A stretch of 64,000 nucleotides of DNA from an uncultured Actinomycetes bacterium (GTDB lineage Bacteria; Actinomycetota; Thermoleophilia; UBA2241): assembly GCA_963845355.1 (NCBI GenBank), contig CAWJRV010000038.1:13590-77589 (forward strand), in the 5' to 3' direction. Each line of letters opens with the position of its first letter. Within the stretch, counting starts at the first letter, position 1. The position numbers were made by a program, and so were the translations under genes. This document shows positions 1 to 64,000 of the stretch, in pieces. The notes under the pieces were generated by a model. It ran no database searches. It was not told the DNA's origin and saw only the letters and a program-made list of their open reading frames with translations.

Positions 1-533
1 TCTTCGACTTCGTCGGTCGAGAAGGTCTTTGGCTCAGGACCGAAGCCATAGATGCGCCTGGCCTCGGCGGAGCCCCAGAACTCAGTGGTCCTGGGATCGT
101 ACTCCCAGCTACCGACGTGGCCGACCTCCTCGGCGCGGGCATAGCGCGCCTCCGACCTGCGCAGCTCCGCTTCGGCCCGCTTGCGCTCGCTGATGTCGAT
201 GGCGGTATGGACGGCGCCCGCGACGTTGCCGTCGCCGTCCTGCAGCGGCATCGCGGTGATGAAGAGGTCGCACCCGAGGGCGTCGCTGCGCACTTCGGCG
301 TAGTGCACCCCGCCGTCCACGAGCAGGTCCCCGAGCGGACATTCCGTGGGGACGGCGCCGGTGTGCATGAGCGCCGCGCAGCTGGTGCCCACGAGGTCGG
401 CCGGCTCACGGCCGAGAGCCTTCGCCAGTGACTCGCTCACCGCTACGACGCGGCGTTCGCGGTCGAGCACGAAGACGAGCTGCGAGCTGTCTGAGATCGC
501 TCGGGCCCAGAACTCGCGCCAGTCTTCGTTCAT
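1..533 (-). CDS. PAS-domain sensor protein, N-terminal part (gene runs off the left edge)
   Basis: Own minus-strand translation from ATG (531-533 complement): MNEDWREFWARAISDSSQLVFVLDRERRVVAVSESLAKALGREPADLVGTSCAALMH...AIDISERKRAEAELRRSEARYARAEEVGHVGSWEYD. This is a PAS fold, an ISERKxAE linker, then the start of a second PAS. The frame is open to position 1, so it is absent from the ORF track. Confidence 0.75.
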   Translation of the reverse strand, partial: MNEDWREFWARAISDSSQLVFVLDRERRVVAVSESLAKALGREPADLVGTSCAALMHTGAVPTECPLGDLLVDGGVHYAEVRSDALGCDLFITAMPLQDGDGNVAGAVHTAIDISERKRAEAELRRSEARYARAEEVGHVGSWEYDPRTTEFWGSAEARRIYGFGPEPKTFSTDEVE

Positions 534-758
534 CCGCTCCCTCCAGCCATCGACCCACTCACACAGGTGTCGGTCGCGAGGATACCCGGCATGAGGTCCC
601 GCGATGTTCGGACGTGCCCACGGGTCGACGCTGAAACAGTTCCGCGTGCGGGCGTCGGTTTCCTGTCGAAGCTCCGCAATGCGGGCGCCAACGGTTCCAA
701 GGCGGCCGCGGCGTGGGAGAGTGTGCCATCGGCCGACTATCTACCAGGGAGGGTACGA

Positions 759-956
759 ATGGTTGCAGCAACCGTCGCGGTGCTGGCGTTCTTGTGGTGG
801 CTGATCATCGTCGTCGCCTGGGTCATCTTCATCTTCATCACGATCAGCATCGCTCGCGCCAAGGGGCGCAGCGGGCTGCTGTGGGGCATCCTGGCCTGCT
901 TCTTCCCGCTGATCACCATCATCGTTCTGCTGGTGATCCCGCCGCGCCGCGCTTAG
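759..956 (+). CDS. small integral membrane protein (65 aa)
   Basis: Inner ATG of ORF 567..956 with GGGAGGG just upstream. MVAATVAVLAFLWWLIIVVAWVIFIFITISIARAKGRSGLLWGILACFFPLITIIVLLVIPPRRA gives two hydrophobic helices. Confidence 0.6.
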   Translation: MVAATVAVLAFLWWLIIVVAWVIFIFITISIARAKGRSGLLWGILACFFPLITIIVLLVIPPRRA

Positions 957-1116
957 CGCGGGGCAAGCCGGGCCGCCGGACGGCCGGCGCTACGGGACAC
1001 GGCGATTGCCCAATGGCCGGCGCTACGGGACACGGCGATCGTCCCGTGGCGGCCGCTCTGCCACTTGGCTTGAGGGTGCCGGGCATCCGGCTGTGAGCGC
1101 TCGTTTCGGCGGCGCG

Positions 1117-3114
1117 TCAGGGAGCGTTGCCCCCGGTGACCGTCGTGAGGATGTCGCCCTGGCCGCCGGCCACCCAGCCGTGCTTGGGGCTGACGAAGCT
1201 CACGGCTCTGAGACCGCCGGTGCCGGCATCCTGCCTGGTCCACGTGGTGCCACCGTCCGTCGTGGCGATGACGCTCAGGGTGCCGCTGTAGGTGCTGCCG
1301 ACAGCCCAGCCGCGGGTCGCGTTGGCAAAGACGACGTCGCTGAGCTCGAGCCCCCACGCCGCGGGTTCGACCACGCGGGTCCACGTGGCGCCGCCGTTTG
1401 CGGTGCGGAAGATCTCGGTGAAGCCGTTGCCGAAGCCCACTGCGACGGCGTGCGTGGCATCGACGCAGGCGACGCTGTCGAGCGAGGCGTCGCTCGAATT
1501 GCCGTCGTTGGGGGGGAAGTAGTCGAGCTGCTGGGTCCAGGTGGCGCCGCCGTCGGTCGTGCCGACGATCACGCTGGAGTTGTCGCCGGCATCGCCCATG
1601 ACCTCACCGACCGCCCAGCCGTGGAGACCGTCCGAGGCGAAGGCGACGTCGTTGAGCGAGATGCCGCTGAGCCGGTTCGGGTTGACGGTCGGCAGGGACT
1701 GCTGCGCCCAGGTCGCACCGCCGTCGGTGGTATGCACGACGACACCGCCGCCGGTATCGCCCCAGTCTCGCCGGCCGACCGCCCAGCCCTGCTCGGCATC
1801 GACGAACGCGACGCCCGCCAGTTCGTAGGGCAGTCCGGAGATGCCGGTGGTCTGCTGAGTCCAGGTAGCGCCGCCGTCGCTGGTAGTGAGCACGACGCTG
1901 CTGCTCTCGCTGTTCAGCCAGTCGTTGCTGCCGCCGACCGCCCAGCCGTCGCCTGCGTTGATGAACGTGAGGTCGTTCAGGTCTTGAGAGGTACCCGACG
2001 ACTGGGCGGACCAGTCGGCCCCGCCGTCGGTGGTCTTGAGGATCTCGCCGCCCTGTCCGCTGGCCCAGCCGGTGCTTGCGTCCGTGAACTGCAGGGCGTC
2101 GATGGCGCCGGTCACGTCGGCGGTCACCCGCGTGGTCGGCTGCCAGGTGGCGCCGGAATCGGAGGTGTGGCTCAGGGAATCGAAGTAGCCGACCACCGCA
2201 TCGGACGCCGCCGGCGCCACGACCCAGGCCCACGGGCCGGTGGGAGACGTCGTCTGCTGAGTCCAGTCGGCGCCTCCGTCGGTCGTGCGGTAGACCGCGC
2301 CGGCCGTTGCCCAACCGTGCGTTGCGTCCGCGAACGAAAGCGCGCTGACCCTTGCGTGGGGCACGGCGAGCTGGACGGTCCAGTGAGCGCCCCCGTCTGT
2401 GGTGTGGACGATCTTGCCCTCGCCGGTCACCCAGCCTGAGTCCTTGTTGGCGAAGTAGACCTGGCTCAGGTTCTTGGCCAGGCCGGTGTGGAGGCGCTGC
2501 CAGGTCACGCCGCCATCGACGCTGCGCAACACCGTGTCGCCGGCGCCGGCGACCCACACTCGTCGTGCGCTGCGCGCCTGCACGCCGTGCAGGATGTCGT
2601 GTGTGGACATGACGTGCGCGGTCCAGTGCAGACCGCCGTCGGTCGTGTGCCAGACGGCCTCGCGCGAGGTCGCCCAGCCGTCCCTTGTGTTGTCGAAGCT
2701 GACGGCGCCCAGCCCCGCGTGGAAGTCGAGCCGCACACGCGTCCACAGCAGGCCGCCGTTGGTGGTTCGGTAGACGATCGCCGTACCATGCTTGCCGCTG
2801 GCCGGATCGCCGACCGCCCAGCCGTGGCTCGAGTTGGCGAAGGTGATCGCCGTGAAGGTGACGTTGTGGCGGGTCTGCATGGTCAGCGTGAAACCGCCAT
2901 CGGAGGTGTGAAAGATGGTACCGCCGCTGAGCAGCCAGCCGTGCGTGGCATCGCGGAAATAGCCCCCGCTGTAGGCGCCGCCCTGGGGCAGCGGGCTCTG
3001 CCACTGCCAGCCGCCGTTGCCGGTAGAGAGAGCGGAGGCGGAGCCGCACAGAAGGAGGACCGCCAGGAAGATCGTGAGCAGTACGCTGCCGCAACGAAGT
3101 GCATCGCGTGTCAT
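1117..3114 (-). CDS. secreted multi-blade beta-propeller protein with BNR/Ycf48-like TTDGGxxW repeats
   Basis: Start chosen at MTRDALRCGSVLLTIFLAVLLLCGSASA (signal peptide, GGGGGAGG RBS) inside ORF 1117..3903. There are more than 10 repeats of the type HTTDGGLHWT, RSVDGGVTWQ, TTDGGADWT. Confidence 0.85.
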   Translation of the reverse strand: MTRDALRCGSVLLTIFLAVLLLCGSASALSTGNGGWQWQSPLPQGGAYSGGYFRDATHGWLLSGGTIFHTSDGGFTLTMQTRHNVTFTAITFANSSHGWAVGDPASGKHGTAIVYRTTNGGLLWTRVRLDFHAGLGAVSFDNTRDGWATSREAVWHTTDGGLHWTAHVMSTHDILHGVQARSARRVWVAGAGDTVLRSVDGGVTWQRLHTGLAKNLSQVYFANKDSGWVTGEGKIVHTTDGGAHWTVQLAVPHARVSALSFADATHGWATAGAVYRTTDGGADWTQQTTSPTGPWAWVVAPAASDAVVGYFDSLSHTSDSGATWQPTTRVTADVTGAIDALQFTDASTGWASGQGGEILKTTDGGADWSAQSSGTSQDLNDLTFINAGDGWAVGGSNDWLNSESSSVVLTTSDGGATWTQQTTGISGLPYELAGVAFVDAEQGWAVGRRDWGDTGGGVVVHTTDGGATWAQQSLPTVNPNRLSGISLNDVAFASDGLHGWAVGEVMGDAGDNSSVIVGTTDGGATWTQQLDYFPPNDGNSSDASLDSVACVDATHAVAVGFGNGFTEIFRTANGGATWTRVVEPAAWGLELSDVVFANATRGWAVGSTYSGTLSVIATTDGGTTWTRQDAGTGGLRAVSFVSPKHGWVAGGQGDILTTVTGGNAP

Positions 3115-3315
3115 GGGAGCCTCCCCCTGCTGCCAGACGATGATGACAGTATACCGCTCGCACCGGGGCGCGGCGGCACCGGATGCGCAGCGGACTCGCG
3201 GGAGGTCCGTCGTTGCGGTGACTCGTTGCGGTGGCCTGGGTCGCGCGCGCGTGCCGGCGCGCGTAGTACACTGCACGCCGCAGGTTCTCCGTGAGATGGC
3301 GAGGAGACGTTCACC

Positions 3316-4116
3316 GTGTCGATAGAGCTCGAGAAGGCCAAGGCGCAGATCGCGGCCGGACAGTACAAGCAGGCAGTGAGCACGCTGTGGGAGGCGGAAC
3401 GGTGGGCCCAGGGCGACCTCACCGAGGCCCACGGCTTGCTCGCAGTGGCCACGGCGCTGCGCGACAAAGCCGACGGACGGCTCAGGGGCGACTGCGACTA
3501 CTTCATCAAGTGGGCCGAAAGATGCATCGAAAAGGAGTCGGCGAAGCCTCTCGTCGCGCTCGCGGCCAATGCCATCGCGGTGGTCGGAGGCTGTAACGTG
3601 CTGGGTGGCCACGGACTGCCCCCGCAGGTCGGACAGTCGTGGAACCTCATCTTCAGCCGGGGCAGGCTTCACCTGGTACGCGGTCTGGTGATCGCCGATG
3701 TCCCCTACGCGGACATCGTCGCGCTCGAGATAGGCGGACCGGCCGCGCAGCGTCGCGGCGGCGGGTTCTTTGCGGGCGGGTTCGGTGTCACCGGAGCCGC
3801 CGAGGGGATGCTCGTGGCGGCGGCCTTGAACCTTCTGACGACCAGCACCACAGTCAGCACCGTCGTGTGTCTCATGACGTCGTCTGCCGAACTCTTCCTG
3901 CACACATCGAGCGAGACGCCGGACGACCTTCGCATGCGCCTGTCGCCGGTGTTCTCCGTCCTGCGACAGCAGGAGTCGGCTCAGGCCACAAACCAGGGCA
4001 ATGGCGGTGGCAGCGCCGTAGAGCGCCTGGCGAAGCTGGCGGGCCTTCTCGAGAAGGACCTGATCTCGCGCGAGGAGTTCGATCGGCTGAAGGCCGATCT
4101 GCTGCAGATCGTCTGA
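3316..4116 (+). CDS. hypothetical protein with C-terminal SHOCT domain
   Basis: ORF 266 aa. The C-terminus VERLAKLAGLLEKDLISREEFDRLKADLL matches the SHOCT short C-terminal motif. The middle part is Gly-rich and hydrophobic. Confidence 0.7.
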   Translation: MSIELEKAKAQIAAGQYKQAVSTLWEAERWAQGDLTEAHGLLAVATALRDKADGRLRGDCDYFIKWAERCIEKESAKPLVALAANAIAVVGGCNVLGGHGLPPQVGQSWNLIFSRGRLHLVRGLVIADVPYADIVALEIGGPAAQRRGGGFFAGGFGVTGAAEGMLVAAALNLLTTSTTVSTVVCLMTSSAELFLHTSSETPDDLRMRLSPVFSVLRQQESAQATNQGNGGGSAVERLAKLAGLLEKDLISREEFDRLKADLLQIV

Positions 4117-4171
4117 GCCGCGGCGTCGCCTCCCATCAGCGCCGGAACCTCCGCAACCGCCAGAACCCCCG

Positions 4172-5152
4172 TCACCGCCAGAACCACGAGCCGGCGTGCA
4201 ACTTCTCGAGGCTCAGCTTCGTGGATCGCTCGTGGCCGTCGATGAGCCAGCGCACCGTCATGCGGGTGTACAGTCCGCCACGCACCCGCAGCGCCGTCAC
4301 GCTGCCGGGATGGCCGAAGAAGGTACCCAGCGCCTCGTTGGGGATGCCGTTGTCGATCCACACCGTGCCCAGGCCGTAGGCTCTGCGTGCGCTCCACACC
4401 CGCCAGTGCAGCCGGCCGCCCAGGTCGCCGACGTTGAACGTGCCGTCTCCGCTGGGAGTGATGGTGGCCGGTCGTACGGCAAACGCACCGTAGTTGATCT
4501 TCAGCAGACGTGGGGTGACGACGCGGAAGGGCGTGGCGTAGTCGCTGACACTCGTCGCGGTGGGACTCACGACCTTGACCCAGTAGTGCCTCGCGACCGG
4601 AAGAGCCGGCACAGTGGCCGCTATCGTGGTGTCGCTCACGACCCGGAACGTTGCATCGAGGGGGTCGGCCAGAACGAAGGGCTCGTCGCCCTGCGTCGGC
4701 CAGCGCCAGGCGCCGAAGGCTACCCGGGTGGCTCCCGTGAAGCCGGAGCCGGTCAGGGTGATCGCCTCGCCGCGGGAACCCCGGTGCTCGGACAGACCGG
4801 CCCGGCCGTCGATGGCGAAGTCACCGACGCTGGTGGCGGGGCCGTCGGGAGTCTGCACGGTGAGCGTGGCCTCAAGCGGCACAGCGGCAAAGAACGGCAC
4901 TGTTGCCACGATGGTCGTGTCGTCCGGCACAGTGAACGTCGCCTGTTTGGGTGAGTAGGCGAGGTCTGTGGGCGTGAAGGTGACCGCCGTTGCTCCGGTA
5001 AAGCCTGTGCCGGTCAGGGTGACCGACCAGGCGGGCGGACCCGACGCGGGCGCGAAGCCCGTCACGGTTGGCGCGGCGGCCGCTGCGCTCTGCGCCGCCA
5101 CCGCCGCCAAGGCAACGGCAAGCAGCACCGCAAGCACCACGAGCCTCTTCAT
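4172..5152 (-). CDS. secreted IPT/TIG (Ig-like) repeat protein
   Basis: Signal peptide MKRLVVLAVLLAVALAAVAAQSAAAA. Repeated PxVTGFAPASG...VTLTGTGFTGATAVTF and ITLTGSGFTGATRVAF modules are typical of IPT/TIG domains. Confidence 0.75.
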   Translation of the reverse strand: MKRLVVLAVLLAVALAAVAAQSAAAAAPTVTGFAPASGPPAWSVTLTGTGFTGATAVTFTPTDLAYSPKQATFTVPDDTTIVATVPFFAAVPLEATLTVQTPDGPATSVGDFAIDGRAGLSEHRGSRGEAITLTGSGFTGATRVAFGAWRWPTQGDEPFVLADPLDATFRVVSDTTIAATVPALPVARHYWVKVVSPTATSVSDYATPFRVVTPRLLKINYGAFAVRPATITPSGDGTFNVGDLGGRLHWRVWSARRAYGLGTVWIDNGIPNEALGTFFGHPGSVTALRVRGGLYTRMTVRWLIDGHERSTKLSLEKLHAGSWFWR

Positions 5153-5203
5153 AGTTTCACGGCTCCTCTTCGGGGTCGGTGATACGGCTCCTCTTCGGCT
5201 CGG

Positions 5204-5452
5204 TCACCCTTCCTTGACCTCGTAGATCTCGTCGGCGACGAGCCCGTGAGCCTCGCGATGCACGGCGCTGGCGTCCTCTGCCGTCGGAGCTTCCACCAGG
5301 CAGAAGATACGGCCCGCCTTCTCGTCGACCCAGTAGCGCCGGTAGTCCACGCCGCGCGCTTCCTGCGTCGCGACGTCCTTGCGGTGCGCCTCCGCCACGT
5401 CGTCTGCGGATACTCCGCCGTCGATCCTGTGAATGTCCATGTACAGGGGCAT
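5204..5452 (-). CDS. DUF4242 family protein (SCO4226-like)
   Basis: 82 aa: MPLYMDIHRIDGGVSADDVAEAHRKDVATQEARGVDYRRYWVDEKAGRIFCLVEAPTAEDASAVHREAHGLVADEIYEV. This is the family signature as I recall it. Confidence 0.85.
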   Translation of the reverse strand: MPLYMDIHRIDGGVSADDVAEAHRKDVATQEARGVDYRRYWVDEKAGRIFCLVEAPTAEDASAVHREAHGLVADEIYEVKEG

Positions 5453-5763
5453 ACTCTCCTCCGGGTTCGTTCTGATCTGTGATTTCCGTCAGATCGATGA
5501 CACCTTGGGCGTTCCCACCTTGGCGGACCCGCTGAACCGTTTGCCGGTCGGGATCGCGTCCGGCTCGGGCCGTTGCCCCGGCCCCACCACCCTGCTGCCG
5601 TTGCCCCCGCGCCGCGCCGCCACCGCCCTGCCCCCGACGCCGTCGCCGCAGCTTCTCCCTGTCGCAGCCTCTCTGGCCGTCGGTCCACGCCTCGCGGCAA
5701 CGGTTTTCGTCAGGGTCGCGGTGGCGATGCTCATGTGTCCGGCTCGGATGCGGGGAGGCGACC

Positions 5764-6144
5764 ATGACAGACCAGGCAGACCTCTTCTTTGAGGGGATCG
5801 GCAAGGGGCGGCACATAGAGCTTCTGGAGGGCAGATCGGGGACGGTCCTGGTCGAGCTGAAGGACGGCGAGAAAGCAGAAGCGAAGCGCTGGTATATCAC
5901 CATCCATCGCGGCGACGTGAGCGTGTCTCGCAGCGGCTCGAAGCCCGACTGCGTCCTGAGGATAGACAGCAAGACTTTCGAGGCGATGGTCGCCGGCAAG
6001 CTGAACGCCATGCCGGCGCTGTTGCGAGGGCTGGCCACCGTGGACGGCAAAGTCGAACTGATGGTCGCGCTGCAGACCCTGTTTCGGCCGTCGGCGGGAG
6101 CAAGCGACCTGCGCACGGCCGGATACGCGGGGAGGCGGTCATGA
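5764..6144 (+). CDS. SCP2 sterol-binding-domain protein
   Basis: 126 aa. CVLRIDSKTFEAMVAGKLNAMPALLRGLATVDGKVELMVALQTLF is the SCP2 C-terminal pattern. It overlaps the next gene by 4 nt (ATGA). Confidence 0.75.
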   Translation: MTDQADLFFEGIGKGRHIELLEGRSGTVLVELKDGEKAEAKRWYITIHRGDVSVSRSGSKPDCVLRIDSKTFEAMVAGKLNAMPALLRGLATVDGKVELMVALQTLFRPSAGASDLRTAGYAGRRS

Positions 6145-8237
6145 GCACCGACGTCAAGATCCTGGACGGCAACACGTTCGTCGTCAGCGACAACGCCGGC
6201 GACATCGAGGCCTCGATGACCGACCCGACCGGTCTGTTCTCGTTCGACACGCGCTTTTTGTCGAAGTGGGTGCTGACGGTCGACGGGCAGCGCCTGAACC
6301 CGCTCTCGGTCGATGATCTGCAGTACTTCGAGTCGCGCTTCTTTTTGGTCCCGGGTACGGGCACCGTCTACGTCGACGCCAAGCTCTCGGTCATTCGCCA
6401 GCGTGCCGTGGGCGGCGGTTTTCACGAGGAGCTCACGATCTTGAACCATGACGACAAGGCGATCGACCTCGCCGTGCGCATCGAAGCCGACTGTGACTTC
6501 GCCGACCTGTTCGAGGTCAAGGACGCCCTGAAGAAGCAGGGTGAGTACTACCGCCGCGTCGACGGCGCACGCCTGGTGCTCGGCTACCGGCGCGAAACCT
6601 ACAATCGTGAGACATGGATCTCGGCGACGGCGCCCGGCACGGTCGACGAGGAGGGCCTGAGCTTCGCCGTCCACATCGAGCCCCACGGACAGTGGACGAC
6701 CGACTTGCACGTCAGCCTGGGGGTCGGCGTCGGCGGCGCGAGCATGGCCGAGCCCAAGTACGAGCGCGGCGCCAAAAAGGCCCGGCCCAACATGGAGCGC
6801 AGCCTCGACAGGTGGCTCGACGAGGCGCCCCGCCTGGAATGCGACTGGGACCCGCTCAAGACGACCTATCACCGCAGCCTGGTCGACCTGGCGGCGTTGC
6901 GCTTCTCGCCGCCGGTGCTGGCCGGCCACAGCCTGCCGGCTGCCGGCCTGCCCTGGTTCATGACCATGTTCGGGCGCGACAGCATCTTCACGAGCCTGCA
7001 GGCGCTGCCCTTCACCTCAGAGCTCGCGGCCAGCACGCTCAAGGCGCTCGGCCTCTGGCAGGGGACGCGCGTCGACGACTTCCGCGACGAGGATCCCGGC
7101 CGCATCCTGCATGAGATGCGTTACGGCGAGATGACGGCCTTCGAGGAGCGGCCGCACTCGCCCTACTACGGCTGCGCCGACGCCACGGCCCTGTACGTCG
7201 TGCTGCTCGACGAATACGAGCGCTGGACGGGGGACACCAAGCTGGTGCGCATGCTCGAGCCGGTGGCCCGCGCGGCGCTGAAGTGGATCGACGCTTACGC
7301 CGACCTGCAGGGCAACGGCTACATCGCCTACAAGCGTCGCAACGAGAAGACCGGCCTCGAGAACCAGTGCTGGAAGGATTCCTGGGACTCGATCTCCTAC
7401 CACGACGGACGGCTGCCGGGGTTCCCGCGTGCGACCTGCGAGCTGCAGGGCTATGCCTACGACGCCAAGATGCGCGGCGCCCGGCTGGCCCGAGAAATCT
7501 GGAAGGATCCCGACTACGCCGACAGCCTCGAAAAGCAGGCCGCCGATCTGAAGCGCCGTTTCAATCGCGACTTCTGGGTGCCGGAAGGCGAGTACTTCGC
7601 GCTGGCTCTCGATGTCGACGGCGCCCAGGTCGACGCGCTCTCTTCCAACAACGGCCACCTGCTGTGGAGCGGCATCGTCGACAAGAACAAGGCCAAGGCG
7701 GTGGCGCGACGCCTGATGGGCTCGCGACTGTACTCGGGCTGGGGAGTCCGCACGCTGGCCGAAGGCGAGGGCCGCTACAACCCGATCGGCTACCACGTGG
7801 GCACCATCTGGCCCTTCGACAACTCGTTCATCGCCTGGGGCCTGCGCCGCTACGGCTTCAGGGAGGAGGCGGCGCGCATCGCGGCCGGCATCCTCGACGC
7901 GGCCGAGTTCTTCGACGGACGCCTGCCCGAGGCATTCGGCGGGTATGCCCGCGAGGTGACCAAATACCCGGTGCAGTACCCGACCGCCTGCAGCCCGCAG
8001 GCCTGGTCCACGGGAGCTCCACTGCTCTTTCTGCGGACCATGCTCGGCCTCGAGCCGGTCGGCGAGCATCTGGTCGTCGACCCCGCCCTGCCGCAGGGCA
8101 TCGGCCATCTCGAGCTGCTCGATATCCCGGGCCGCTGGGGTCGCATAGACGCCTTCGGGCGGGGCACCGTCGACGTCGCCAAGATGGGACGAGCGCGTCG
8201 GCAATTGGGCGTGGAACGCAAGCCCCGGGTGGCGTGA
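6141..8237 (+). CDS. amylo-alpha-1,6-glucosidase / glycogen debranching enzyme family protein
   Basis: 698 aa. The N-terminus ILDGNTFVVSDNAGDI...DTRFLSKW is the GDE N-terminal (bis) domain. The central part is PWFMTMFGRDSIFTSLQAL...YGCADATALYVVLLDEY...CWKDSWDS (GDE_C six-hairpin). Confidence 0.9.
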   Translation: MSTDVKILDGNTFVVSDNAGDIEASMTDPTGLFSFDTRFLSKWVLTVDGQRLNPLSVDDLQYFESRFFLVPGTGTVYVDAKLSVIRQRAVGGGFHEELTILNHDDKAIDLAVRIEADCDFADLFEVKDALKKQGEYYRRVDGARLVLGYRRETYNRETWISATAPGTVDEEGLSFAVHIEPHGQWTTDLHVSLGVGVGGASMAEPKYERGAKKARPNMERSLDRWLDEAPRLECDWDPLKTTYHRSLVDLAALRFSPPVLAGHSLPAAGLPWFMTMFGRDSIFTSLQALPFTSELAASTLKALGLWQGTRVDDFRDEDPGRILHEMRYGEMTAFEERPHSPYYGCADATALYVVLLDEYERWTGDTKLVRMLEPVARAALKWIDAYADLQGNGYIAYKRRNEKTGLENQCWKDSWDSISYHDGRLPGFPRATCELQGYAYDAKMRGARLAREIWKDPDYADSLEKQAADLKRRFNRDFWVPEGEYFALALDVDGAQVDALSSNNGHLLWSGIVDKNKAKAVARRLMGSRLYSGWGVRTLAEGEGRYNPIGYHVGTIWPFDNSFIAWGLRRYGFREEAARIAAGILDAAEFFDGRLPEAFGGYAREVTKYPVQYPTACSPQAWSTGAPLLFLRTMLGLEPVGEHLVVDPALPQGIGHLELLDIPGRWGRIDAFGRGTVDVAKMGRARRQLGVERKPRVA

Positions 8238-8323
8238 CGGGACGGCCATAACGGCGGGACCCGCGAGCGCCGGCCGGAGAGCCGCGAGGCCCGGAGAGGG
8301 CGGAGCGGCCGGGGCCGGCCCGC

Positions 8324-8980
8324 TCAGTGCAGCAGGTTGTCCAATCCCTGGGCGGTGAACAGCACGCCCATGACGCTGAAGACGCTGATCAGCAGGGCGC
8401 GGTTGTGCACGGTCAACCAGCCCTTGAGGCGGCCCAACCGCACCTCGGCCCACGCGCGACGCACGAGGTAGAGGATCAGCGGTATCACCACCGTGCACAG
8501 CGCCAGCAGCACGAAGAAGGCCAGGGCTGCGACCTCCTGATTGGCCGGTACGCCCGACTTGAGGATCTTCTGGGTGCCCGACGAGAGCAGCGCGTAGTTG
8601 GTCAGTGACAAGCCGAGCACGATGGCCACGGTGAAGCCGGCCTCGTCCATCTTCTGCATCCACTTGGGCGACTGGGCTTCGGTCTTCGACCGGCTGCGCC
8701 ACTGCAGAAAGGCCATCGTGAGGAAGGCGAGGCCGAACACGGTCTGCACGGCGGCCTGGCCGGTGGTCGACCCGGACTGCGTCGAGGAGCCGGCCTTGCC
8801 CAGCAGGAAGATCGTGAGCAGGCCATCGGCCAGCATGATGACGACCAGCGTGGCCACGAAGACCGCGGTGTTGCGCCGGCCGTGGTCGGTCGTGAGGAGC
8901 GTGACCGCGACAATGATCGGGACCGGGTTCACCGCGATCAGCAGCGCCGGCACGATCAGGCTGGTGAGCAGGTCTCCCAT
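8324..8980 (-). CDS. GAP family membrane protein (Sap/LysE-like)
   Basis: 218 aa with about 6 TM. The N-terminus MGDLLTSLIVPALLIAVNPVPIIVAVTLLTTDHGRRN is typical of the family. Confidence 0.75.
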   Translation of the reverse strand: MGDLLTSLIVPALLIAVNPVPIIVAVTLLTTDHGRRNTAVFVATLVVIMLADGLLTIFLLGKAGSSTQSGSTTGQAAVQTVFGLAFLTMAFLQWRSRSKTEAQSPKWMQKMDEAGFTVAIVLGLSLTNYALLSSGTQKILKSGVPANQEVAALAFFVLLALCTVVIPLILYLVRRAWAEVRLGRLKGWLTVHNRALLISVFSVMGVLFTAQGLDNLLH

Positions 8981-9232
8981 CGGCGAAGACGTCCCCCCGG
9001 ATACGGATGCGGTCGTAGCAAGCTACCCCCGGCGCGCGGACGCGAACCCTGAAGTCCGCCCAGCGCGTCGGCGGCGCCGCGGAGCCCATTGCCGGCGCCG
9101 CGGAGCCCGGTCGCCGTTTCGGGTCAGAGCAGAGTGTAGCGATTGCCGCGGGTGGGAAGCCATCTTTTGCGACCCCCGGGTCACAATGCTCTGCAGAGTT
9201 CCAACGCCCGATGCCCGACAAAGGGAGTTCCC

Positions 9233-9688
9233 GTGAGTGACGAGGTAGGCAAGCAGCTCGAAGACATCCAGGCGCTGTTCGTGCAGGTGGCGCGCACCAT
9301 GACGAGGGAAGGCGACCGGGTCACGTTCCACGGACTGGCGCCCGCGACGCTGTACTTCTCCGATCGGCCGGAGCGTGTCGTCGGACATCTGAGCGCCAAG
9401 CAGTTCGTCGCCGAATGGGGCGAGGGCGAGAACAGCTTCGCCGAGGATCCGCCCAATGCCGTGATCGCCTTTCTGGACACCGACGACGAGACGCCCGAGG
9501 ACGCCATCGTGGTGCTCAAGGATCCGGGCCTCGAGGGCGACACGCTGAGCTACACGGTGCAGATCCTCGAGGGGAGCCTGCCCGCCAAGGCTGAGTCGTG
9601 CTCGGTGTTCATCGATCCTTTCGGACGACCGCTTTCACCGGTCTCGCTGGCCGGCATGAACCGCCGCGCGCGGCGCCGCGGGCGCTAG
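9233..9688 (+). CDS. hypothetical protein
   Basis: GTG start with AAGGGAG RBS inside ORF 9143..9688. The 151 aa are acidic and have non-shadow composition. Confidence 0.6.
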   Translation: MSDEVGKQLEDIQALFVQVARTMTREGDRVTFHGLAPATLYFSDRPERVVGHLSAKQFVAEWGEGENSFAEDPPNAVIAFLDTDDETPEDAIVVLKDPGLEGDTLSYTVQILEGSLPAKAESCSVFIDPFGRPLSPVSLAGMNRRARRRGR

Positions 9689-9717
9689 TCGAGAACTTTC
9701 GCGCGATGCCGCTCGAG

Positions 9718-10233
9718 CTACTTGGCGTGGGTCACGAAGAGCCGGGCGGCCGACAGGGCGCGTAATGCCCGCCGTCGTGCGTGGCCGGGCGTCTCGCGCC
9801 CGGGCGACCGGTAGCTCTCGCGTAGACGGGCGAGAAGCTCGAGCTCGGCGTGCTCGCCGGCGCCCCGGAGGTCGTGATCGACCGCGCGGCCCGCCTCGGC
9901 ATCGCCCCTGGTCTTGGCTGCCTGCCTGCCGCTCATCACAGTGACCACGCCGGGAACGATCTTCTTGGCCGACTCGAGAATGGACCAGGCACTGGCCGGC
10001 GTCGTGAAATCGGTGGTGGTCACCACCACCTGCGGCCAGAAATGTTCGATGTGCGCGTCGACCGACTCCGGCTCACGGCCCAGGGCGGAGGCGTCGCAGA
10101 CCTCGGGTTGCAGCCCGACACGCCGCAGTGATGCGTCCAGGTCGCTCCAGTCGACGGCGCCCGCGTCGTGCGTGGCTGCCGATCTACCGCAGGGCGGTGT
10201 GACCAGCAGCACTCTTGTGATCTCGTGACGCAT
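9718..10233 (-). CDS. stand-alone B12-binding-like domain protein (the N-terminal type of B12-binding radical SAM enzymes, with no radical SAM core)
   Basis: VLLVTPP...WPQVVVTTTDFTTPASAWSILESAKKIVPGVVTVMSGRQAA...DHDLRGAGEHAELELLARL follows the B12-binding Rossmann pattern. The ORF ends after 171 aa. Confidence 0.5.
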   Translation of the reverse strand: MRHEITRVLLVTPPCGRSAATHDAGAVDWSDLDASLRRVGLQPEVCDASALGREPESVDAHIEHFWPQVVVTTTDFTTPASAWSILESAKKIVPGVVTVMSGRQAAKTRGDAEAGRAVDHDLRGAGEHAELELLARLRESYRSPGRETPGHARRRALRALSAARLFVTHAK

Positions 10234-10521
10234 CGACCGAGCCCCTCTTCCCCCAGAGGTTCGCCGGGTGGTCGCCGCGGCATCTGTCCTGTCGGAGACC
10301 GATCATCACGCGGCAACACGATTGTGCTCATGGGATAGGCCGCACGAAACCCGTGTCCCCGTTGGACCAAGACATCAGGGCTGAGGCGAGTGATGTCGGG
10401 CGTGGTCGAGCGTCGCGGCCGAACGTCAACGGCGTGGACGGCCACGGTGAGGGGATATATGCGCGGCCCGGTGGCGGCTGATCGGCAGCGCCGTCGCACA
10501 CTCTCGAAGAAGCAACGACAC

Positions 10522-11232
10522 ATGGAGACACCACACTCAGGCCGCTCCGCCCGCCGGCTGAAGCGTCTCGAAGAGGCGCCGAACCTGCGTGGCGCCAATC
10601 GCTACCTTCTACTGCTGGTCCTGCTGACGGTGGACATCGTCCTGCTGTTCGTCGTGCCGGCCGACGAGTGGGGCACGCTCATCGTGGCGCCCTTCGTCGC
10701 GGCGACCCTGATGATCGGTCTGCTCACCTCCGATGCCGGTCTGCGCGCGACGCGAGTGGGCCTTGCCGCCGGCCTGGGCGTCATCGTATTCGCAGTCGTG
10801 CAGGTCATCCTGAACACGACGACGCTGCAGGGCGCCGTCGAGCTGCTGCTCGCCGTGTTGCTCGTCGGCACGCCGCTGGTCATTCTGCGGCGTATCTTCA
10901 CCGAACGCGTGGTCACCATGAGGCTCCTGCTCGGGGCGCTTTCGGTGTATCTGCTCATCGGGCTGACGTTCACGTTCATCTACCTCGGCGTGGGCCATGT
11001 CACCGGCGGCTTCTTCGCCCAGACGAACGCAAGGACACCCGCCGACTTCGTCTACTTCAGCTTCATCACGATGACGACGGTCGGCTACGGTGATCTGACC
11101 CCCCTGGGCAGCCTGCCGCGCGGCCTCGTGGTGTTCGAGGCTCTGCTCGGGCAGATCTTCCTGGTGACGGCCGTGGCGCGACTGGTCTCGCTGTACAAAC
11201 CGCCGGCGCGACATCTGGGGGACGGGGAATGA
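10522..11232 (+). CDS. potassium channel family protein
   Basis: Inner ATG of ORF 10390..11232. Several TM helices and the canonical selectivity filter FSFITMTTVGYGDLTP. Confidence 0.85.
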   Translation: METPHSGRSARRLKRLEEAPNLRGANRYLLLLVLLTVDIVLLFVVPADEWGTLIVAPFVAATLMIGLLTSDAGLRATRVGLAAGLGVIVFAVVQVILNTTTLQGAVELLLAVLLVGTPLVILRRIFTERVVTMRLLLGALSVYLLIGLTFTFIYLGVGHVTGGFFAQTNARTPADFVYFSFITMTTVGYGDLTPLGSLPRGLVVFEALLGQIFLVTAVARLVSLYKPPARHLGDGE

Positions 11233-11422
11233 GCCGCCGGCAACCCGCGCCGGCGGCCGGGTGCCGCCGGCGATGGGCGGTCGTATGCGTGGCAAACGGC
11301 GACCTTGGCCGGAGACGTGGGTTATATACGTAGCACATCGTCACCCAGGGTCGCCGGAGGGCGCTCGCGACGCGGTCAACATGGGTGCGCAAACGAATTC
11401 ATCACCAAAAGAGGAGGACGCG

Positions 11423-11713
11423 ATGTTCGGAAGGAGGCTCCTGGGAGCCGCGGTGGTCGGTGGGGTCGCCTACCATGCCGGAAAGGTGCGGCAGGGGAGC
11501 CGCGACCAGGATGCAAGCCAGCAGCAGCAGATCGACCAAATGCAGCAGCAACAGCAGGTACAGCAGCAGGCGCAGCAGGCGCCGCAGGCAGATTCCGGTT
11601 CCACCGAGGACAAGATGGCGCAGCTCCAGCAGCTGAAGCAGCTGCTCGACTCCGGCGTGCTCACCCAGGCCGAGTTCGACGCCCAGAAGCAGAAGATCCT
11701 GCAGAGCATGTGA
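11423..11713 (+). CDS. SHOCT-domain protein with Gln-rich linker
   Basis: ATG preceded by AAGAGGAGG. N-terminal TM, a poly-Q stretch, and the C-terminus KMAQLQQLKQLLDSGVLTQAEFDAQKQKIL (SHOCT). Confidence 0.75.
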   Translation: MFGRRLLGAAVVGGVAYHAGKVRQGSRDQDASQQQQIDQMQQQQQVQQQAQQAPQADSGSTEDKMAQLQQLKQLLDSGVLTQAEFDAQKQKILQSM

Positions 11714-11745
11714 GCGGCTGACCGCGCGACGGAGAGGAGACCAGA

Positions 11746-12252
11746 ATGGCAATGGGTCCGGTACAGGTCCTCGTGGTGGGCTTCGGCGAGGACGCCAACT
11801 TCACGGGCAAGGGGCTCGATGAGCTCATGCGCCTCAGGGAACACGACATCGTCCGGGTGGTCGATCTTCTGCTGGTCAGAAAGAACGCCGACGGAACGAT
11901 CGAACGGGTCGAGATCACCGATAGTGACGAGCTCGCGGAGATGGGCGCGTTCGCCGGCGCGCTCATCGGCCTGGGTGCCGCCGGCGAAGAGGGCGTCGTG
12001 GAGGGCGCCATCGTCGGGGCGGAGGTCGCGGCCGAACGGGGCTCCGCGTTCGACGATCAGGAGGTCTGGTACATCGCCGAGGCGATCCCCGAGGGCATGA
12101 CCGCGGCGGTCGCGGTACTCGAGCACCGCTGGGCCATCCCCCTGCGCGAGGCGATCACCGAAGCGGGCGGCGTGGCGCTCGTCGACAGGTGGATCCATCC
12201 GCAGGACCTGCTCGCCATCGGCGAGGAGATCGGCCTGGATATCGACGCCTGA
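11746..12252 (+). CDS. DUF1269/DUF6325-like protein
   Basis: MGPVQVLVVGFGEDANFTGKGLDELMRLREHDIVRVVDLLLVRK...VAVLEHRWAIPLREAI...WIHPQDLLAIG is the conserved family pattern as I recall it. Confidence 0.7.
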   Translation: MAMGPVQVLVVGFGEDANFTGKGLDELMRLREHDIVRVVDLLLVRKNADGTIERVEITDSDELAEMGAFAGALIGLGAAGEEGVVEGAIVGAEVAAERGSAFDDQEVWYIAEAIPEGMTAAVAVLEHRWAIPLREAITEAGGVALVDRWIHPQDLLAIGEEIGLDIDA

Positions 12253-12352
12253 CGAACGTTTCGGAAAGCGCGCGGCGGCCGTGACGGGCGACCCGGCCGC
12301 CGCGCCGCTCACGCGCCGCCCGCCGCGCGACCGTCGGTGAGCCGTGTCTCGT

Positions 12353-13165
12353 TCAGCCAGTCCCGGGGTCGCCGGACGGCTCAAAGACGGCGATCAGCCC
12401 CACCGATTCTTCTGCGAACCGTGACCCGTCGTAGTCGCCGTGGAGCGTGACGAGGCTGAAGCCGGCACGAGCGAGCAGATGCTCGAGCTCGTAGCGGAAC
12501 ACGTATCGCAGGGGAAACGTCTCAGTGACGCTCCTCGTCGTGCCGTCGACCTCGACGACCTCGTAGGTCATCGTGCATTCGCTGCACTGCAGCGTGCGTT
12601 GGTAGCCGGTGACGGTCATCGAGGAGCGGATCCGGCGGCCGTCGGTCCAGTCGATCTCCTCTGCGGCCGCCTCTTGGGCGGCCTGCTCCTCGTCGCGCAG
12701 GTACGCGGGCGGCGCCGGGTCGGGATTCAAGAGGTCGAGCACGAGTCTGCCGTGCGGCTGCAGATGAGTCCGGCACCGTTCGAGACACGCGAGCTGCTGC
12801 TCGACCGTGCGCAGATGGTGAAAGCTCCCGAAGGGGCAGATGATCAGCGCGAAGCGGCGGCCGAGGTCGAACGCCGTCATGTCGCCCACGAGCAAGCGGA
12901 CTCGATCGCGAACGGCCGCCGGCTCTCCGTGCAGCTTGGCTCGGCAGTGCTCGACCATAGGGGCCGATAGGTCGATCCCGGTGATCTCGAAGCCCGCGCG
13001 TGCGAGCGGCAGCAGCACGCGGCCTGTCCCGCACCCCAGCTCGAGCACGGGGCCGCCGCTCGCCGCCGCCATCGCAAGCCAGAAAGCGGCATCGTCGCGG
13101 CCGGCAAAGACCGCGTCATAAAGGGCGGCAGCCTCGGCCGTCTCATAGGCGCTGAAATCGTCCAC
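12353..13165 (-). CDS. class I SAM-dependent methyltransferase
   Basis: Motif I is VLELGCGTGRVLLPLARAGFEITGIDLS. 270 aa. Confidence 0.85.
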   Translation of the reverse strand: MDDFSAYETAEAAALYDAVFAGRDDAAFWLAMAAASGGPVLELGCGTGRVLLPLARAGFEITGIDLSAPMVEHCRAKLHGEPAAVRDRVRLLVGDMTAFDLGRRFALIICPFGSFHHLRTVEQQLACLERCRTHLQPHGRLVLDLLNPDPAPPAYLRDEEQAAQEAAAEEIDWTDGRRIRSSMTVTGYQRTLQCSECTMTYEVVEVDGTTRSVTETFPLRYVFRYELEHLLARAGFSLVTLHGDYDGSRFAEESVGLIAVFEPSGDPGTG

Positions 13166-13309
13166 CGTGTGCCTCGGTTCGCGGGCGGCCTTGGAGAACC
13201 GCGCCCGATCGTACCATCGGCCAACGCCGGGTCGGTTTGGCGCCGAAGGCTACGCCCTTGCTACTATGTCAACGTACAGCTATCCGCGAGCCGGTCACTC
13301 GACGAAGGG

Positions 13310-14254
13310 ATGCACGTGGGCCTGTCTGACTACCCGATCGACGTCAGGTTCGACTACCCGCCGCGCAGCTCACGCGGCTGGGCCGCGCTCACAATCATCT
13401 TCGTGAAGTTCCTGGCTCTGCTGCCGCACGGGTTCATCCTGTTCTTTCTCGACATCGCCCAGCTCGCCGTGGCCTTTGTCGCGCAGCTCGTGGTGGCCGT
13501 GACCGGGGAGTACCCGCCGCGCATGTTCGCCTTCGTGGCAGGAGTCCTGCGCTGGAATACGCGGGTGTCGGCCTTCCTCTTCTCGCTCACCGACCACTAT
13601 CCGCCGTTCACGCTCGACTCCGCGGACTACCCGGTCGACCTCGCCATCGAGCGACCCGCGCGCAGCAATCGCCTCTATGCGCTCTTCACCGCCCTCGTCG
13701 AGGTCGTCTTTGTCATCGCCGCCATCGGGCTCTTCATCCACTTCATCGGCGACGCCGCCAGGAGCGCTTCGGTCACGGCGGTCGGCGGAGGCGTCGGGAC
13801 CCAGGCGCCATCCTCGCCTCCCTTTGACTTCAATTGGCCGTCGTCCGGGTGGACCGGCCTGCTGCTTCGCCAGATCGCCGCCCTGCCGCACTTCATCGTC
13901 CTCACGATCCTGGGCATCGTCTTGTTGATCATCTGGGCCCTGGTGCAGTGGGTGATCCTGTTTCGGGCGGTCTACCCGCGCAGCATGTTCGACCTCTCCG
14001 CGGGGATCGTGCGGTGGCAGACGCGCGTGAACGGCTATGCGCTCGGATTGAGCGATCGCTACCCCCCGTTCACGTTCGAGCCGTCACTGACGGCGGCGGG
14101 TCTCCCGGTGGGTCCCGCGGGACTCGCCCCTGCCGAGTGGTATCCGGACCCTTCCGGTCGCCACGCATACCGGTTCTGGGATGGCGCGGGCTGGACGCCG
14201 CACGTGGCCGACGGCGGACAGATCGCCTTCGACCCTCCTGAACATACGAGCTGA
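13310..14254 (+). CDS. membrane protein with two DUF4389-like modules and a C-terminal DUF2510 motif
   Basis: Inner ATG of ORF 13169..14254. Duplicated pattern ...LPHGFILFFL...YPPRMF...VLRWNTRVSAFLFSLTDHYPPF and ...LPHFIVLTIL...YPRSMF...IVRWQTRVNGYALGLSDRYPPF. The C-terminus is WYPDPSGRHAYRFWDGAGWT. Confidence 0.75.
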   Translation: MHVGLSDYPIDVRFDYPPRSSRGWAALTIIFVKFLALLPHGFILFFLDIAQLAVAFVAQLVVAVTGEYPPRMFAFVAGVLRWNTRVSAFLFSLTDHYPPFTLDSADYPVDLAIERPARSNRLYALFTALVEVVFVIAAIGLFIHFIGDAARSASVTAVGGGVGTQAPSSPPFDFNWPSSGWTGLLLRQIAALPHFIVLTILGIVLLIIWALVQWVILFRAVYPRSMFDLSAGIVRWQTRVNGYALGLSDRYPPFTFEPSLTAAGLPVGPAGLAPAEWYPDPSGRHAYRFWDGAGWTPHVADGGQIAFDPPEHTS

Positions 14255-14784
14255 AAACGCCGTCAGCCGGCGCCTTCGGCAATCCGCTCCTGGTGTGCTC
14301 GCCGGTCTGCTGACGGTCGGAGACGCGGCCCGTCCGGCCGCCATGCGCTTCGTCCTCGGGCCATCGCGTTCGTGTTCATCACGGTCCAGCATTCCCGCCT
14401 GGCCCGGGCTCGTGGGGCCGGCACTCAAGGGCAGGCGCCGACTCCTGCTCGGCAACAGCAGGCTCACAGCGGAGGCCGGCAGCGGCGCGGAGGCCGCAAA
14501 CGATGAATTCACGCAAACGTGGGGCTTCGGCGCGCTGACACGGTGACACGAGAGAGAACGGTCATGCGCAGCGCCGGGCAACACTAGCGGCCGACGCTCG
14601 CCGGGGCGAACGTTCGCCTCGGCGGAGGGCGCGACAGGCCTACAATCGTTGCTCCCGGGAACCATCATGGGCAGCGCAGGTGGTCGAGCTCGCGCCTTGC
14701 CTCCGCTCCTGCTGCCGCGTCGTCGCATCGTGTGGCCCAAAGCACAGCGACCCTTTTGGCAAGGAGAGAAAGAGGAGTTGTCTC

Positions 14785-15195
14785 GTGTCTTCAGCGGTTC
14801 TGCGCCTCAGGGTGCCTGCCGACACCTCCACCCTGGCCGGCCATATCGAACGCGTGCGTGCGTTCCTTGCCGAACACGACGTCGCCCACGGCCTGTGCCA
14901 CGACATCACCCTGTGCGTCCATGAGTGCTGCGCCAACGCCATCCTCCACAGCGGCAGCCGCGCCGACATCGAGGTACGTCTCGGCGTCGACGAGAAGAGC
15001 GTCACGATAGTGGTGGCCGACAATGGACGCGGCCTCGACCTAAGGGGCTGCGACCCATTCGGCAGGCCGGAGCTCCTGAGCAGCTGCGGCCGGGGCCTCT
15101 ATCTCATGACCCACCTCATGGACGAGTTCGAGATGGACTCAGACCACGGCACCCAGATACGCATGACGAAGCGGTTGCCTACGCGCATCGCCTAG
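14785..15195 (+). CDS. anti-sigma factor serine kinase (RsbW/SpoIIAB-like HATPase)
   Basis: GTG after AAGAGGAG. ...LCVHECCANAILHSG...VVADNGRGLD...GRGLYLMTHLMDEF are the N-box and G-boxes of HATPase_c_2 type regulators. Confidence 0.75.
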   Translation: MSSAVLRLRVPADTSTLAGHIERVRAFLAEHDVAHGLCHDITLCVHECCANAILHSGSRADIEVRLGVDEKSVTIVVADNGRGLDLRGCDPFGRPELLSSCGRGLYLMTHLMDEFEMDSDHGTQIRMTKRLPTRIA

Positions 15196-15317
15196 CTTGA
15201 GCGAGCGGGCTGCGACCGCCGCCTGCCGGGAGCGCCGGGCGGCGACCGCGGGGGTGTCGCTTGCCCCTGCGGCGACGTATGCGGACCTACGGGCGCCCCG
15301 AGCCGCCCAGCGGCGAT

Positions 15318-15773
15318 CTACGCCGCCCGGCGCTCACGGTCGGTCTCGGACTCGACGGACTCGACGCCCTGCAACCGCGTCGCCTCGGCGACACGACCGC
15401 CGTAGACGGCCAGGCCGTAGATGACCAGGACGTCGACGCCGATGATGACCAGGCTCCACAGCGGGTAGGCCTGAGCGAACATCAGTTGGCCGATCGCGCT
15501 CAGGCTGGCGATGGCGATGCCAAACCAGCGCGCCCACTGGCGCCCGGTGAAGACACCAAAGCCGGCCAGCGTCTGGACGATGCCCAGCACCAGGACGATC
15601 CAGCCCCAGGTGCGCAGGCTGCTGAAGACGAAGTGGGCGTTGGCGGTGAAGAAGCTCGCGTTGGCCAACGCCACGATGCCGTCGATGATGCTGAACACGC
15701 CGGCGATGATCAGGACGTAGCCGGCGAAGGCCAGCCACCCGAAACCACGTCGCAACTCGGTATCCATTGACAC
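15318..15773 (-). CDS. integral membrane protein (about 4 TM)
   Basis: 151 aa: GFGWLAFAGYVLIIAGVFSIIDGIVALANASFF...WGWIVLVLGIVQTLAGFGVF... Confidence 0.7.
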   Translation of the reverse strand: MSMDTELRRGFGWLAFAGYVLIIAGVFSIIDGIVALANASFFTANAHFVFSSLRTWGWIVLVLGIVQTLAGFGVFTGRQWARWFGIAIASLSAIGQLMFAQAYPLWSLVIIGVDVLVIYGLAVYGGRVAEATRLQGVESVESETDRERRAA

Positions 15774-15909
15774 TCCTTGTTGCGTTGATTTTCGTTATTG
15801 CCGCCACGCCGACCAGGCGCGCGCGCCTTGGCCACCGCGTACGGCAGGTCAACTCAGGTGGTTCCCATTGTCGCGCCGGGTAGTCCGTTGGGCGTCGCTC
15901 GGGCGACTC

Positions 15910-16131
15910 CTACTTCTTGCCGGACGCCATCCAGGCCCCGATGAAGCACAGGACACCGACGATGAGCGCCGCCACGCCGTGCTTCACGTGCTTGTGGGCA
16001 GAGCCCGCCAGATGACCCGGGAAGAAGCCGGGTAGCGACCCGGCAGGGGTCACCCAGTAGTAGATGGCGACCGCGATGAGCGCGACCCCGATGATCACGA
16101 GAACGACCGTGAGGACCCTCCACTTGCTCAT
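15910..16131 (-). CDS. small membrane protein (73 aa)
   Basis: Inner ATG with GAGGAAGGGAG upstream. MSKWRVLTVVLVIIGVALIAVAIYYWV...AALIVGVLCFIGAWMASGKK gives two TM. Confidence 0.6.
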   Translation of the reverse strand: MSKWRVLTVVLVIIGVALIAVAIYYWVTPAGSLPGFFPGHLAGSAHKHVKHGVAALIVGVLCFIGAWMASGKK

Positions 16132-16615
16132 GCCCGGCTCCCTTCCTCGGCTCGGTTCCTCCACGAGAGATTCGTCTCGCACGACGGGATCACCTTTGAG
16201 GCGTCACCCTTGAGCGGCGCTGCCATCATCGCGTCCACCTGTTTCGCCCAACTGTTTCTGCTGCGAAGGAAGTGGAAAGTCGAGCTCGGGCTGCACAAGA
16301 GTGATCGTTCGTCGACGTCCGACCATACCGCGGCGGGCGACATCCTCTGCGTCTCGCCACGTGCGATGATCATGAGCAAGGTCGCCTGAGCGCAAGGCGA
16401 CACCGGCGTGGTGGAGCGGCGGGGCGGCTCTCGAGTCGCCTCGCCTTCTGCTTACTGCCTGCGCGCCGTCGGGCGCGACAGACGGTGGTGGTCGCCAGTG
16501 AAGTCGGCAGGCCGGTCTGCCGATAGGCAGAAGCAGCGCGACCACATTTCACCCGGAGGGATGTCCAGATGAGTGAGGCGCATTCGCATCTGTTTCGTAA
16601 CGCGAGTGAGGCGCT

Positions 16616-17446
16616 GTGTTCATCCTCGTCGTAGCTCTCGTCGGCGGTCTGCTCGCCGGTGCCCTGCTTGGCGGTTCGCTGGCCAACCTCGAGCGCCTGT
16701 CGCTGCGGCTGGCGTGGTTCGTCGTGCTCGCATTGGCCCTGCAGATCGTGGCCTTCTCGCCCGTCGGACACCAGCTGCCGAGCACCGTCGACGTTACCCT
16801 GCACATCGCCTCGTATGTTCTGCTGCTGAGTTGTGTGGCGGCCAACATCCGCCGCCCGCCGGTAGTCTGCTTCGGCGTGGGTGTGGTCAGCAACGCGGTC
16901 ACCATCTTCGTGAACGGCGGCTACATGCCCGCGAGCCGCGCCGCCCTGCGGCTGGCCGGCTTTGCCGTCTCGGCCCAGCCCCACAACAACTCGGTGCTCG
17001 CCGGAGCAGGCACGCATCTGGCGTTCCTCGGCGACGTCTTCGCTCTGCCCCACGGCGTGCCGCTGGCCAACATCTTCAGTGTCGGCGATATCCTGATCGC
17101 GGTCGGACTGGCGTGGATGATCGCCGATGGGATGAGGCAGCCGGCAGGTGATTCCGGCAGCCAGGTCGGGGCGCAGACGCCCTCGGTCGAGCCACAGATG
17201 CCCGCTGCCGAGCGACAGCTGCCCGCTGCCGAGCCGCACACGCCCGCTGCCGAGCCGTCACCCCTCGTCCTCAGATGCACGCGCTGCGGAGCCACCTTTG
17301 CGGACTGCTGGCGGCTGCGCGCGCATCTCCTCGAGCATGGCGGCTCTGCGCAGTGGCAGCCGTCGATCGACCGCAAGCCGCGCGTGGTACCGGTCCCCCC
17401 GGAGCTATCGGCCCGGCCTCACGCACGAGACCGCCGCAGCGCCTGA
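16616..17446 (+). CDS. DUF5317-type polytopic membrane protein fused to a C-terminal C2H2 zinc finger
   Basis: The N-terminal 170 aa are hydrophobic, with FVNGGYMPAS and FSVGDILIAVGLA motifs. Then a PAAE-repeat linker, then LRCTRCGATFADCWRLRAHLLEH at 17276-17338. Confidence 0.75.
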   Translation: MFILVVALVGGLLAGALLGGSLANLERLSLRLAWFVVLALALQIVAFSPVGHQLPSTVDVTLHIASYVLLLSCVAANIRRPPVVCFGVGVVSNAVTIFVNGGYMPASRAALRLAGFAVSAQPHNNSVLAGAGTHLAFLGDVFALPHGVPLANIFSVGDILIAVGLAWMIADGMRQPAGDSGSQVGAQTPSVEPQMPAAERQLPAAEPHTPAAEPSPLVLRCTRCGATFADCWRLRAHLLEHGGSAQWQPSIDRKPRVVPVPPELSARPHARDRRSA

Positions 17447-17635
17447 CAGACCATGACCCCGTCTTCTGTGCCGAGCACTGGCGCCCGTGCTACCGCGCGT
17501 CACCATGGGCGGCGGTATGCTGAGGGGAGCGATGGGAGCGACGGGTCTTCGTGCGACGCTTGTCGACGGAGTCGCTGTGGGAACAATCAGACCGACGTAC
17601 CGGGCGCTGCAAACAGGCAAAGGAGGGAGTCGACG

Positions 17636-18427
17636 GTGCCACGACTTCTGCCAGGGCTCTCAGCCGAAGAGGAGGTCTCTCTCGCCAAGCGGATCGAGGC
17701 GCGTGACATGGCGGCCAAGTGCATGGTGGTCGAGGCCAATCTGCACCTGGTCGAGCCGGTGGCCAAGCGCTACGTCGGTCGCGGAGTCCCCTTGGCCGAG
17801 CTGATCCAGGACGGCAGCCTCGGCCTTATCCGCGCGGTCGAGACCTACGACTACCGCACGGGTACCGGATTCTCGACCTTCGCCCGACGCTCCATTCGCC
17901 TGGCCATCACGCACGCCATCGCCGAGCAGGCCAGCACCATCCGTGTCCCCAGACAGGTGATCGACGCGCTCGACGCCCTGCAGCGCGTCCGGCGTGCCGT
18001 GACGCTCAGACTTGATCGCGGGCCCGCCGGCGAACGCGGCGCCTCCACGAAGGCGACCTCGCGGAAGGCGCGTGAGATGCCCGGGAGCAGTGAAGGTCCC
18101 CGACCGGCGGAGGCGGCGCTCGACGACAAGGCGAAGAGGCGCCTCGACGACCTGATCGAAGACCAGCAGGCCGTCGACCTGCTCGAGGCGGTCGGCGAGA
18201 GCCTGCAGGCGGAGGAGCTGCGCGAGGTGCTGAACGCCCTCACGCCTCGCGAGCGCAGAGTGATCGAGCAGCGTTTCGGCCTGAAGAGCGAGCGCCTGCG
18301 TACCCTCGATGAGATCGGCAAGAGCCTCGGTCTCACCCGCGAACGCATCCGCCAGGTCGAGGCCAAGGCGCTCGTGGCCCTGCGAAGTTGCCGCGACTCG
18401 CGGCGCTTGCGCGAGTTTCTGATCTAG
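17636..18427 (+). CDS. sigma-70 family RNA polymerase sigma factor
   Basis: GTG after AGGAGGGAG inside ORF 17453..18427. Region 2 is LVEPVAKRYVGRGVPLAELIQDGSLGLIRAVETYDYRTGTGFSTFA. Region 4 is LTPRERRVIEQRFGL...TLDEIGKSLGLTRERIRQVEAKAL. Confidence 0.85.
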   Translation: MPRLLPGLSAEEEVSLAKRIEARDMAAKCMVVEANLHLVEPVAKRYVGRGVPLAELIQDGSLGLIRAVETYDYRTGTGFSTFARRSIRLAITHAIAEQASTIRVPRQVIDALDALQRVRRAVTLRLDRGPAGERGASTKATSRKAREMPGSSEGPRPAEAALDDKAKRRLDDLIEDQQAVDLLEAVGESLQAEELREVLNALTPRERRVIEQRFGLKSERLRTLDEIGKSLGLTRERIRQVEAKALVALRSCRDSRRLREFLI

Positions 18428-18620
18428 GGGGGCGTTGCCCCGGTCGAGGTCATTGCCCGGCGGCGGACCTCAGCCTTCGGGACCGCGAGCCCGGATAGTG
18501 CGTCCCCAGAGGTCGAAGGAGCTCACGAGGCGCATGCCCATCCTCTCGTACAGCGATACCTCCGCGTCCCGTGTGATCGGGGTGCACGAAGCGAATGGCC
18601 GCTGCCCAGCGGTCAGCCCG

Positions 18621-19703
18621 ATGAGCGCCGTCAGGGGACAACGAGAGACCGCCGTCGGCGGTCGGCGGCGACTCCTGCCCATCGCCCTCGCGTTCCTGTG
18701 CGTGCTCGCGTCGGCGGGCGCGCTCGCGCTGCGTGCGCCCGCGCCCGCTCTTGCCGACACCGGCTCCATCAGCGGGACGGTCACCGGCAGCGAGTTCTAC
18801 TCGGTGAATGTGGCGGTGTACAACACCTACAACGGTGCAACGCCCGTCTACTCAGCCTTTCCGGACAACATCACTCACGCCTATACGGTCACGGGCATCT
18901 CGCCGGGCACCTACAAGGTCGGCTTCTCGATCGGCGACGAGAGCCTCGGCGCCCAGTACTACGACGGCAAAGGCACCTTCGAAGGTGCCGACCCGGTGAC
19001 CGTCACCAGCGGGCAGGACACTGCACTTGGCGCGACGGCGATGCAGACGGCCGGCACGATCAGTGGCAACGTCTATGACTCGTCTTCGCTCGACCCTCTC
19101 GGCGGCGTGTCTGTGTACGTCTACAACAGCGCCGGCGAGTACGCCGGCGAGACCAGCACCTCGGCGACCGACGGCAGCTACGCCATTACGGGGCTCGGCG
19201 ACAGCAGCTACCAGGTCCGCTTCGAGGACTCCGGCTACGACGAACAGTGGTACAACGGCAAAGACGACACGACGGCCGATTGGGTCTCGGTCAGCCCCGG
19301 CGCCAACACGCAGGCGATCAACGCTGACCTGGTAGCGACGGGCGGGAGTCTGCCGGTCGTCGACACGGTGACGAGCAGCACGCACCCCGACCCCTCGAAG
19401 TGGTACTCCAACAGTCATCCATCATTCTCCTGGGTGACGAACGCCTTCAGCCGGACGATCACGGGCTACTCGTGCGCGCTCGACCAGTCGCCGACCACGC
19501 TGCCGGCCGCCTCGGTGACGACGACGACCGCGGACTGGGGCTACACAGGCATCGCCGACGGGGTCTGGTACTTCCACGTCCGTGCCGAGACAGGCGCAGG
19601 CTGGGGCGGCGCTACGGCGCTGAAGATCCAGATCGACACCCATGCCCCCACCGCCACCGCCAAGGCGCTGAGCGTCAAGGCGGCTACGGCCAAGAAGGGC
19701 TAG
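18621..19703 (+). CDS. secreted surface protein with carboxypeptidase-regulatory-like beta-sandwich repeats, ended by an in-frame TAG
   Basis: Start chosen at MSAV..RRRLLPIALAFLCVLASAGALALRAPAPALA (signal). Repeats are GSISGTVTG... and GTISGNVYD...GSYAITGL. The stop TAG at 19701-19703 falls inside a domain (see next feature). Confidence 0.75.
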   Translation: MSAVRGQRETAVGGRRRLLPIALAFLCVLASAGALALRAPAPALADTGSISGTVTGSEFYSVNVAVYNTYNGATPVYSAFPDNITHAYTVTGISPGTYKVGFSIGDESLGAQYYDGKGTFEGADPVTVTSGQDTALGATAMQTAGTISGNVYDSSSLDPLGGVSVYVYNSAGEYAGETSTSATDGSYAITGLGDSSYQVRFEDSGYDEQWYNGKDDTTADWVSVSPGANTQAINADLVATGGSLPVVDTVTSSTHPDPSKWYSNSHPSFSWVTNAFSRTITGYSCALDQSPTTLPAASVTTTTADWGYTGIADGVWYFHVRAETGAGWGGATALKIQIDTHAPTATAKALSVKAATAKKG

Positions 19704-19964
19704 ACGCTCAAGATCAGGGTCACGATCAGCGACCCCAAGCCGACCTACGGTAGCGCGGCTCTGACGCTCACCCTGACCACCAAGAAGGGCGCCAAGCTGG
19801 CGAGCCTGGTCAAGGCCGCCGAGCCGACCAACAAGGCGCTGGTGGTCTCCTTCAAGCTCAAGAAGACACTCAAGAAGGGCAGCTACTTCATCGTCTGCCG
19901 GGCGACCGACGCGGCACACAACGCGCAGGCGACGGCGAGAAGGGCGAAGCTGAAGATCACCTGA
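19704..19964 (+). other. in-frame continuation of the preceding gene beyond its TAG, encoding the missing Ig-like C-terminal domain
   Basis: Own translation in the same frame: TLKIRVTISDPKPTYGSAALTLTLTTKKGAKLASLVKAAEPTNKALVVSFKLKKTLKKGSYFIVCRATDAAHNAQATARRAKLKIT, then TGA at 19962-19964. It parallels ...GKPVVIRFKASDATSG...GSYRIVVRATDWAGN at the end of gene 20073..22799. Confidence 0.7.
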
Positions 19965-20072
19965 CGAAGTTGGCGTTGCCCGCGACGCACCCATCAACGC
20001 ATGAAGAGCTGTCATTCTGCGATGCTCCTTGTACTATGGTGACGAGACATCGAGCCATGTTTGGGGGGCGTC

Positions 20073-22799
20073 ATGAGACGGATCCGGGCCGCGGTCCTTG
20101 CCACTATCGCACTGGCGTGTCTGGGGGCCGTCGCGGCTCCAGCCGCCCGTGCCTTCGCACCCGACGGCAACCAGGGCTGGTACTGGCAGATGCCCCAGCC
20201 GGGGGGAACTCTCGTCGATGTCACCTTCGTCGACGCAAGCGACGTGTGGGCCGTTGGCGTGGGCGGCGCCATCCTGCACAGCACCGATGCCGGAGCGACG
20301 TGGTCCGCACAGCAGTCCGGCACTCTCGCTGAGCTCGACTCCGTCAGCTTCGTCGATGCGCAACACGGCTGGGTCTGCGGTAACTCCGATCTGTTGGAAC
20401 CCGGGGTCGGCACGTTGCTTGCCACGACCGACGGTGGTGTGAGCTGGACCGATAGCACACCGAGCGGTCTGGGTACGGCGCTGACCAACGTGAGCTTCGT
20501 CGACGCGCAGCACGGCTGGGTCGGAACCTCGAGCGGCCACGTCCTTCGTACGACCGACGGGGGCACCTCGTGGGCGAGCGTCCGTGTCGGCAACTCCAGA
20601 CGCTTCCTCAGAGTCGACTTCGTCGACGCCGCCCACGGCTGGGCGTTCAACGGCGACACCGGCGCCCTGTGGCGCACCACCGATGGCGGCACTGTCTGGG
20701 GCAGGGTACACCGCTTCTATCGCAGAGACGACCAGATAGTGGGCGTCGACCTCGTCGACCGAAGTCACGGGTGGGCGTACTCCGTGACCTATGGTGAGAC
20801 CCTCACCACCTCGACGATCCTGGTCACAAGGGATGCCGGCAAGACCTGGCGACCCGTGCGCTCGTTCGCTGCCTGCGCGATCGAAGATCTCGAGGGCGCG
20901 AGCCGCTCCGACGTAGCCTTTATCAGCCAGCGCCAGAGCGACAACGTCCCCGACAACTTCGGCGGGCTTGCGGCCCTCAGCTCCTCGAGCGACGCTGGAG
21001 CCCATTGGACGACACGTACCATCGGGCTCTCCGTCCAGCCCTGGTCGATCGCCGGTAACGGCGGCAACTCTCTGTGCGCCGTTGGCGACGGGATCGTGAC
21101 CTCGTCCGACGAAGGCGCCACGTGGCGCGGGGCAAGCTCCGGCCAGTTCTACTCCCTCGACGATGGCATAGCCGTCTCAAACACCGACCTGTGGGCTGTC
21201 GATGACTTCGGCGCCTTGCTGCACAGCTCAGACGGGACGAGCTGGACCGAACAGGCAACCCCTGTGCGCTACGCCCAGGAACTGCGTGCCGTGAGCTTCC
21301 CCGACACAAGCAACGGCTGGGTCGTGGGAGAGACCGATTCCTTTCCGCACAGGGGCGTGATCCTGCACACCACCGACGGCGGCGCGAGCTGGAGTCCGCA
21401 AGCTTCCAGCCTCGACGGCGAGCTCGTCGGCTGCGACTTCGTCGATGCCGCGAACGGCTGGGCTATCAGCGACGACCCTGGCGAGGAGACCGGCGCCATG
21501 ACGGCGATCGAACACACCACCGATGGCGGCCAGAGCTGGCTTGCGCAGCACCTGCCCAACCAGAGCGGTGGCGGTCTCGACGCGCTCAGCTTCATCAGCG
21601 ACAGCACCGGCTGGGCGGGAGGCGAGCGCTTTGGACCCGGCACCGCCGTGTACAAGACGACCGACGGTGGCCAGAGCTGGGCGCAGGAGAACCTCCCCAG
21701 CAAGATAGACAACCTGTGGGGACTTCAGTTCCTCGACGCCGAGCACGGCTGGGCGCTGGGCATGAGCTACTCGCAGAGCGGCACACCGACAAGCTGGCTC
21801 ATGCAGACCACCGACGGTGGCTCGAGCTGGACCCGGGTCACCCTGCCGAGCGCGGCATATTACTTGACCAGCGTCCACTTCGTCGACGCGCAGCACGGCT
21901 GGGTGGGCGGCGACGCCGTGTGGGAGACGACCGACGGTGGGGCGACGTGGACCAAGGTAGCCTACGGCGGCTTCGGTGCGATCGCGGCCACCGACACGAG
22001 CCACGTCTGGGCCTTTGGCGACGGCATAGTCTCGACGGTCGATGCCGGCGACATCGACGCTGCCCCGCCGCAGACCCTGGACAACGCCGACTGGCGCTGG
22101 CATCGCAGGCCTGTCACGATCATGCTTACCGCGAACGATACGGGTGGTTCGGGCCTGGCGGGGACGCAGTTCAGCTCAGACGACGGCACGACCTGGCAGA
22201 GCGGCACGAGCATCGACGTGCCGGCTCCGGCCGACCACGCCAACGACGGCCTGCACAGCTTCCTGTACCGCTCCTTCGACAACGCCGGCAACGTCGAGGC
22301 GACCGAGATCTGCGGGGTCGGCATCGACACCCTGGGACCGACCTGCGGCGCCCCCAAGGAGGCCGTCGCCGATGTCGGCAAGCCGGTCGTCATCCGCTTC
22401 AAGGCCAGCGACGCGACCAGCGGTGTGGCGCGGGCGACGATCACCATCGCCACGCGCGGCGGCCGGACCATCAAGCGGCTGGTCAGCCACTCCGGCAACT
22501 GGAGCGGCTCGCCCGTGCCGTACTACTGGCTACGTTTCACCTGCACGCTCGCGCCGGGCTCGTACCGGATCGTGGTGCGGGCCACAGATTGGGCCGGCAA
22601 TCGCCAGGTCACGGTCGGTCGCAACTGGCTGCGCGTGGTGCTCACGGGAGCACCGGCGGCCAGCAGCCCCGGCTGGCCGGCGGGACTGCCCGACACCACG
22701 CAGCCGACGAGCTCACCGGGTCCCGGGGGCCCCGTGGACGGACTCCTTGGAACATCGGCGGCGAGCTCGCTGCGGCACTACTCGTGGAAGGCCGGATAG
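20073..22799 (+). CDS. secreted multi-blade TTDGGxxW (BNR/Ycf48-like) propeller protein with C-terminal Ig-like domains
   Basis: MRRIRAAVLATIALACLGAVAAPAARA signal. About 14 repeats (STDAGATWS, TTDGGVSWT, TTDGGQSWA and others). The C-terminus is IDTLGPT...VVIRFKASDATSGVA...YRIVVRATDWAGN. Confidence 0.85.
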   Translation: MRRIRAAVLATIALACLGAVAAPAARAFAPDGNQGWYWQMPQPGGTLVDVTFVDASDVWAVGVGGAILHSTDAGATWSAQQSGTLAELDSVSFVDAQHGWVCGNSDLLEPGVGTLLATTDGGVSWTDSTPSGLGTALTNVSFVDAQHGWVGTSSGHVLRTTDGGTSWASVRVGNSRRFLRVDFVDAAHGWAFNGDTGALWRTTDGGTVWGRVHRFYRRDDQIVGVDLVDRSHGWAYSVTYGETLTTSTILVTRDAGKTWRPVRSFAACAIEDLEGASRSDVAFISQRQSDNVPDNFGGLAALSSSSDAGAHWTTRTIGLSVQPWSIAGNGGNSLCAVGDGIVTSSDEGATWRGASSGQFYSLDDGIAVSNTDLWAVDDFGALLHSSDGTSWTEQATPVRYAQELRAVSFPDTSNGWVVGETDSFPHRGVILHTTDGGASWSPQASSLDGELVGCDFVDAANGWAISDDPGEETGAMTAIEHTTDGGQSWLAQHLPNQSGGGLDALSFISDSTGWAGGERFGPGTAVYKTTDGGQSWAQENLPSKIDNLWGLQFLDAEHGWALGMSYSQSGTPTSWLMQTTDGGSSWTRVTLPSAAYYLTSVHFVDAQHGWVGGDAVWETTDGGATWTKVAYGGFGAIAATDTSHVWAFGDGIVSTVDAGDIDAAPPQTLDNADWRWHRRPVTIMLTANDTGGSGLAGTQFSSDDGTTWQSGTSIDVPAPADHANDGLHSFLYRSFDNAGNVEATEICGVGIDTLGPTCGAPKEAVADVGKPVVIRFKASDATSGVARATITIATRGGRTIKRLVSHSGNWSGSPVPYYWLRFTCTLAPGSYRIVVRATDWAGNRQVTVGRNWLRVVLTGAPAASSPGWPAGLPDTTQPTSSPGPGGPVDGLLGTSAASSLRHYSWKAG

Positions 22800-22857
22800 C
22801 ACCTACACGCGCGTATGTGGTCTCGCGGCCTGGCCTTCCGCGGCCACGCGGGGTCTC

Positions 22858-23085
22858 TCAGTGCGCCTCGTAGGCCGGCGTGCCGCTGTGGCCGCCGGCG
22901 GCCCAGCCGTCGGCCCAACTCTCAGTGATGTTGACGCCCCCGCTCACGGTGGTGAACATGCCACTGGCCGTGTTGTTGGCACCGCCGCTCACGCAGGATG
23001 CCGGGCTGCTCACCGAGTTGCCGACGCGGGCGACGAAGCGTGCTGCCACGGTGGGCGACGGGGCAAACGTGATCATGCGACGCAA
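22858..23085 (-). pseudogene. probable C-terminal remnant of a fibre-like repeat protein
   Basis: 75 aa with SVSSPASCVSGGANNTASGMFTTVSGGVNITE repeats (SGGxNxA type). There is no signal peptide or N-terminal domain, and the ORF starts inside the repeats. Confidence 0.35.
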
Positions 23086-23175
23086 TCGCTGACATCATAC
23101 GCAGAGGAGCGTATGGTTTGATGGACGCCCCGCAAGGGCTCTCGGAGCCCCACGCAGAGCGACACCGCATCGCCG

Positions 23176-24366
23176 ATGCGGCGACGCATGGCGAGGAGGG
23201 GAGCCGCAGTGAGACGCTGGCTTATCACATGCACCATAGTGGCTTTGATCGCCGCGAGCCTCATTCTGCCCGGCGCGGCGCTCGCCCGCGCTGCCGCGCC
23301 GTCGGCGGCCAAGATGCGAAACATGGCGACGATCGGCCGGGCGCAGATCGCGGCCGGATGGTGGTGCGGCTACGCGATCCGGCCGAACGGTTCGCTGTGG
23401 TCCTGGGGCCTGAACACATCGGGCCAGCTCGGGCTCGGCGACACGAAGAGTCGGCGTTTGCCGACACACCTCGGCCGCAGCGTCGGCTGGACGACGATCG
23501 CTGCCAGCGATCAGCACTGTCTGGCAGTCAAGCTCGACGGTTCACTGTGGGCCTGGGGGGCAAACGACGAGGGCCAGCTGGGCATCGGTATCAATGGGAA
23601 GTACGGCAACCGTCCGCGGCTTCGCCCCCAGAGGGTCGCCGGTGGCGGCTGGAAAGCCGTCGGGGCCGGCTCCTCCGAGTTCAGCATCGGGCTCAAACGA
23701 GACGGTTCGCTGTGGGCCTGGGGCAACAACGATCACGGCGATCTGGGCCTCGGCACGACGAGTGACGTGCTTGGCAGTCACGCCGTGCCGACGCGCATTG
23801 GCACCGGCAGCGACTGGAAGGCGATCGCCGTCGGCTACGACTGGGTCTTTGCCCTCAAGAGCGACGGCTCGCTGTGGGCCTGGGGCGACAACAGTTCCGG
23901 CCAGCTCGGCTTGGGCACGACCGACGACCTCGCACATCCCACTCCGACACGTATTGGCAGCGGCCTCGACTGGACGGCGATCTGCGCCGACACCTATGCG
24001 ATCAAACGTGACGGCTCGCTGTGGTCGTGGAGCGGGACTTCGGTGCCGACGCGCGTCGGGACCGGAAACTCGTGGAAGAGCGTCGCCGCCGGGTTTGGAG
24101 ACGTCTTTGCCCTCAAGACCGACAGCTCGCTGTGGGCTTGGGGTGTCAACGGCGGCGGCCAGCTCGGCCTGGGCGATCGGGTCGCCCGAACATCGCCGAC
24201 CCGCGTGCGGGGCGGCTGGGCGAAGGTCGCCGTGGGGAACGCCTGGACCCTGGGACTCAAGTCAAACGGCACGTTCTGGAGCTGGGGGATCGACCACGCC
24301 ATGCAGCTCGGCCAGCCAGTCGTGCGCACGCGCGGAGTCCCGACCAGGATCTTCAGCCTCTCGTAG
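23176..24366 (+). CDS. secreted RCC1-repeat beta-propeller protein
   Basis: Signal/TM WLITCTIVALIAASLILPGAALA. Seven repeats of the type DGSLWAWGxNxxGQLGLGTT. Confidence 0.85.
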   Translation: MRRRMARRGAAVRRWLITCTIVALIAASLILPGAALARAAAPSAAKMRNMATIGRAQIAAGWWCGYAIRPNGSLWSWGLNTSGQLGLGDTKSRRLPTHLGRSVGWTTIAASDQHCLAVKLDGSLWAWGANDEGQLGIGINGKYGNRPRLRPQRVAGGGWKAVGAGSSEFSIGLKRDGSLWAWGNNDHGDLGLGTTSDVLGSHAVPTRIGTGSDWKAIAVGYDWVFALKSDGSLWAWGDNSSGQLGLGTTDDLAHPTPTRIGSGLDWTAICADTYAIKRDGSLWSWSGTSVPTRVGTGNSWKSVAAGFGDVFALKTDSSLWAWGVNGGGQLGLGDRVARTSPTRVRGGWAKVAVGNAWTLGLKSNGTFWSWGIDHAMQLGQPVVRTRGVPTRIFSLS

Positions 24367-24427
24367 CTGCTCGGCGCGATCGACGACCAGTGGGTCAGGA
24401 ACCTCACAAGGCACCGAGGGAGTAGCG

Positions 24428-24823
24428 ATGTCGATGCCCATGCCACCCAATCCGCCCGAGTTCGGCCCCGACATCCCCGGAGGCGACGTTCAGGCCGCGC
24501 TCTCGGAGGTCGACGAGCTGCGCGGCGGCGTGTACGACACCTCGTCAGACCTTGGCCGCTGGACGCTGGCCTGGGGGCTGATCGGCCTGCTCGTCGGGCT
24601 GTTCCTCCACGGCGCCGTCTTCTTCGTCGCGCAGCTTGTTCTCAGCGGCGCGGCCTTCGTCGCCTGGCTGCTCTGCGGCCGGCGCTTCCGGGCGGGTATC
24701 CCGCAGTCGCGGGGCCTGGCGTGGACCGGCTTGTTGCTGGCTCTTCTCGGCCTGGGGCTGGGCTTTGCGGGCGCCATCGGCCACCCTCTCGTCAGCTTCG
24801 GCGTGACCTGGAGGCTGACCTGA
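24428..24823 (+). CDS. membrane protein (131 aa)
   Basis: ATG after GAGGGAG, in the tail of ORF 23594..24823. About 3 TM helices (WTLAWGLIGLLVGLFLHGAVFFVAQLVLSGAAFVAWLL..). Confidence 0.6.
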   Translation: MSMPMPPNPPEFGPDIPGGDVQAALSEVDELRGGVYDTSSDLGRWTLAWGLIGLLVGLFLHGAVFFVAQLVLSGAAFVAWLLCGRRFRAGIPQSRGLAWTGLLLALLGLGLGFAGAIGHPLVSFGVTWRLT

Positions 24824-24916
24824 GAGGTCGGCCTGACGACGTCGCAGCCGGTGCGTTGGCAATGGTCCTGTTTGCTGCAGCTTGCGGTCACTCGTCTTCG
24901 GGCAGTGCGAGCGCCT

Positions 24917-25138
24917 CTATTCATCGTTCCTGACCCTTCGGCTTGCTGATCCTGAGCCGGAGACCCGCTTGTAGACCTGCGCGGACAGGTGCCAGTCGGC
25001 GGGGTAGCGCACGGAGATCCCCAAAGAAGGGTTCGTGTACGCTCTGGGCAGGGATGGCCCCGACGAGCCACAGGCGGCGGCGGTGACGGCCAAGACAGTG
25101 ACCGCTACAACGGTCCAGCAGATGCGACGCAGTAGCAC
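24917..25138 (-). pseudogene. truncated lipoprotein (PsbP/DUF1795-like start only)
   Basis: GTG with GAGGAG 5 nt upstream. VLLRRICWTVVAVTVLAVTAAACGSS lipobox, then LGISVRYPADW as in the lipoprotein at 48399, but it stops after 73 aa. Confidence 0.4.
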
Positions 25139-25243
25139 GGCGCTCCTCGGGGCAGGGCGGTTGCGAGGAGGAGCATATGCCTCTTCGACATTGCCTGCTA
25201 AGGTCTGGACGCGCGGTTCAGGCGACTTCGGTAGGCCGCTGAC

Positions 25244-25340
25244 TCCGAGTACCTCGCCGAGACCGAGGAGGGGCTCTCCGTCACGCTGAGAGACAGTCGA
25301 GGCCATCCGTGGCCGAAGTGATCGCGAGAACGCAGGGAAT
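25244..25340 (+). repeat. copy A of an unexplained intergenic element of about 100 nt
   Basis: ...GACCGAGGAGGGGCTCTCCGTCACGCTGAGAGACAGTCGAGGCCATCCGTGGCCGAAGTGATCGCGAGAACGCAGG aligns by eye with copies at 46351 and 47583. Confidence 0.6.
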
Positions 25341-25385
25341 GGGCCGGCTTGCGTCAATAAGTGACGGGAGTATCAGGGAGTGCCG

Positions 25386-25898
25386 ATGAACGCAGACGAG
25401 CTGCCCCACGTGCTGGACACGCTGGCCGCACTCGGCGATCACGAGACGGCGCTAGCCGGCCTGTACGACGCCTGCGGCCAGACCTGGAGCGACGACGCCG
25501 TCCTGTGGGACGGTCTGGCCGGCTCCGAACGCGGCCATGCGGAGGGCTTGACGCTGATGGCCCGGATCGTGGCCGAGCGGCCGGCCGCATTCGAGCTCGG
25601 CCGACCCTTCAGCGCCGCCGCCGGTCGCCTTCAGGCGGAGTTCGTCGAGAACCGCACCGGCGAGGTCCGGCGTGGCGGCATGGCGCGTCGCACTGGGTTG
25701 CTCATGGCGCGCGAAATCGAACGTTCGATCATCGAGACGCGTCTGAACGAGCTTCTGCTGACCATGGAGCGTGACTACCTAGAGATCGTCGACAGGGTCG
25801 TCGCCGAGACTGGGGACCATTACCGCCTGCTGCAGCGCGAGCTTCTGGACGACAGAGAGGTGAGCAGTTCGCAGACCCCTTACCAGGGGGACGTCTAG
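25386..25898 (+). CDS. hypothetical helical protein (possibly ferritin-like)
   Basis: ATG after GGGAG. The 170 aa have an alpha-helical composition with E/H-containing segments (GSERGHAEGL, MAREIERSIIE). The fold assignment is weak. Confidence 0.6.
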   Translation: MNADELPHVLDTLAALGDHETALAGLYDACGQTWSDDAVLWDGLAGSERGHAEGLTLMARIVAERPAAFELGRPFSAAAGRLQAEFVENRTGEVRRGGMARRTGLLMAREIERSIIETRLNELLLTMERDYLEIVDRVVAETGDHYRLLQRELLDDREVSSSQTPYQGDV

Positions 25899-25939
25899 GC
25901 GCGACTGCGCTCTCCCCCGTACTCGATCATCCTCGCTGT

Positions 25940-26584
25940 TCACACACCTGTCACATGCACCGTGGCAGCCGACCGCTCGTCCTCTTCACCTTCTCGCTGT
26001 CGCGAGTATGTCGTGAGCATGGCACCGTCGTTTGTGATCTCGTGTTCCGTGAGCCGGAATCGGCGCAGTCTGCCGTCCTCGGGGAAGATGCGCTTACCGC
26101 CGCCCAGCACGAGCGGGGCGATCATCAGGCGGAGCTCGTCGACCAGGTCGTCGGTGAGCAGGCTGCACACCAATTGGGTGCTGCCGATCACGTGCAGGTC
26201 GCGGCCGTCCTTCTGCTTGAGCGCCCGCAGGGCGGTGGCGACATCGGGGCGCAGCAGACTCGAGTTGTGCCACGCCAGAGGCTCGGTCAGCGTGCTCGAG
26301 GCCACGTACTTCGGCAACCTGTTGAACGGCTCGGCGACGGCGGCCGACTCCTCGGGCGCGTTCGGCCAGTAGCCGGCGAAGATCTCGTAGGTGCGCCGCC
26401 CAAGGACGAGGGCGCCGAGCTCGGCGATGTACTTCATGACCCACGCCCGCACCCGTTCGTCCGGCGCGTAGTGCATGTGCCAGCCGCCGTGCGCGAAGCC
26501 GCCCGAGGGGTCTTCCTCCGCTTCGCCGGGCGCCTGTGCCACGCCGTCCATGCTCATGAACTCGTTGACGATCAGCTTACGCAT
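25940..26584 (-). CDS. dihydrofolate reductase family protein (RibD C-terminal domain)
   Basis: Inner ATG with GGGAGGG RBS. MRKLIVNEFMSMDGVAQAPG...LVLGRRTYEIFAGYWP...LHVIGSTQLVCSLLTDDLVDELRLMIAPLVLGGGKRIFPE. Confidence 0.85.
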   Translation of the reverse strand: MRKLIVNEFMSMDGVAQAPGEAEEDPSGGFAHGGWHMHYAPDERVRAWVMKYIAELGALVLGRRTYEIFAGYWPNAPEESAAVAEPFNRLPKYVASSTLTEPLAWHNSSLLRPDVATALRALKQKDGRDLHVIGSTQLVCSLLTDDLVDELRLMIAPLVLGGGKRIFPEDGRLRRFRLTEHEITNDGAMLTTYSRQREGEEDERSAATVHVTGV

Positions 26585-26622
26585 GTGTCCCTCCCGATGG
26601 GTCGCTCGCCGAGTGGGCCGCT

Positions 26623-26865
26623 GTGAGGCCCGCTGGAGAGGACTGTTGCCGGGGCCGGACGGGGGGAAACTGCGCCATAGCACCTGTGATGCCCGACGGG
26701 ACGGTCACCGACGGCCCGTACCCGGAGACCAAGCAGTACCTCGGCGGATTGGCGGTCGTCGACGTGCCCTCACGCGACGAGGCACTGGAGTGGGCCGCCG
26801 GGATCGCCGTCGCCGGCCACTGTGCTCAAGAGGTCCGCGAGTCGCTGCCCGACCCGACCGTCTGA
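26623..26865 (+). pseudogene. C-terminal fragment of a YCII-related domain protein
   Basis: Only ...DGTVTDGPYPETKQYLGGLAVVDVPSRDEALEWAAGI... is present, which is the last half of a YCII domain. The upstream part of the ORF is Arg/Gly junk. Confidence 0.5.
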
Positions 26866-26896
26866 TCGAAGGCACCAAACACGCGGCCGCGGTTGC

Positions 26897-27751
26897 TCAC
26901 CTTCGTTGCGCTGTGACCAGCACGGCGAGCGTGCTCGAGCGGATCGGCCGGCCGAGTCGCTCATAGATGGCGACGCTTTCGCTCTCGAGCGCGCGACGCT
27001 GATCCGGCGAGATTCGCTGGTAGAACGACGCCGTGCGAAGCAAGGCGTTGAGCTCGGCGGCGGTCTGTTCGAGAAGCGTCGGTACGGCGGCCACCTGCAC
27101 GTCGCAAAACAGGTCGCCCGCCTGGGCCCGCGCCACGTCGTGGCTTCCCAGCCAGGCCCACGCCTCTGAGACGTTGTCGCGACGCCGCTTTGCCCCGGCG
27201 ACGGTTGTGGCAAGATCCCGGTAGGAGGGCCAGTCGGCGGCGATCTCGGGGGCGACCATTGCCAGGGCGGCACGGAGCGCCTCCTGGTCGCGAGCATGGC
27301 GCCGCTCTTGCAGGCCGAAGTACTGCAGGAGAGCAAGCGTTCCACCCGCGACCAGCGCGTCGGCGGCCTTCCGCCAACTGACGTCGGGGTCGATCCAGTG
27401 AAACGCCGAAGCCGAGAAGACGGCTCGGAAATGGTGCTCGGGAAGCTCCGCGTCCTCGAACCGCGTGGTGACGAACTTCACCTGACCGGAGCCCTCCAGC
27501 TTGCGCGCGGCGAGCGACGCGAGCTGCTTGCCCGGCTCGACCGCTGTGACCCGAAGGCCGCGGGCGACCAGGCCGCGGGTCAGCTGCCCGCTGCCACATC
27601 CGATCTCGAGCACGCGATCGCCGTCCGTCAGTCCGGCGATGCCGCAGGCGCGATCGATGAGTTGGTCGGGGTAGGTTGGCCGGCGGCGATCGTACTCCGC
27701 TGCCACCTCATCGAACACCTTGCCGTACGCTTGTAGCGAACCGTCACCCAT
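26897..27751 (-). CDS. class I SAM-dependent methyltransferase
   Basis: Motif I is VLEIGCGSGQLTRGLVARGLRVTAVEPG. 284 aa. Confidence 0.85.
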   Translation of the reverse strand: MGDGSLQAYGKVFDEVAAEYDRRRPTYPDQLIDRACGIAGLTDGDRVLEIGCGSGQLTRGLVARGLRVTAVEPGKQLASLAARKLEGSGQVKFVTTRFEDAELPEHHFRAVFSASAFHWIDPDVSWRKAADALVAGGTLALLQYFGLQERRHARDQEALRAALAMVAPEIAADWPSYRDLATTVAGAKRRRDNVSEAWAWLGSHDVARAQAGDLFCDVQVAAVPTLLEQTAAELNALLRTASFYQRISPDQRRALESESVAIYERLGRPIRSSTLAVLVTAQRR

Positions 27752-27811
27752 TCTCAGGTGCTTTCGGGCTGGAACCTCTGATGTCGGCGTCCTGTCTACG
27801 ATCGGCCGACC

Positions 27812-28015
<204 letters not shown>

Positions 28016-28187
28016 AAGGCGTCATCGCAGCCATAAGTCGAGGCCGGCGGCAGAGGCCACCCAGCGCGCGTAAGCGAGATCTCTGCGCCGCTCCTGGAGT
28101 GCTCGCTGCCATAGAGACGATACCTACCAGCAGCCGCCGCAGTGCGGCGACCATGGGCGACGTGGCGCCGTGTCGACGACACGCCCG

Positions 28188-28595
28188 CTACATGCCCTCC
28201 ACGTAGACGATCACCCGACTGTACTGGCCCGCCTTCACCGTCACGAAGGTCGGCCGCGGACCGCCGCCGCTCTTGGGGACGACTGCCTGCAGCATGTACT
28301 TTCCGGGCGCGAGGGTCAGCCTGAAGGTCGATTGTGGGCCAAACTGGGCTCTGGCCACGAGTTTGCCGAGCTTCCCGCCCCTGACGGTCCAGACGTGAAC
28401 GCCATCGACCGACAGAATGCGGCCCTGAAGACCGGAACCGAAGCCGTCGGGCAGTGGTGAGGGCGCAGTGATGGGCGGACCACCATCGAGCAGCACTATG
28501 CCGTAGACGCCCGAGGGCTGGGCGGCCGCGCCGCAGGATGCCAGTGCCAAGGCGAGGGCCGTTGCCGCGGCTACCACGGAGATCCGTCTCGACAT
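28188..28595 (-). CDS. lipoprotein, beta-sandwich type (paralog of 33264..33629)
   Basis: MSRRISVVAAATALALALASCG lipobox and GGGGAGG RBS. ...TFRLTLAPGKYMLQAVV...VTVKAGQYSRVIVYV. Confidence 0.65.
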   Translation of the reverse strand: MSRRISVVAAATALALALASCGAAAQPSGVYGIVLLDGGPPITAPSPLPDGFGSGLQGRILSVDGVHVWTVRGGKLGKLVARAQFGPQSTFRLTLAPGKYMLQAVVPKSGGGPRPTFVTVKAGQYSRVIVYVEGM

Positions 28596-28649
28596 CAGTG
28601 CCTCCCCAGCTCCGATTCTGCCCGACACGCTTGGTGGCTGCGCTGACCT

Positions 28650-28979
28650 CTACGCTTGGGACTCCGGCGCGGAGAGCTCGGCCAGGATGCGGCGGGCCTC
28701 GTCGGCGTCGCTGCCCAGGACCTGCAGATCGACAGGGAAGGCGCCGGGGTACGGGAGCAGCTCGCCGCGCACCGAGAAGTGGATGTCGGCCGACTGGAGC
28801 AGGGATTCGGCGATCGCCGCCAGGCCGCGGTCGTGACTGGAGAAGACGGTCTCCAGGTGGTCGGCTGCGTCGCTGCGTCTGGGCTCGGCGGTGGGCAGCG
28901 CCTCGACAAGCTCGACGTCGCAGTCGGCGCAGTGGGTGAAGCCTGGCATGTACTCAGCATGGCATTGAGGGCAGTACAT
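28650..28979 (-). CDS. DUF2007-type protein with N-terminal zinc ribbon
   Basis: MYCPQCHAEYMPGFTHCADCDVELV, then a small alpha/beta domain (AAIAESLLQSADIHFSVRGE...). Confidence 0.7.
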   Translation of the reverse strand: MYCPQCHAEYMPGFTHCADCDVELVEALPTAEPRRSDAADHLETVFSSHDRGLAAIAESLLQSADIHFSVRGELLPYPGAFPVDLQVLGSDADEARRILAELSAPESQA

Positions 28980-29337
28980 CTCACCCCTTCGGAGAATCGG
29001 TCACGGCCAACAGTGATTGTGCAGACTGCATGACACCTGGTTGCAGCCTACGCCTTTCTGCGTGGGACGTCATCGCAGGCGGCGGCCGCCTCGGATGCAT
29101 CTGCGAGGCCACGGGGTCGAGGGCGCGGACAAGACCGGCGGCCAACGAACTCACCGACTGAGATCCAGCCGACGCGAGCCCGGGGCGCCCCGTTACCGCC
29201 GACCGACACTTTCTGGCGAAACTACGGTCTAATCGACCAACAATGATCCACTGCCCAGCCGGGATGGGACCGCATGGCATCTCTCAGACAGGCTCTGATG
29301 CCCGACCGGGTCCTCATGTTCCTGAAAGGACGCTGAG

Positions 29338-31251
29338 ATGAAGGGTGCAATCCGTTGCCTCCTGCCGACCGCGCTTGCGGTCGCCGTGATCGCCACGGCC
29401 GGGGGCGCGATCCTGGCTGCTCTCGCCGGTGCCGCCCCCCTCACCTCACCCGACGGTCTTTGGACCTGGTCGCGACCCCTGCCGTTCGGCTACCCGGCGA
29501 GTTCCATCGCGGCGCCGGCGCCCGGCGAGCTGTTCGTCGCAACTAAGGTGAGCGACCTCCTGGCCACCACCGACGGCGGCACGAGCTGGACGTGGAGTCG
29601 TACGGGCGCCGTGCCAGGCTTTGCCGAGCCGCAGGGCGTCCAGTTCGTTTCGGCGACCGAGGGTTGGGCGTGGGGCGTCGACACGACACTGCTGAACGGG
29701 ATGCTGCTCCACACGACCGACGGCGGGGCCAGCTGGCAGTCCAGCTTCACCGCGCCATCGCAGGTCGGGCCGCGGATGGTGCGCTTTGCGGGGCCGCTCT
29801 CGGGCTGGGTCGTGAGTGGTGACTACGAGGACTTCGTGCTCGACACCACGAGCGACGGCGGCCAGACCTGGAGTGGGCCCCTCGCCGTGCCGAATGGCGA
29901 CGGTGATTCCTTCGAGACACTGGCCCCACAGGGTGCCGGCAAGGCGGTCGTCTTCGAGGCGGTGTACGAGGCCGGTTGGGCAGACGGCGATTTCGTGGGA
30001 ACGAGAGTCGAGCGCACCACCGACGGAGGCGCCACCTGGCTCGCGCCCACGATGTTGAAGGGCGTCGAGTTCGTCGATGCCGCCTTCTCCTCGTCGACCA
30101 AGGGGTGGGCCACCGACGACAATGCAGGCTGCTGGCTGTGGCGTACCACCAACGGCGGGGCAAGCTGGCACAAGGCCCACCGGGCGATGCTCGGCGCGCA
30201 CATCCTCACGGTGGGCGACGATGTATGGGTGGTGAGTGCCGGCTCGAGCGGCTCTCTCCACTCATCCGACGGGGGCAGGACGTGGCAGACGCTGCCCCGA
30301 CTCTCTGCCTCCTGCATCTCCTTCTCCGACCCCTCGAACGGCTGGATCGCAGACGGCGCCGGCTATCGGCGCACGACCGACGGCGGCAAGACCTGGCAGC
30401 GCATCACTCCCGCTTCGCAAGAGACAGTCGGCAGCCTGGCGGCGGTCGGCGACGAGACGGTCTGGGGGGTCAGCGGCCGTGTCATAAAGACCACCGACGG
30501 TGGCCAGCACTGGAGATCTGCCTCCAAACGGCAGGTGGCGGCGTTGGCGGCGGTCAGCGCCCTCAGGGCGTGGGCGGTCGGTGACAGAGGCCTGATCATC
30601 CACACCACGGACGGTGGCCACTACTGGGCCCGACAGCCGAGCGGCGTCACCGTCGGCTTGAGCGACGTCTTCTTTCTCGACGCCAGGCACGGCTGGGCAA
30701 GCGGCGGCAACAAGCTGTTGCGCACCATCGACGGCGGACGCCGCTGGACCCACACGCACGTCGCGGTCCCGGCCGACATCAGTGAACTGGACTTCGCCGA
30801 TGCCCGGCATGGCATTGCCATCGACTCATCGCGCGGCATCCTGATCACGGGCAACGGTGGACGCACTTGGTCGAAGACGCAGCTCCCCGTCTCGAAGTAC
30901 CTGCCTACGGCCGCGATCATGCAGGACGCCTCTGACGCTCTGATCATCGCCTGGAGCCAGCTTGGCCCCGCTGCCGCCTGGACCACGAGCGACGGCGGCG
31001 AGACCTGGCAGCTCGGTGGCGATCTTCCTAACGACGATCGCTACGTCGGTATCGCCCGCTCCGGGTCGCTGCTCTGCGCAGTCGGCGGAGGAGTCCCCAC
31101 GAGCCGGGATGGTGGTGCGACGTGGTCCGCCGGCGGGGCGCCCCCAGGCGTCGCGATGACCAGCGCCCAGTTCGTGGACACCGACACGCTGATGGTCGCC
31201 GGCTTCTACGGCGTCATGACCAGAAACCTGACCACTGCGCCACTGCCTTGA
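29338..31251 (+). CDS. secreted multi-blade TTDGGxxW (BNR/Ycf48-like) propeller protein
   Basis: Signal MKGAIRCLLPTALAVAVIATAGGAILAALAGA. Repeats are TTDGGTSWTW, TTDGGASWQ, TSDGGQTWS, TTDGGKTWQ and others. Confidence 0.85.
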   Translation: MKGAIRCLLPTALAVAVIATAGGAILAALAGAAPLTSPDGLWTWSRPLPFGYPASSIAAPAPGELFVATKVSDLLATTDGGTSWTWSRTGAVPGFAEPQGVQFVSATEGWAWGVDTTLLNGMLLHTTDGGASWQSSFTAPSQVGPRMVRFAGPLSGWVVSGDYEDFVLDTTSDGGQTWSGPLAVPNGDGDSFETLAPQGAGKAVVFEAVYEAGWADGDFVGTRVERTTDGGATWLAPTMLKGVEFVDAAFSSSTKGWATDDNAGCWLWRTTNGGASWHKAHRAMLGAHILTVGDDVWVVSAGSSGSLHSSDGGRTWQTLPRLSASCISFSDPSNGWIADGAGYRRTTDGGKTWQRITPASQETVGSLAAVGDETVWGVSGRVIKTTDGGQHWRSASKRQVAALAAVSALRAWAVGDRGLIIHTTDGGHYWARQPSGVTVGLSDVFFLDARHGWASGGNKLLRTIDGGRRWTHTHVAVPADISELDFADARHGIAIDSSRGILITGNGGRTWSKTQLPVSKYLPTAAIMQDASDALIIAWSQLGPAAAWTTSDGGETWQLGGDLPNDDRYVGIARSGSLLCAVGGGVPTSRDGGATWSAGGAPPGVAMTSAQFVDTDTLMVAGFYGVMTRNLTTAPLP

Positions 31252-31411
31252 TGTGGGTCAGTCCAGACAGCCGCATCGAGCGGAAAGCTCGCACGAGGCA
31301 TTCGAGTGGGCCGGCGTCGACCGGCGGTGCGGGCTCGGACTCCGAAGGACCTGCAGCGCGAACCGCAGACGAACCGGGCGCCCACGACCGCGGCGCACCA
31401 AGGTCAGTGGC

Positions 31412-31705
31412 CTAGCGCTGCCTCACGTCACGATAGAAGCCGCCGTCGCGGGTTTTGGTCTGGCATGCCTCGCAGTAGTCTTCAAGGTTGTACACCGACA
31501 GCAGTGCCTGGCAGCGGCAGCAGCGCCGAACGACCTTCTGCGGCGCCCAGTCCGCCGTCTCTTCGCGAAGGCGCTGGCGTTCGGACGCCAGGAGCCGGAC
31601 GCCCGATCCGGCGAGGCAGCGCAGGCAGCGGCCCGTGTTCATCTCTGAACCGAGACCGGCGAGTTTCGCGCCACACGACCGGCAGTAGACGTAACGGTAC
31701 GGCAT
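31412..31705 (-). CDS. Cys-rich small protein (two zinc-ribbon-like CxxC pairs)
   Basis: MPYRYVYCRSCGAKL...GRCLRCL...RRCCRCQALLSVYNLEDYCEACQ. It overlaps the 3' part of ORF 31482..31868. Confidence 0.55.
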   Translation of the reverse strand: MPYRYVYCRSCGAKLAGLGSEMNTGRCLRCLAGSGVRLLASERQRLREETADWAPQKVVRRCCRCQALLSVYNLEDYCEACQTKTRDGGFYRDVRQR

Positions 31706-31868
31706 GCTGCCAGCCTACCATCGTCTGCTTCTTCAGGAATCTCAAGTAGAAGGCCGCAAGGACCATGACGATGCCGCTATTCACTATCAGCCGTGGCCAG
31801 AAGTGATGCCTGAAGAACAGAACATCCAGGCTGACGACGACGGCTATCAATACCACGACGTAAGGCAC
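31482..31868 (-). CDS. small membrane protein; only the first 50 codons or so look genuine
   Basis: MPYVVVLIAVVVSLDVLFFRHHFWPRLIVNSGIVMVLAAFYLRFLKKQ gives two TM in a locally lower-GC stretch. The remainder is Arg/Pro-rich and overlaps 31412..31705. Confidence 0.45.
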   Translation of the reverse strand: MPYVVVLIAVVVSLDVLFFRHHFWPRLIVNSGIVMVLAAFYLRFLKKQTMVGWQHAVPLRLLPVVWRETRRSRFRDEHGPLPALPRRIGRPAPGVRTPAPSRRDGGLGAAEGRSALLPLPGTAVGVQP

Positions 31869-32040
31869 CGCGGGGTCGCGACGTCCCGTGGCGTGTCGTC
31901 GGGGTCGTCGCTCGGGCCGTTCCCATCCGCCTGCGTCACCACGTTCCTGCCAGGGTCGCGATGCTCAATTTGGTCATGCTCGATTCCGGAGCGGCCGATG
32001 ACGTTCGTATGGGTCGCCAGAATCACGACAGAGCTCGGAC

Positions 32041-33006
32041 ATGACACGCGGGAAGGCCGCCACGCGGTCGAAGGCCGTGCTGATATGTGCTGGGCTCGCT
32101 CTGCTGGCCGGCGTCCTGCTCAGCCCTTGGCTGGTGGCGCCGGCCAGGGGTCAGCGCGGCATACAGTCAGGACCGGCTCGTCACCTGATCCGCTACACCG
32201 CCTGGGACGGGCACCTGCGGTCCGCCGTGCTGCTCCTGCCCGCCTGGTACAAGCGAGGTTCCACGGCGAACCTGCCGCTGGTGATCACGCCTCATGGCCG
32301 CGGCGAGAGTCCGGTGTTCATGGCCGACCGTTGGGGGCGGCTGCCGAACCGCGAGGGCTTTGCCGTCATCTGCCCGGCGGGTGAAGGCGAACGGCTGCCT
32401 GGTTACTCGTGTGCCGCCCCCGGCCAGATCTCCGATCTGGCCCGCATGCCGGCCGTCATCGAGAGCGCTCTGCCGTGGGTGCATATCGACCGGCGCCGGG
32501 TCTACGTTGTGGGCTGCAGCATGGGCGGACAGGAGGCCCTGGTCCTGGCGGCCAGGTACCCCGACCGCATCGCCGCCGCCGTGAGCGTCGACGGCCTGGC
32601 TGATCTGGCGAGCCACTACTATGACATGCCGTGCCCCCGACGAAGCGGCCGTGTGGTCTTGCACGACATGGTTGTCGAGTGCGGCGGCACGCCCGCGCAG
32701 AAGCCGCTTTCCTACGCTCTGCGCAGCCCGCTGACATACGCCGAGGATCTGGCCTTCGACGACGTGCCTGTCGAGCTCTGGTGGAGTCGCAGCGACCAGG
32801 TCGTGGTCGACCAGGCCCGCGCTCAGTCGGGCCTGCTCTATCGTCGCATTCGGTCGTTGAATCCGGGCGCGCCCGTTCGGGAGATCGTGACCAACTACCC
32901 TCACTGCGCTGCGTTCTGTGCCGCGATCGCCTTGCCGCGCGTCGTTGCGTTCCTGCGGCCCGATGGACGCTGGCGCTGCGCGCGGACCGCACCGCCCCTC
33001 CGGTGA
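32041..33006 (+). CDS. secreted alpha/beta hydrolase (esterase/depolymerase-like)
   Basis: N-terminal TM/signal and the nucleophile elbow VYVVGCSMGGQEALVLAARYPDR. 321 aa. Confidence 0.8.
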   Translation: MTRGKAATRSKAVLICAGLALLAGVLLSPWLVAPARGQRGIQSGPARHLIRYTAWDGHLRSAVLLLPAWYKRGSTANLPLVITPHGRGESPVFMADRWGRLPNREGFAVICPAGEGERLPGYSCAAPGQISDLARMPAVIESALPWVHIDRRRVYVVGCSMGGQEALVLAARYPDRIAAAVSVDGLADLASHYYDMPCPRRSGRVVLHDMVVECGGTPAQKPLSYALRSPLTYAEDLAFDDVPVELWWSRSDQVVVDQARAQSGLLYRRIRSLNPGAPVREIVTNYPHCAAFCAAIALPRVVAFLRPDGRWRCARTAPPLR

Positions 33007-33263
33007 TGCGGTCGCGGCTCTGAGGCCCCACGAGTGGGCAAGCCTCTCATCGACCAGCTGTTGCAACGACTCGCACTCGCCGGCGGCGTCTCGGAGCTTG
33101 GCCGCTCGGTGCGGGCCCTGCCCGAGCAAGCGGGCCTTGCCGGTCCCCGAGGCTGCGGAGGTGTCTTCGTCGCGTCCGGAGAGTCCCAGCCGTGCCTGCG
33201 GGTGAACTCGAAGCCCCACGTCTGCGTCTCCATGATCGAACGCTGACCGATCAGGGAGCCGTC

Positions 33264-33629
33264 ATGTCAAGATTCTCACGCTGCCTTGCGATCGCACCGC
33301 TGGTCGCTCTCGCGATGCTCTCGCTCTCGTCCTGCGGCACGGCCGCGCCGGCGGCCCACAGCGGCGTACAAGGCATGGCGATGCTCGCGGGTGGACCGGC
33401 TCCGGGGAGCCCCCGGCCCGAGCCCGGCGTCGCTATCGCCGTCCATCAGGACGACCTCCACGGCACGATCGTGGCCCGGACCAAGGCGGGCCCCTCCGGA
33501 GCGTTCAAGGTCGACCTCTCGCCGGGCACCTACACGCTCATCGAAGGCTCCGATGCGGCTCAGTCTCAGACGATCGTCGTCGAGCCAGGCAAGTACATCA
33601 CGGTCACGCTCACGATCGATGCCCCATAG
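33264..33629 (+). CDS. lipoprotein, beta-sandwich type (paralog of 28188..28595)
   Basis: ATG after GGGAG. MSRFSRCLAIAPLVALAMLSLSSCG lipobox. ...FKVDLSPGTYTLIEG...IVVEPGKYITVTLTI. Confidence 0.65.
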   Translation: MSRFSRCLAIAPLVALAMLSLSSCGTAAPAAHSGVQGMAMLAGGPAPGSPRPEPGVAIAVHQDDLHGTIVARTKAGPSGAFKVDLSPGTYTLIEGSDAAQSQTIVVEPGKYITVTLTIDAP

Positions 33630-34170
33630 GCGCTGCTAGGACGGCACGAGGGCGGTGCTCTGCGGGTATGCAGTTGGGCTGCGACCAACCGCTGACGTGC
33701 ATGGTCAACCGCCGATTGTTGGCCTCGCCCACCTGGGTCGGGGAGTTCCTCTCCTTGCTGTCGCCCAAGCCGAGCTGCCCCTTCCAGTCGGCTCCCCAGG
33801 CCCATAGCGTGCCATTCTTCTTGATAGCGAAGCTGGAGCCGACGTCGCTTGCGATGGTCGACCAGTCACGGGCGGCACCGACTCTGGTCGGGCTGAGACG
33901 CGTCTCGGTGTTGCCCAGGCCCAGCTCGCCGACCTCGCCGCTGCCCCAGGCCCACAACGTGCCGTCTTTGGCGAGGGCCAGCGTGTGATCGTACCCGCCG
34001 GCGACCCTCAGCCAGTCGCTCGTGGCTGCCGCCGTGTGGGTTGCGGTCGCGGTGGCGCTTGCGCCGGGCGGTGAGGAGCCGACAGAAGCACTGCGATCAC
34101 CACACCCGTAGAGGAGAGGCGCGACAAGCAAGCCGGCACAGGCGAGCAGACGGACAAAAGTGCGTCGCAA
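33610..34170 (-). CDS. short RCC1-repeat lipoprotein (2-3 blades only)
   Basis: MRRTFVRLLACAGLLVAPLLYGCG lipobox. DGTLWAWGSGEVGELGLGNT and NGTLWAWGADWKGQLGLGDS. The C-terminal 40 aa are unlike RCC1. Confidence 0.7.
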   Translation of the reverse strand: MRRTFVRLLACAGLLVAPLLYGCGDRSASVGSSPPGASATATATHTAAATSDWLRVAGGYDHTLALAKDGTLWAWGSGEVGELGLGNTETRLSPTRVGAARDWSTIASDVGSSFAIKKNGTLWAWGADWKGQLGLGDSKERNSPTQVGEANNRRLTMHVSGWSQPNCIPAEHRPRAVLAAPMGHRS

Positions 34171-34363
34171 GAAGAACCTCCTTCAGCGGCCTGGTAGCCG
34201 ACTCTTCGACCGTGGTGTCGACAAGTCGGCGCACCGAGCTTAGGCCTGTCGAAAGCCCCATGGTTGGTCTGTTCAAGCCTTGGTTATCGGTGCTTGCGTG
34301 CGGGCAGGTCGTATGGCAGCGGCCATCTGCGGCCCCCGGGGAGCGCAGAGTGGTTGCGGTCCC

Positions 34364-34774
34364 TCAGTCCGGCCACACGACCTGAAGCATCTCGCCGTCG
34401 CCGCCTTCGGGCTTCGGTCCGCCGATGGCGATCAGCTCGAGGCCCTCGGACCCCGCCGCGAACGCTCTGACGACCTCAGGCGCGACGCGCACCACGTCCC
34501 ACTGGTGGAGCTCATACGCCGTGCCGTCGAGCAGCACCTGACCGGCGCCGGCGGCCACGATGTAGACCTCTTCCTGTTGGCCGTGACGATGCCCGGTCGA
34601 GCCGCGCAGGTTCGGCGCGTAGCGAAAATGGCTGACGCCGATGTCGCGCGAGTCCAGGCTCGTGCGGGCGAAGCGACCCTCGAGGCCCTCGACCCGTCCC
34701 GAGACGGAGTCCTCGACCTCGAGCAAGTTGATGATGGTGAACCCTTCCATGAGCGCCTTTCGCTCGGGGATCAC
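34364..34774 (-). CDS. cupin domain protein
   Basis: GHRHGQQEEVYIVAAGAGQVLLDGTAYELHQWDVVRVAP contains cupin motifs 1 and 2. Confidence 0.8.
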   Translation of the reverse strand: MIPERKALMEGFTIINLLEVEDSVSGRVEGLEGRFARTSLDSRDIGVSHFRYAPNLRGSTGHRHGQQEEVYIVAAGAGQVLLDGTAYELHQWDVVRVAPEVVRAFAAGSEGLELIAIGGPKPEGGDGEMLQVVWPD

Positions 34775-34940
34775 TGCCCCGGCAGTCGCCCACCGGGATC
34801 GGAGCGGCGAGAAGCCTGCTCGGCTTGTTGACGCTAACGCAGGTGACAGTCGCGATTACCTACGACATCCGTGTGATCGCACCGGAACCGCCAGCCTGCA
34901 TGTCGCCTCGCCGCCGGTGAAGCGGCACCGAGGCGGGATC

Positions 34941-36293
34941 TCACCTGCGCACGGCCACCCTGACGACGGGAGTGAAGGCCGTGAACCCTGCGTCTTCGTC
35001 CGAGAAGCGGACCGCGTACCAGGTGGTGCGCGAAGGCCGCAGCAGGGGGCTGTGGAACTTGCCTTCGCTGCCGACGTAGAGATCTACGACCTTTGTCCAC
35101 CCCGGCGCCCTCAGATGCGAGGGCTCGCCCGCGCGGTGGTGCGTCATGAAAAGAGTGACCGTGAAGCCCTCCATGGTCGCCGTCTGGCCGCGGAGGCGCA
35201 CGACGCCGCCACGGTGAATCGACTGCCGCGAAGCGCCGATCGTGCAGACCTGGTAGTCGTCGTAGAGTTCAAGCAGGCTCTGTGGGTCGTCGCTGCGCGT
35301 GGCATAGATCTCATAGACATCGCCGACCGTCGCCCGCTTGGGGATGCGCAGCGAGACGGTGTAGCTCTGGTCGGTCCCCGTCGAGGTGACGACGGTCGCA
35401 GGATAGGTCTGGGTGCCCCAGTCGTCGGGCGAAAGCGAGGAGCCGAAGAACGACATCTGCTGGCCCGCCGGCAGGTTGGAGACGGCGAACCTGACGAGAC
35501 TGCCCGGCCGTCCGGCGTGCTGGCACAGCGGCCCCACCAGACGGCCAAGGACCGCCTGGCTCCAGTCGAACGAGACGGTGGTGCCGGCAAGCGTCCCCGG
35601 CGTCACAGCGACAGGGGTGTGGCTCGGGTTGACCCACTCGCACTCGGCCGACACCGTGTCGTGCGGGTTGTAGGAGTAGGCAACGCCGCTGTTGAAGTCC
35701 GGAGGAGCGGCGTTCACAACGCCTGAGCCCTGGGTGAGATCGATCTGGGTGTCTGCAGACGAACTGGCAGCGTCGCCCAGTGTCACGCCGATGGGCTGGC
35801 CGTCGAGGCCGTGAGCCACGGTCACGGCGACATGGCCCGGACGTAGCGTGTAGTTGTGGGTGGTCGAGAAGTCGAGTCCCCACTGGTCCAAGAAGTAAGA
35901 GCCCGTGTCGGAGTCAAAGACGAAAAGGTCATCGTGACCAGGGTCGGAGGTGACGGCTGGAAGCGAGAAGGTGCCGTCGCCGGCGGTGTTCGTTGTGCCA
36001 CCGTGGTGGTAGACGCCGGCGGTGGGAGACCAGGAGTCGCCGTCGGGGTCAAACCAGCCCCAGTCCACCTCGTAACCGGCCTGAGGATTGCCGAAGAAGT
36101 CCTCGGCAGTGCCGTTGATCGAGTAGGTGGAAGCCGACGACAGAATCGGCATTGAGAGCCGGCTCGGGGCCACCGAGTGCAAACGGAACGCGCGCGCCAT
36201 GGCCAGGTGGCCGTTCATGGTCGCTGCGTGGGCGGCGGGCGCTACGAGCAGCCCGATCGTCAGGAGTGCGACAAAAGCCAGACTGCGTTTCAT
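34941..36293 (-). CDS. secreted protein of an uncharacterised family of about 450 aa (paralog of 44941..46263)
   Basis: Inner ATG MKRSLAFVALLTIGLLVAPAAHA (signal). It shares blocks with 44941..46263, e.g. GPLCQHAGRPGSLVRF, YTVSLRIPKRATVGDVYEIY, LLRPSRTTWYAVRF, FTPVVRVAVR. Confidence 0.8.
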   Translation of the reverse strand: MKRSLAFVALLTIGLLVAPAAHAATMNGHLAMARAFRLHSVAPSRLSMPILSSASTYSINGTAEDFFGNPQAGYEVDWGWFDPDGDSWSPTAGVYHHGGTTNTAGDGTFSLPAVTSDPGHDDLFVFDSDTGSYFLDQWGLDFSTTHNYTLRPGHVAVTVAHGLDGQPIGVTLGDAASSSADTQIDLTQGSGVVNAAPPDFNSGVAYSYNPHDTVSAECEWVNPSHTPVAVTPGTLAGTTVSFDWSQAVLGRLVGPLCQHAGRPGSLVRFAVSNLPAGQQMSFFGSSLSPDDWGTQTYPATVVTSTGTDQSYTVSLRIPKRATVGDVYEIYATRSDDPQSLLELYDDYQVCTIGASRQSIHRGGVVRLRGQTATMEGFTVTLFMTHHRAGEPSHLRAPGWTKVVDLYVGSEGKFHSPLLRPSRTTWYAVRFSDEDAGFTAFTPVVRVAVRR

Positions 36294-36488
36294 GTGCCCC
36301 CCCAAGTCCACGCGTTCAGAAGATGGCCTGCGCTGCGGCCAGGCCCATATTATCTCATACGGACCACAGAAACTGGGCATCAGTGCTAGTGGGCGACATC
36401 GCACGAACCAACGGCCTTCGCCGTGGCTGGGCTGAGTGCCACCGAATGCATCGAGCACCGCTCACCGCCATCTTCTGCCCCCAGTTTC

Positions 36489-36506
36489 GGTTACAGGAGG
36501 GTTGCA
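36489..36506 (+). repeat. two GGTT(A/G)CA iterons, 11-bp phasing
   Basis: cGGTTACAggagGGTTGCAcgg. The flanking 60 nt or so resemble the arm next to tRNA-Glu (…CCATCTTCTGCCCCCAGTTTCGGTTACAGGAGGGTTGCA). Confidence 0.6.
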
Positions 36507-36672
36507 CGGCTAACCGATCGTTAGGGCATCTCCGACGGTGTCTCGGTCGCGAGAGCAGGCCGAAACTGTGTCCTGTCTCGCAAGACTCAAAGGCCGGCAG
36601 AGAGCAAGGAAGAAGCCAACGCGTTCCTCACTGTCCTGCCGCCGGTATCCACGTTTTGCCATCGGTCGACAA

Positions 36673-36888
36673 GTGCCCGCCAAGCTCCTCGTCAGCTTGG
36701 CAGCCTCGCTTGTGGCCTTGGTCGTCGCCGTCCCCGCCCTCGCCGATGGCGAGCCGCCGGCGCCCCTCTCGTCCTCGACTACCAACCTCGTCATCACCGG
36801 CATCGTGGTGGCCGCCGTGACCGTCGCGGCGGGGTTGGTCACAAGTCAAAGGCAACGCAGCGGCTACCGACAAGCCAGGGGTATATAG
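36673..36888 (+). CDS. possible small secreted/anchored protein
   Basis: GTG start. VPAKLLVSLAASLVALVVAVPALA signal-like, plus a C-terminal hydrophobic helix. There is no clear RBS. Confidence 0.35.
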   Translation: MPAKLLVSLAASLVALVVAVPALADGEPPAPLSSSTTNLVITGIVVAAVTVAAGLVTSQRQRSGYRQARGI

Positions 36889-36953
36889 CGTCGTGCTCCA
36901 CCTTCGCGGTGAGTGAGATTACGCCGGGACCTTTAGAGAAAGGACGCGGGACC

Positions 36954-37343
36954 ATGTCTAAGCCGACTCACGAGGATGCCGACCTGATGCTTCAGCTGGT
37001 ACGGTCGTGGCCAGTAGAGGCCACCGATTGGATGTGGAGCGACGAGTTCGTCGCCGACCCCAGCGAGTTCTCGGTCAAGAACGCCGAGGGCGGCAAGGGC
37101 TATGCCAACATCCGGGCCGTGCTCAACTGGTACGAGACGCTCGGCACCCTCCACAAGCACGGGCTGCTCAACGAGGACCTGCTGTTCGACTGGCTGGCGG
37201 TCGATCTCTCGTGGGACAGGATGAAGGGCCACGCTGTCGCGTGGCGTGCGGAGATCGGCAACCCGCACATGTATGAGAACTTCGAGGCCATGGCGAATGC
37301 GCAGAAGACGTGGGCGGCTGCCCGCGATCGCGAGGCCGCGTGA
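36954..37343 (+). CDS. hypothetical protein
   Basis: ATG after GAAAGGA. The 129 aa have normal composition (…NIRAVLNWYETLGTLHKHGLLNEDLLFDWLAV…). Confidence 0.6.
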   Translation: MSKPTHEDADLMLQLVRSWPVEATDWMWSDEFVADPSEFSVKNAEGGKGYANIRAVLNWYETLGTLHKHGLLNEDLLFDWLAVDLSWDRMKGHAVAWRAEIGNPHMYENFEAMANAQKTWAAARDREAA

Positions 37344-37415
37344 CGAGAGGCACAGGGCCGGTCTCCTCTCGCCACGGTCACTACGGTTCACGTGCTCGCC
37401 TAGGTGGGTACAGTC

Positions 37416-37525
37416 GCGCAGTCTCCGAGTTCGGAAGTCCTAAGGGCGCAACGGCCTAAGGTGCCCGAGCCGGTAGGGTGCAGTGCGAAAGCGCCGTGCC
37501 TCCCAGTGCGGAAAGGAGATGGCGC
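37416..37525 (+). promoter_or_regulatory. Moco/Tuco-type (molybdenum/tungsten cofactor) riboswitch candidate
   Basis: The closing stem GCGCAGUCUCC / GGAGAUGGCGC encloses CUCCGAG, GCCCGAGCCGGUAGGGUGC, a GUGC-GAAA-GCGC hairpin, GCCUCCC and GGAAAGGAG. These are the conserved blocks of the Moco RNA motif as I remember it. It lies upstream of a molybdate/tungstate transporter. Confidence 0.6.
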
Positions 37526-37667
37526 CATCAAGACCAGCGTCGCTAGTAGAGGGGACCTACACACCGTGCTTCTTGCGGACGGTCCGCGTTTCGGCGGAAT
37601 AGCCGGTGTGGTGGCCAACCTTCCTTCGCGTGCCGGGGTTTCGTGAATCGCGGCAGAGGAGGAAGAG

Positions 37668-38685
37668 TTGCACGCATTCGATCGAACGAAAATGCCTCGC
37701 AAGTGGTTGGCCCGGGCAGCCGCGCTTTCTGCCGTGGTGCTCGTGGTCGTCGCTGCGGCCGCCTGCGGCTCGAGTTCGAGTTCGTCAGCATCCACGAGCC
37801 CCAGCCCGAGCGCGGCGACTGCCAGCAAGACCCTGATCGTCTTCGGCGCCGGCACGCTGGCCAACCCCTTCACCCAGGATGATCGCCGCCTTCAAGGCGG
37901 CAAATCCCGGCGTCACCGTGAACTCCCACTTCGGCGCCAGCGGCGACGATGTCAAGGATATCACCCAGCTCGGGCAGCCCGCCGATGTGCTCGGCGTCGC
38001 CGACTACTCGCTGATTCCCAGCGAGATGTTCAACGTCAACGGGAAGAGCTACGCGAGCTGGTACATCGGCTTCGTCTCCAACCAGATCACCTTCGCCTAC
38101 ACAGCCACAGCAAGGGCGCCGCGCAACTGACGGCCAGCAACTGGTACAAAGTCCTGGCCGAGCCCGGGGTGCGCATCGGTCGCTCCAACCCGGCGGCCGA
38201 TCCCTCCGGCTATCAGATCCTTCAGGCGCTCAAGCTGGCGCAGAGCTACTACCACGACCCGAACTTTCGGCCTCGGTGCTGAAGAACTCACCCAGCTCCT
38301 CCGAGGCCGAGACCGAGACCTCGTTGCTCGGCGCCCTGCAGAGCGGCCAGATCGACTACCTGGCGATCTACCGCTCCGACGCCCTGCAGAACCACCTGAA
38401 GTACATCCATCTGCCCGCCGCAGATCAGCCTCTCTGACCCCGCTCTGGCCAAGTCCTATGCGACCGTAAGCGTGCAGGGCCCGACGGAATGGTCACTGGC
38501 AAGCCGATCATCTACGGCTTGACGGTTCCCAGCAACGCTCCCAACTCGGCCCTCGGCGAGCAGTTCGTCGCCTTCGTTCTGGGCCCAAGGGCCAGGCGAT
38601 CATGCGCGCCAACGGTTTCGTGGTCATCTCTCCAGCGCTGGCCAGCAGCACGAGCGCCGATTCCGGCGTCACTCGAGCTCGCTGA
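37668..38685 (+). pseudogene. molybdate/tungstate ABC transporter substrate-binding protein (WtpA/ModA type), multiply frameshifted
   Basis: TTG after GAGGAGGAAG with lipobox VVAAAACGSS. The recognisable sequence hops frames: TLIVFGAGTLANPFTQ | MIAAFKAANPGVTVNSHFGASGDDVKDITQLGQPADVLGVADYSLIP...ITFAYTA | AQLTASNWYKVLAEPGVRIGRSNPAADPSGYQILQALKLAQSYYHDPNF | ...LLGALQSGQIDYLAIYRSDALQNHLKYIHLP | QISLSDPALAKSYATVSVQG | VTGKPIIYGLTVPSNAPNSALGEQFVAFVLGP | KGQAIMRANGFVVISPA. Confidence 0.8.
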
Positions 38686-38716
38686 CCAAGGCCGTGGCCG
38701 AAGTAAGAGCTGTGTC

Positions 38717-39606
38717 ATGACTGATTCTCGGGCCACCGCCGAACATCCAGGTGTAGCCGGCGGTGGCCCGGCCGACAGATCGGCGGGCCGGCGCCCGCCG
38801 CGGTGGCCTTCCGGCCTGTTCCAGGCACTGCTGTGGTTGGCTCAGCGGCTTGCTGATTGCCTTCATCGTGCTGCCCATCGTGCGCCTGGCGGCGACTTCG
38901 TCGCCCTCTAGCCTGATCAGCGCGGCAAGCGAAGCCGAGGTACGTAACGCCATCGTCTTGAGCCTGCAGGATGCGGCGATCACGGCCGTGATCGCCACCC
39001 TGCTGGGCGTGCCGCTTGCCTACCTGCTCGCCCAGCGTCGCATCCCCGCGCCCGGACTCGTGCAGGCCATCGTCGATCTGCCACTGGCGGTGCCGCACAC
39101 GGTGGCTGGCATCGCCCTGCTCGTTCTTGCTGGGGCGCACCGGCTGGGTCGGTGCCCCGGCGGGGCACCTCGGCGTGTCCTTCTACGGGTCACAGTGGGG
39201 CATCGTGGCAGCCATGCTTTTCGTCAGTGCGCCGTTTGCCGTCAACAGCGCGCGGGTCGCCTTCGAGGCGATCGACCCCAATCTCGAACGCGCCGCCCGC
39301 AGTCTGGGCGCCACTCGCGCGCATACCTTTCGTCGCATCACGCTGCCGTTGGGCGCCCGCGGCGTGCTCACCGGTGCCGTGCTGGTATACGCACGTTCGA
39401 TCGCCGAGTTCGGCGCTGTGGTGATCATCGCCTACTACCCTGTCACGGCGCCCGTCGAGATCTACAATCTGTTCCTGCGTTCCGGTCTGGCGGCTGCTTC
39501 GTCAGCCTCCGTGCTGCTGCTGATCGTGGCGCTGGCGACCTTCCTCGTGCTACGCACTCTGGCCTCTGGCCGCTGGCTGTGGATCGCTGACCGTGGCCCT
39601 CGCTGA
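38717..39606 (+). pseudogene. ABC transporter permease (molybdate/tungstate type), frameshifted
   Basis: Three frames are needed: MTDSRATAEH.. | LLIAFIVLPIVRLAATSSPSSLISAASEAEVRNAIVLSLQDAAITAVIATLLGVPLAYLLAQRR...VDLPLAVPHTVAGIALL | LLGRTGWVG...AMLFVSAPFAVNSARVAFEAIDPNLERAARSLGATRAHTFRRITLPLGARGVLTGAVLVYARSIAEFGAV (EAA-loop region). Confidence 0.8.
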
Positions 39607-40686
39607 CAGCGGCCTGGTCATCGAGGGCGTCAGAGCGCGCGCCGGCTCATTCGAGCTTGGCCCGATCGATCTCGACGTGAAATGTGATCGCGTGCTGGCG
39701 GTCCTCGGGCCCTCCGGTGCTGGCAAGACGATGCTGCTCGAGACGATCGCCGGCTTTCGCGCGGCTGCTGGCGGGCGCCATCTCGCCTGGGCGGCAGGCA
39801 GCTGGGGCGGCTGCCCCCGGAAGAGCGCGCCATCGGCTTCGTCTTCCAAAACGCAGCCCTGTTCCCGCACCTGTCGGTGCGCGACAACGTGGGCTTTGCC
39901 CTTCGCGCCCGCGGCGAGCGCCACTACGGCAGCGCGTTGACGCGCTGCTGGCTCGCTTCGAAATCATGTCACTTGCCGAGCGATCACCTGCGCTCACTGA
40001 GCGGCGGCGAGCGTCAGCGCGTGGCTCTGGCGCGAGCGCTGGCCGCGGCACCCGGGCTGCTCCTCTTGGACGAACCGCTCTCGGCGCTCGACCGACCCAC
40101 GCGCGACGATCTGCGCATCGTCCTGCAAGAGCTGCTTGGCGGACTGGGGATCCCGGCTATCCACGTCACCCACGACCGCGACGAGGCGCTCAGCATCGCG
40201 GACCAGGTCGCCGTCGTTGTCGCTGGGAAGGTTCGCCAACTGGCCGGTGCCCACGAGATCGTTGCTCAGCCGGCAGATGACACCTGCGCGCGGCTGCTGG
40301 GCTGGTCCGAGCTTGGTGTCGGACGCCTCGATCACGGCGTGCTGACGGTAGGTGCCCTCGTGCTCCCCGCTCACGGCGCTCTCGACGGCTGGAATGGTCC
40401 GGTCTCAGTCTTCTACCGGCCTGAGTCTGTGCTTCTGGGCGTCGAGGCCGCAGGAAACCCCGGCGGCGCAGCGTTCGAGGCCACGGTCGATCGCGTCCTA
40501 CCGACGACGCCGCTTGCTCGAGTCGTTCTTGGGGGCGAGACGGCCATGACCGCTCTGCTACTAGCACGCGACCTGGGGCCGCTGGACCTGCGACCTGGAG
40601 CATCAGTCAAGGTCGGGCTGCCGCCGGGCTCACTGTGCATCTTCCCGCTGGCTGATGTGCGCGACGGATCAGACCCGGTCGACTGA
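39593..40686 (+). pseudogene. ABC transporter ATP-binding protein, frameshifted
   Basis: Walker A LGPSGAGKTMLLETIAGF is in one frame. LPPEERAIGFVFQNAALFPHLSVRDNVGFAL is in a second. RVDALLARFEIMSLAERSP is in a third. It then returns to LSGGERQRVALARALAAAPGLLLLDEPLSALD...HVTHDRDEAL. The GTG start overlaps the permease stop. Confidence 0.8.
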
Positions 40687-40926
40687 TTCTTTGCTCCACG
40701 ACGGTGGCGTAGCGTTACGCTTGGAGAAGCTCGCGGGATAACCGTGCGCCAGGGAAGCCCTGCCGGTGAGTTGCAGGTGAGCTGCGGCATGGCGGCGTCC
40801 GCCATCCTGAGTACTCACGTCCATGGAATCAGGCGACGCGAACTCGACGGGCTTCATGCCTGACCTGCGGCCAGCTTGGCGCGAACCTTACGGCCAACCC
40901 TTCAGCTCCGCCCCTGTTGTGTCGAT

Positions 40927-40967
40927 GTGATTTACATCCTTATCGGAACGTGATTACCATGTATATT
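40927..40967 (+). promoter_or_regulatory. AT-rich patch with a direct repeat and a -10-like hexamer upstream of the TA pair
   Basis: GTGATTTACAT (40927-40937) and GTGATTACCAT (40950-40960), followed by TATATT. This is the only AT-rich stretch for kilobases. Its role as promoter or operator is inferred. Confidence 0.3.
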
Positions 40968-40981
40968 GCCGGGGGATAGCT

Positions 40982-41416
40982 ATGTTGTACGTAGCCAAGA
41001 GTGAAAGGTCGAGGACGATGACTGCTACCAAGTCCAACCTGGGGGAGCTGAATGGGGCGTGCCGCGCCGAGGCGATCAGGCTCGCGTTTCCGGAGCTCGT
41101 GTCGAAGCTGCAGGATCTGCTGACCCCACGACTCGTGGCCTATATCGGTTCAGTTGGTGAGACGCGCGCGGTCCGCCAGTGGGCGGAGGGCTCGCGAAAG
41201 CCGCAGGGTGACGTTGCGCGCCGGTTACGCGAGGCATACGCCCTCGCGTTGTGTATCTCACGAGAAGAGGATATCGAGGCAACTCAAGCCTGGTTTCAAG
41301 GGCTGAACCCGCTGCTCGGTGATGCTGCGCCTGCCCGGCTGCTTCGGGACGGCGACCTTGACAAGGTCGGTCCCATGGTCATCAGGGCTGAACGGCACTT
41401 CCTTGCCGAAGGGTGA
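40982..41416 (+). CDS. Xre/ParS/MbcA-type antitoxin (DUF2384 toxin-binding domain)
   Basis: 144 aa. ...TRAVRQWAEGSRKPQGDVARRLREAYALALCIS...EATQAWFQGLNPLLGDAAPARLLRDGDLDKV. The stop overlaps the GTG of the RES gene (GTGA). Confidence 0.8.
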   Translation: MLYVAKSERSRTMTATKSNLGELNGACRAEAIRLAFPELVSKLQDLLTPRLVAYIGSVGETRAVRQWAEGSRKPQGDVARRLREAYALALCISREEDIEATQAWFQGLNPLLGDAAPARLLRDGDLDKVGPMVIRAERHFLAEG

Positions 41417-42105
41417 CTCTGCTCCTCGACACCGAGGCGGCACCCACTACGCTCTACCGCGTGGGAAACGAACCGGACCCCTGGGATTGGCCGGGTTGGT
41501 CATACATCGGTGGTGAACGGTGGGATGACCCCCGTCGTGAATACCGGGTTCTCTACGCAAGCTACGATCGGGTCGGTGCACTTCTCGAGGTGTTCGCCAA
41601 GTTCCGGCCTGGCCTTGATCAGATAGTGAACGAGAGCGACCCGCATGCTGCGTCTCCCTTTCCAATGGGCGTTGTCCCTGTGGGCTGGCTGTCCCGACGA
41701 GTGATCACAAGGGGCGTCGCGTCCGGCGTGCATGGGCCGCTTGTCAAGGTGGGAGGGGAGCAGTCACTCGCGGCGCTTCGTCGTGCCTCCGATCTCGCCG
41801 CGCTGCTCGTCGCGCACGGGGTCGAGGACCTCGACACGAGCACGATCCGCAGCGCTGACGCAGACGTGACTCAGGCAATCTCAAGGGTCGTATTCGAAGA
41901 GATGCAGGCCAACGGGGACTCCTACGCCGGCATCTACTACCTCTCGCGGTACAGCGACAACGTTCCGAACTGCGCCCTTTTTGAACGCGCAACCGGAGCC
42001 CCTGTTTCGGTGACGCTCTTGGACCGCTCTTCAATCGATCCCGACGACCCCGATGTCAAGAAGGCCTGCTCGTTGCTCGACCTCGAAATGGAGCCGCTCC
42101 ACTAG
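41413..42105 (+). CDS. RES domain toxin (NAD+-targeting family)
   Basis: YIGGERWDDPRREYRVLYASYDRVGALLEVFAKF (R and E regions) and YAGIYYLSRYSDNVPNCALFE (S region). At 230 aa it is longer than the usual RES proteins. Confidence 0.85.
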   Translation: MTLLLDTEAAPTTLYRVGNEPDPWDWPGWSYIGGERWDDPRREYRVLYASYDRVGALLEVFAKFRPGLDQIVNESDPHAASPFPMGVVPVGWLSRRVITRGVASGVHGPLVKVGGEQSLAALRRASDLAALLVAHGVEDLDTSTIRSADADVTQAISRVVFEEMQANGDSYAGIYYLSRYSDNVPNCALFERATGAPVSVTLLDRSSIDPDDPDVKKACSLLDLEMEPLH

Positions 42106-42355
42106 GATGTTCGGGCCGGCGGGGAGGTGGGACAGCTCACAGTAGCTGTCGAAGGACGGCATATGACCTGACTACAGAGCGGGCCCCCGCCGGTCAATCG
42201 CCGACGGGAGCTCGCTGTGCGCGTGCTTGTGCGGTCTGGACGGGAGCAGGTGAACCCAGAGGAGTTCGAGCGGACGGAACTGCCACTGACTTTGCGGGCG
42301 GATCACAAGACCTACCGCCTCGACTGAAGGCCTGATCGAGGGAGACGGACGCCGG

Positions 42356-42736
42356 CTACGGCATGGTGTCGGGGGGCTTGTCTGACACTCGCGAAAGCGT
42401 CTCCACTGTCACCTCGGGGGACTCGTACTGGAGATGGCCCGCCGAATCGCGTTGGACGACATGCGTCTCGAACCTGGGCTTGTGGGTTGCCGGGTCTTGG
42501 AACTTCATCTCCATGATCAACTCGTTGCCGTCTCGCCTGTACAAGCTCGTGTCCAATCCGTGGCCGCGCTGGAGCACATCGACCTGGTAGACACTGTAGG
42601 TCTTGAAGATGCGCACCTCATAGGTGTCCGCCCGCCACGTCCCGACGAACGGATCCTTCGTGGCGCGGAAGGCACCCCCGGAACCGGCCAGCAGCAGGAC
42701 GACAGCAAGAATGGTGAAGTTGGCTATCACGCGCAT
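42356..42736 (-). CDS. secreted small protein (GTW lipocalin-like family, related to 47087 and 47805)
   Basis: MRVIANFTILAVVLLLAGSGGA signal, then DPFVGTWRADTYEVRIFKTYSVYQVDVL. The stretch is lower in GC. Confidence 0.65.
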   Translation of the reverse strand: MRVIANFTILAVVLLLAGSGGAFRATKDPFVGTWRADTYEVRIFKTYSVYQVDVLQRGHGLDTSLYRRDGNELIMEMKFQDPATHKPRFETHVVQRDSAGHLQYESPEVTVETLSRVSDKPPDTMP

Positions 42737-43011
42737 CGTGCGCTCCGAAGTCGCAGTTGGTCACCTTATCGGCAGCGGGGGACCCTGGCGTGAGCCACTT
42801 GCCCGCTTCCTCGATCCGGTGGGCGGGTGGCCCACACTGGTGTCAACGAAGGGCATCAAGCCCAGGCCCATGCGCGTCTTGTGGGGCGTTCTGACGCGAC
42901 TTCGGCAACGGCTTGCTCCGTCGCATATTAAGCAAAGATTAAGAACAATCGTCATTGGTGTTACGCACGCCCTAGAGGCGTCTACGCGAAGGTTGCCGGG
43001 GCAGCCTGATT

Positions 43012-43098
43012 GCGAAGGCACGAAAGGCAAACCGCCTGTGAGGGCGGGGCGCAAAGCCACAGGACTCGGAACACGGGAGTCGGCTGGGTTGCCGCGGC
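43012..43098 (+). promoter_or_regulatory. c-di-GMP class I (GEMM-I) riboswitch aptamer
   Basis: GCACGAAAGGCAAACC-[CCGCC UGUGA GGGCGG]-GGCGCAAAGCC-ACAG-[GACUC GGAACACG GAGUC]-GGCUGGGUUGCCG. It matches the GEMM-I hallmark blocks (GGCAAACC, ACGCAAAGCC, GGGUUGCCG) and the two-hairpin layout of Vc2-type aptamers. Confidence 0.75.
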
Positions 43099-43120
43099 AG
43101 CGCGCGTGACGCTGCAGTAC

Positions 43121-43160
43121 GACCTGTGGCTAGCCGGAGAGGAGCCGCGGGTCGTTTTTT
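43121..43160 (+). terminator. intrinsic terminator (riboswitch expression platform)
   Basis: GACCUGUGGC (43121-43130) pairs with GCCGCGGGUC (43144-43153): 10 bp, two of them G-U. A 13-nt loop, then GUUUUUU. It sits 69 nt before the pilin ATG. Confidence 0.7.
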
Positions 43161-43228
43161 CGTGGTCACCTCGCAAACAGCAGGGTCTGTAAGGTTTCGA
43201 CTCGATTGCGAAGGAGGTGACAACTCAC

Positions 43229-43648
43229 ATGAAGTCATTCACCAAGACCAAGGGCGAAAAGGGGTTCACCCTCATCGAGCTCCTGATCGTGATCATCATC
43301 ATCGGTATCCTGGCGGCGATCGCCATCCCGATGTTCCTGAATCAGAGGGACAAGGCCAAGGACGCCGCCGTCAAGGAGGGCATCCACAGCATCCAGGTGG
43401 GTATCGAGAGCTACGCGGTCGACCACAGCGACGCCTTCCCGGGCACCATCACCGACAAGACGCAGCTCGTCGACGCCAACGGCAACAACTACGTGGACAA
43501 CTGGCCCAAGAACCCGTTCTCCACGACCGGCGCCTACATGCAGAGCGGTACCGACCAGGGCAACTACACCTACACCGACATCCCGGCCTCGAGCACCTTC
43601 ACGCTGCAGGGCCACCTGTCCAACAGCGGACAGTTCCAGGTTCCGTGA
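43229..43648 (+). CDS. type IV pilin (prepilin N-terminal cleavage/methylation domain)
   Basis: ATG after [43 protein letters not shown] is the class III signal. Confidence 0.9.
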
Positions 43649-43674
43649 TCCAGGTTCGTCTGGATTGAGTGCCC

Positions 43675-43710
43675 CGAGGGGGCGGCTCTGCCGGTGCAAA
43701 GCCGCCCCCT
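43675..43710 (+). terminator. perfect 12-bp hairpin between the two pilin genes (no U-tract)
   Basis: GAGGGGGCGGCT (43675-43686), a 12-nt loop, AGCCGCCCCCTC (43699-43710). Confidence 0.35.
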
Positions 43711-43758
43711 CGAACGAGCATCGTGCCGGCAACCGATGGACCAGGGAGGGCAGCTCAG

Positions 43759-44157
43759 ATGAGAAAGCGCGCAGGCCAAAGGGGCTTCACGCTCATCGAG
43801 CTCCTGATCGTGATCATCATCGTCGGTATCCTGGCGGCGATCGCCATCCCGATGTTCTTGAACCAGAGGAACAAGGCCAAGGACGCCGCCGTCAAGGGCG
43901 GCGTGCACGTCATCGAGCTCGGCATCGCAAGCTACGCCATCGACCATGCCGACACGTATCCGGTCGCAGTGTCGAAGGCTACTCTGCTCGACACCAACGG
44001 CAGCTCCTACGTCGACAACTGGCCGAAGAACCCGTGGACGAATGTCGACATGCAGGACAGCTCCAATCTCGGCGACTACACCTACACGCAGATCGGCGGC
44101 GGCACGAACTTCCAGGCCGTGGGCCACATGAGCAGCGGCGGTTGGACAGTCCCGTAG
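43759..44157 (+). CDS. type IV pilin, tandem paralog
   Basis: ATG after [53 protein letters not shown]. It shares YVDNWPKNP with the first pilin. Confidence 0.9.
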
Positions 44158-44478
44158 GCGCTGCCGTCGTGACGAGGCATCCGTCGGTCGTAGCGGGCTC
44201 GAACCGCGCTTCACCCAAGTCGACGAGCGGACGGCGCGGCGCGGCGCACAATCCTTCAGGCTCGCCGAGCCACTTCTGCCGTTGCCGTCGCTGGTCTCGC
44301 CCACAGCCCAGCCGTGAGAGGGCAGTAGCGTACCTGTTCACGCCGAACGTTCCGCGCCCATGGTAGCCACGCTTCCACGCCCGCTTCAACCGGGCCGGAG
44401 GACGCTTCTCCAAAGCGGGCTGCGAGTGTCGCTGAGTGTCGTCGGGGCCGCTCCGTACCATCTTCTAGCGCCACGTTC

Positions 44479-44507
44479 GGTTGCAGGAGGGTTGCAAGCG
44501 GGTTGCA
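44479..44507 (+). repeat. three GGTTGCA iterons at 11-bp phasing
   Basis: cGGTTGCAggagGGTTGCAagcgGGTTGCAgaa. The copies start at 44479, 44490 and 44501. Confidence 0.85.
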
Positions 44508-44567
44508 GAAGGCGTTCCGAGAACACCGAGAAATGCATAAAACACCTGCAAATACGCCTGAAATGGG

Positions 44568-44614
44568 TGGTAGCGCATACCGGATTCGAACCGGTGTTAC
44601 CGCCGTGAGAGGGC
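44568..44614 (-). repeat. duplicated 3' half of tRNA-Glu (att-type direct repeat)
   Basis: TGGTAGCGCATACCGGATTCGAACCGGTGTTACCGCCGTGAGAGGGC is identical to 52041-52087. It covers the stretch from the anticodon stem to CCA. Confidence 0.9.
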
Positions 44615-44730
44615 AGTAGCCTTGGTGTCAGGGAGTGCCGCCGAGTGCCTTCAAGTGCCATCTCACGCTTGGCAAACCGAACCGAATTGCCGCCGAGTAC
44701 CACTGAGCGCCACCTAACGCAGCTGCCTTC

Positions 44731-44748
44731 GGTTGCAGGATGGTTGCA
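44731..44748 (+). repeat. two GGTTGCA iterons at 11-bp phasing (left arm of the island)
   Basis: cGGTTGCAggatGGTTGCAaga, in the same orientation as the triplets at 44479 and 51952. Confidence 0.8.
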
Positions 44749-44940
44749 AGACGCCGATGCGTGGCCGAAACCGCGCTACCGAGACGTCCGACTGTGAGGG
44801 CCCTGACCAAGACAGCCACCGCCCTCCATTTTCGCGCGAGCCTACGTTGCACAGCCGCCGCAGAGGTCTAGTATGGATATCGGAGGGGCCTGCGCCGGCG
44901 CGGCTGTGTGCAGCCCGACACGCATCGGTGGGGGGTCGCT

Positions 44941-46263
44941 GTGAGACGCCTGTTGACTTGTGCGTTCGCCGTGCTTGGCGCTGTGCTGCTTCTGGTGCCC
45001 GCCCCGGCGCTGGGGTCGCCAGGCGCGAGTCTCACCCCGGGTGCGGTACCGGTGAGTCATGTCGAGTCAGCGCAACTCGGCGGGGTCACCTATGCCATCA
45101 GCGGCACCGTCCTCGACTACTCGGGTAACCCCGTCAGTGGTGCTGCCGTCGGGTGGGGATGGATGCCGCCCGGCTATGAGCTGGATCCTTTGGTCGCGGC
45201 TCAGTTCGGAGGAGGCGTGCTAAGCACAGGTGGCCAGTTCTCGTTTACCACCGTCAGCTCGCACCCGGGCAACGACTGCCTCTTGGTGGAATACGAGGCT
45301 GCGTTTTCGCAACCACAATGGCTGGCAAGCTGGGCGTATGATTTCTCGGCGAATAACCAGGCAAGCTCGTACCGCTACTCCGTGCAGCCCGGCGCCATCG
45401 ACATACAGATCACCAAGCCGCCCGTCGGCTTCGATCCTCAGGTCGATGTCTACGGCGCTAACGGCATGGCTCAGTCCTTCCCCTCCCTGTTTTCGGGCGT
45501 GGAGCTCGTCCCGATGGCACCGCCGAGCTTCAACGACGTCGTGGTCAGTGACGTGCAGACGCCAGGCGACGCACAGAACGTGACGGCGGCTGCCGAGTGG
45601 CTGAGCCCAAGCGCGGTTCCTGTGGCCGCCGGGTCACAGGCATCCAGCCCGGTCGTCTTCGACTGGAGCCACGCCCAGCGCGCCTACCTCGCCGGGCCAC
45701 CCTGCCAGCACTGCGGTCGGCCGGGAAGCGTCGTCAGGGTGGTCCTCAAGGGCTGGCCGGCCGGTGAGAAGGCCGGCTTTCAGCTCACCGACTACAAGCC
45801 CTACCCGACCCAGGTGTCCTCCGCTGGTACCGACAAGACCTACGTCGTCAAACTACGAATCCCCAATAGCGCTGATCCGGGCGAGTCCTACGACCTGACC
45901 ACCTACCGCACCGACGACCCTGCCAGTCACCTCAGTCTGTGGGATGGTTTCCAGGTGTGCGCCTTCAGATCGACTGCCGACGTCGTCGTGCGCGGCACGG
46001 GCATCCGACTGCGCGGCACGGTGCCGTCGGCCGCACGGACTGTCTGGCTGTTCGCACGACACAGCGCAGCGGCGCGGCCGGCAACAGTGACTGCGCCGGG
46101 TTGGCACAAGGTCGGCCACTACCGGGCAAACGACAACGGCACGTTCGTGAGCGCTCTGCTTCATCCGAGCCGTACCACCTGGTATGTGGCGCGGTACCCG
46201 CGCAGCAGTGACGACGGCCCGAGCTTCTACTTCACACCGGTCGTCAAGGTCAGCGTGCGCTAG
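44941..46263 (+). CDS. secreted protein of an uncharacterised family of about 450 aa (paralog of 34941..36293)
   Basis: GTG (or the upstream start at 44908). VRRLLTCAFAVLGAVLLLVPAPALG signal. Shared blocks are GPPCQHCGRPGSVVRV, YVVKLRIPNSADPGESYDLT, LLHPSRTTWYVARY, FTPVVKVSVR. Confidence 0.8.
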   Translation: MRRLLTCAFAVLGAVLLLVPAPALGSPGASLTPGAVPVSHVESAQLGGVTYAISGTVLDYSGNPVSGAAVGWGWMPPGYELDPLVAAQFGGGVLSTGGQFSFTTVSSHPGNDCLLVEYEAAFSQPQWLASWAYDFSANNQASSYRYSVQPGAIDIQITKPPVGFDPQVDVYGANGMAQSFPSLFSGVELVPMAPPSFNDVVVSDVQTPGDAQNVTAAAEWLSPSAVPVAAGSQASSPVVFDWSHAQRAYLAGPPCQHCGRPGSVVRVVLKGWPAGEKAGFQLTDYKPYPTQVSSAGTDKTYVVKLRIPNSADPGESYDLTTYRTDDPASHLSLWDGFQVCAFRSTADVVVRGTGIRLRGTVPSAARTVWLFARHSAAARPATVTAPGWHKVGHYRANDNGTFVSALLHPSRTTWYVARYPRSSDDGPSFYFTPVVKVSVR

Positions 46264-46350
46264 GGGCGCTGCCCAAACGCCTCGCGTTCGGCAGTCAGCG
46301 TAGGACGTGGCTCGTTGGATGCGGGCATCTGCGGGTGGGCAAGGTGGCCG

Positions 46351-46450
46351 TCCCGGATACATCTCCGAGGCCGCGGAAGGTATCTCCGTCGCGCTCAGAG
46401 GTGGTCGGGGCTATCCGTGGCCGCGGTGAGCAGGAGAAGGCGGGGAAAGG
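46351..46450 (+). repeat. copy B of the unexplained intergenic element
   Basis: It shares the 25-mer GGCCGCGGAAGGTATCTCCGTCGCG with copy C, plus ...GGGCTATC(C/T)GTGGCCGCG(G/A)TGAGCA... Confidence 0.75.
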
Positions 46451-46584
46451 CCGCGAAATACGCCGAGTCGATGCCGACGGTGTCGCGCATCAAGGCATGC
46501 CCGTGCGACCGTGACGGCTTACGGAGAGAAGCGTAGGCTTTGTCGCAGTTGCTCGGCATGCACAACTACTGTCAGGCAGGGTGA

Positions 46585-46968
46585 ATGTTCGGACGCCAGC
46601 ACAACAAGCTCGTCAGTCACTTCCGCGCTTCGGCCGAGGAGGGCTTCGTCAACCTGCGCTGGCGTGTCACAGAAGCAAACGACGCTCGCTACCGAGTGTT
46701 GCGCTCGGAGCGACGCTACCCCGAGACGCCTGAGGCCACCGCCGACTGGGATCTCCTGTGGGAGGGTGCCGACTGCGACTATCAGGACCGCGGGGCGGCC
46801 GGGCAGCGACACTACTTCTATGTTCTCTACGCCCGCGGTCCTGCCGGTGACTGGCAGGAGCAGAGTCGCGCCCGCGTGAAGGCCAAGTCGTCGCCGGTAG
46901 AGCGCGCGTCTATTGAAGCGCGCAACCTCGGCATCGGGACCTATCCCATCCCTCCGACCGGACACTAG
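46585..46968 (+). CDS. small cytoplasmic Fn3-like protein (family with 52382 and the fragment at 49287)
   Basis: 127 aa. HFRASAEEGFVNLRWRV...YRVLRSE...WDLLWEG...GQRHYFYVLYARGPAGDW. No signal peptide. Confidence 0.6.
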   Translation: MFGRQHNKLVSHFRASAEEGFVNLRWRVTEANDARYRVLRSERRYPETPEATADWDLLWEGADCDYQDRGAAGQRHYFYVLYARGPAGDWQEQSRARVKAKSSPVERASIEARNLGIGTYPIPPTGH

Positions 46969-47086
46969 GCGCCGCCACATCTAGCAAGCGCATCAACATG
47001 ACGCGCCCGAGTGCCGCGATAGACTCCAGCCGCAGTCCGCGCAGGTTGTGCGCCCGACGTTAGCCCGACAGGCAGAAGGGGGAGCA

Positions 47087-47554
47087 ATGCTACTCCGCAG
47101 GTCTCGAATCCGCTGCGCTGCGCTCGGGCTTACGCTACTGCTGTCACCTTGCATGGTGGCCTCCGCCTGCGGCTCCGCCTCCGCCTCTTGGCAGGGAACC
47201 TGGATACCGACCTCCGGCGCGCTGCGTTTCCCCCATGAACTGGGGGAGGGTGGGCTCGCCTGGGCTCCGTCGGCCAAGTCCGGAGGCGGCATCGTTATCA
47301 CCAAGGCCGGCGACTCCTATGTCGCCACCCTTGTCAGCGACGACGGCACCCGCGTCCAGGGCAAGGCCGTAGTGCAAGGCAGAGACCTGCTCGTCTCCTA
47401 CGGCGTAGCCCGGTACCTCCTGCTCCCCGACGCGGCCGACAAGACCCGCCTGCTGCTGGCGGGCGACCAGGGCGGCTCGCCCGCGCCCCAGGTGGCGGCC
47501 ACCCTGCAGCCTGGCGCTCTTGCCCCGACACCCGTCGCGACGAATCTGCCGTGA
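47087..47554 (+). CDS. lipoprotein (GTW lipocalin-like family)
   Basis: ATG after GGGGGAG. LLLSPCMVASACGS lipobox. WQGTWIPTSG...IVITKAGDSYVATLVSDDGTRV. Confidence 0.7.
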   Translation: MLLRRSRIRCAALGLTLLLSPCMVASACGSASASWQGTWIPTSGALRFPHELGEGGLAWAPSAKSGGGIVITKAGDSYVATLVSDDGTRVQGKAVVQGRDLLVSYGVARYLLLPDAADKTRLLLAGDQGGSPAPQVAATLQPGALAPTPVATNLP

Positions 47555-47582
47555 ACTACTCAATGATCGTTAAGGCTCTCCA

Positions 47583-47682
47583 CCTCCGGATGCGCCTCCG
47601 CGGCCGCGGAAGGTATCTCCGTCGCGTTTCGAGGAGTCCGGGCTATCTGTGGCCGCGATGAGCACAAGAACGCGAAGGAGAG
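47583..47682 (+). repeat. copy C of the unexplained intergenic element
   Basis: CTCCGGATGCGCCTCCGCGGCCGCGGAAGGTATCTCCGTCGCGTTTCGAGGAGTCCGGGCTATCTGTGGCCGCGATGAGCACAAGAACGCG... Confidence 0.75.
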
Positions 47683-47804
47683 GCGTCGAGCGCACGCGGG
47701 TCGAGAGCGCGGGAAGGTCGAAGGCCAGAGCCATCACCCTGGCCCTACTGCTATGCTAGTCGTCAGGCGTACAGCGTCAACGCGACACAGGGGGTGTGAG
47801 GCCG

Positions 47805-48215
47805 ATGCGTTTCGTTACCAAGGCAGCCCTTGCCGCTTCGGTCGCGCTGACCTGCCTTCTTACGGTATCGGCCTGCGGCAACGGCATGAGCGGCTCGTGG
47901 GTGCCCAGTCGGGGAAGCGTCGTCTGGACAGACAAACAGGGGACTAGCGGCTACGACTTCGGCGGCACGGCGGCGCGGCCGGGTGGGCTGATCATCTCGA
48001 AAGACGGCGGGGGCTACAAAGTGACCCTCGTGAGCCGCGACGGTTCGCGCTACCCGACCATCGCGGGGATGGGCGGGGCCAGGCTGGAAGTCTTCGTTGG
48101 CGGCGCGCTCGTGCCGATGTTCTTCCTCTCCCAAGCCGCTACGAACACCTTGTCCATGGAGGCGCAGGAAGGTGGCTTTGTACACGTCATGGACTTCAAG
48201 CGGGGTTCGCCCTAG
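47805..48215 (+). CDS. lipoprotein (GTW lipocalin-like family, paralog of 47087)
   Basis: MRFVTKAALAASVALTCLLTVSACGNG lipobox. SGSWVPSRG...LIISKDGGGYKVTLVSRDGSRY. Confidence 0.7.
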   Translation: MRFVTKAALAASVALTCLLTVSACGNGMSGSWVPSRGSVVWTDKQGTSGYDFGGTAARPGGLIISKDGGGYKVTLVSRDGSRYPTIAGMGGARLEVFVGGALVPMFFLSQAATNTLSMEAQEGGFVHVMDFKRGSP

Positions 48216-48398
48216 CCGTTCGTCACACTCGCCGGGATGAAGCCCACCCCTCACGACCCCGCCTCCGGCTCCAGCAGGCGACCCGGCACGACTGCGCGCG
48301 CCTATCGGGTGCGCCGTGAGCGCGACCGCGGCGAAGGGCGACCGGGTCAAGGCCGCGGGCGATCGTGCTCAAGGTCGCCACAGTGTTAGGATTATCAG

Positions 48399-49034
48399 AT
48401 GAGGCGCGGCCTTGTCATGGTTCTCGTGGCGGTCTTTCTCGTTGGGGGCTGCACGAGCAAGTCCGCCGCGCCTCCAATCGCCACCCCCATCCCGCACGCG
48501 AAGACCTTCGCCAGCCGCGACCTGCGCTTCTCGGTGTCCTACGACGCGAGCAGACTCGTCGACAGCATCAGCAGTTCCTACTCCGGGCTAGCAGGAAACT
48601 GGCTCGTCGTCTACTTCACCGACGGCGACACCAGAGGACGGCCATCGACGCGGCCCTACGGTCCGAACGGGGGGCTCGGCATCGACGCTGAAGAGGTCAT
48701 GCTCCCCGAGCCGTCGCTTTCCGCTGCCCGCGTCTCGCTGTCGACCGACTACACTGCGGTGGGCGCGCCGCCCGGAACCACCGTCTTCATGATGAAGCAG
48801 CAGTTCGCGCACTTCACCGTGGGCGCGGTCGAACCCATCACGTTGAACGGGCTTTCGGGTTACCGAATCCACTACTCGTGGACCGGCGGCTCCGCGGAGA
48901 CGTACGAGCTGTACAAGCTCCTCGACCACACGCCCTACGGATACACGCTCACGCTCACGCTCAGCGGCAAGGCTCGCCCTGCCTACAGGCAGGCGCTGGA
49001 CGCCGCCCTGCAGTCGTTCGCCGTCACGCGGTAG
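48399..49034 (+). CDS. lipoprotein, possibly PsbP/DUF1795-like
   Basis: MRRGLVMVLVAVFLVGGCTS lipobox. ...LRFSVSYDASRL...ITLNGLSGYRIHYSW...YTLTLTLSGKARPAYRQALDAALQSF. The fold call is inferred. Confidence 0.7.
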   Translation: MRRGLVMVLVAVFLVGGCTSKSAAPPIATPIPHAKTFASRDLRFSVSYDASRLVDSISSSYSGLAGNWLVVYFTDGDTRGRPSTRPYGPNGGLGIDAEEVMLPEPSLSAARVSLSTDYTAVGAPPGTTVFMMKQQFAHFTVGAVEPITLNGLSGYRIHYSWTGGSAETYELYKLLDHTPYGYTLTLTLSGKARPAYRQALDAALQSFAVTR

Positions 49035-49286
49035 CGCCTGCTGCCTGACTAGATCACCCTGCGGGAATGCGGGCACGTGCGGGTAGGTAGGACGGCCACT
49101 CCGAACGCCGCAACCGATTCGAGGCCGTTGGCGTCCCACTAGCCTGGCCACCCAGCCGCAAGGCGACGTGTGCCCGAAAGCGTGGGCCGAGCATACACTC
49201 ATGCGGCTTGTGCTATCGTCACCGTAGTAGCTTCGTCAGGCCGGTTGCCAGCGACGACGCCGGCGCGGGCACTGGGAAGGATGGTC

Positions 49287-49466
49287 ATGCACCTGTTCGG
49301 AAACAGCAGCGGACCGCATCTGGCTCACTTCCAGGCCTACCGCGATCACGGTCACGTCGAACTGGACTGGGAGGTGCGAAACGCTCCTCCGCTGAACTGG
49401 CCCAGGCGGCCAGGAGCCTTTGGCCGAAGCACCGATAGGAAGCCTTTTGGACTGACCGACCCCTGA
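49287..49466 (+). pseudogene. N-terminal fragment of an Fn3-like protein of the 46585 family
   Basis: MHLFGNSSGPHLAHFQAYRDHGHVELDWEVRNAP resembles LVSHFRASAEEGFVNLRWRVTEAN. The rest diverges and stops early. Confidence 0.35.
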
Positions 49467-49756
49467 GTCGTATGCGGTGCACTCCCCACAAACCCAGGCT
49501 GCTCTTAGGATTCTGACGCCTCATCCGGCGCGAAATCGTGGCTGATATCGGCCTGTGCCAACGATCCGCCAACGTCAGGGAGGGCAGCCTCGGCGTACCG
49601 GCACCCCGTCTGGACGTCGCGCGCGCCCGTGCGGGCGCGCGCGACTGGGCAATCCGTGCCCGCCGCGAGTGCCCTCCGACTTCCGATCAGCAGACCGTGT
49701 CGGAGGCCAGCGCGGCCGGCCCGGCTGCTCTATGCCGGTCCGCTTCGAGCCATCGC

Positions 49757-50144
49757 CTACCTACCAAGAGCCAGCTGAATCACGATGAAGACCAGCGAGG
49801 GCAGGGCGAAGCCGATGAAGACAAGGCCCGGTGCGACGAGCGGCGCAGGATATGCCCTGAACCGTCGACTACGGGAGAATCCTCGACTGACCGGCAGAGG
49901 CGAGAGCAACCCGATGCCGAGCGTCAAGCCGCCCAAGGCGATGACGGTTACTCCACCGGTTAGCAAGCGGTGAGCAGCCGAGATCGAGCAGGCCTAGAAC
50001 TGCGGCACCCAATACGGGAGCGCCCGCAACTAGGAGCACGCCAGGCCACGGCGACGGCCGGGGCTCAGGTGGTCGCGGGACGGCGACGTGCCCTTGCCAG
50101 TGCTCGACCTTGCCTTGCTTCGGTTCTTGTGGCGTGTCACTCAT
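49757..50144 (-). pseudogene. membrane protein apparently split by a frameshift near 49970
   Basis: MSDTPQEP...WPGVLLVAGAPVLGAAVLGLLDLG is in one frame. It continues as LLTGGVTVIALGGLTLGIGLL...LVAPGLVFIGFALPSLVFIVIQLAL in another (ORFs 49869..50192 and 49757..49966). Confidence 0.35.
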
Positions 50145-50411
50145 CGCGCGCACCTGTTTCTGCGTGGGTCGTCCCCAGGCAATCCTACTCAACTACATCA
50201 TACTGCAGCGACCGCGCAGCACAGCCTGGGTGTCCTGGCCAGGGCCCGGTGCCGGCCAAGCCAAGGCGGCCAGATCGGCTGCGGTGGCACGGTGGCAACG
50301 TGGTCGGCACCTGGAGGGTACCGATATCGATGAGGAGGTCGCGATGGGGGAGTTGCTCGCCGACTAGGCACTCAGTAGGCTGTTGGAGTCGACTCAGGGG
50401 GGCTGACTGAC

Positions 50412-50723
50412 GTGATTGCTGCGCTGCTGATCATCGCGGCCATCTTCTGGGTCGGCGCAGCTTTTGGTCTCGGATACTGGTGCAAGATCATCTGGCAGCG
50501 CAAAGCGCGTTCGCCGTGGGCTGGTTTTGCCTTGGGGACCCTGCTGTCTCTCTTGGAGACTCCCATCGCCGGACTCGCCGTGGTGGGTGTAAGTTACGCG
50601 CTTGCCGACCGGTCCAAGGGGCCGTCGCCTCGCTCCGCCGTCGCCGTCGTCGGCCTGGTTGCGGTGGCCGCGATCGTCGTGTTCAGCGTTGTCTTTCAAG
50701 CCGTGGTACACGCCCATGGCTAG
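50412..50723 (+). CDS. small membrane protein (3 TM)
   Basis: GTG start. IAALLIIAAIFWVGAAFGLGYWCKII...FALGTLLSLLETPIAGLAVVGVSYAL...AVVGLVAVAAIVVFSVVF. Confidence 0.6.
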   Translation: MIAALLIIAAIFWVGAAFGLGYWCKIIWQRKARSPWAGFALGTLLSLLETPIAGLAVVGVSYALADRSKGPSPRSAVAVVGLVAVAAIVVFSVVFQAVVHAHG

Positions 50724-50812
50724 GTCGTGAGAGTCGCGAGCATCTTGCTGGCTCCCGTTTTGGCCCTGGGCTGCTGTGCCGGCAAGTCTGTCGCAGGGCG
50801 GAGGTTCTGCAC

Positions 50813-51094
50813 GTGAGACCGACCGGCGCAGCGGCTGTCGTTGTCGTGATTCTCGCTAGTCTGCTCGCGGCGTGCGGCGGACAGGCGTCACACGCGCAAA
50901 GTCCGTCGCAATCAGCCATGCCGTTACAACCCTCCCTCGGCTTCACTGTGGACCGAACGACGGCCGACCCAATCCGCATGTCGGCGATCCACTCGCGGAA
51001 TAAGCTCGCAGACATTTACTCTCGGACATCACTATCACCTCGTCTAATTCTGGCAATGCTCCGACTTCCGCAAAGGATCGCAGTTCGAGTTTGA
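50813..51094 (+). CDS. short lipoprotein; the C-terminus is doubtful
   Basis: GTG after GGAGG. VRPTGAAAVVVVILASLLAACGG lipobox. The last 40 codons are in lower-GC sequence and may be out of frame with 51091..51591. Confidence 0.45.
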   Translation: MRPTGAAAVVVVILASLLAACGGQASHAQSPSQSAMPLQPSLGFTVDRTTADPIRMSAIHSRNKLADIYSRTSLSPRLILAMLRLPQRIAVRV

Positions 51095-51591
51095 CCTCGA
51101 GGAGAACTCTCCGAGCGGGGGAGGTGGCGACGAGCTGGTGGGAGTGGGACGGTACGGCAGAAATCAGTACGGCACGGACCAGGTTACTGGAAGTGACCAT
51201 ACGCAGCTATCTCGACCGCTCGGACTATACGAACGGCAAGCGGGTCTACCCGAGCTCGTACGAACTTCGGGTCTCCGCCAAGGCATGCCATTGGTCGCTT
51301 GAGGTGCTCTGCGACGGGCATTCGCTGCTCACCTACACAGGACGTGGCTTCGCCGTGACCTACGATCCCGCCAAGGCTAGCCTCTCGGCCGCTCCGATGT
51401 TCAAGAAGGGCGCCTCTGTGATCGTTGGCGAAGGCATGCAGATGTACAACGACCAGTACGCCCTCGTACTGGAAATCGTCAACGATGGGGCGTCCCGCAT
51501 CGGCCGCAGAAGCCACGATGATGGCTCGCGTGATGCACAGGCGGCCTCGACCTTGCTCGACTCGACGGCGCACGGGGTTATGAGGTCATGA
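51091..51591 (+). CDS. hypothetical protein
   Basis: 166 aa from a TTG. The start is uncertain and the composition is normal (…YELRVSAKACHWSLEVLCDGHSLLTYTGRGFAVTYDPAKA…). Confidence 0.45.
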   Translation: MTSRRTLRAGEVATSWWEWDGTAEISTARTRLLEVTIRSYLDRSDYTNGKRVYPSSYELRVSAKACHWSLEVLCDGHSLLTYTGRGFAVTYDPAKASLSAAPMFKKGASVIVGEGMQMYNDQYALVLEIVNDGASRIGRRSHDDGSRDAQAASTLLDSTAHGVMRS

Positions 51592-51951
51592 TGCGGCAGG
51601 ACGGCACCGATGTGGGCCGGTACCTGCTTGAGGCTACGCCGTTTTCGCTACATGATGGTGACCATGACCGACAGCAAACCACGGTGGTCGAGTCGTCTGG
51701 AGCGGCTCGTCAGGTCGGTGAGATTCCTACGCTGACCGCAGGGGCGTAACAGGAGCGAACGGCTCGGGAGCCAAATCCGTTACAGCGCGGGGTGTTCACT
51801 TTCGGGGCGGTCGCTATACCCCCGCTGAGCAGCCCGGAGGCTGGCGTGGTGGGCGACGTTGGAATCGGACCAGCGACCTCCACCGCGGGTGAGCGGTGTG
51901 CGGATGAGTGTCGTCGAGCGTCGCTCCGCGCCATCTTGTAGCGCGGATTTC

Positions 51952-51980
51952 GGTTGCAGACGGGTTGCAAGCTGGTTGCA
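51952..51980 (+). repeat. three GGTTGCA iterons at 11-bp phasing (tRNA-proximal arm of the island)
   Basis: cGGTTGCAgacgGGTTGCAagctGGTTGCAgag. The copies start at 51952, 51963 and 51974. Confidence 0.85.
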
Positions 51981-52040
51981 GAGAGGCTTCTGAGGCAGGC
52001 GAGAAACGCACAAAACCCCTGCATCTACGCCTGAAGAGGG

Positions 52041-52116
52041 TGGTAGCGCATACCGGATTCGAACCGGTGTTACCGCCGTGAGAGGGCGGCGTCCTAGGCC
52101 CCTAGACGAATGCGCC
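52041..52116 (-). tRNA. tRNA-Glu(CUC): tRNA-Glu, anticodon CUC, CCA encoded
   Basis: The reverse complement is GGCGCAT TC GTC TAGGGGCCTA GGAC G CCGCC CTCTCAC GGCGG TAAC ACCGG TTCGAAT CCGGT ATGCGCT A CCA. It forms a cloverleaf with a G1-U72 wobble and has the same architecture as E. coli tRNA-Glu. Confidence 0.9.
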
Positions 52117-52277
52117 CCGATGGGCTGGCGATGGCTGCAAGACGAGCATCCGGACATCGAAGTCGTGGTCCGGAGACGCGTGTTCGGCCATGAGCCGATC
52201 CCGCAGAGATAGCGGGGAGGTAGGATACCACAACGATGAACGCCGCCGAAACCGTCCCGGCCGACCCTTTCGCGATC

Positions 52278-52376
52278 GCTCCGGCTGACCCGCTCCGCCT
52301 GTTCGGGAGGGCTCGAGCGGACCCGCCACGCCTGTGCGCGAGCGCTCGAGTGGAGCCGCGCCGCCTGTCCGCGAGC
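52278..52376 (+). repeat. three imperfect 33-bp tandem repeats
   Basis: GCTCCGGCTGACCCGCTCCGCCTGTTCGGGAGG / GCTCGAGCGGACCCGCCACGCCTGTGCGCGAGC / GCTCGAGTGGAGCCGCGCCGCCTGTCCGCGAGC. They lie between tRNA-Glu and the GTG at 52382. Confidence 0.85.
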
Positions 52377-52381
52377 ACTCC

Positions 52382-52765
52382 GTGAGCGACTTCTCCAAGC
52401 GTGTCGAGACCGACGTCAACGCCTACCGGCTGCGCCTTGCGGCGCTGCCGGAGGGCGTTGTCGTCCTTGCCTGGGATTACCCAGGCTCCACGCTGCTGCG
52501 CGTGCGCATCATGCGCGCCTCGACCGACGACGTCGCGGCAGCCCCTCGGGCGTCGTCTTTGGCGCTGCCCTCCGGCACCGATCTTGCGCCCGACGCGCAC
52601 TGGCAGGTGGTCTACGACGCCGAATCGGGCTCGTGCCGCGATCATGCCGTCGAGCCGGGACACAGGTACCGCTACGCCGTCTTTGCCCGCAACGGCGACG
52701 AGCCTTGGGTGCTGTGGCGCGACGAGACGGTCACGGTGCCGTGTGCCGTGACACCCTCACCCTAG
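52382..52765 (+). CDS. small cytoplasmic Fn3-like protein (family with 46585)
   Basis: GTG start; the alternative is 52334, inside the repeats. ...YRLRLAALPEGVVVLAWDYPGSTLLRVRIMRAS...HWQVVYDAESG...GHRYRYAVFARNGDEPW. Confidence 0.6.
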   Translation: MSDFSKRVETDVNAYRLRLAALPEGVVVLAWDYPGSTLLRVRIMRASTDDVAAAPRASSLALPSGTDLAPDAHWQVVYDAESGSCRDHAVEPGHRYRYAVFARNGDEPWVLWRDETVTVPCAVTPSP

Positions 52766-52881
52766 CGGCCTGTGGCACCCTCCCCTTGGCTGGTCGCGCG
52801 CCCGCGAGGTGGGCCCTGCTCAGCCTCGCAGGCCTTCTGCCCGCGGCGTGGGCCCAGCCCAGGCCATGGCTGCGACCTTTC

Positions 52882-53220
52882 TCAGGCCGCCTTGATCGCC
52901 GCGCTCGGCGACTCGTCGGCCACCACCTCGTAGCGCTCGACGGCGGTGCGCCGGCCAACGCTGCCCTGTGGCGACATCGCGTCCAGCAGGCGGTCGGCCT
53001 CGCGGAGCTTCTCCTCGGTCTCGCAGAAGACGATCGTGGTCGCCGTGCCGTTCTCGCGATCGACGAGCATGAGCACGCGGTCGACCGCCCGACTCAGCTC
53101 GGCCATGGCAGGGTTGCCAGACCCTGCCTTCGTGGCGCTTAAGTCCCGGCTAAGCCGGTCGGCCTCGGACCGAAACGTCTCCGCCGCGCCGCCTTCGAAG
53201 CGAGCTATCCTCGCATACAT
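52882..53220 (-). CDS. hypothetical protein (ferredoxin-like/ABM-like size)
   Basis: Inner ATG after AAGGAGA. MYARIARFEGGAAETFRSEADRL...VLMLVDRENGTATTIVFCETEEKLREADRLL. Confidence 0.65.
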   Translation of the reverse strand: MYARIARFEGGAAETFRSEADRLSRDLSATKAGSGNPAMAELSRAVDRVLMLVDRENGTATTIVFCETEEKLREADRLLDAMSPQGSVGRRTAVERYEVVADESPSAAIKAA

Positions 53221-53402
53221 CGTGTCTCCTTTGCTCAAGGGGCGGGTCGAACGGCTCCCGCACAAGAGGGCGCTTCACAGTGCGCACCAAGGTCGCGGCC
53301 ATCCGTCCGCTCGTACAGGTCAGTGAGAAGACCCTTGCCGGGCGGGCGCCGGGGCAACCCCGTTGGTCGGCGGTCTCAGCGCACTCGGCGGTCTCAGCGC
53401 AC

Positions 53403-53780
53403 TCAGCGCTCGATCAGCTCGACCCAGGTGCCGTCGGGATCGGCCACGAAAGCGATGCGAGGGCGTCCGCCCTCGAGCCCGGCCGGCGGGCGGCCGACCT
53501 CGGTCGCGCCGGCCGCCACCAGCCGGGCGTAGGTTCCGTCCAGGTCGTCGACGTCAAAGGCGAAGTGGCCGAACCGGTCGCCGCCGTCGTAGGGTGAGTC
53601 TCTATCCCAGTTGTAGACGAGCTCGATCGCGAAGTTACCTTCGGCCGGCGCCATGAAGACCAGCGTCGCGCGGCCCTTGGTGAGCTCGCTGCGCCGCGCC
53701 TCGTGCAGGTCGAGCTGCTCGTAGAAGCGGATGGCGGCGTCGAGGTCGGTGGTGCGCGTGGCCGCGTGCACGAACTTCAT
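53403..53780 (-). CDS. VOC family protein (glyoxalase I-like)
   Basis: MKFVHAATRTTDLDAAIRFYEQ...FAIELVYNWD...GHFAFDVDDLDGTYARLVAAG...IAFVADPDGTWVELIE. Confidence 0.85.
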   Translation of the reverse strand: MKFVHAATRTTDLDAAIRFYEQLDLHEARRSELTKGRATLVFMAPAEGNFAIELVYNWDRDSPYDGGDRFGHFAFDVDDLDGTYARLVAAGATEVGRPPAGLEGGRPRIAFVADPDGTWVELIER

Positions 53781-53830
53781 CTCTGTCTCCCTCCGGGGGC
53801 CTGAAAAGGATGCACGGCATCCTACCCGGC

Positions 53831-53884
53831 GGACCGTGCGCTAACCTGACGGACCGTGCGCTAACCTGACGGACCGTGCGCTAT
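53831..53884 (+). promoter_or_regulatory. 2.7 copies of a 20-bp tandem repeat in a divergent promoter region, ending in a -10-like TATACT
   Basis: GGACCGTGCGCTAACCTGAC x2, then GGACCGTGCGCTAT. TATACT is at 53882-53887, 7 nt before the ATG at 53895. Confidence 0.6.
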
Positions 53885-53894
53885 ACTCCCGCGC

Positions 53895-54416
53895 ATGCCG
53901 CTGGTTTCCTTTAGAGGCAAGACCCCGCAGCTCGGTCACCAGGCGTTCGTCTTTTCGACCGCGGTGCTCATAGGCGACGTGGCCCTCGAAGAAGGCGCCA
54001 ACGTCTGGCCCGGCGCCGTGCTGCGCGGCGACGTCGAACACATACAGCTCGGCGCCTACACGAGCTTTCAGGACAACTCCGTGGCGCACACCGACCCGGG
54101 ATTTCCCATCACCGTGGGGGCCGACTGCATCATCGGCCACGGCGTCATTCTGCACGGCGCCACCATCGGCGCGCGCTGCCTCATAGGCATGGGAGCCATC
54201 CTGCTGAACGGCTGTGAGATCGGCGACGAGTGCATCGTCGGTGCCGGGGCGCTGGTCACGCAGGGCAAGGTCTTCGCGCCGCGCAGCCTCATAGTCGGCT
54301 CGCCGGCCAAGGCCGTGCGCGAGGTGACCGACGACGACCTCAAGCCGCGCGCCGAGCTGCGCGAACGCTACGCGCGGCGCGCGCTCGCCTACCTCGGGGC
54401 GGGGCTCGGCGTCTGA
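53895..54416 (+). CDS. gamma-carbonic anhydrase family / hexapeptide-repeat protein
   Basis: FVFSTAVLIGDVALEEGANVWPGAVLRGDVEHIQLGAYTSFQDNSVAHTD...IGHGVILHGATIG is the left-handed beta-helix pattern. Confidence 0.85.
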   Translation: MPLVSFRGKTPQLGHQAFVFSTAVLIGDVALEEGANVWPGAVLRGDVEHIQLGAYTSFQDNSVAHTDPGFPITVGADCIIGHGVILHGATIGARCLIGMGAILLNGCEIGDECIVGAGALVTQGKVFAPRSLIVGSPAKAVREVTDDDLKPRAELRERYARRALAYLGAGLGV

Positions 54417-54431
54417 GGCAACGATGCCGGC

Positions 54432-55028
54432 GTGAAGGCCATCACCGAGACCTTCTTTGCCGCCGATCGCGAGGCTTGGCGCGCCTGGCTTGCCCAACAC
54501 CACGCCGACCACGCCGAGATCTGGCTCGTGTTCTTGAAGAAGCACGTCGGGGAGCCTTGCGTCACGCTCGATGAGGCGGTCGAAGAGGCGCTCTGCTTCG
54601 GCTGGATCGACGGCCTGCTGCGCCGCATCGACGACCGCAGCCACGCTCTGCGCTTCAGCCCGCGCAAGGCGACGAGCCTGTGGTCGGCCAGTAACAAGGC
54701 GCGGGTCGAGCGGCTCACGGCTGAAGGACGCATGGCCCCGGCCGGCCTGGCGGTCGTCGAGGCGGCCAGGGCCAACGGCTCGTGGGACGATCTCACCTCG
54801 CGGATGGTCGACAGGACTCCCGACGACCTCGAGCGGGCGCTGGCGGGTGTGCCCGCGGCAGCCGCGCGCTGGCGCGCCTGGCCGCCGTCGCACCGGCGGG
54901 CGTTCGTCGCCTGGGTGACCCAGGCAAAGCGCTCCGAGACGCGGCAGCGGCGCGTCGACGAAGTCGTGCGCCGCGCCGCGGCGAACCTGCGGCCCGGCGA
55001 CGAGCTCAGGAGATCGCCGGCCGACTGA
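54432..55028 (+). CDS. YdeI/OmpD-associated family protein
   Basis: GTG start. WRAWLAQHHADHAEIWLVFLKK...EEALCFGWIDGLLRRIDDRSHALRFSPRKATSLWSASNKARVERL. Confidence 0.8.
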   Translation: MKAITETFFAADREAWRAWLAQHHADHAEIWLVFLKKHVGEPCVTLDEAVEEALCFGWIDGLLRRIDDRSHALRFSPRKATSLWSASNKARVERLTAEGRMAPAGLAVVEAARANGSWDDLTSRMVDRTPDDLERALAGVPAAAARWRAWPPSHRRAFVAWVTQAKRSETRQRRVDEVVRRAAANLRPGDELRRSPAD

Positions 55029-55149
55029 GACCGGGCGACGATGTCAGGGGGCCGCCGACCGACTCGATCGACCAAGGGCCGGGCGCCGGGCGCGCACCGG
55101 CTGCGTTCGCCGGCCGCGTGCGCCGATCGCGCGCGTCGGCCGTGTGCGG

Positions 55150-55923
55150 CTACTCCTCGCGCTGTCGCCTGACCTCGGCGACCAGCCGCGGCAGCACCTC
55201 GCCGCCTGGCCCCTGAAGGAACCAGTCGGCCATGGTCGCGATGGCGTCGGATTCGGGGTTGACGTCGATCAGAGCCGCACCGGCCTGCTGGGCGAGCACC
55301 GGCACCATGGCGGCTGGGTAGACCACTCCCGAGGTGCCGACGGCCAGCAGCACCTCGCAACGCGAGGCCAGCTCGAGCGCCCGGTCGAGCGCCGCGGGCG
55401 GCAGCCCCTCGCCGAACCAGACGACGTCGGGGCGCACGATATCGCCGCAGTGCGGGCAGCGAGGCGGAGCCTCGTCGCTGCCCCCGAGGTCGGCCAGCGT
55501 GAGTCCGGTGTGGCGCTCGGTCAGGCACTTGAACCGCTGGGCGCTGCCGTGCAGTTCGATGACGTCGCGCGAGCCGGCGCGCTGGTGCAGTCCGTCGATG
55601 TTCTGGGTGACGATGGTGAGCGGCACGAGCTCGGCGAGCTCGACCAGCGCGATGTGTCCGGGATTGGGCTGAGCCTGCTCGATCTGCCCGAAGCGGTCCA
55701 TGTACCAGCCCCATACGAACGCCGGGTCGCGCGCGTACGCTTCGGCGGTGGCGAGTTTCATGGGGTCGTACCTGGCCCAAAGGCCTGTGCCGGGTTCACG
55801 AAAGGTCGCGATGCCCGACTCCTTCGACACGCCGGCGCCGCTGTAGACAACGACGCGCCGCGCGCCCGCCAGGCGCGTCGCTGCCGCTCGCAGATCGGTC
55901 GCAAGTCGTTCGTCGTCACTCAC
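55150..55923 (-). CDS. cobB: NAD-dependent protein deacylase (Sir2 family)
   Basis: VVVYSGAGVSKESGIATFR...TQNIDGLHQRAG...ELHG...CPHCGDIVRPDVVWFGE...VGTSGVVYPAA. Confidence 0.9.
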   Translation of the reverse strand: MSDDERLATDLRAAATRLAGARRVVVYSGAGVSKESGIATFREPGTGLWARYDPMKLATAEAYARDPAFVWGWYMDRFGQIEQAQPNPGHIALVELAELVPLTIVTQNIDGLHQRAGSRDVIELHGSAQRFKCLTERHTGLTLADLGGSDEAPPRCPHCGDIVRPDVVWFGEGLPPAALDRALELASRCEVLLAVGTSGVVYPAAMVPVLAQQAGAALIDVNPESDAIATMADWFLQGPGGEVLPRLVAEVRRQREE

Positions 55924-56266
55924 CTTGCGCCGCCGCTCGTCTCATGCCGCCACTCGTCTGTCGTTGCCCGCGTCGCTCATGGGTCGCCGCCGCTCATCTC
56001 TCCCGTCCGTCTCATCGATGCCGTCGTGCGCCACCGTCGAGGGTTGCCAGGCGCCAACGTGGCGACGTGCGAACGTCACCCAAATCGGCACGGCGTGTCG
56101 TCGTGCACACCTGCCTTGGGCACTATACGCTTGGAGCGACCTCATGGGCCTTCTCGAGCGTCAGGGCACGCAGCTCCAGGTGCCGCGGCCGTCCCGGTCA
56201 CGGGTAAGACCATGAGACATGCCGGCGCCAGCGTGAATGCCGGCGCTATCGTGAAGGAGTAGCGAC

Positions 56267-56782
56267 TTGGGCGGCGAGGCCCAGAAGCTCAGATTCCATC
56301 TCGAGCCCGGTGCGCCCGAACCGCCGCGTCCCGAGCCGCCCCGCGTCGGCCTGTGGAGCCTTGTAGCGCACATGGTGCTCATGGTCCCGCTCATACCGGC
56401 GACCATCCTCAACGCGGTCGTCACGGTCCTGACGGTGCCGTATGTCTTTCGTGCGCTGAGCTCGCCTGGGCATAAGGTCGCCACGAGCATCGGGACGGCT
56501 CCCGTGTCGGTCGTCGTGCTCGCCCTCTTTCTGGTCGTCATGATCCTGGGGCTGGCGCTGCTCACTGCGACGATGGTCCTGCTGGCTCGAACCATCATCG
56601 CGCATCGCCCGTGGCGGGTCATCCTGTTCGGCGCCGTCGGCATGCTCGCCGTGGGCGCGGCCGCGCTGGTCTTCACCAGCGACGGCACGGCGGCGACGGC
56701 GGCGGTGTTCGGGGTCTACGTCTACGTGGCGGCGGTCGCGCTCGGTCACTTGCTCTGGCCGGTTCAACGCAGTACGCCGTGA
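56267..56782 (+). CDS. integral membrane protein
   Basis: TTG start, 171 aa with about 4 TM helices. Confidence 0.55.
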   Translation: MGGEAQKLRFHLEPGAPEPPRPEPPRVGLWSLVAHMVLMVPLIPATILNAVVTVLTVPYVFRALSSPGHKVATSIGTAPVSVVVLALFLVVMILGLALLTATMVLLARTIIAHRPWRVILFGAVGMLAVGAAALVFTSDGTAATAAVFGVYVYVAAVALGHLLWPVQRSTP

Positions 56783-57057
56783 CCTTGCCGTCGCGCCGCA
56801 CCGGGGCTTTACTGGGGCGGTCGCCAACGCTGGTGAGACCACTCCTAGGGGGGTAGAACCAGGGGGCACGCGGTGGCCGCCGCCGCCGCGGCACGCAAGG
56901 GGGTATCGTGCCGGAACATGCAGCTGAGCCTGAGCGAGGCTTGCGCGATTTGCGCGCGCTGGGTGCGCTCACACCGCCCGGTGTGCAGTTCCCAGCCGTC
57001 GGAGGCGTTCGTCACCTCCTCGAGCGTGGGCGCCGTCGTCTGGCGCGGCTACGCTTT

Positions 57058-57819
57058 ATGCCGCTCCTGCGCCCCGTCGGGCCGCTGCCGCTCATCGTCA
57101 TCATCGCGCTGGCCCTGCCGTCGACGATCAGCCTGACGGTCAGTATGGGGATCAGCGTGGCGCGCTACCACGCGGCGTCAATACCGCCGCGGCTCGGTCA
57201 GGGCGCCCTCGAGACGTCGAGTAACTGGGCCGGCTACGTGGCCTCCCACGGCCGTTTCACCAGCGTGAGCGCCTCGTGGACGGTGCCGCTCGTCAAGGGT
57301 GGCCTCCAGCCGACCGAGGTCGCGGCGATGTGGGTCGGTCTCGACGGTCGCGGCACCTCGACCCTCGAGCAGATCGGCACGATCAGCGGCATGCTCGGCG
57401 GCAGCCCCGCCTACGAGGTCTGGTTCGAGATCGTCCCCAAGGCGCCCGAGTACGTGCAGATGACTCTCAAGCCCGGCGACTCGGTCACCGCGAGCGTCAC
57501 CGCGAGCGGAAACGGCCAGTTCACCCTGTTCATCAGAGACAACACGACCCACACCGACTTCTCCACCGTGCAGCCGAGCGCCGGCGCCGAGCTGGTCACA
57601 GCCGAGGTGGTCGCCGAAGCGCCGGCCACCATATCGGGGCCGTCGCCGCTGCCCGACTTCGGCACGGTCCGCTTCACCAACGCGAGGGCCAACGGCCGGC
57701 CGATCGGCACCTTCACCTGGGATCGCCTGAGCATGAGCTCCGGGACCATTGCGCAAGCCGACACGTCGGCGCTGGCGCGCGACGCCGGCAGCTTCTCGGT
57801 GACCTGGCGGCACGAGTAG
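57058..57819 (+). CDS. membrane-anchored peptidase G1 (eqolisin/scytalidoglutamic, A4) family protein
   Basis: Inner ATG and a TM LPLIVIIALALPSTISL, then SSNWAGYVAS...MWVGLDG...YEVWFEIVP...AEVVAEAP...PLPDFGTVRF. Confidence 0.8.
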   Translation: MPLLRPVGPLPLIVIIALALPSTISLTVSMGISVARYHAASIPPRLGQGALETSSNWAGYVASHGRFTSVSASWTVPLVKGGLQPTEVAAMWVGLDGRGTSTLEQIGTISGMLGGSPAYEVWFEIVPKAPEYVQMTLKPGDSVTASVTASGNGQFTLFIRDNTTHTDFSTVQPSAGAELVTAEVVAEAPATISGPSPLPDFGTVRFTNARANGRPIGTFTWDRLSMSSGTIAQADTSALARDAGSFSVTWRHE

Positions 57820-57916
57820 ATCCGCACCACCCGGGAACAGTCTCCCTGTTGACTCACGCGCGTGGCGGGCACGGACCCGTGCCGGTCACGTCGACCAACA
57901 GAGAAGACGGACGATC

Positions 57917-58738
57917 ATGGCAGACGATCACGACCCGGGCGTCGCCGCGGGGCCCCCTGGTTCCCCAGCGCCCATCTCGAATCTGCCGCGGCCTCGGTTG
58001 CCGCTCTGGCCGGTGCTCGCGGCGCTGCTGCTGATCGTGGCGATCGCCACGGGTCTCACCATCCACCTCGCCCGCAGCGGCGCGCTCACACTCATGGGGA
58101 TCACGAACGGTGACACCGAGAGCTCGCTCAACTGGTCCGGGTATCTGGTTTCGCACGCCCGCTTCACGAGCGTCACGGCGACCTGGACGGTGCCGGCCGT
58201 GCTGTCGACCTCCGACTCCAGAGCCACGGCGAGCTTCTGGGTCGGGCTCGACGGTCGCGACGGTCGCAGCCTGCAACAGATCGGCACGACAAGCGGTGCG
58301 ACGGGCTCCATGACGGGCCCCGCGGCGCGGTATGGCGCCTGGTGGGAGATGCTGCCCGGGCCGGCGGTCGACGTGCCCGTGACGATCGCGCCGGGCGACT
58401 CGATCACTGCCAGTGTCGTGGCCGACGGCCACGGCACGTTTCTTTTGAGCCTGAGCGACAACACGAACGGTCAGCGGTTCACGACCAGGCAGGTCGACGC
58501 CGCGGCGACTCTGTCGTCGGCCGAGGTCGTCGCCGAGGCGCCCTCGTCGGCGGACGGGCTGCTGCCGCTGGCCGACTTCGGCGTGGTCCATTTCGTCGGC
58601 GCGCGGGCCAACGGCAAGCCGCTCGCGACGTTCGCTCTGAGCAGGGTGATCATGACCTCGGGCCCGCGGACCGTCGCCGCGGCGTCGCCGCTGTCACGCA
58701 CAGGTACGGACTTCACTGTGGCCTGGGAACGGCCCTAG
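57917..58738 (+). CDS. membrane-anchored peptidase G1 family protein, tandem paralog
   Basis: TM LWPVLAALLLIVAIATGL, then SLNWSGYLVS...FWVGLDG...YGAWWEMLP...AEVVAEAP...PLADFGVVHF. Confidence 0.8.
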   Translation: MADDHDPGVAAGPPGSPAPISNLPRPRLPLWPVLAALLLIVAIATGLTIHLARSGALTLMGITNGDTESSLNWSGYLVSHARFTSVTATWTVPAVLSTSDSRATASFWVGLDGRDGRSLQQIGTTSGATGSMTGPAARYGAWWEMLPGPAVDVPVTIAPGDSITASVVADGHGTFLLSLSDNTNGQRFTTRQVDAAATLSSAEVVAEAPSSADGLLPLADFGVVHFVGARANGKPLATFALSRVIMTSGPRTVAAASPLSRTGTDFTVAWERP

Positions 58739-58933
58739 CCGGTCCCATCTGCTCGCCGCCACCAACCTGGTGGCGCCCGTTACGCGTGTGCTAGGTTACG
58801 GCTGGAATTCCAGCGACCGCGGCCGGGGGGTGCGAGGCTCGACGCTTTGGTGGTCCGCCTCGTCATGCGCCGGTCGACACGCCAGCCGCTGATCCGCCCC
58901 GTATCGCAGAAACGACCGACAAGGAGGCTGACG

Positions 58934-60514
58934 TTGGCCACTGAAGAGCAGCAGCCGACGGCCGAGGAGCTCAAGGCCAAGGCCTACCAGCCCATGGACG
59001 ACGCGATCAAGCTCCATCCGTTCTACCGCGGCAAGATCGAGACCACGCTCAAATGCTGCGTGCGCGACTTTCAGGACTTCGCCATCTGGTATACGCCGGG
59101 CGTCTCCAAGCCCTGCCTCGAGATTCAGGCCGACCCCGAGAAGGCCTACGAGTACACCAACAAGTGGAACACGGTGGCGGTCATCTCCGACGGCACCCGC
59201 GTGCTGGGCATGGGCGACATCGGTCCCAAGGCCGGCCTGCCGGTCATGGAAGGCAAGTCACTGCTCTACCGGTATCTCGGCGGGGTCGACGGCTTTCCGC
59301 TGATGGTCGACACCAAAGACCCCGACAAGTTCATCGAGTTCGTCAAGCTGGCGCAGCCCGGGCTGGGGGGCGTGAACCTCGAAGACATCGCCCAGCCCAA
59401 GTGCTTCCGCATCCTCGACACGCTGCGCGAGGAGTGCGAGATCCCGATCTGGCACGACGACCAGCAGGGCACCGCCTGCGTCACCCTGGCCGGCCTCATC
59501 AACGCTCTCAAGGTCGTCGGCCGCAACATGGCCGACGTGAAGATCGCGTTCATCGGCTGCGGCGCCGCCAACGTCGCCATCAGCCGCCTGATCTTTGCCT
59601 TCGGCGCCGACCCTGCCAAGGCCATGCTGGTCGACAGCAAAGGCATCCTGCACAAGGGCCGCGCCGACATCGAGGCCGTCAAGGACGAGTGGCGCGACAA
59701 GTACAAGTACTGCCAGATCACCAACGCAGAGCAGCGCACCGGCGGCATCGCCGACGCGCTCAAGGGCGCCGACGTCTGCATCGCCCTGTCCAAGCAGGGC
59801 CCCGACACGATCGACAAGGAATGGATCCGCGCCATGGCGCCCGACCCGATCGTCTTTCTGTGCTCCAACCCCATCCCCGAGATGTGGCCCTGGGACGCCA
59901 AAGAGGCCGGCGCCGCGGTCGTGGCCACCGGGCGCTCCGACTTTCCAAACCAGGTCAACAATTCGGTCGGGTTCCCCGGCATCTTCCGGGGCACGCTCGA
60001 CGTGCGCGCCAAGACGATCACAGACGAGATGTGCATCGCCGCCGCGGTCGAGCTCGCCAAGGTGGCAGAGGACAAGGGACTCACGGCCGACTTCATCATG
60101 CCGACCATGGACGACTGGGAGGTCTTCCCGCGCGAGGCGGCGGCGGTGGCCACGAAGGCCATCGAGCAGGGCGTGGCGCTGCGCACAGACGTCACGTTCG
60201 AGCAGGAGGTCGCCGAGGCGACGGCGATCATCGCCCGGGCCCGCGGCCTGGTGCAGGACGCCGAGTCGCTGGGCTACATCAAGATGCCCGAAGGCAGCCC
60301 GCCGCCGCTGCCGAGCGCCGAGAGCATGAAGGCCCTCGGGCGCACGATCGCCGCGCAGGCCGCCGGCGCCGCCGGCGGGGCCGCCGACAAGGCGGGCGGC
60401 GCCGCGCAGAGGGCCGGCGACGCGGCGCAGAAGGCCGCCGAGACCATCCAGGAGTACGCTCGCAAGGCGGCCGAGGCCGCCCGCAAGGCGATGGAAGACC
60501 GGCGCAACAAGTAG
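58934..60514 (+). CDS. NAD(P)-dependent malic enzyme with an Ala/Lys-rich C-terminal tail
   Basis: TTG after AAGGAGG. FAIWYTPGVSKPC...VAVISDGTRVLGMGDIGPKAGLPVMEGKSLLY...NLEDIAQPKCF...WHDDQQGTA...IGCGAANVA. The last 100 aa or so are low complexity (AAGAAGGAADKAGGAAQRAGDAAQKAAE...). Confidence 0.9.
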   Translation: MATEEQQPTAEELKAKAYQPMDDAIKLHPFYRGKIETTLKCCVRDFQDFAIWYTPGVSKPCLEIQADPEKAYEYTNKWNTVAVISDGTRVLGMGDIGPKAGLPVMEGKSLLYRYLGGVDGFPLMVDTKDPDKFIEFVKLAQPGLGGVNLEDIAQPKCFRILDTLREECEIPIWHDDQQGTACVTLAGLINALKVVGRNMADVKIAFIGCGAANVAISRLIFAFGADPAKAMLVDSKGILHKGRADIEAVKDEWRDKYKYCQITNAEQRTGGIADALKGADVCIALSKQGPDTIDKEWIRAMAPDPIVFLCSNPIPEMWPWDAKEAGAAVVATGRSDFPNQVNNSVGFPGIFRGTLDVRAKTITDEMCIAAAVELAKVAEDKGLTADFIMPTMDDWEVFPREAAAVATKAIEQGVALRTDVTFEQEVAEATAIIARARGLVQDAESLGYIKMPEGSPPPLPSAESMKALGRTIAAQAAGAAGGAADKAGGAAQRAGDAAQKAAETIQEYARKAAEAARKAMEDRRNK

Positions 60515-60542
60515 GCGCGACAGCGCGGGACCGCGGGGCGCG

Positions 60543-60677
60543 GTGATCGTGAGCGACCAGGAGTGGCAGACTCGATCGGCATGGCGCTTCATGCTGCCCT
60601 GGGCGCTGCTGCCGCTGGCGCTCGCGATCATCACGGCGGCGGATTGGTTGAGCCATCGGCGTGGCCGGGGCAAGTGA
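60543..60677 (+). CDS. possible 44-aa membrane peptide
   Basis: Own reading: V IVSDQEWQTRSAWRFMLPWALLPLALAIITAADWLSHRRGRGK. It has one TM, is below the ORF-track cutoff, and has no strong RBS. Confidence 0.3.
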   Translation: MIVSDQEWQTRSAWRFMLPWALLPLALAIITAADWLSHRRGRGK

Positions 60678-60722
60678 GTCGCGTTCCGCGTCTGGTCGCC
60701 GACCGGCAGAAAGGGGGTTGAC

Positions 60723-61580
60723 GTGGGGAGTGCCTTTCGCGAGGTCGACGTCGCGCTCATCACCGACGCCGTGCGCGCGATGTGTATCGAGGCCAATTAC
60801 GACCTGCCCGACGACGTCTGCGAGGCGCTCCAGCGGGGTGCACGCGACGAGCAGTCGCCGGCGGGCAAGGCGGTCTTCGCCCAGCTCACGGAGAACGCCG
60901 CCATCGCCCGGCGCGACCGCGTGCCGATCTGCCAGGACACCGGCTTTGCCGTGTTCTTCGTCGAGCTTGGCCAGGACGTGCACCTTGTCGGGGGTTCGTT
61001 CGAGGACGCGGTCAACGAGGGCGTGCGACGCGGCTACGGCGACGGCTTCCTGCGCAAGTCGATCGCCGAACAGCCGGCCCAGGCGCGCAGGAACACCACC
61101 GACAACACGCCCGCGGTGCTGCACACCAGCATCGTTGCCGGCGACAGGGTCGAGATCTGGATGATGGCCAAGGGCGGCGGCGCCGAGAACATGTCGTCGC
61201 TCAACATGCTCAAGCCCTCGCAGGGCTGGCCCGGCATGGTGCAGGCGGTTCTCGACACCGTCTCGCGGGCGGGCTCCAACCCCTGCCCGCCGATCATCCT
61301 CGGTGTGGGCATCGGCGGCACCATCGACATGGTGACCGTGCTGGCCAAGAAAGCCCTGCTGCGCGACGTCGGCTCCGCGCACCCGGACGCGCGCCTGGCC
61401 GCCATGGAGACCGAGCTGCTCGACAAGGTCAACGCGCTCGGCATAGGCCCGCAGGGGCTGGGCGGCACGCAGACCTGCCTCGCGGTCTTCATCGAGGAGA
61501 TGCCCTGCCACATCGCCAGCATGCCGCTGGCCGTCAACGTGCAGTGTCACGCCCAGCGCCACCGTCATGTGGCGCTCTAG
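60723..61580 (+). CDS. class I fumarate hydratase / Fe-S hydro-lyase, alpha (N-terminal type) subunit
   Basis: GTG start. ...RDRVPICQDTGFAVFFVELGQDV...MMAKGGGAENMS...PPIILGVGIGGT... Confidence 0.9.
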   Translation: MGSAFREVDVALITDAVRAMCIEANYDLPDDVCEALQRGARDEQSPAGKAVFAQLTENAAIARRDRVPICQDTGFAVFFVELGQDVHLVGGSFEDAVNEGVRRGYGDGFLRKSIAEQPAQARRNTTDNTPAVLHTSIVAGDRVEIWMMAKGGGAENMSSLNMLKPSQGWPGMVQAVLDTVSRAGSNPCPPIILGVGIGGTIDMVTVLAKKALLRDVGSAHPDARLAAMETELLDKVNALGIGPQGLGGTQTCLAVFIEEMPCHIASMPLAVNVQCHAQRHRHVAL

Positions 61581-61594
61581 GCAAGGGGGACGAG

Positions 61595-62152
61595 ATGGCG
61601 GTCAAGCAGATCACGACGCCCCTCTCAGACGAGGTCGTGCGCAGCCTGCGGGCCGGCGACGAGGTGGCCATCACGGGGGTTGTCTACCAGGCTCGCGACG
61701 CCGCCCACAAGCGGCTCGTGGCGTTGCTCGACGCGGGTCAGCCTCTGCCGTTCGAGCTGCAGGGCGCCGTCGTCTACTACATGGGGCCGTCGCCGGCCAA
61801 GCCGGGCAAGGTCATCGGCTCGGCCGGACCCACCACGTCCGGTCGCATGGACGCCTACGCACCACGGCTCATGCGGCATGGGCTCAAAGGCATGATCGGC
61901 AAGGGGCTGCGCAGCGCCGAGGTAAAAGAGACCATGGTCGACACGACGGCGGTCTACTTCGCCGCCACCGGCGGCGCTGGGGCGCTGCTTGCCCAGCGCA
62001 TCGTCGGCAACGAGGTGATCGCTTACCCTGAGCTCGGCGCCGAGGCGATCGCCCGGCTCGATGTCGTCGATTTTCCGGCGATCGTCGTGAACGACTGCTA
62101 CGGCGCCGACCTGTATGAAGAGGGACGCGCGAAGTACGCGCGCCAGACGTAG
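61595..62152 (+). CDS. class I fumarate hydratase / Fe-S hydro-lyase, beta (C-terminal type) subunit
   Basis: ATG after AAGGGGGA. ...GDEVAITGVVYQARDAAHKRL...GPTTSGRMDAY...GLKGMIGKG... Confidence 0.9.
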   Translation: MAVKQITTPLSDEVVRSLRAGDEVAITGVVYQARDAAHKRLVALLDAGQPLPFELQGAVVYYMGPSPAKPGKVIGSAGPTTSGRMDAYAPRLMRHGLKGMIGKGLRSAEVKETMVDTTAVYFAATGGAGALLAQRIVGNEVIAYPELGAEAIARLDVVDFPAIVVNDCYGADLYEEGRAKYARQT

Positions 62153-62189
62153 GCGGCAGGCTGATCCGCGCCGGCCGGGTCGTCGGCGA

Positions 62190-62879
62190 CTACTCCGCGC
62201 TCGCCGGGTCGTCGGCGTCGCTCTCCCGTTGGGCGCGCACCATGTCGGCAAGGAGCGCAAAGACCGCGTCGCGGTCGACTCCGTCGGGATCGACCGCGAC
62301 CTGCAGCGAGAGCCCGTCGATGACCGCGATGATCAGGCTGGCCAGCGTCTCGAGGCGTGCGGCGCGGGTCGCTTCGTCTGGCCGCAGTCCCGTGACTTCG
62401 AGCGTGCTGGCGCGCGCCATGTCGTAGTCGTCGGCGAGCTTCTCGCGCACGACCGGGTCGCGAAACCCGTGGGCGGCGAGCTCGACGAGTCCCACCGCCA
62501 CGAGCGGGTCGGCGATCAGGTCGCCCAGCCCGCTGATGTAGGCGTGCAGGCGCTCGTCGAGCGGCTCGACGTGCCTCACCCGCTCGACGAGGGCCTCCCA
62601 GGGCTCGATCTGCAGACGATCCCAGACGGCGTGGAGCAAGCCGGCCTTGCTGGCGAAGAGGCGGCGCACGGTGGCGGGGGCGACGTTCGCTTCGAGCGCG
62701 ACGTTCTCGATGGTGAGCGCGTCGAAGCCACGCTCGATCAGAAGCTGCCGGGCAACGTTGACGATGTGCAGTGCGGTCGGCGACAGATCGTTCAGCCACT
62801 GGTCGGGCGGCCCCTGGGGGTGCGAGTAGCGTCGCGGGCGACCAGGGCGTGCGGGGCGTGGCGCTTTGTCAGGACTCAC
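62190..62879 (-). CDS. TetR family transcriptional regulator
   Basis: HTH is IVNVARQLLIERGFDALTIENVALEANVAPATVRRLFASKAGLL. 229 aa. Confidence 0.85.
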   Translation of the reverse strand: MSPDKAPRPARPGRPRRYSHPQGPPDQWLNDLSPTALHIVNVARQLLIERGFDALTIENVALEANVAPATVRRLFASKAGLLHAVWDRLQIEPWEALVERVRHVEPLDERLHAYISGLGDLIADPLVAVGLVELAAHGFRDPVVREKLADDYDMARASTLEVTGLRPDEATRAARLETLASLIIAVIDGLSLQVAVDPDGVDRDAVFALLADMVRAQRESDADDPASAE

Positions 62880-63014
62880 GGCTACTCACGCGTCACGCGC
62901 CTCCGGCATTTCATGGCCTTGACAGATGCCCCCGGCACTCTAGCGTCGCCAGTGTAGCGCACAAGCCGCGGCGCGGCTGGGGCGGCCACGCTGTTTCCGA
63001 GCAGGGGGTGGGTC

Positions 63015-64000
63015 ATGAAGAAGAAGGTCCGTCTGTCACGGGTCGGTGTGGTGCTCGTGCTCACGGCGATGCTGGCTGCCGGTGTCGTGTGGGGCGTGGT
63101 CTCCGCTCTGGCGTCGAGCACGGCGCCGTCGCCTGCTGCCGGCACGATCACCCTGCACGTGGGCTGGACGGCCGAGCCCGACAACCTGAACCCGTTCATC
63201 GGCTACGAGTCGTCGGCGCTCGAGATCTTCCACCTGAACTACGACTTCCTGGTCGGCTTTCGGGCGAGCGACCTGCAGCCCGTGCCCGAGCTGGCCACAA
63301 GCTGGTCGCACTCGCCCGACGGCAAGACCTGGACGTTCGACCTGCGCCACGGCGTCACCTGGCAGGACGGCGTGCCGTTCACGGCCAAAGATGTGGTCTT
63401 CACGTTCGACTACATCATCAAGAACCAGATGACGAACTTCACGACCTATACGGACTTCATCAAGGACGTGGTCGCGGTCAACGACTACACCGTCCGGTTC
63501 GACTGCACGAAGCCCAAGTCCAACATGCTCGGCATGGTCGTCTACATCCTGCCGGCACACATCTGGTCGAAGATCCCGCCCAAGGCGGCGGCCAACAGCT
63601 TTGCCAACAGTGCGCCGATCGTCGGCACCGGGCCCTTTCAGACCGTCCAGTGGGTCAAGGGCAACTACGTGCGCATGGTCGCCAACAAGCACTACTGGCG
63701 GGGCGCTCCCAGGATCGACCAGATCATCTTCCAGTTCTACTCGAACGCCGACACGATGGCCTCCGACCTCAAGTCCGGCGCGCTGCAGCTCGCCTGGGAC
63801 ATACCGCAGGCGCAGTTCTCGAGCTTGAACGGGACGAACGGCCTGACCGCGATCGGCGGCGTGCTGAACGGCTTCGACGAGCTGGGCTTCAACTGTTACT
63901 CAGGGCCGACATCGCTCGGCAACCACGTGCTCACGGACTGGCGCTTTCGCCAGGCCCTGCAATACGCGGTCGACAGGAACAAGATCGTGCAGATCGGCTA
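63015..64000 (+). CDS. ABC transporter substrate-binding protein, family 5 (peptide/nickel type), 5' part; continues beyond the window
   Basis: Own translation from ATG 63015: MKKKVRLSRVGVVLVLTAMLAAGVVWG...TLHVGWTAEPDNLNPFIGYESSALEIFHLNYDFLVGF...WQDGVPFTAKDVVFTFDYI...GTGPFQ... The frame is open to position 64000. Confidence 0.85.
   Translation, partial: MKKKVRLSRVGVVLVLTAMLAAGVVWGVVSALASSTAPSPAAGTITLHVGWTAEPDNLNPFIGYESSALEIFHLNYDFLVGFRASDLQPVPELATSWSHSPDGKTWTFDLRHGVTWQDGVPFTAKDVVFTFDYIIKNQMTNFTTYTDFIKDVVAVNDYTVRFDCTKPKSNMLGMVVYILPAHIWSKIPPKAAANSFANSAPIVGTGPFQTVQWVKGNYVRMVANKHYWRGAPRIDQIIFQFYSNADTMASDLKSGALQLAWDIPQAQFSSLNGTNGLTAIGGVLNGFDELGFNCYSGPTSLGNHVLTDWRFRQALQYAVDRNKIVQIG

Follow-up and report, generated by a model that had tools for sequence, protein, structure and literature searches.

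We find that the GGTTGCA heptamers repeated at exact 11-bp phasing in this DNA are putative sequence-specific protein-binding sites in the att-site arms of integrative elements, which use the 3' half of tRNA-Glu(CTC) in one Thermoleophilia family; we give this reading a probability of about three in four. The window, by which we mean the whole stretch analysed, comprises 64,000 nt of contig CAWJRV010000038.1 (positions 13,590 to 77,589; assembly GCA_963845355.1, genome G000), and the draft genome itself is 2.16 Mb long and 56.6% complete. The comparisons below support the view that, as such, the iterons are an ordinary feature, the arm sites of a lambda-type att site, and that the kind of feature they represent is an already familiar one. 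As the protein that would bind the heptamers we lean slightly towards an integrase, and an excision or accessory factor is an outside candidate.

Phased heptamers and the att-like unit in the window

In Table 1, we report the features of the window that bear on this reading. The four GGTTGCA loci that a sequence-only reading of this DNA had described are all present, on one strand and with iteron starts spaced 11 nt without exception; the locus at 36489-36506 differs only in carrying one mismatch. Chance does not explain the phased pairs, of which we count 6 (with at most one mismatch) against 0.00 expected from 100 dinucleotide-preserving shuffles. The genome-wide search that the same reading had proposed covered the whole 2.16-Mb assembly and returns GGTTGCA-N4-GGTTGCA at these four loci only. 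N4 is the sole enriched spacing among spacers of 0-15 nt in that assembly, the 2 matches with an N15 spacing being merely iteron 1 paired with iteron 3.

Table 1. Features of the att-like sites and their surroundings, in window coordinates.
Feature	Position	Strand	Basis or remark
Iteron triplet GGTTGCA gacg GGTTGCA agct GGTTGCA	51952-51980; copies start 51952, 51963, 51974	+	motif scan
Iteron triplet GGTTGCA ggag GGTTGCA agcg GGTTGCA	44479-44507; copies start 44479, 44490, 44501	+	motif scan
Y-arm iteron doublet GGTTGCA ggat GGTTGCA	44731-44748	+	starts 115 nt past core copy
Iteron pair GGTTACA ggag GGTTGCA, one mismatch	36489-36506; copies 36489, 36500	+	motif scan
Intact tRNA-Glu(CTC), putative integration target	52041..52116	-	ARAGORN; Rfam tRNA 56.9 bits
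Core copy 1, tRNA positions 30-76 plus 3 nt	52038..52087	.	50 nt identical to 44565-44614, base by base at offset 7473
Core copy 2, displaced tRNA-Glu 3' half at island junction	44565..44614	.	exact 50-nt repeat
Complete attP-like junction unit: X arm, core, Y arm	44403..44774	+	nhmmer profile positions 4-378, E = 3.9e-103
X arm (triplet-bearing) joined to intact tRNA	51896..52040	+	nhmmer unit profile positions 25-220, E = 1e-47
Second repeat family, core-proximal Y arm: GGTGTC, AGTGCC, AGTGCC, AGTGCC	44624..44659	+	10-bp phasing
Truncated X arm, ends after iteron 2	36432..36507	+	nhmmer profile positions 23-99, E = 3.5e-10
Short core-to-Y-arm junction remnant ccgtgagagggcagtag	44312..44330	+	same 17-mer recurs at 44602-44618
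7.4-kb island without integrase: Y arm, cargo, X arm	44617..52040	+	Pfam and PHROGs scans

The putative recombination core is the 3' 47 nt of tRNA-Glu(CTC), which matches the chromosomal target and is duplicated at the island ends as part of a 50-nt exact repeat. [quoted passage not shown] The sequence-only reading had gone on to predict that joining the island ends would give an attP of about 270 bp with 3 + 2 sites. A contiguous unit of this kind does exist, and the span 44479-44748 is 270 bp; the conserved unit, however, is longer (about 375 bp) and includes a second, AGTGCC-type repeat family. The order of the unit is AGTGCC-like 10-bp repeats, GGTTGCA x3, a spacer of about 60 nt, the last 47 nt of tRNA-Glu(CTC), AGTGCC x4 and GGTTGCA x2, with all five heptamers in the same orientation. 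Extra AGTGCC-like copies are found at about 44696 and, in the X arm, at 44425, 44435 and 44454. The X arm that is joined to the intact tRNA contains weak AGTGTC-type repeats, TTC, the three heptamers and a 60-nt spacer that includes AAAACCCCTGCA (52012-52023) and CCTGAAG (52030-52036). As a candidate tRNA terminator we rejected the conserved spacer, since the 61-66-nt iteron-to-tRNA spacers fold no better than shuffles (z-scores of -0.6 to +1.0).

Altogether, the window has one whole unit (44403-44774), one tRNA-fused arm (51896-52116) and one truncated arm (36432-36507). The truncated arm has 80% identity to the X arm at 44448-44496 and 69% to the Y arm, and to judge from this alignment it is a relic of an older unit from which the third iteron, the spacer and the core have been deleted. 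The locus at 36.5 kb, which had been set apart as a separate case, is a truncated triplet-bearing arm and not an independent kind of site. The junction remnant at 44312..44330 is, by its repeated 17-mer, apparently the left end of a deletion derivative of about 0.25 kb that stands in tandem with the 7.4-kb island. The cargo of the 7.4-kb island consists of one secreted protein of about 440 aa and seven small ORFs without a family match in Pfam or PHROGs, and the same scans find no replication gene in the window islands. The interior of this island is found in G000 only, and within the genus just the arms recur. The 5' flank of the tRNA is syntenic across the genus; for the left border of the variable region a synteny search gave scattered matches only, and the conserved left flank probably starts near 31-33 kb. 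The neighbouring older region contains decayed transporter genes. The two X arms of the window are 82% identical, which suggests that the insertions are not recent.

Recurrence of the unit in relatives

Comparison with the att regions of related elements, another check that the sequence-only reading had named, shows that the unit of about 375 bp recurs with nearly fixed distances. It marks the junctions of islands in one Thermoleophilia family, where three genera carry it; 13 of the 79 genomes of this family (f1) have it, and none of 322 genomes from 11 other families of the class does. The complete unit is also present in G031, in G101 and in metagenome contigs such as L211, L215, L238 and L288. 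The metagenome contigs with the unit number 47, with 19 beside an intact tRNA-Glu and 14 containing whole units. In the related genomes and contigs, the triplet stands 60-63 nt and the doublet 115-117 nt from the core, and the order of triplet, core and doublet is constant, together with the distances, in six units (the one in the window and five of G031). Repeats on both arms at a fixed distance from the core, here three copies at 60-89 nt and two starting at 115-117 nt, are the layout of an att site. In G031 the array extends over about 170 kb and contains 44 units, full or partial, with heterogeneous cargo, and there is a second array in G101; the arrays of these two relatives measure about 145-170 kb.

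The motifs are more conserved than the sequence between them. Per column, in an alignment of 33 copies, the heptamers are roughly equal to the tRNA core in information content, with the N4 spacers lower. In the X arms of the genus, located via the syntenic tRNA flank, iterons 1 and 2 are kept in all 7 species. The third iteron is degenerate in 4 of these 7 species, so the 3 + 2 layout is not strictly required. The heptamer at 11-bp phasing is not confined to tRNA-Glu, and also adjoins fragments of other tRNAs; in L081, a 43%-identical integrase lies about 0.8 kb from phased heptamers. In a search for a free phage or plasmid form, the triplet pattern matches 39 IMG/VR contigs and none of them has the unit. 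Triplet matches in genome contigs of unrelated taxa are all without the unit, and are due to chance or to other repeats.

Candidate binding proteins and alternative roles

One integrase clade is linked to the unit in relatives by gene neighbourhood. The sibling elements bounded by the same arm at tRNA-Glu (G031, G101, L285 and L288) carry a tyrosine integrase of the Tn916/Tn1549 type. Inside the G101 array are an intact orthologue, 88% identical to the sole intact integrase of the G031 array, and two decayed copies, and homologues at 58-65% identity are found in elements that begin at tRNA-Glu with the X arm (L285) or with the whole unit (L288). The sequence-only reading had attributed the heptamers to an unseen integrase; its reading of them as arm sites gains support, with an integrase adjoining the same arms in siblings. 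The array integrase has the domains Phage_int_SAM_3 and Phage_integrase, and a weak match to Arm-DNA-bind_4 at residues 22-56 (E = 4.8e-4; 20.1 bits versus a Pfam cut-off of 22.3); PF14657 is on record in many of its homologues at 50-55%. Its nearest solved structures include that of the Tn1549 Int, with a match over residues 122-355 (E = 2e-17). The N-terminal domains of two integrases that have the heptamer in common, P0001 and the L081 integrase, share about 40% identity by eye, no higher than the rest of the protein. An integrase of the array clade is found neither in the window nor in the contig nor in the 56%-complete assembly, where the best match is a frameshifted paralogue on C28 (40-50%).

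Other genes of the siblings are informative as well. Full-length siblings encode Prim-Pol/PriCT_1/AAA_25 replication proteins, and L287 and L288 have Prim-Pol, integrase, HTH and HD genes together. In L285, L286, L287 and L288, and in the module of G031, the gene directly after the integrase encodes a conserved HTH protein (phrog_645, Sigma70_r4_2). A search for excisionases identifies an HTH_17 protein upstream of the primase in L286 (32 bits) and HTH_17 genes in the G101 array region, and none in the G031 array or the window islands.

In the mechanism that we propose, the attP of the element would have the order of the unit given above, with more AGTGCC-type repeats between AGTGCC x4 and GGTTGCA x2. 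Cleavage and rejoining within the tRNA core would be the work of a heterobivalent tyrosine integrase of the Tn916/Tn1549 type, whose small N-terminal arm-binding domain would grip the phased heptamers; these, at 11 bp apart, would all be on one face of the helix. The arms would then fold onto the core to form an intasome, as at the attP of phage lambda with its three P' and two P sites. As insertion recurs at the regenerated tRNA, islands would be stacked such that every junction reads arm-core-arm. For the window, the mechanism implies that the integrase-bearing member is missing, and that one whole junction unit, the arm at the live tRNA and one truncated arm are what would be left of the process.

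The heptamers could also be att-arm sites for a different reader, a recombination directionality factor or a DNA-bending accessory protein, with AGTGCC as the arm site of the integrase. We regard this as rather unlikely. Candidates for such a reader are the HTH_17 protein and the sigma-70-region-4-like HTH protein beside the integrase, and it would bind head-to-tail with one protein per helical turn. The occurrence of the heptamers on both arms, 3 + 2, is what one sees for integrase arm sites, and excisionase sites of lambda-type systems are known from one arm only. The AGTGCC repeats are on both arms too, however, and might just as well be what the integrase binds there. The usual place of bending or excision factors is close to the core, and it is the four AGTGCC repeats, 10-45 nt from the core, that are found in that place. 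The heptamer, on the other hand, stays constant while the second repeat family differs between elements (GCGTCCC in G029, CCGTGTC in L081), which favours an accessory reader, as do the HTH_17 protein upstream of the L286 primase and the conserved phrog_645 protein. Also in its favour, winged-helix excisionases and BldC-type proteins load on 11-bp-phased direct repeats with one DNA turn per subunit (PMC11963761).

Roles outside recombination fit less well. We consider it highly improbable that the heptamers are transcription-factor operators for the adjoining genes, including the paralogous secreted-protein genes. The distances that had prompted this alternative are confirmed, with the sites at 36489 and 44731 lying 193-196 nt from the starts of the paralogues 34941..36293 and 44941, but the role is not: the upstream regions of the two paralogues have no homology, the iterons are in opposite orientation relative to the two genes, and the site at 36.5 kb is an arm remnant. 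Members of the paralogue family are beside no unit in G031, G101 or the 47 metagenome contigs, the genes adjoining units are heterogeneous, and the motif is absent elsewhere in the G000 genome. Its position is fixed to the tRNA core, not to genes, and does not recur upstream of co-regulated or orthologous genes. Replication-origin iterons for the primase-helicase of an excised circle, as in phage-satellite and plasmid origins, are an interpretation to which we give very little credence. Since the siblings encode replication proteins, an origin must lie somewhere in the element. But the heptamers straddle the recombination core at 4-6 kb from the primase gene rather than beside an initiator gene, no AT-rich segment separates or adjoins them, and they persist in units without any replication gene. 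A better candidate is provided by the inverted TTGCAGCACC-type repeats with an AT-rich stretch in the intergenic region between primase and integrase of L288, and another by the 9-nt triple repeats upstream of the G031 integrase. A last alternative accepts the att-arm origin of the sites and concerns their present state. The sites in G000 are quite possibly fossils, in islands that are fixed and decaying, with nothing binding or recombining them now. This would agree with G000 having no cognate integrase that we could find, with the divergence of the X arms, with one arm truncated and one unit down to about 0.25 kb, and with the decayed transporter genes in the adjoining older region. Given the completeness of the assembly, however, the integrase may simply be unassembled, and the two intact arm sets have no mismatch in any of their eight heptamers, and the two 50-nt cores are identical.

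Returning to the reading of the heptamers as att-arm sites, we raise tentatively the idea that the tRNA-Glu locus of this Thermoleophilia family is an integron-like cassette platform. Each junction would amount to a complete attP-equivalent (arm-core-arm) with five heptamers, so one array-resident integrase could cut out any integrase-less run of cassettes in circular form and return it to the live tRNA. If this were true, accessory-gene arrays on the 100-kb scale could be shuffled and exchanged without a recombinase per cassette. These bacteria build very long flexible-gene arrays at one tRNA gene, made mostly of islands without a recombinase of their own, and the unit gives an uncultured soil actinobacterial lineage without genetics a precise and testable att anatomy, comprising the core, fixed distances, two families of arm repeats and a clade of candidate integrases. 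The unit is also a sequence marker for island boundaries in fragmented metagenome assemblies, and the integrase with its 375-bp site could serve as a site-specific integration tool in high-GC actinobacteria.

Comparison with known systems

The attP of phage lambda has the arm-type sites P1, P2 and P'1-P'3, bound by the N-terminal domain of Int; there the P sites run opposite to the P' sites, and P1 does not adjoin P2. The present unit is similar in being a site of roughly 250-400 bp with a short core between two arms, one with three adjacent direct repeats and the other with two, in its putative heterobivalent tyrosine integrase, and in the further repeats, candidate sites of bending or excision factors, that lie between core and arm sites. 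It differs in the 7-mer of its putative binding sites at exact 11-bp spacing, in having all five copies in one orientation, and in its 47-nt tRNA core with a second, 10-bp-phased repeat family. Integrases of the Tn916/Tn1549 family recognise direct repeats in the arms of the transposon through an N-terminal arm-binding domain (Pfam Arm-DNA-bind_4). The integrases of this family (PDB 6EN0, 6EMY, 6EMZ) are among the nearest solved relatives of the array integrase, although the arm-domain match of the latter is sub-threshold, and Tn916-type elements have low target specificity whereas the present elements use a tRNA gene. The attP of ICEMlSym R7A, 283 bp in length, has five IntS arm-type sites (TGKTGGTATC), all required for integration, and its winged-helix excision factor RdfS loads beside an arm site (PMC11963761). 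Similarities are a candidate tRNA-targeting tyrosine integrase, the size of the attP, the five arm-type repeats and a candidate separate HTH factor. The repeat sequence and the layout are different, and ICEMlSym R7A is a conjugative ICE whereas the present elements have primase-helicase and phage-like HTH genes and no conjugation genes.

At the level of whole arrays, integron cassette arrays, integrase-less CALINs included, are similar in being promoter-poor rows of heterogeneous cargo units that one conserved recombination site keeps apart, and in having no more than one integrase to an array. Unlike integrons, the present arrays have no attC hairpin, IntI-type integrase or attI/Pc platform, and are built from double-stranded lambda-type att units on a tRNA core; no integrase is found beside the tRNA end of the array, and the folding of the spacer is insignificant. 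Prochlorococcus tycheposons form tRNA-anchored islands in which successive integrations push older elements inwards, with scattered partial tRNAs and fragmented integrases; they combine a tyrosine recombinase with a replication module, and have PICI-like relatives with a small HTH/terS-type gene (bioRxiv 10.1101/2020.12.28.424599). The likeness is one of gene content and island layout, with Prim-Pol, integrase, HTH and HD genes in L287/L288; the two systems differ in host phylum, integrase lineage and att arms, and the relatives have much longer arrays (about 145-170 kb, with 44 unit remnants). The tycheposon/PICI-like traits seen in the relatives are a recombinase with a replication module and arrays with integrase fragments, and those seen within the window are the partial tRNA and tandem decayed units only. 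CIMEs of the ICESt1/ICESt3 family keep both att sites, are without recombination genes, and accrete in tandem with sister elements (PMC5704250), and the ssrA-specific islands of Dehalococcoides are tandem islands at one RNA-gene target (PMC3146451). Like these, the window islands have att sites without recombination genes, and the integrase of a sister element could move them in cis or in trans. CIMEs and ssrA islands comprise few units, whereas the Thermoleophilia relatives have tens of them.

The attachment unit and its pieces in the window

Pattern searches in relatives show that the triplet of GGTTGCA heptamers (iterons) is the most conspicuous part of a larger conserved unit. In + orientation, this unit starts with AGTGCC-like repeats, four to five of them phased at 10 bp, followed by TTC and three GGTTGCA copies phased at 11 bp, a spacer of ~60 nt in which AAAACCCCTGCA and CCTGAAG are conserved, the 47-nt 3' half of tRNA-Glu (the core), nGTAG..TGGTGTCAGG with three to four AGTGCC at 10-bp phasing, and finally more AGTGCC-type repeats ahead of TTC-GGTTGCA x2. 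A profile built on six complete copies finds three pieces of the unit in the window, listed in the table with the four iteron loci of the sequence-only reading, all re-found with the strand and spacing reported there. The attP which that reading obtained by joining the island ends is present as one contiguous sequence. The fourth locus (36.5 kb), treated there as separate, shares 80% identity with the arm at 44448-44496. It matches the triplet arm up to the second iteron, so it is no different type of site, but a relic that has lost the third iteron, the spacer and the core by deletion. A core-plus-arm remnant of 17 nt shows a further unit, almost wholly deleted. Where islands are stacked, each junction is arm-core-arm.

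Allowing up to one mismatch, we find six GGTTGCA-N4-GGTTGCA pairs versus 0.00 expected from 100 dinucleotide-preserving shuffles, and the phased pair is confined to these loci in the whole source assembly (2.16 Mb, 53 contigs, 56.6% complete), of which the window covers positions 13590-77589 of contig C38. Among spacers of 0-15 nt between heptamers, only N4 is enriched across the assembly. Relaxing the motif to G[GT]TTGC[AG] yields one more site, adjoining a tRNA-Ala gene on the same contig.

The tRNA 5' flank is syntenic across the genus (76-86% identity), and the 7.4-kb interior 44617-52040 is unique to the source genome except for the two arms and a small dispersed repeat. The interior encodes one secreted ~440-aa protein and seven small ORFs that have no Pfam or PHROG matches. 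The two triplet arms are only 82% identical and their cores identical, which fits sister elements that inserted separately better than it fits a recent duplication. The dispersed repeat, a ~100-nt intergenic sequence with two copies 82% identical, matches many contigs from almost all genomes of the genus (query positions 1703-1840); it would be a small scattered element or an RNA. Elsewhere in the window, a Moco/Tuco riboswitch precedes an apparently fragmented molybdate ABC transporter, and a c-di-GMP-I-GGC riboswitch match precedes two tandem type IV pilin-like genes; paralogues of this pilin-plus-leader block are numerous in the genus. A RES-domain protein and its small upstream ORF sit in an older, decayed part of the variable region.

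Features of the window, and the two array stretches of the related genome G031 (C, contig)
Feature	Position	Strand	Remark
GGTTGCA triplet	51952-51980	+	copy starts 11 nt apart
GGTTGCA triplet	44479-44507	+	copy starts 11 nt apart
GGTTGCA doublet	44731-44748	+	copy starts 11 nt apart
Doublet with one mismatch (GGTTACA)	36489-36506	+	copy starts 11 nt apart
tRNA-Glu(CTC)	52041-52116	-	intact gene
Last 47 nt of tRNA-Glu(CTC) + 3 nt	44565-44614		exact second copy
Whole unit	44403-44774	+	profile match E = 3.9e-103
Triplet arm joined to intact tRNA	51896-52089	+	profile match E = 1e-47
Truncated triplet arm	36432-36507	+	profile positions 23-99; stops after second iteron
Core-plus-arm remnant	44312-44330		17-nt
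~100-nt repeat, two copies	46353-46409, 47586-47642
Moco/Tuco riboswitch	37411-37534	+	56.2 bits, over gathering score
Molybdate transporter SBP fragment	37837-38130
Molybdate transporter permease	38992-39606
Molybdate transporter ATPase	39688-40686
RES protein with small upstream ORF	40982-42105	+	Pfam RES, 41392-42105
c-di-GMP-I-GGC riboswitch match	43019-43097	+	54.5 bits, just below 59-bit gathering score
Pilin-like genes	43193-43648, 43669-44157
G031 stretch 1	C5:145983 to contig end		starts at intact tRNA-Glu
G031 stretch 2	C4:633-777 kb		up to contig end

Arrays and conservation in relatives

The triplet-core-doublet layout recurs in related elements. In G031 (MFD09964.bin.1.34), the order of triplet, tRNA fragment and doublet repeats at nearly fixed distances, with 60-63 nt separating triplet and tRNA fragment and 115-117 nt separating fragment and doublet. 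The 44 full or partial units of this genome lie on two contig ends, which probably join into one ~170-kb array; in G101 (MFD03804.bin.2.198) units spread over ~145 kb. Iterons with a core occur in 47 metagenome contigs, beside an intact tRNA-Glu(CTC) in 19 and as whole units in 14. By the exact doublet-plus-core pattern, 13 of the 79 genomes sampled from the window's family have the unit (three genera), as do 0 of 322 genomes from 11 other families of the class, the Thermoleophilia (Actinomycetota), to which the uncultured source organism belongs. Bare-triplet matches in unrelated taxa and IMG/VR contigs include none with the unit.

In an alignment of 33 copies to the profile, the heptamer columns are about as informative as the tRNA core and the N4 spacers clearly less so. 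For a sample independent of the iterons, we located the arm at the intact tRNA-Glu via the syntenic 5' flank in seven species of the genus. All seven retain iterons 1 and 2 (one has both as the variant GGCTGCA), and the third is degenerate in four; the constant feature of the triplet arm is therefore two to three copies, not strictly three.

The G031 cargo is very mixed (109 ORFs match 112 Pfam families) and includes transporters, dehydrogenases and stress proteins; conjugation or phage structural genes are absent among the 25 most-matched Pfam families listed. An Arr-ms rifampin ADP-ribosyltransferase homologue (E = 5.4e-49), three MMPL transporters and AbiEii-type AAA_21 proteins (sequences L031-L040) point to accessory genes of resistance and defence type. 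The array also holds two Mutator-family transposases, and one of its units (C4:749056-749235 + 750642-750824) is interrupted in the tRNA core, at about profile positions 194-202, by a ~1.4 kb insertion.

Sibling integrases and the reader of the heptamers

The sequence-only reading supposed an unseen integrase. Phage_integrase has no match on the window's contig, and the closest relative of the array integrase in the source draft is a frameshifted 40-50% paralogue on contig C28; sibling elements do carry such an enzyme. The sole intact integrase of the G031 array (C5:156274-157428) has an intact, 88% identical orthologue in the G101 array, along with two decayed copies, and lies in a conserved ~3.7-kb module. 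Homologues of 58-65% identity occur in elements that start at tRNA-Glu and the triplet arm (contig L285) or at a whole unit (L288). As the metagenome contigs are mostly short, a missing integrase there is weak evidence. In fuller elements a Prim-Pol/PriCT_1/AAA_25 primase-helicase comes first; then follow the integrase, a sigma-70-region-4-like HTH protein (phrog_645), two small ORFs and, last, an HD-domain protein. L286 has an additional HTH_17 protein upstream. The integrase has Phage_int_SAM_3 and Phage_integrase domains; its Arm-DNA-bind_4 match, over residues 22-56, stays below the cut-off of 22.3 bits (E = 4.8e-4, 20.1 bits). PF14657 is on record in many of its 50-55% homologues, and the Tn1549 integrase is among its nearest solved relatives. 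An enzyme class that needs arm-type sites thus appears tied to this arm in four independent sequences, none of them the window.

Two independent elements (G031:C5:158741-158758, that is L041:3959-3976, and L285:13214-13231) have an isolated GGTTGCA doublet ~1.3-2 kb downstream of the integrase module, oriented opposite to the flanking arms; it may be a junction relic, or an internal site for regulation or synapsis. The primase-integrase interval holds TGCGGGTAT x3, ATACCCGCA x3 and ACACCCGCA x3 in G031 (L041:926-1226), and in L288 (7560-7830) inverted TTGCAGCACC-type repeats ahead of an AT-rich stretch; both sets are candidates for a replication origin or integrase regulation.

GGTTGCA or GTTTGCA at 11-bp phasing also adjoins other tRNAs, after 10-bp-phased repeats of different sequence. 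On the window's contig, outside the window, a sister arm at tRNA-Ala(TGC) (G000:C38:105670-105900, G000 being the source genome) has 10-bp-phased repeats, GTTTGCA-aaag-GTTTGCA and AAATCCCTGCA. A tRNA-Ala fragment copy lies at G000:C37:116031-116209, and a common short ORF start (AGGAGTCTCGTATG...) precedes both sites. In L081, heptamers at a fragment of another tRNA are followed by a 43%-identical integrase and a putative VapBC-type pair (antitoxin and PIN-like toxin, read by eye). In L044, a GGTTGCA x2 arm lies downstream of tRNA-Ala(CGC), and an 11-nt tandem repeat, GGGTTGCGGAT x3 (388-425; G029:C1), ~65 nt upstream of its 5' end; the simple model does not explain heptamer-like repeats on this chromosomal side. 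Since the same heptamer stands beside different tRNAs, its reader is probably common to sister elements with different core specificities.

The anatomy of the unit, its conservation, its place at junctions and its association with an integrase are shown; the binding partners and intasome geometry that we infer are as follows. A circular element would carry the ~375-bp unit as its attP. The catalytic and core-binding domains of the integrase would work within the tRNA core. Their likely place is the anticodon stem-loop, at which the block of identity begins, in keeping with what is generally known of tRNA-targeting integrases. Its N-terminal domains would hold the five heptamers on one helix face at 11-bp spacing, folding both arms over the core, and bending or directionality factors would bind at the AGTGCC blocks and the conserved motif of the spacer. 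Every insertion would restore the tRNA and leave the displaced 3' half behind, so that repeated insertions would pile up islands with arm-core-arm junctions.

We put the probability that the integrase reads the heptamers at about 0.55. A directionality or accessory factor seems unlikely, and anything else is similarly so. Even so, a winged-helix factor that loads head-to-tail on phased heptamers, as described (PMC11963761), is a serious alternative, given the candidate HTH genes; the 3+2 layout, which puts heptamers on both arms, and the core-proximal AGTGCC block favour the integrase. The sequence-only reading also allowed a transcription-factor operator, from the doublets upstream of two paralogous genes. 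This finds no support: the paralogues do not recur next to the unit, the sequences upstream of them lack homology, and the motif keeps its position relative to the core instead of to genes. Replication-origin iterons are improbable, with the heptamers far from the primase gene and lacking an AT-rich segment, and better candidate repeats adjoining the primase and integrase genes. The sites may still be active. That they are fossils in the source genome, where the integrase is not seen, is a real prospect somewhat short of even; against it stand an assembly only half complete and the perfect heptamers. Identity as an integron was rejected, as attC-type folding and an IntI/attI platform are absent.

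Comparison with known systems

The arrays in relatives stand out by their size and by having almost no integrases, which leaves room for a tentative and rather doubtful reading as an integron-like, trans-mobilised cassette platform at tRNA-Glu. The layout of the unit works like that of lambda attP and of the 283-bp ICEMlSym R7A attP with its five arm sites (PMC11963761). The island-building process matches that of tycheposon-built islands of Prochlorococcus (bioRxiv 10.1101/2020.12.28.424599), CIME/tandem accretion (PMC5704250) and the ssrA islands of Dehalococcoides (PMC3146451). As both layout and island building match known systems, the iterons belong to an already known kind of site.
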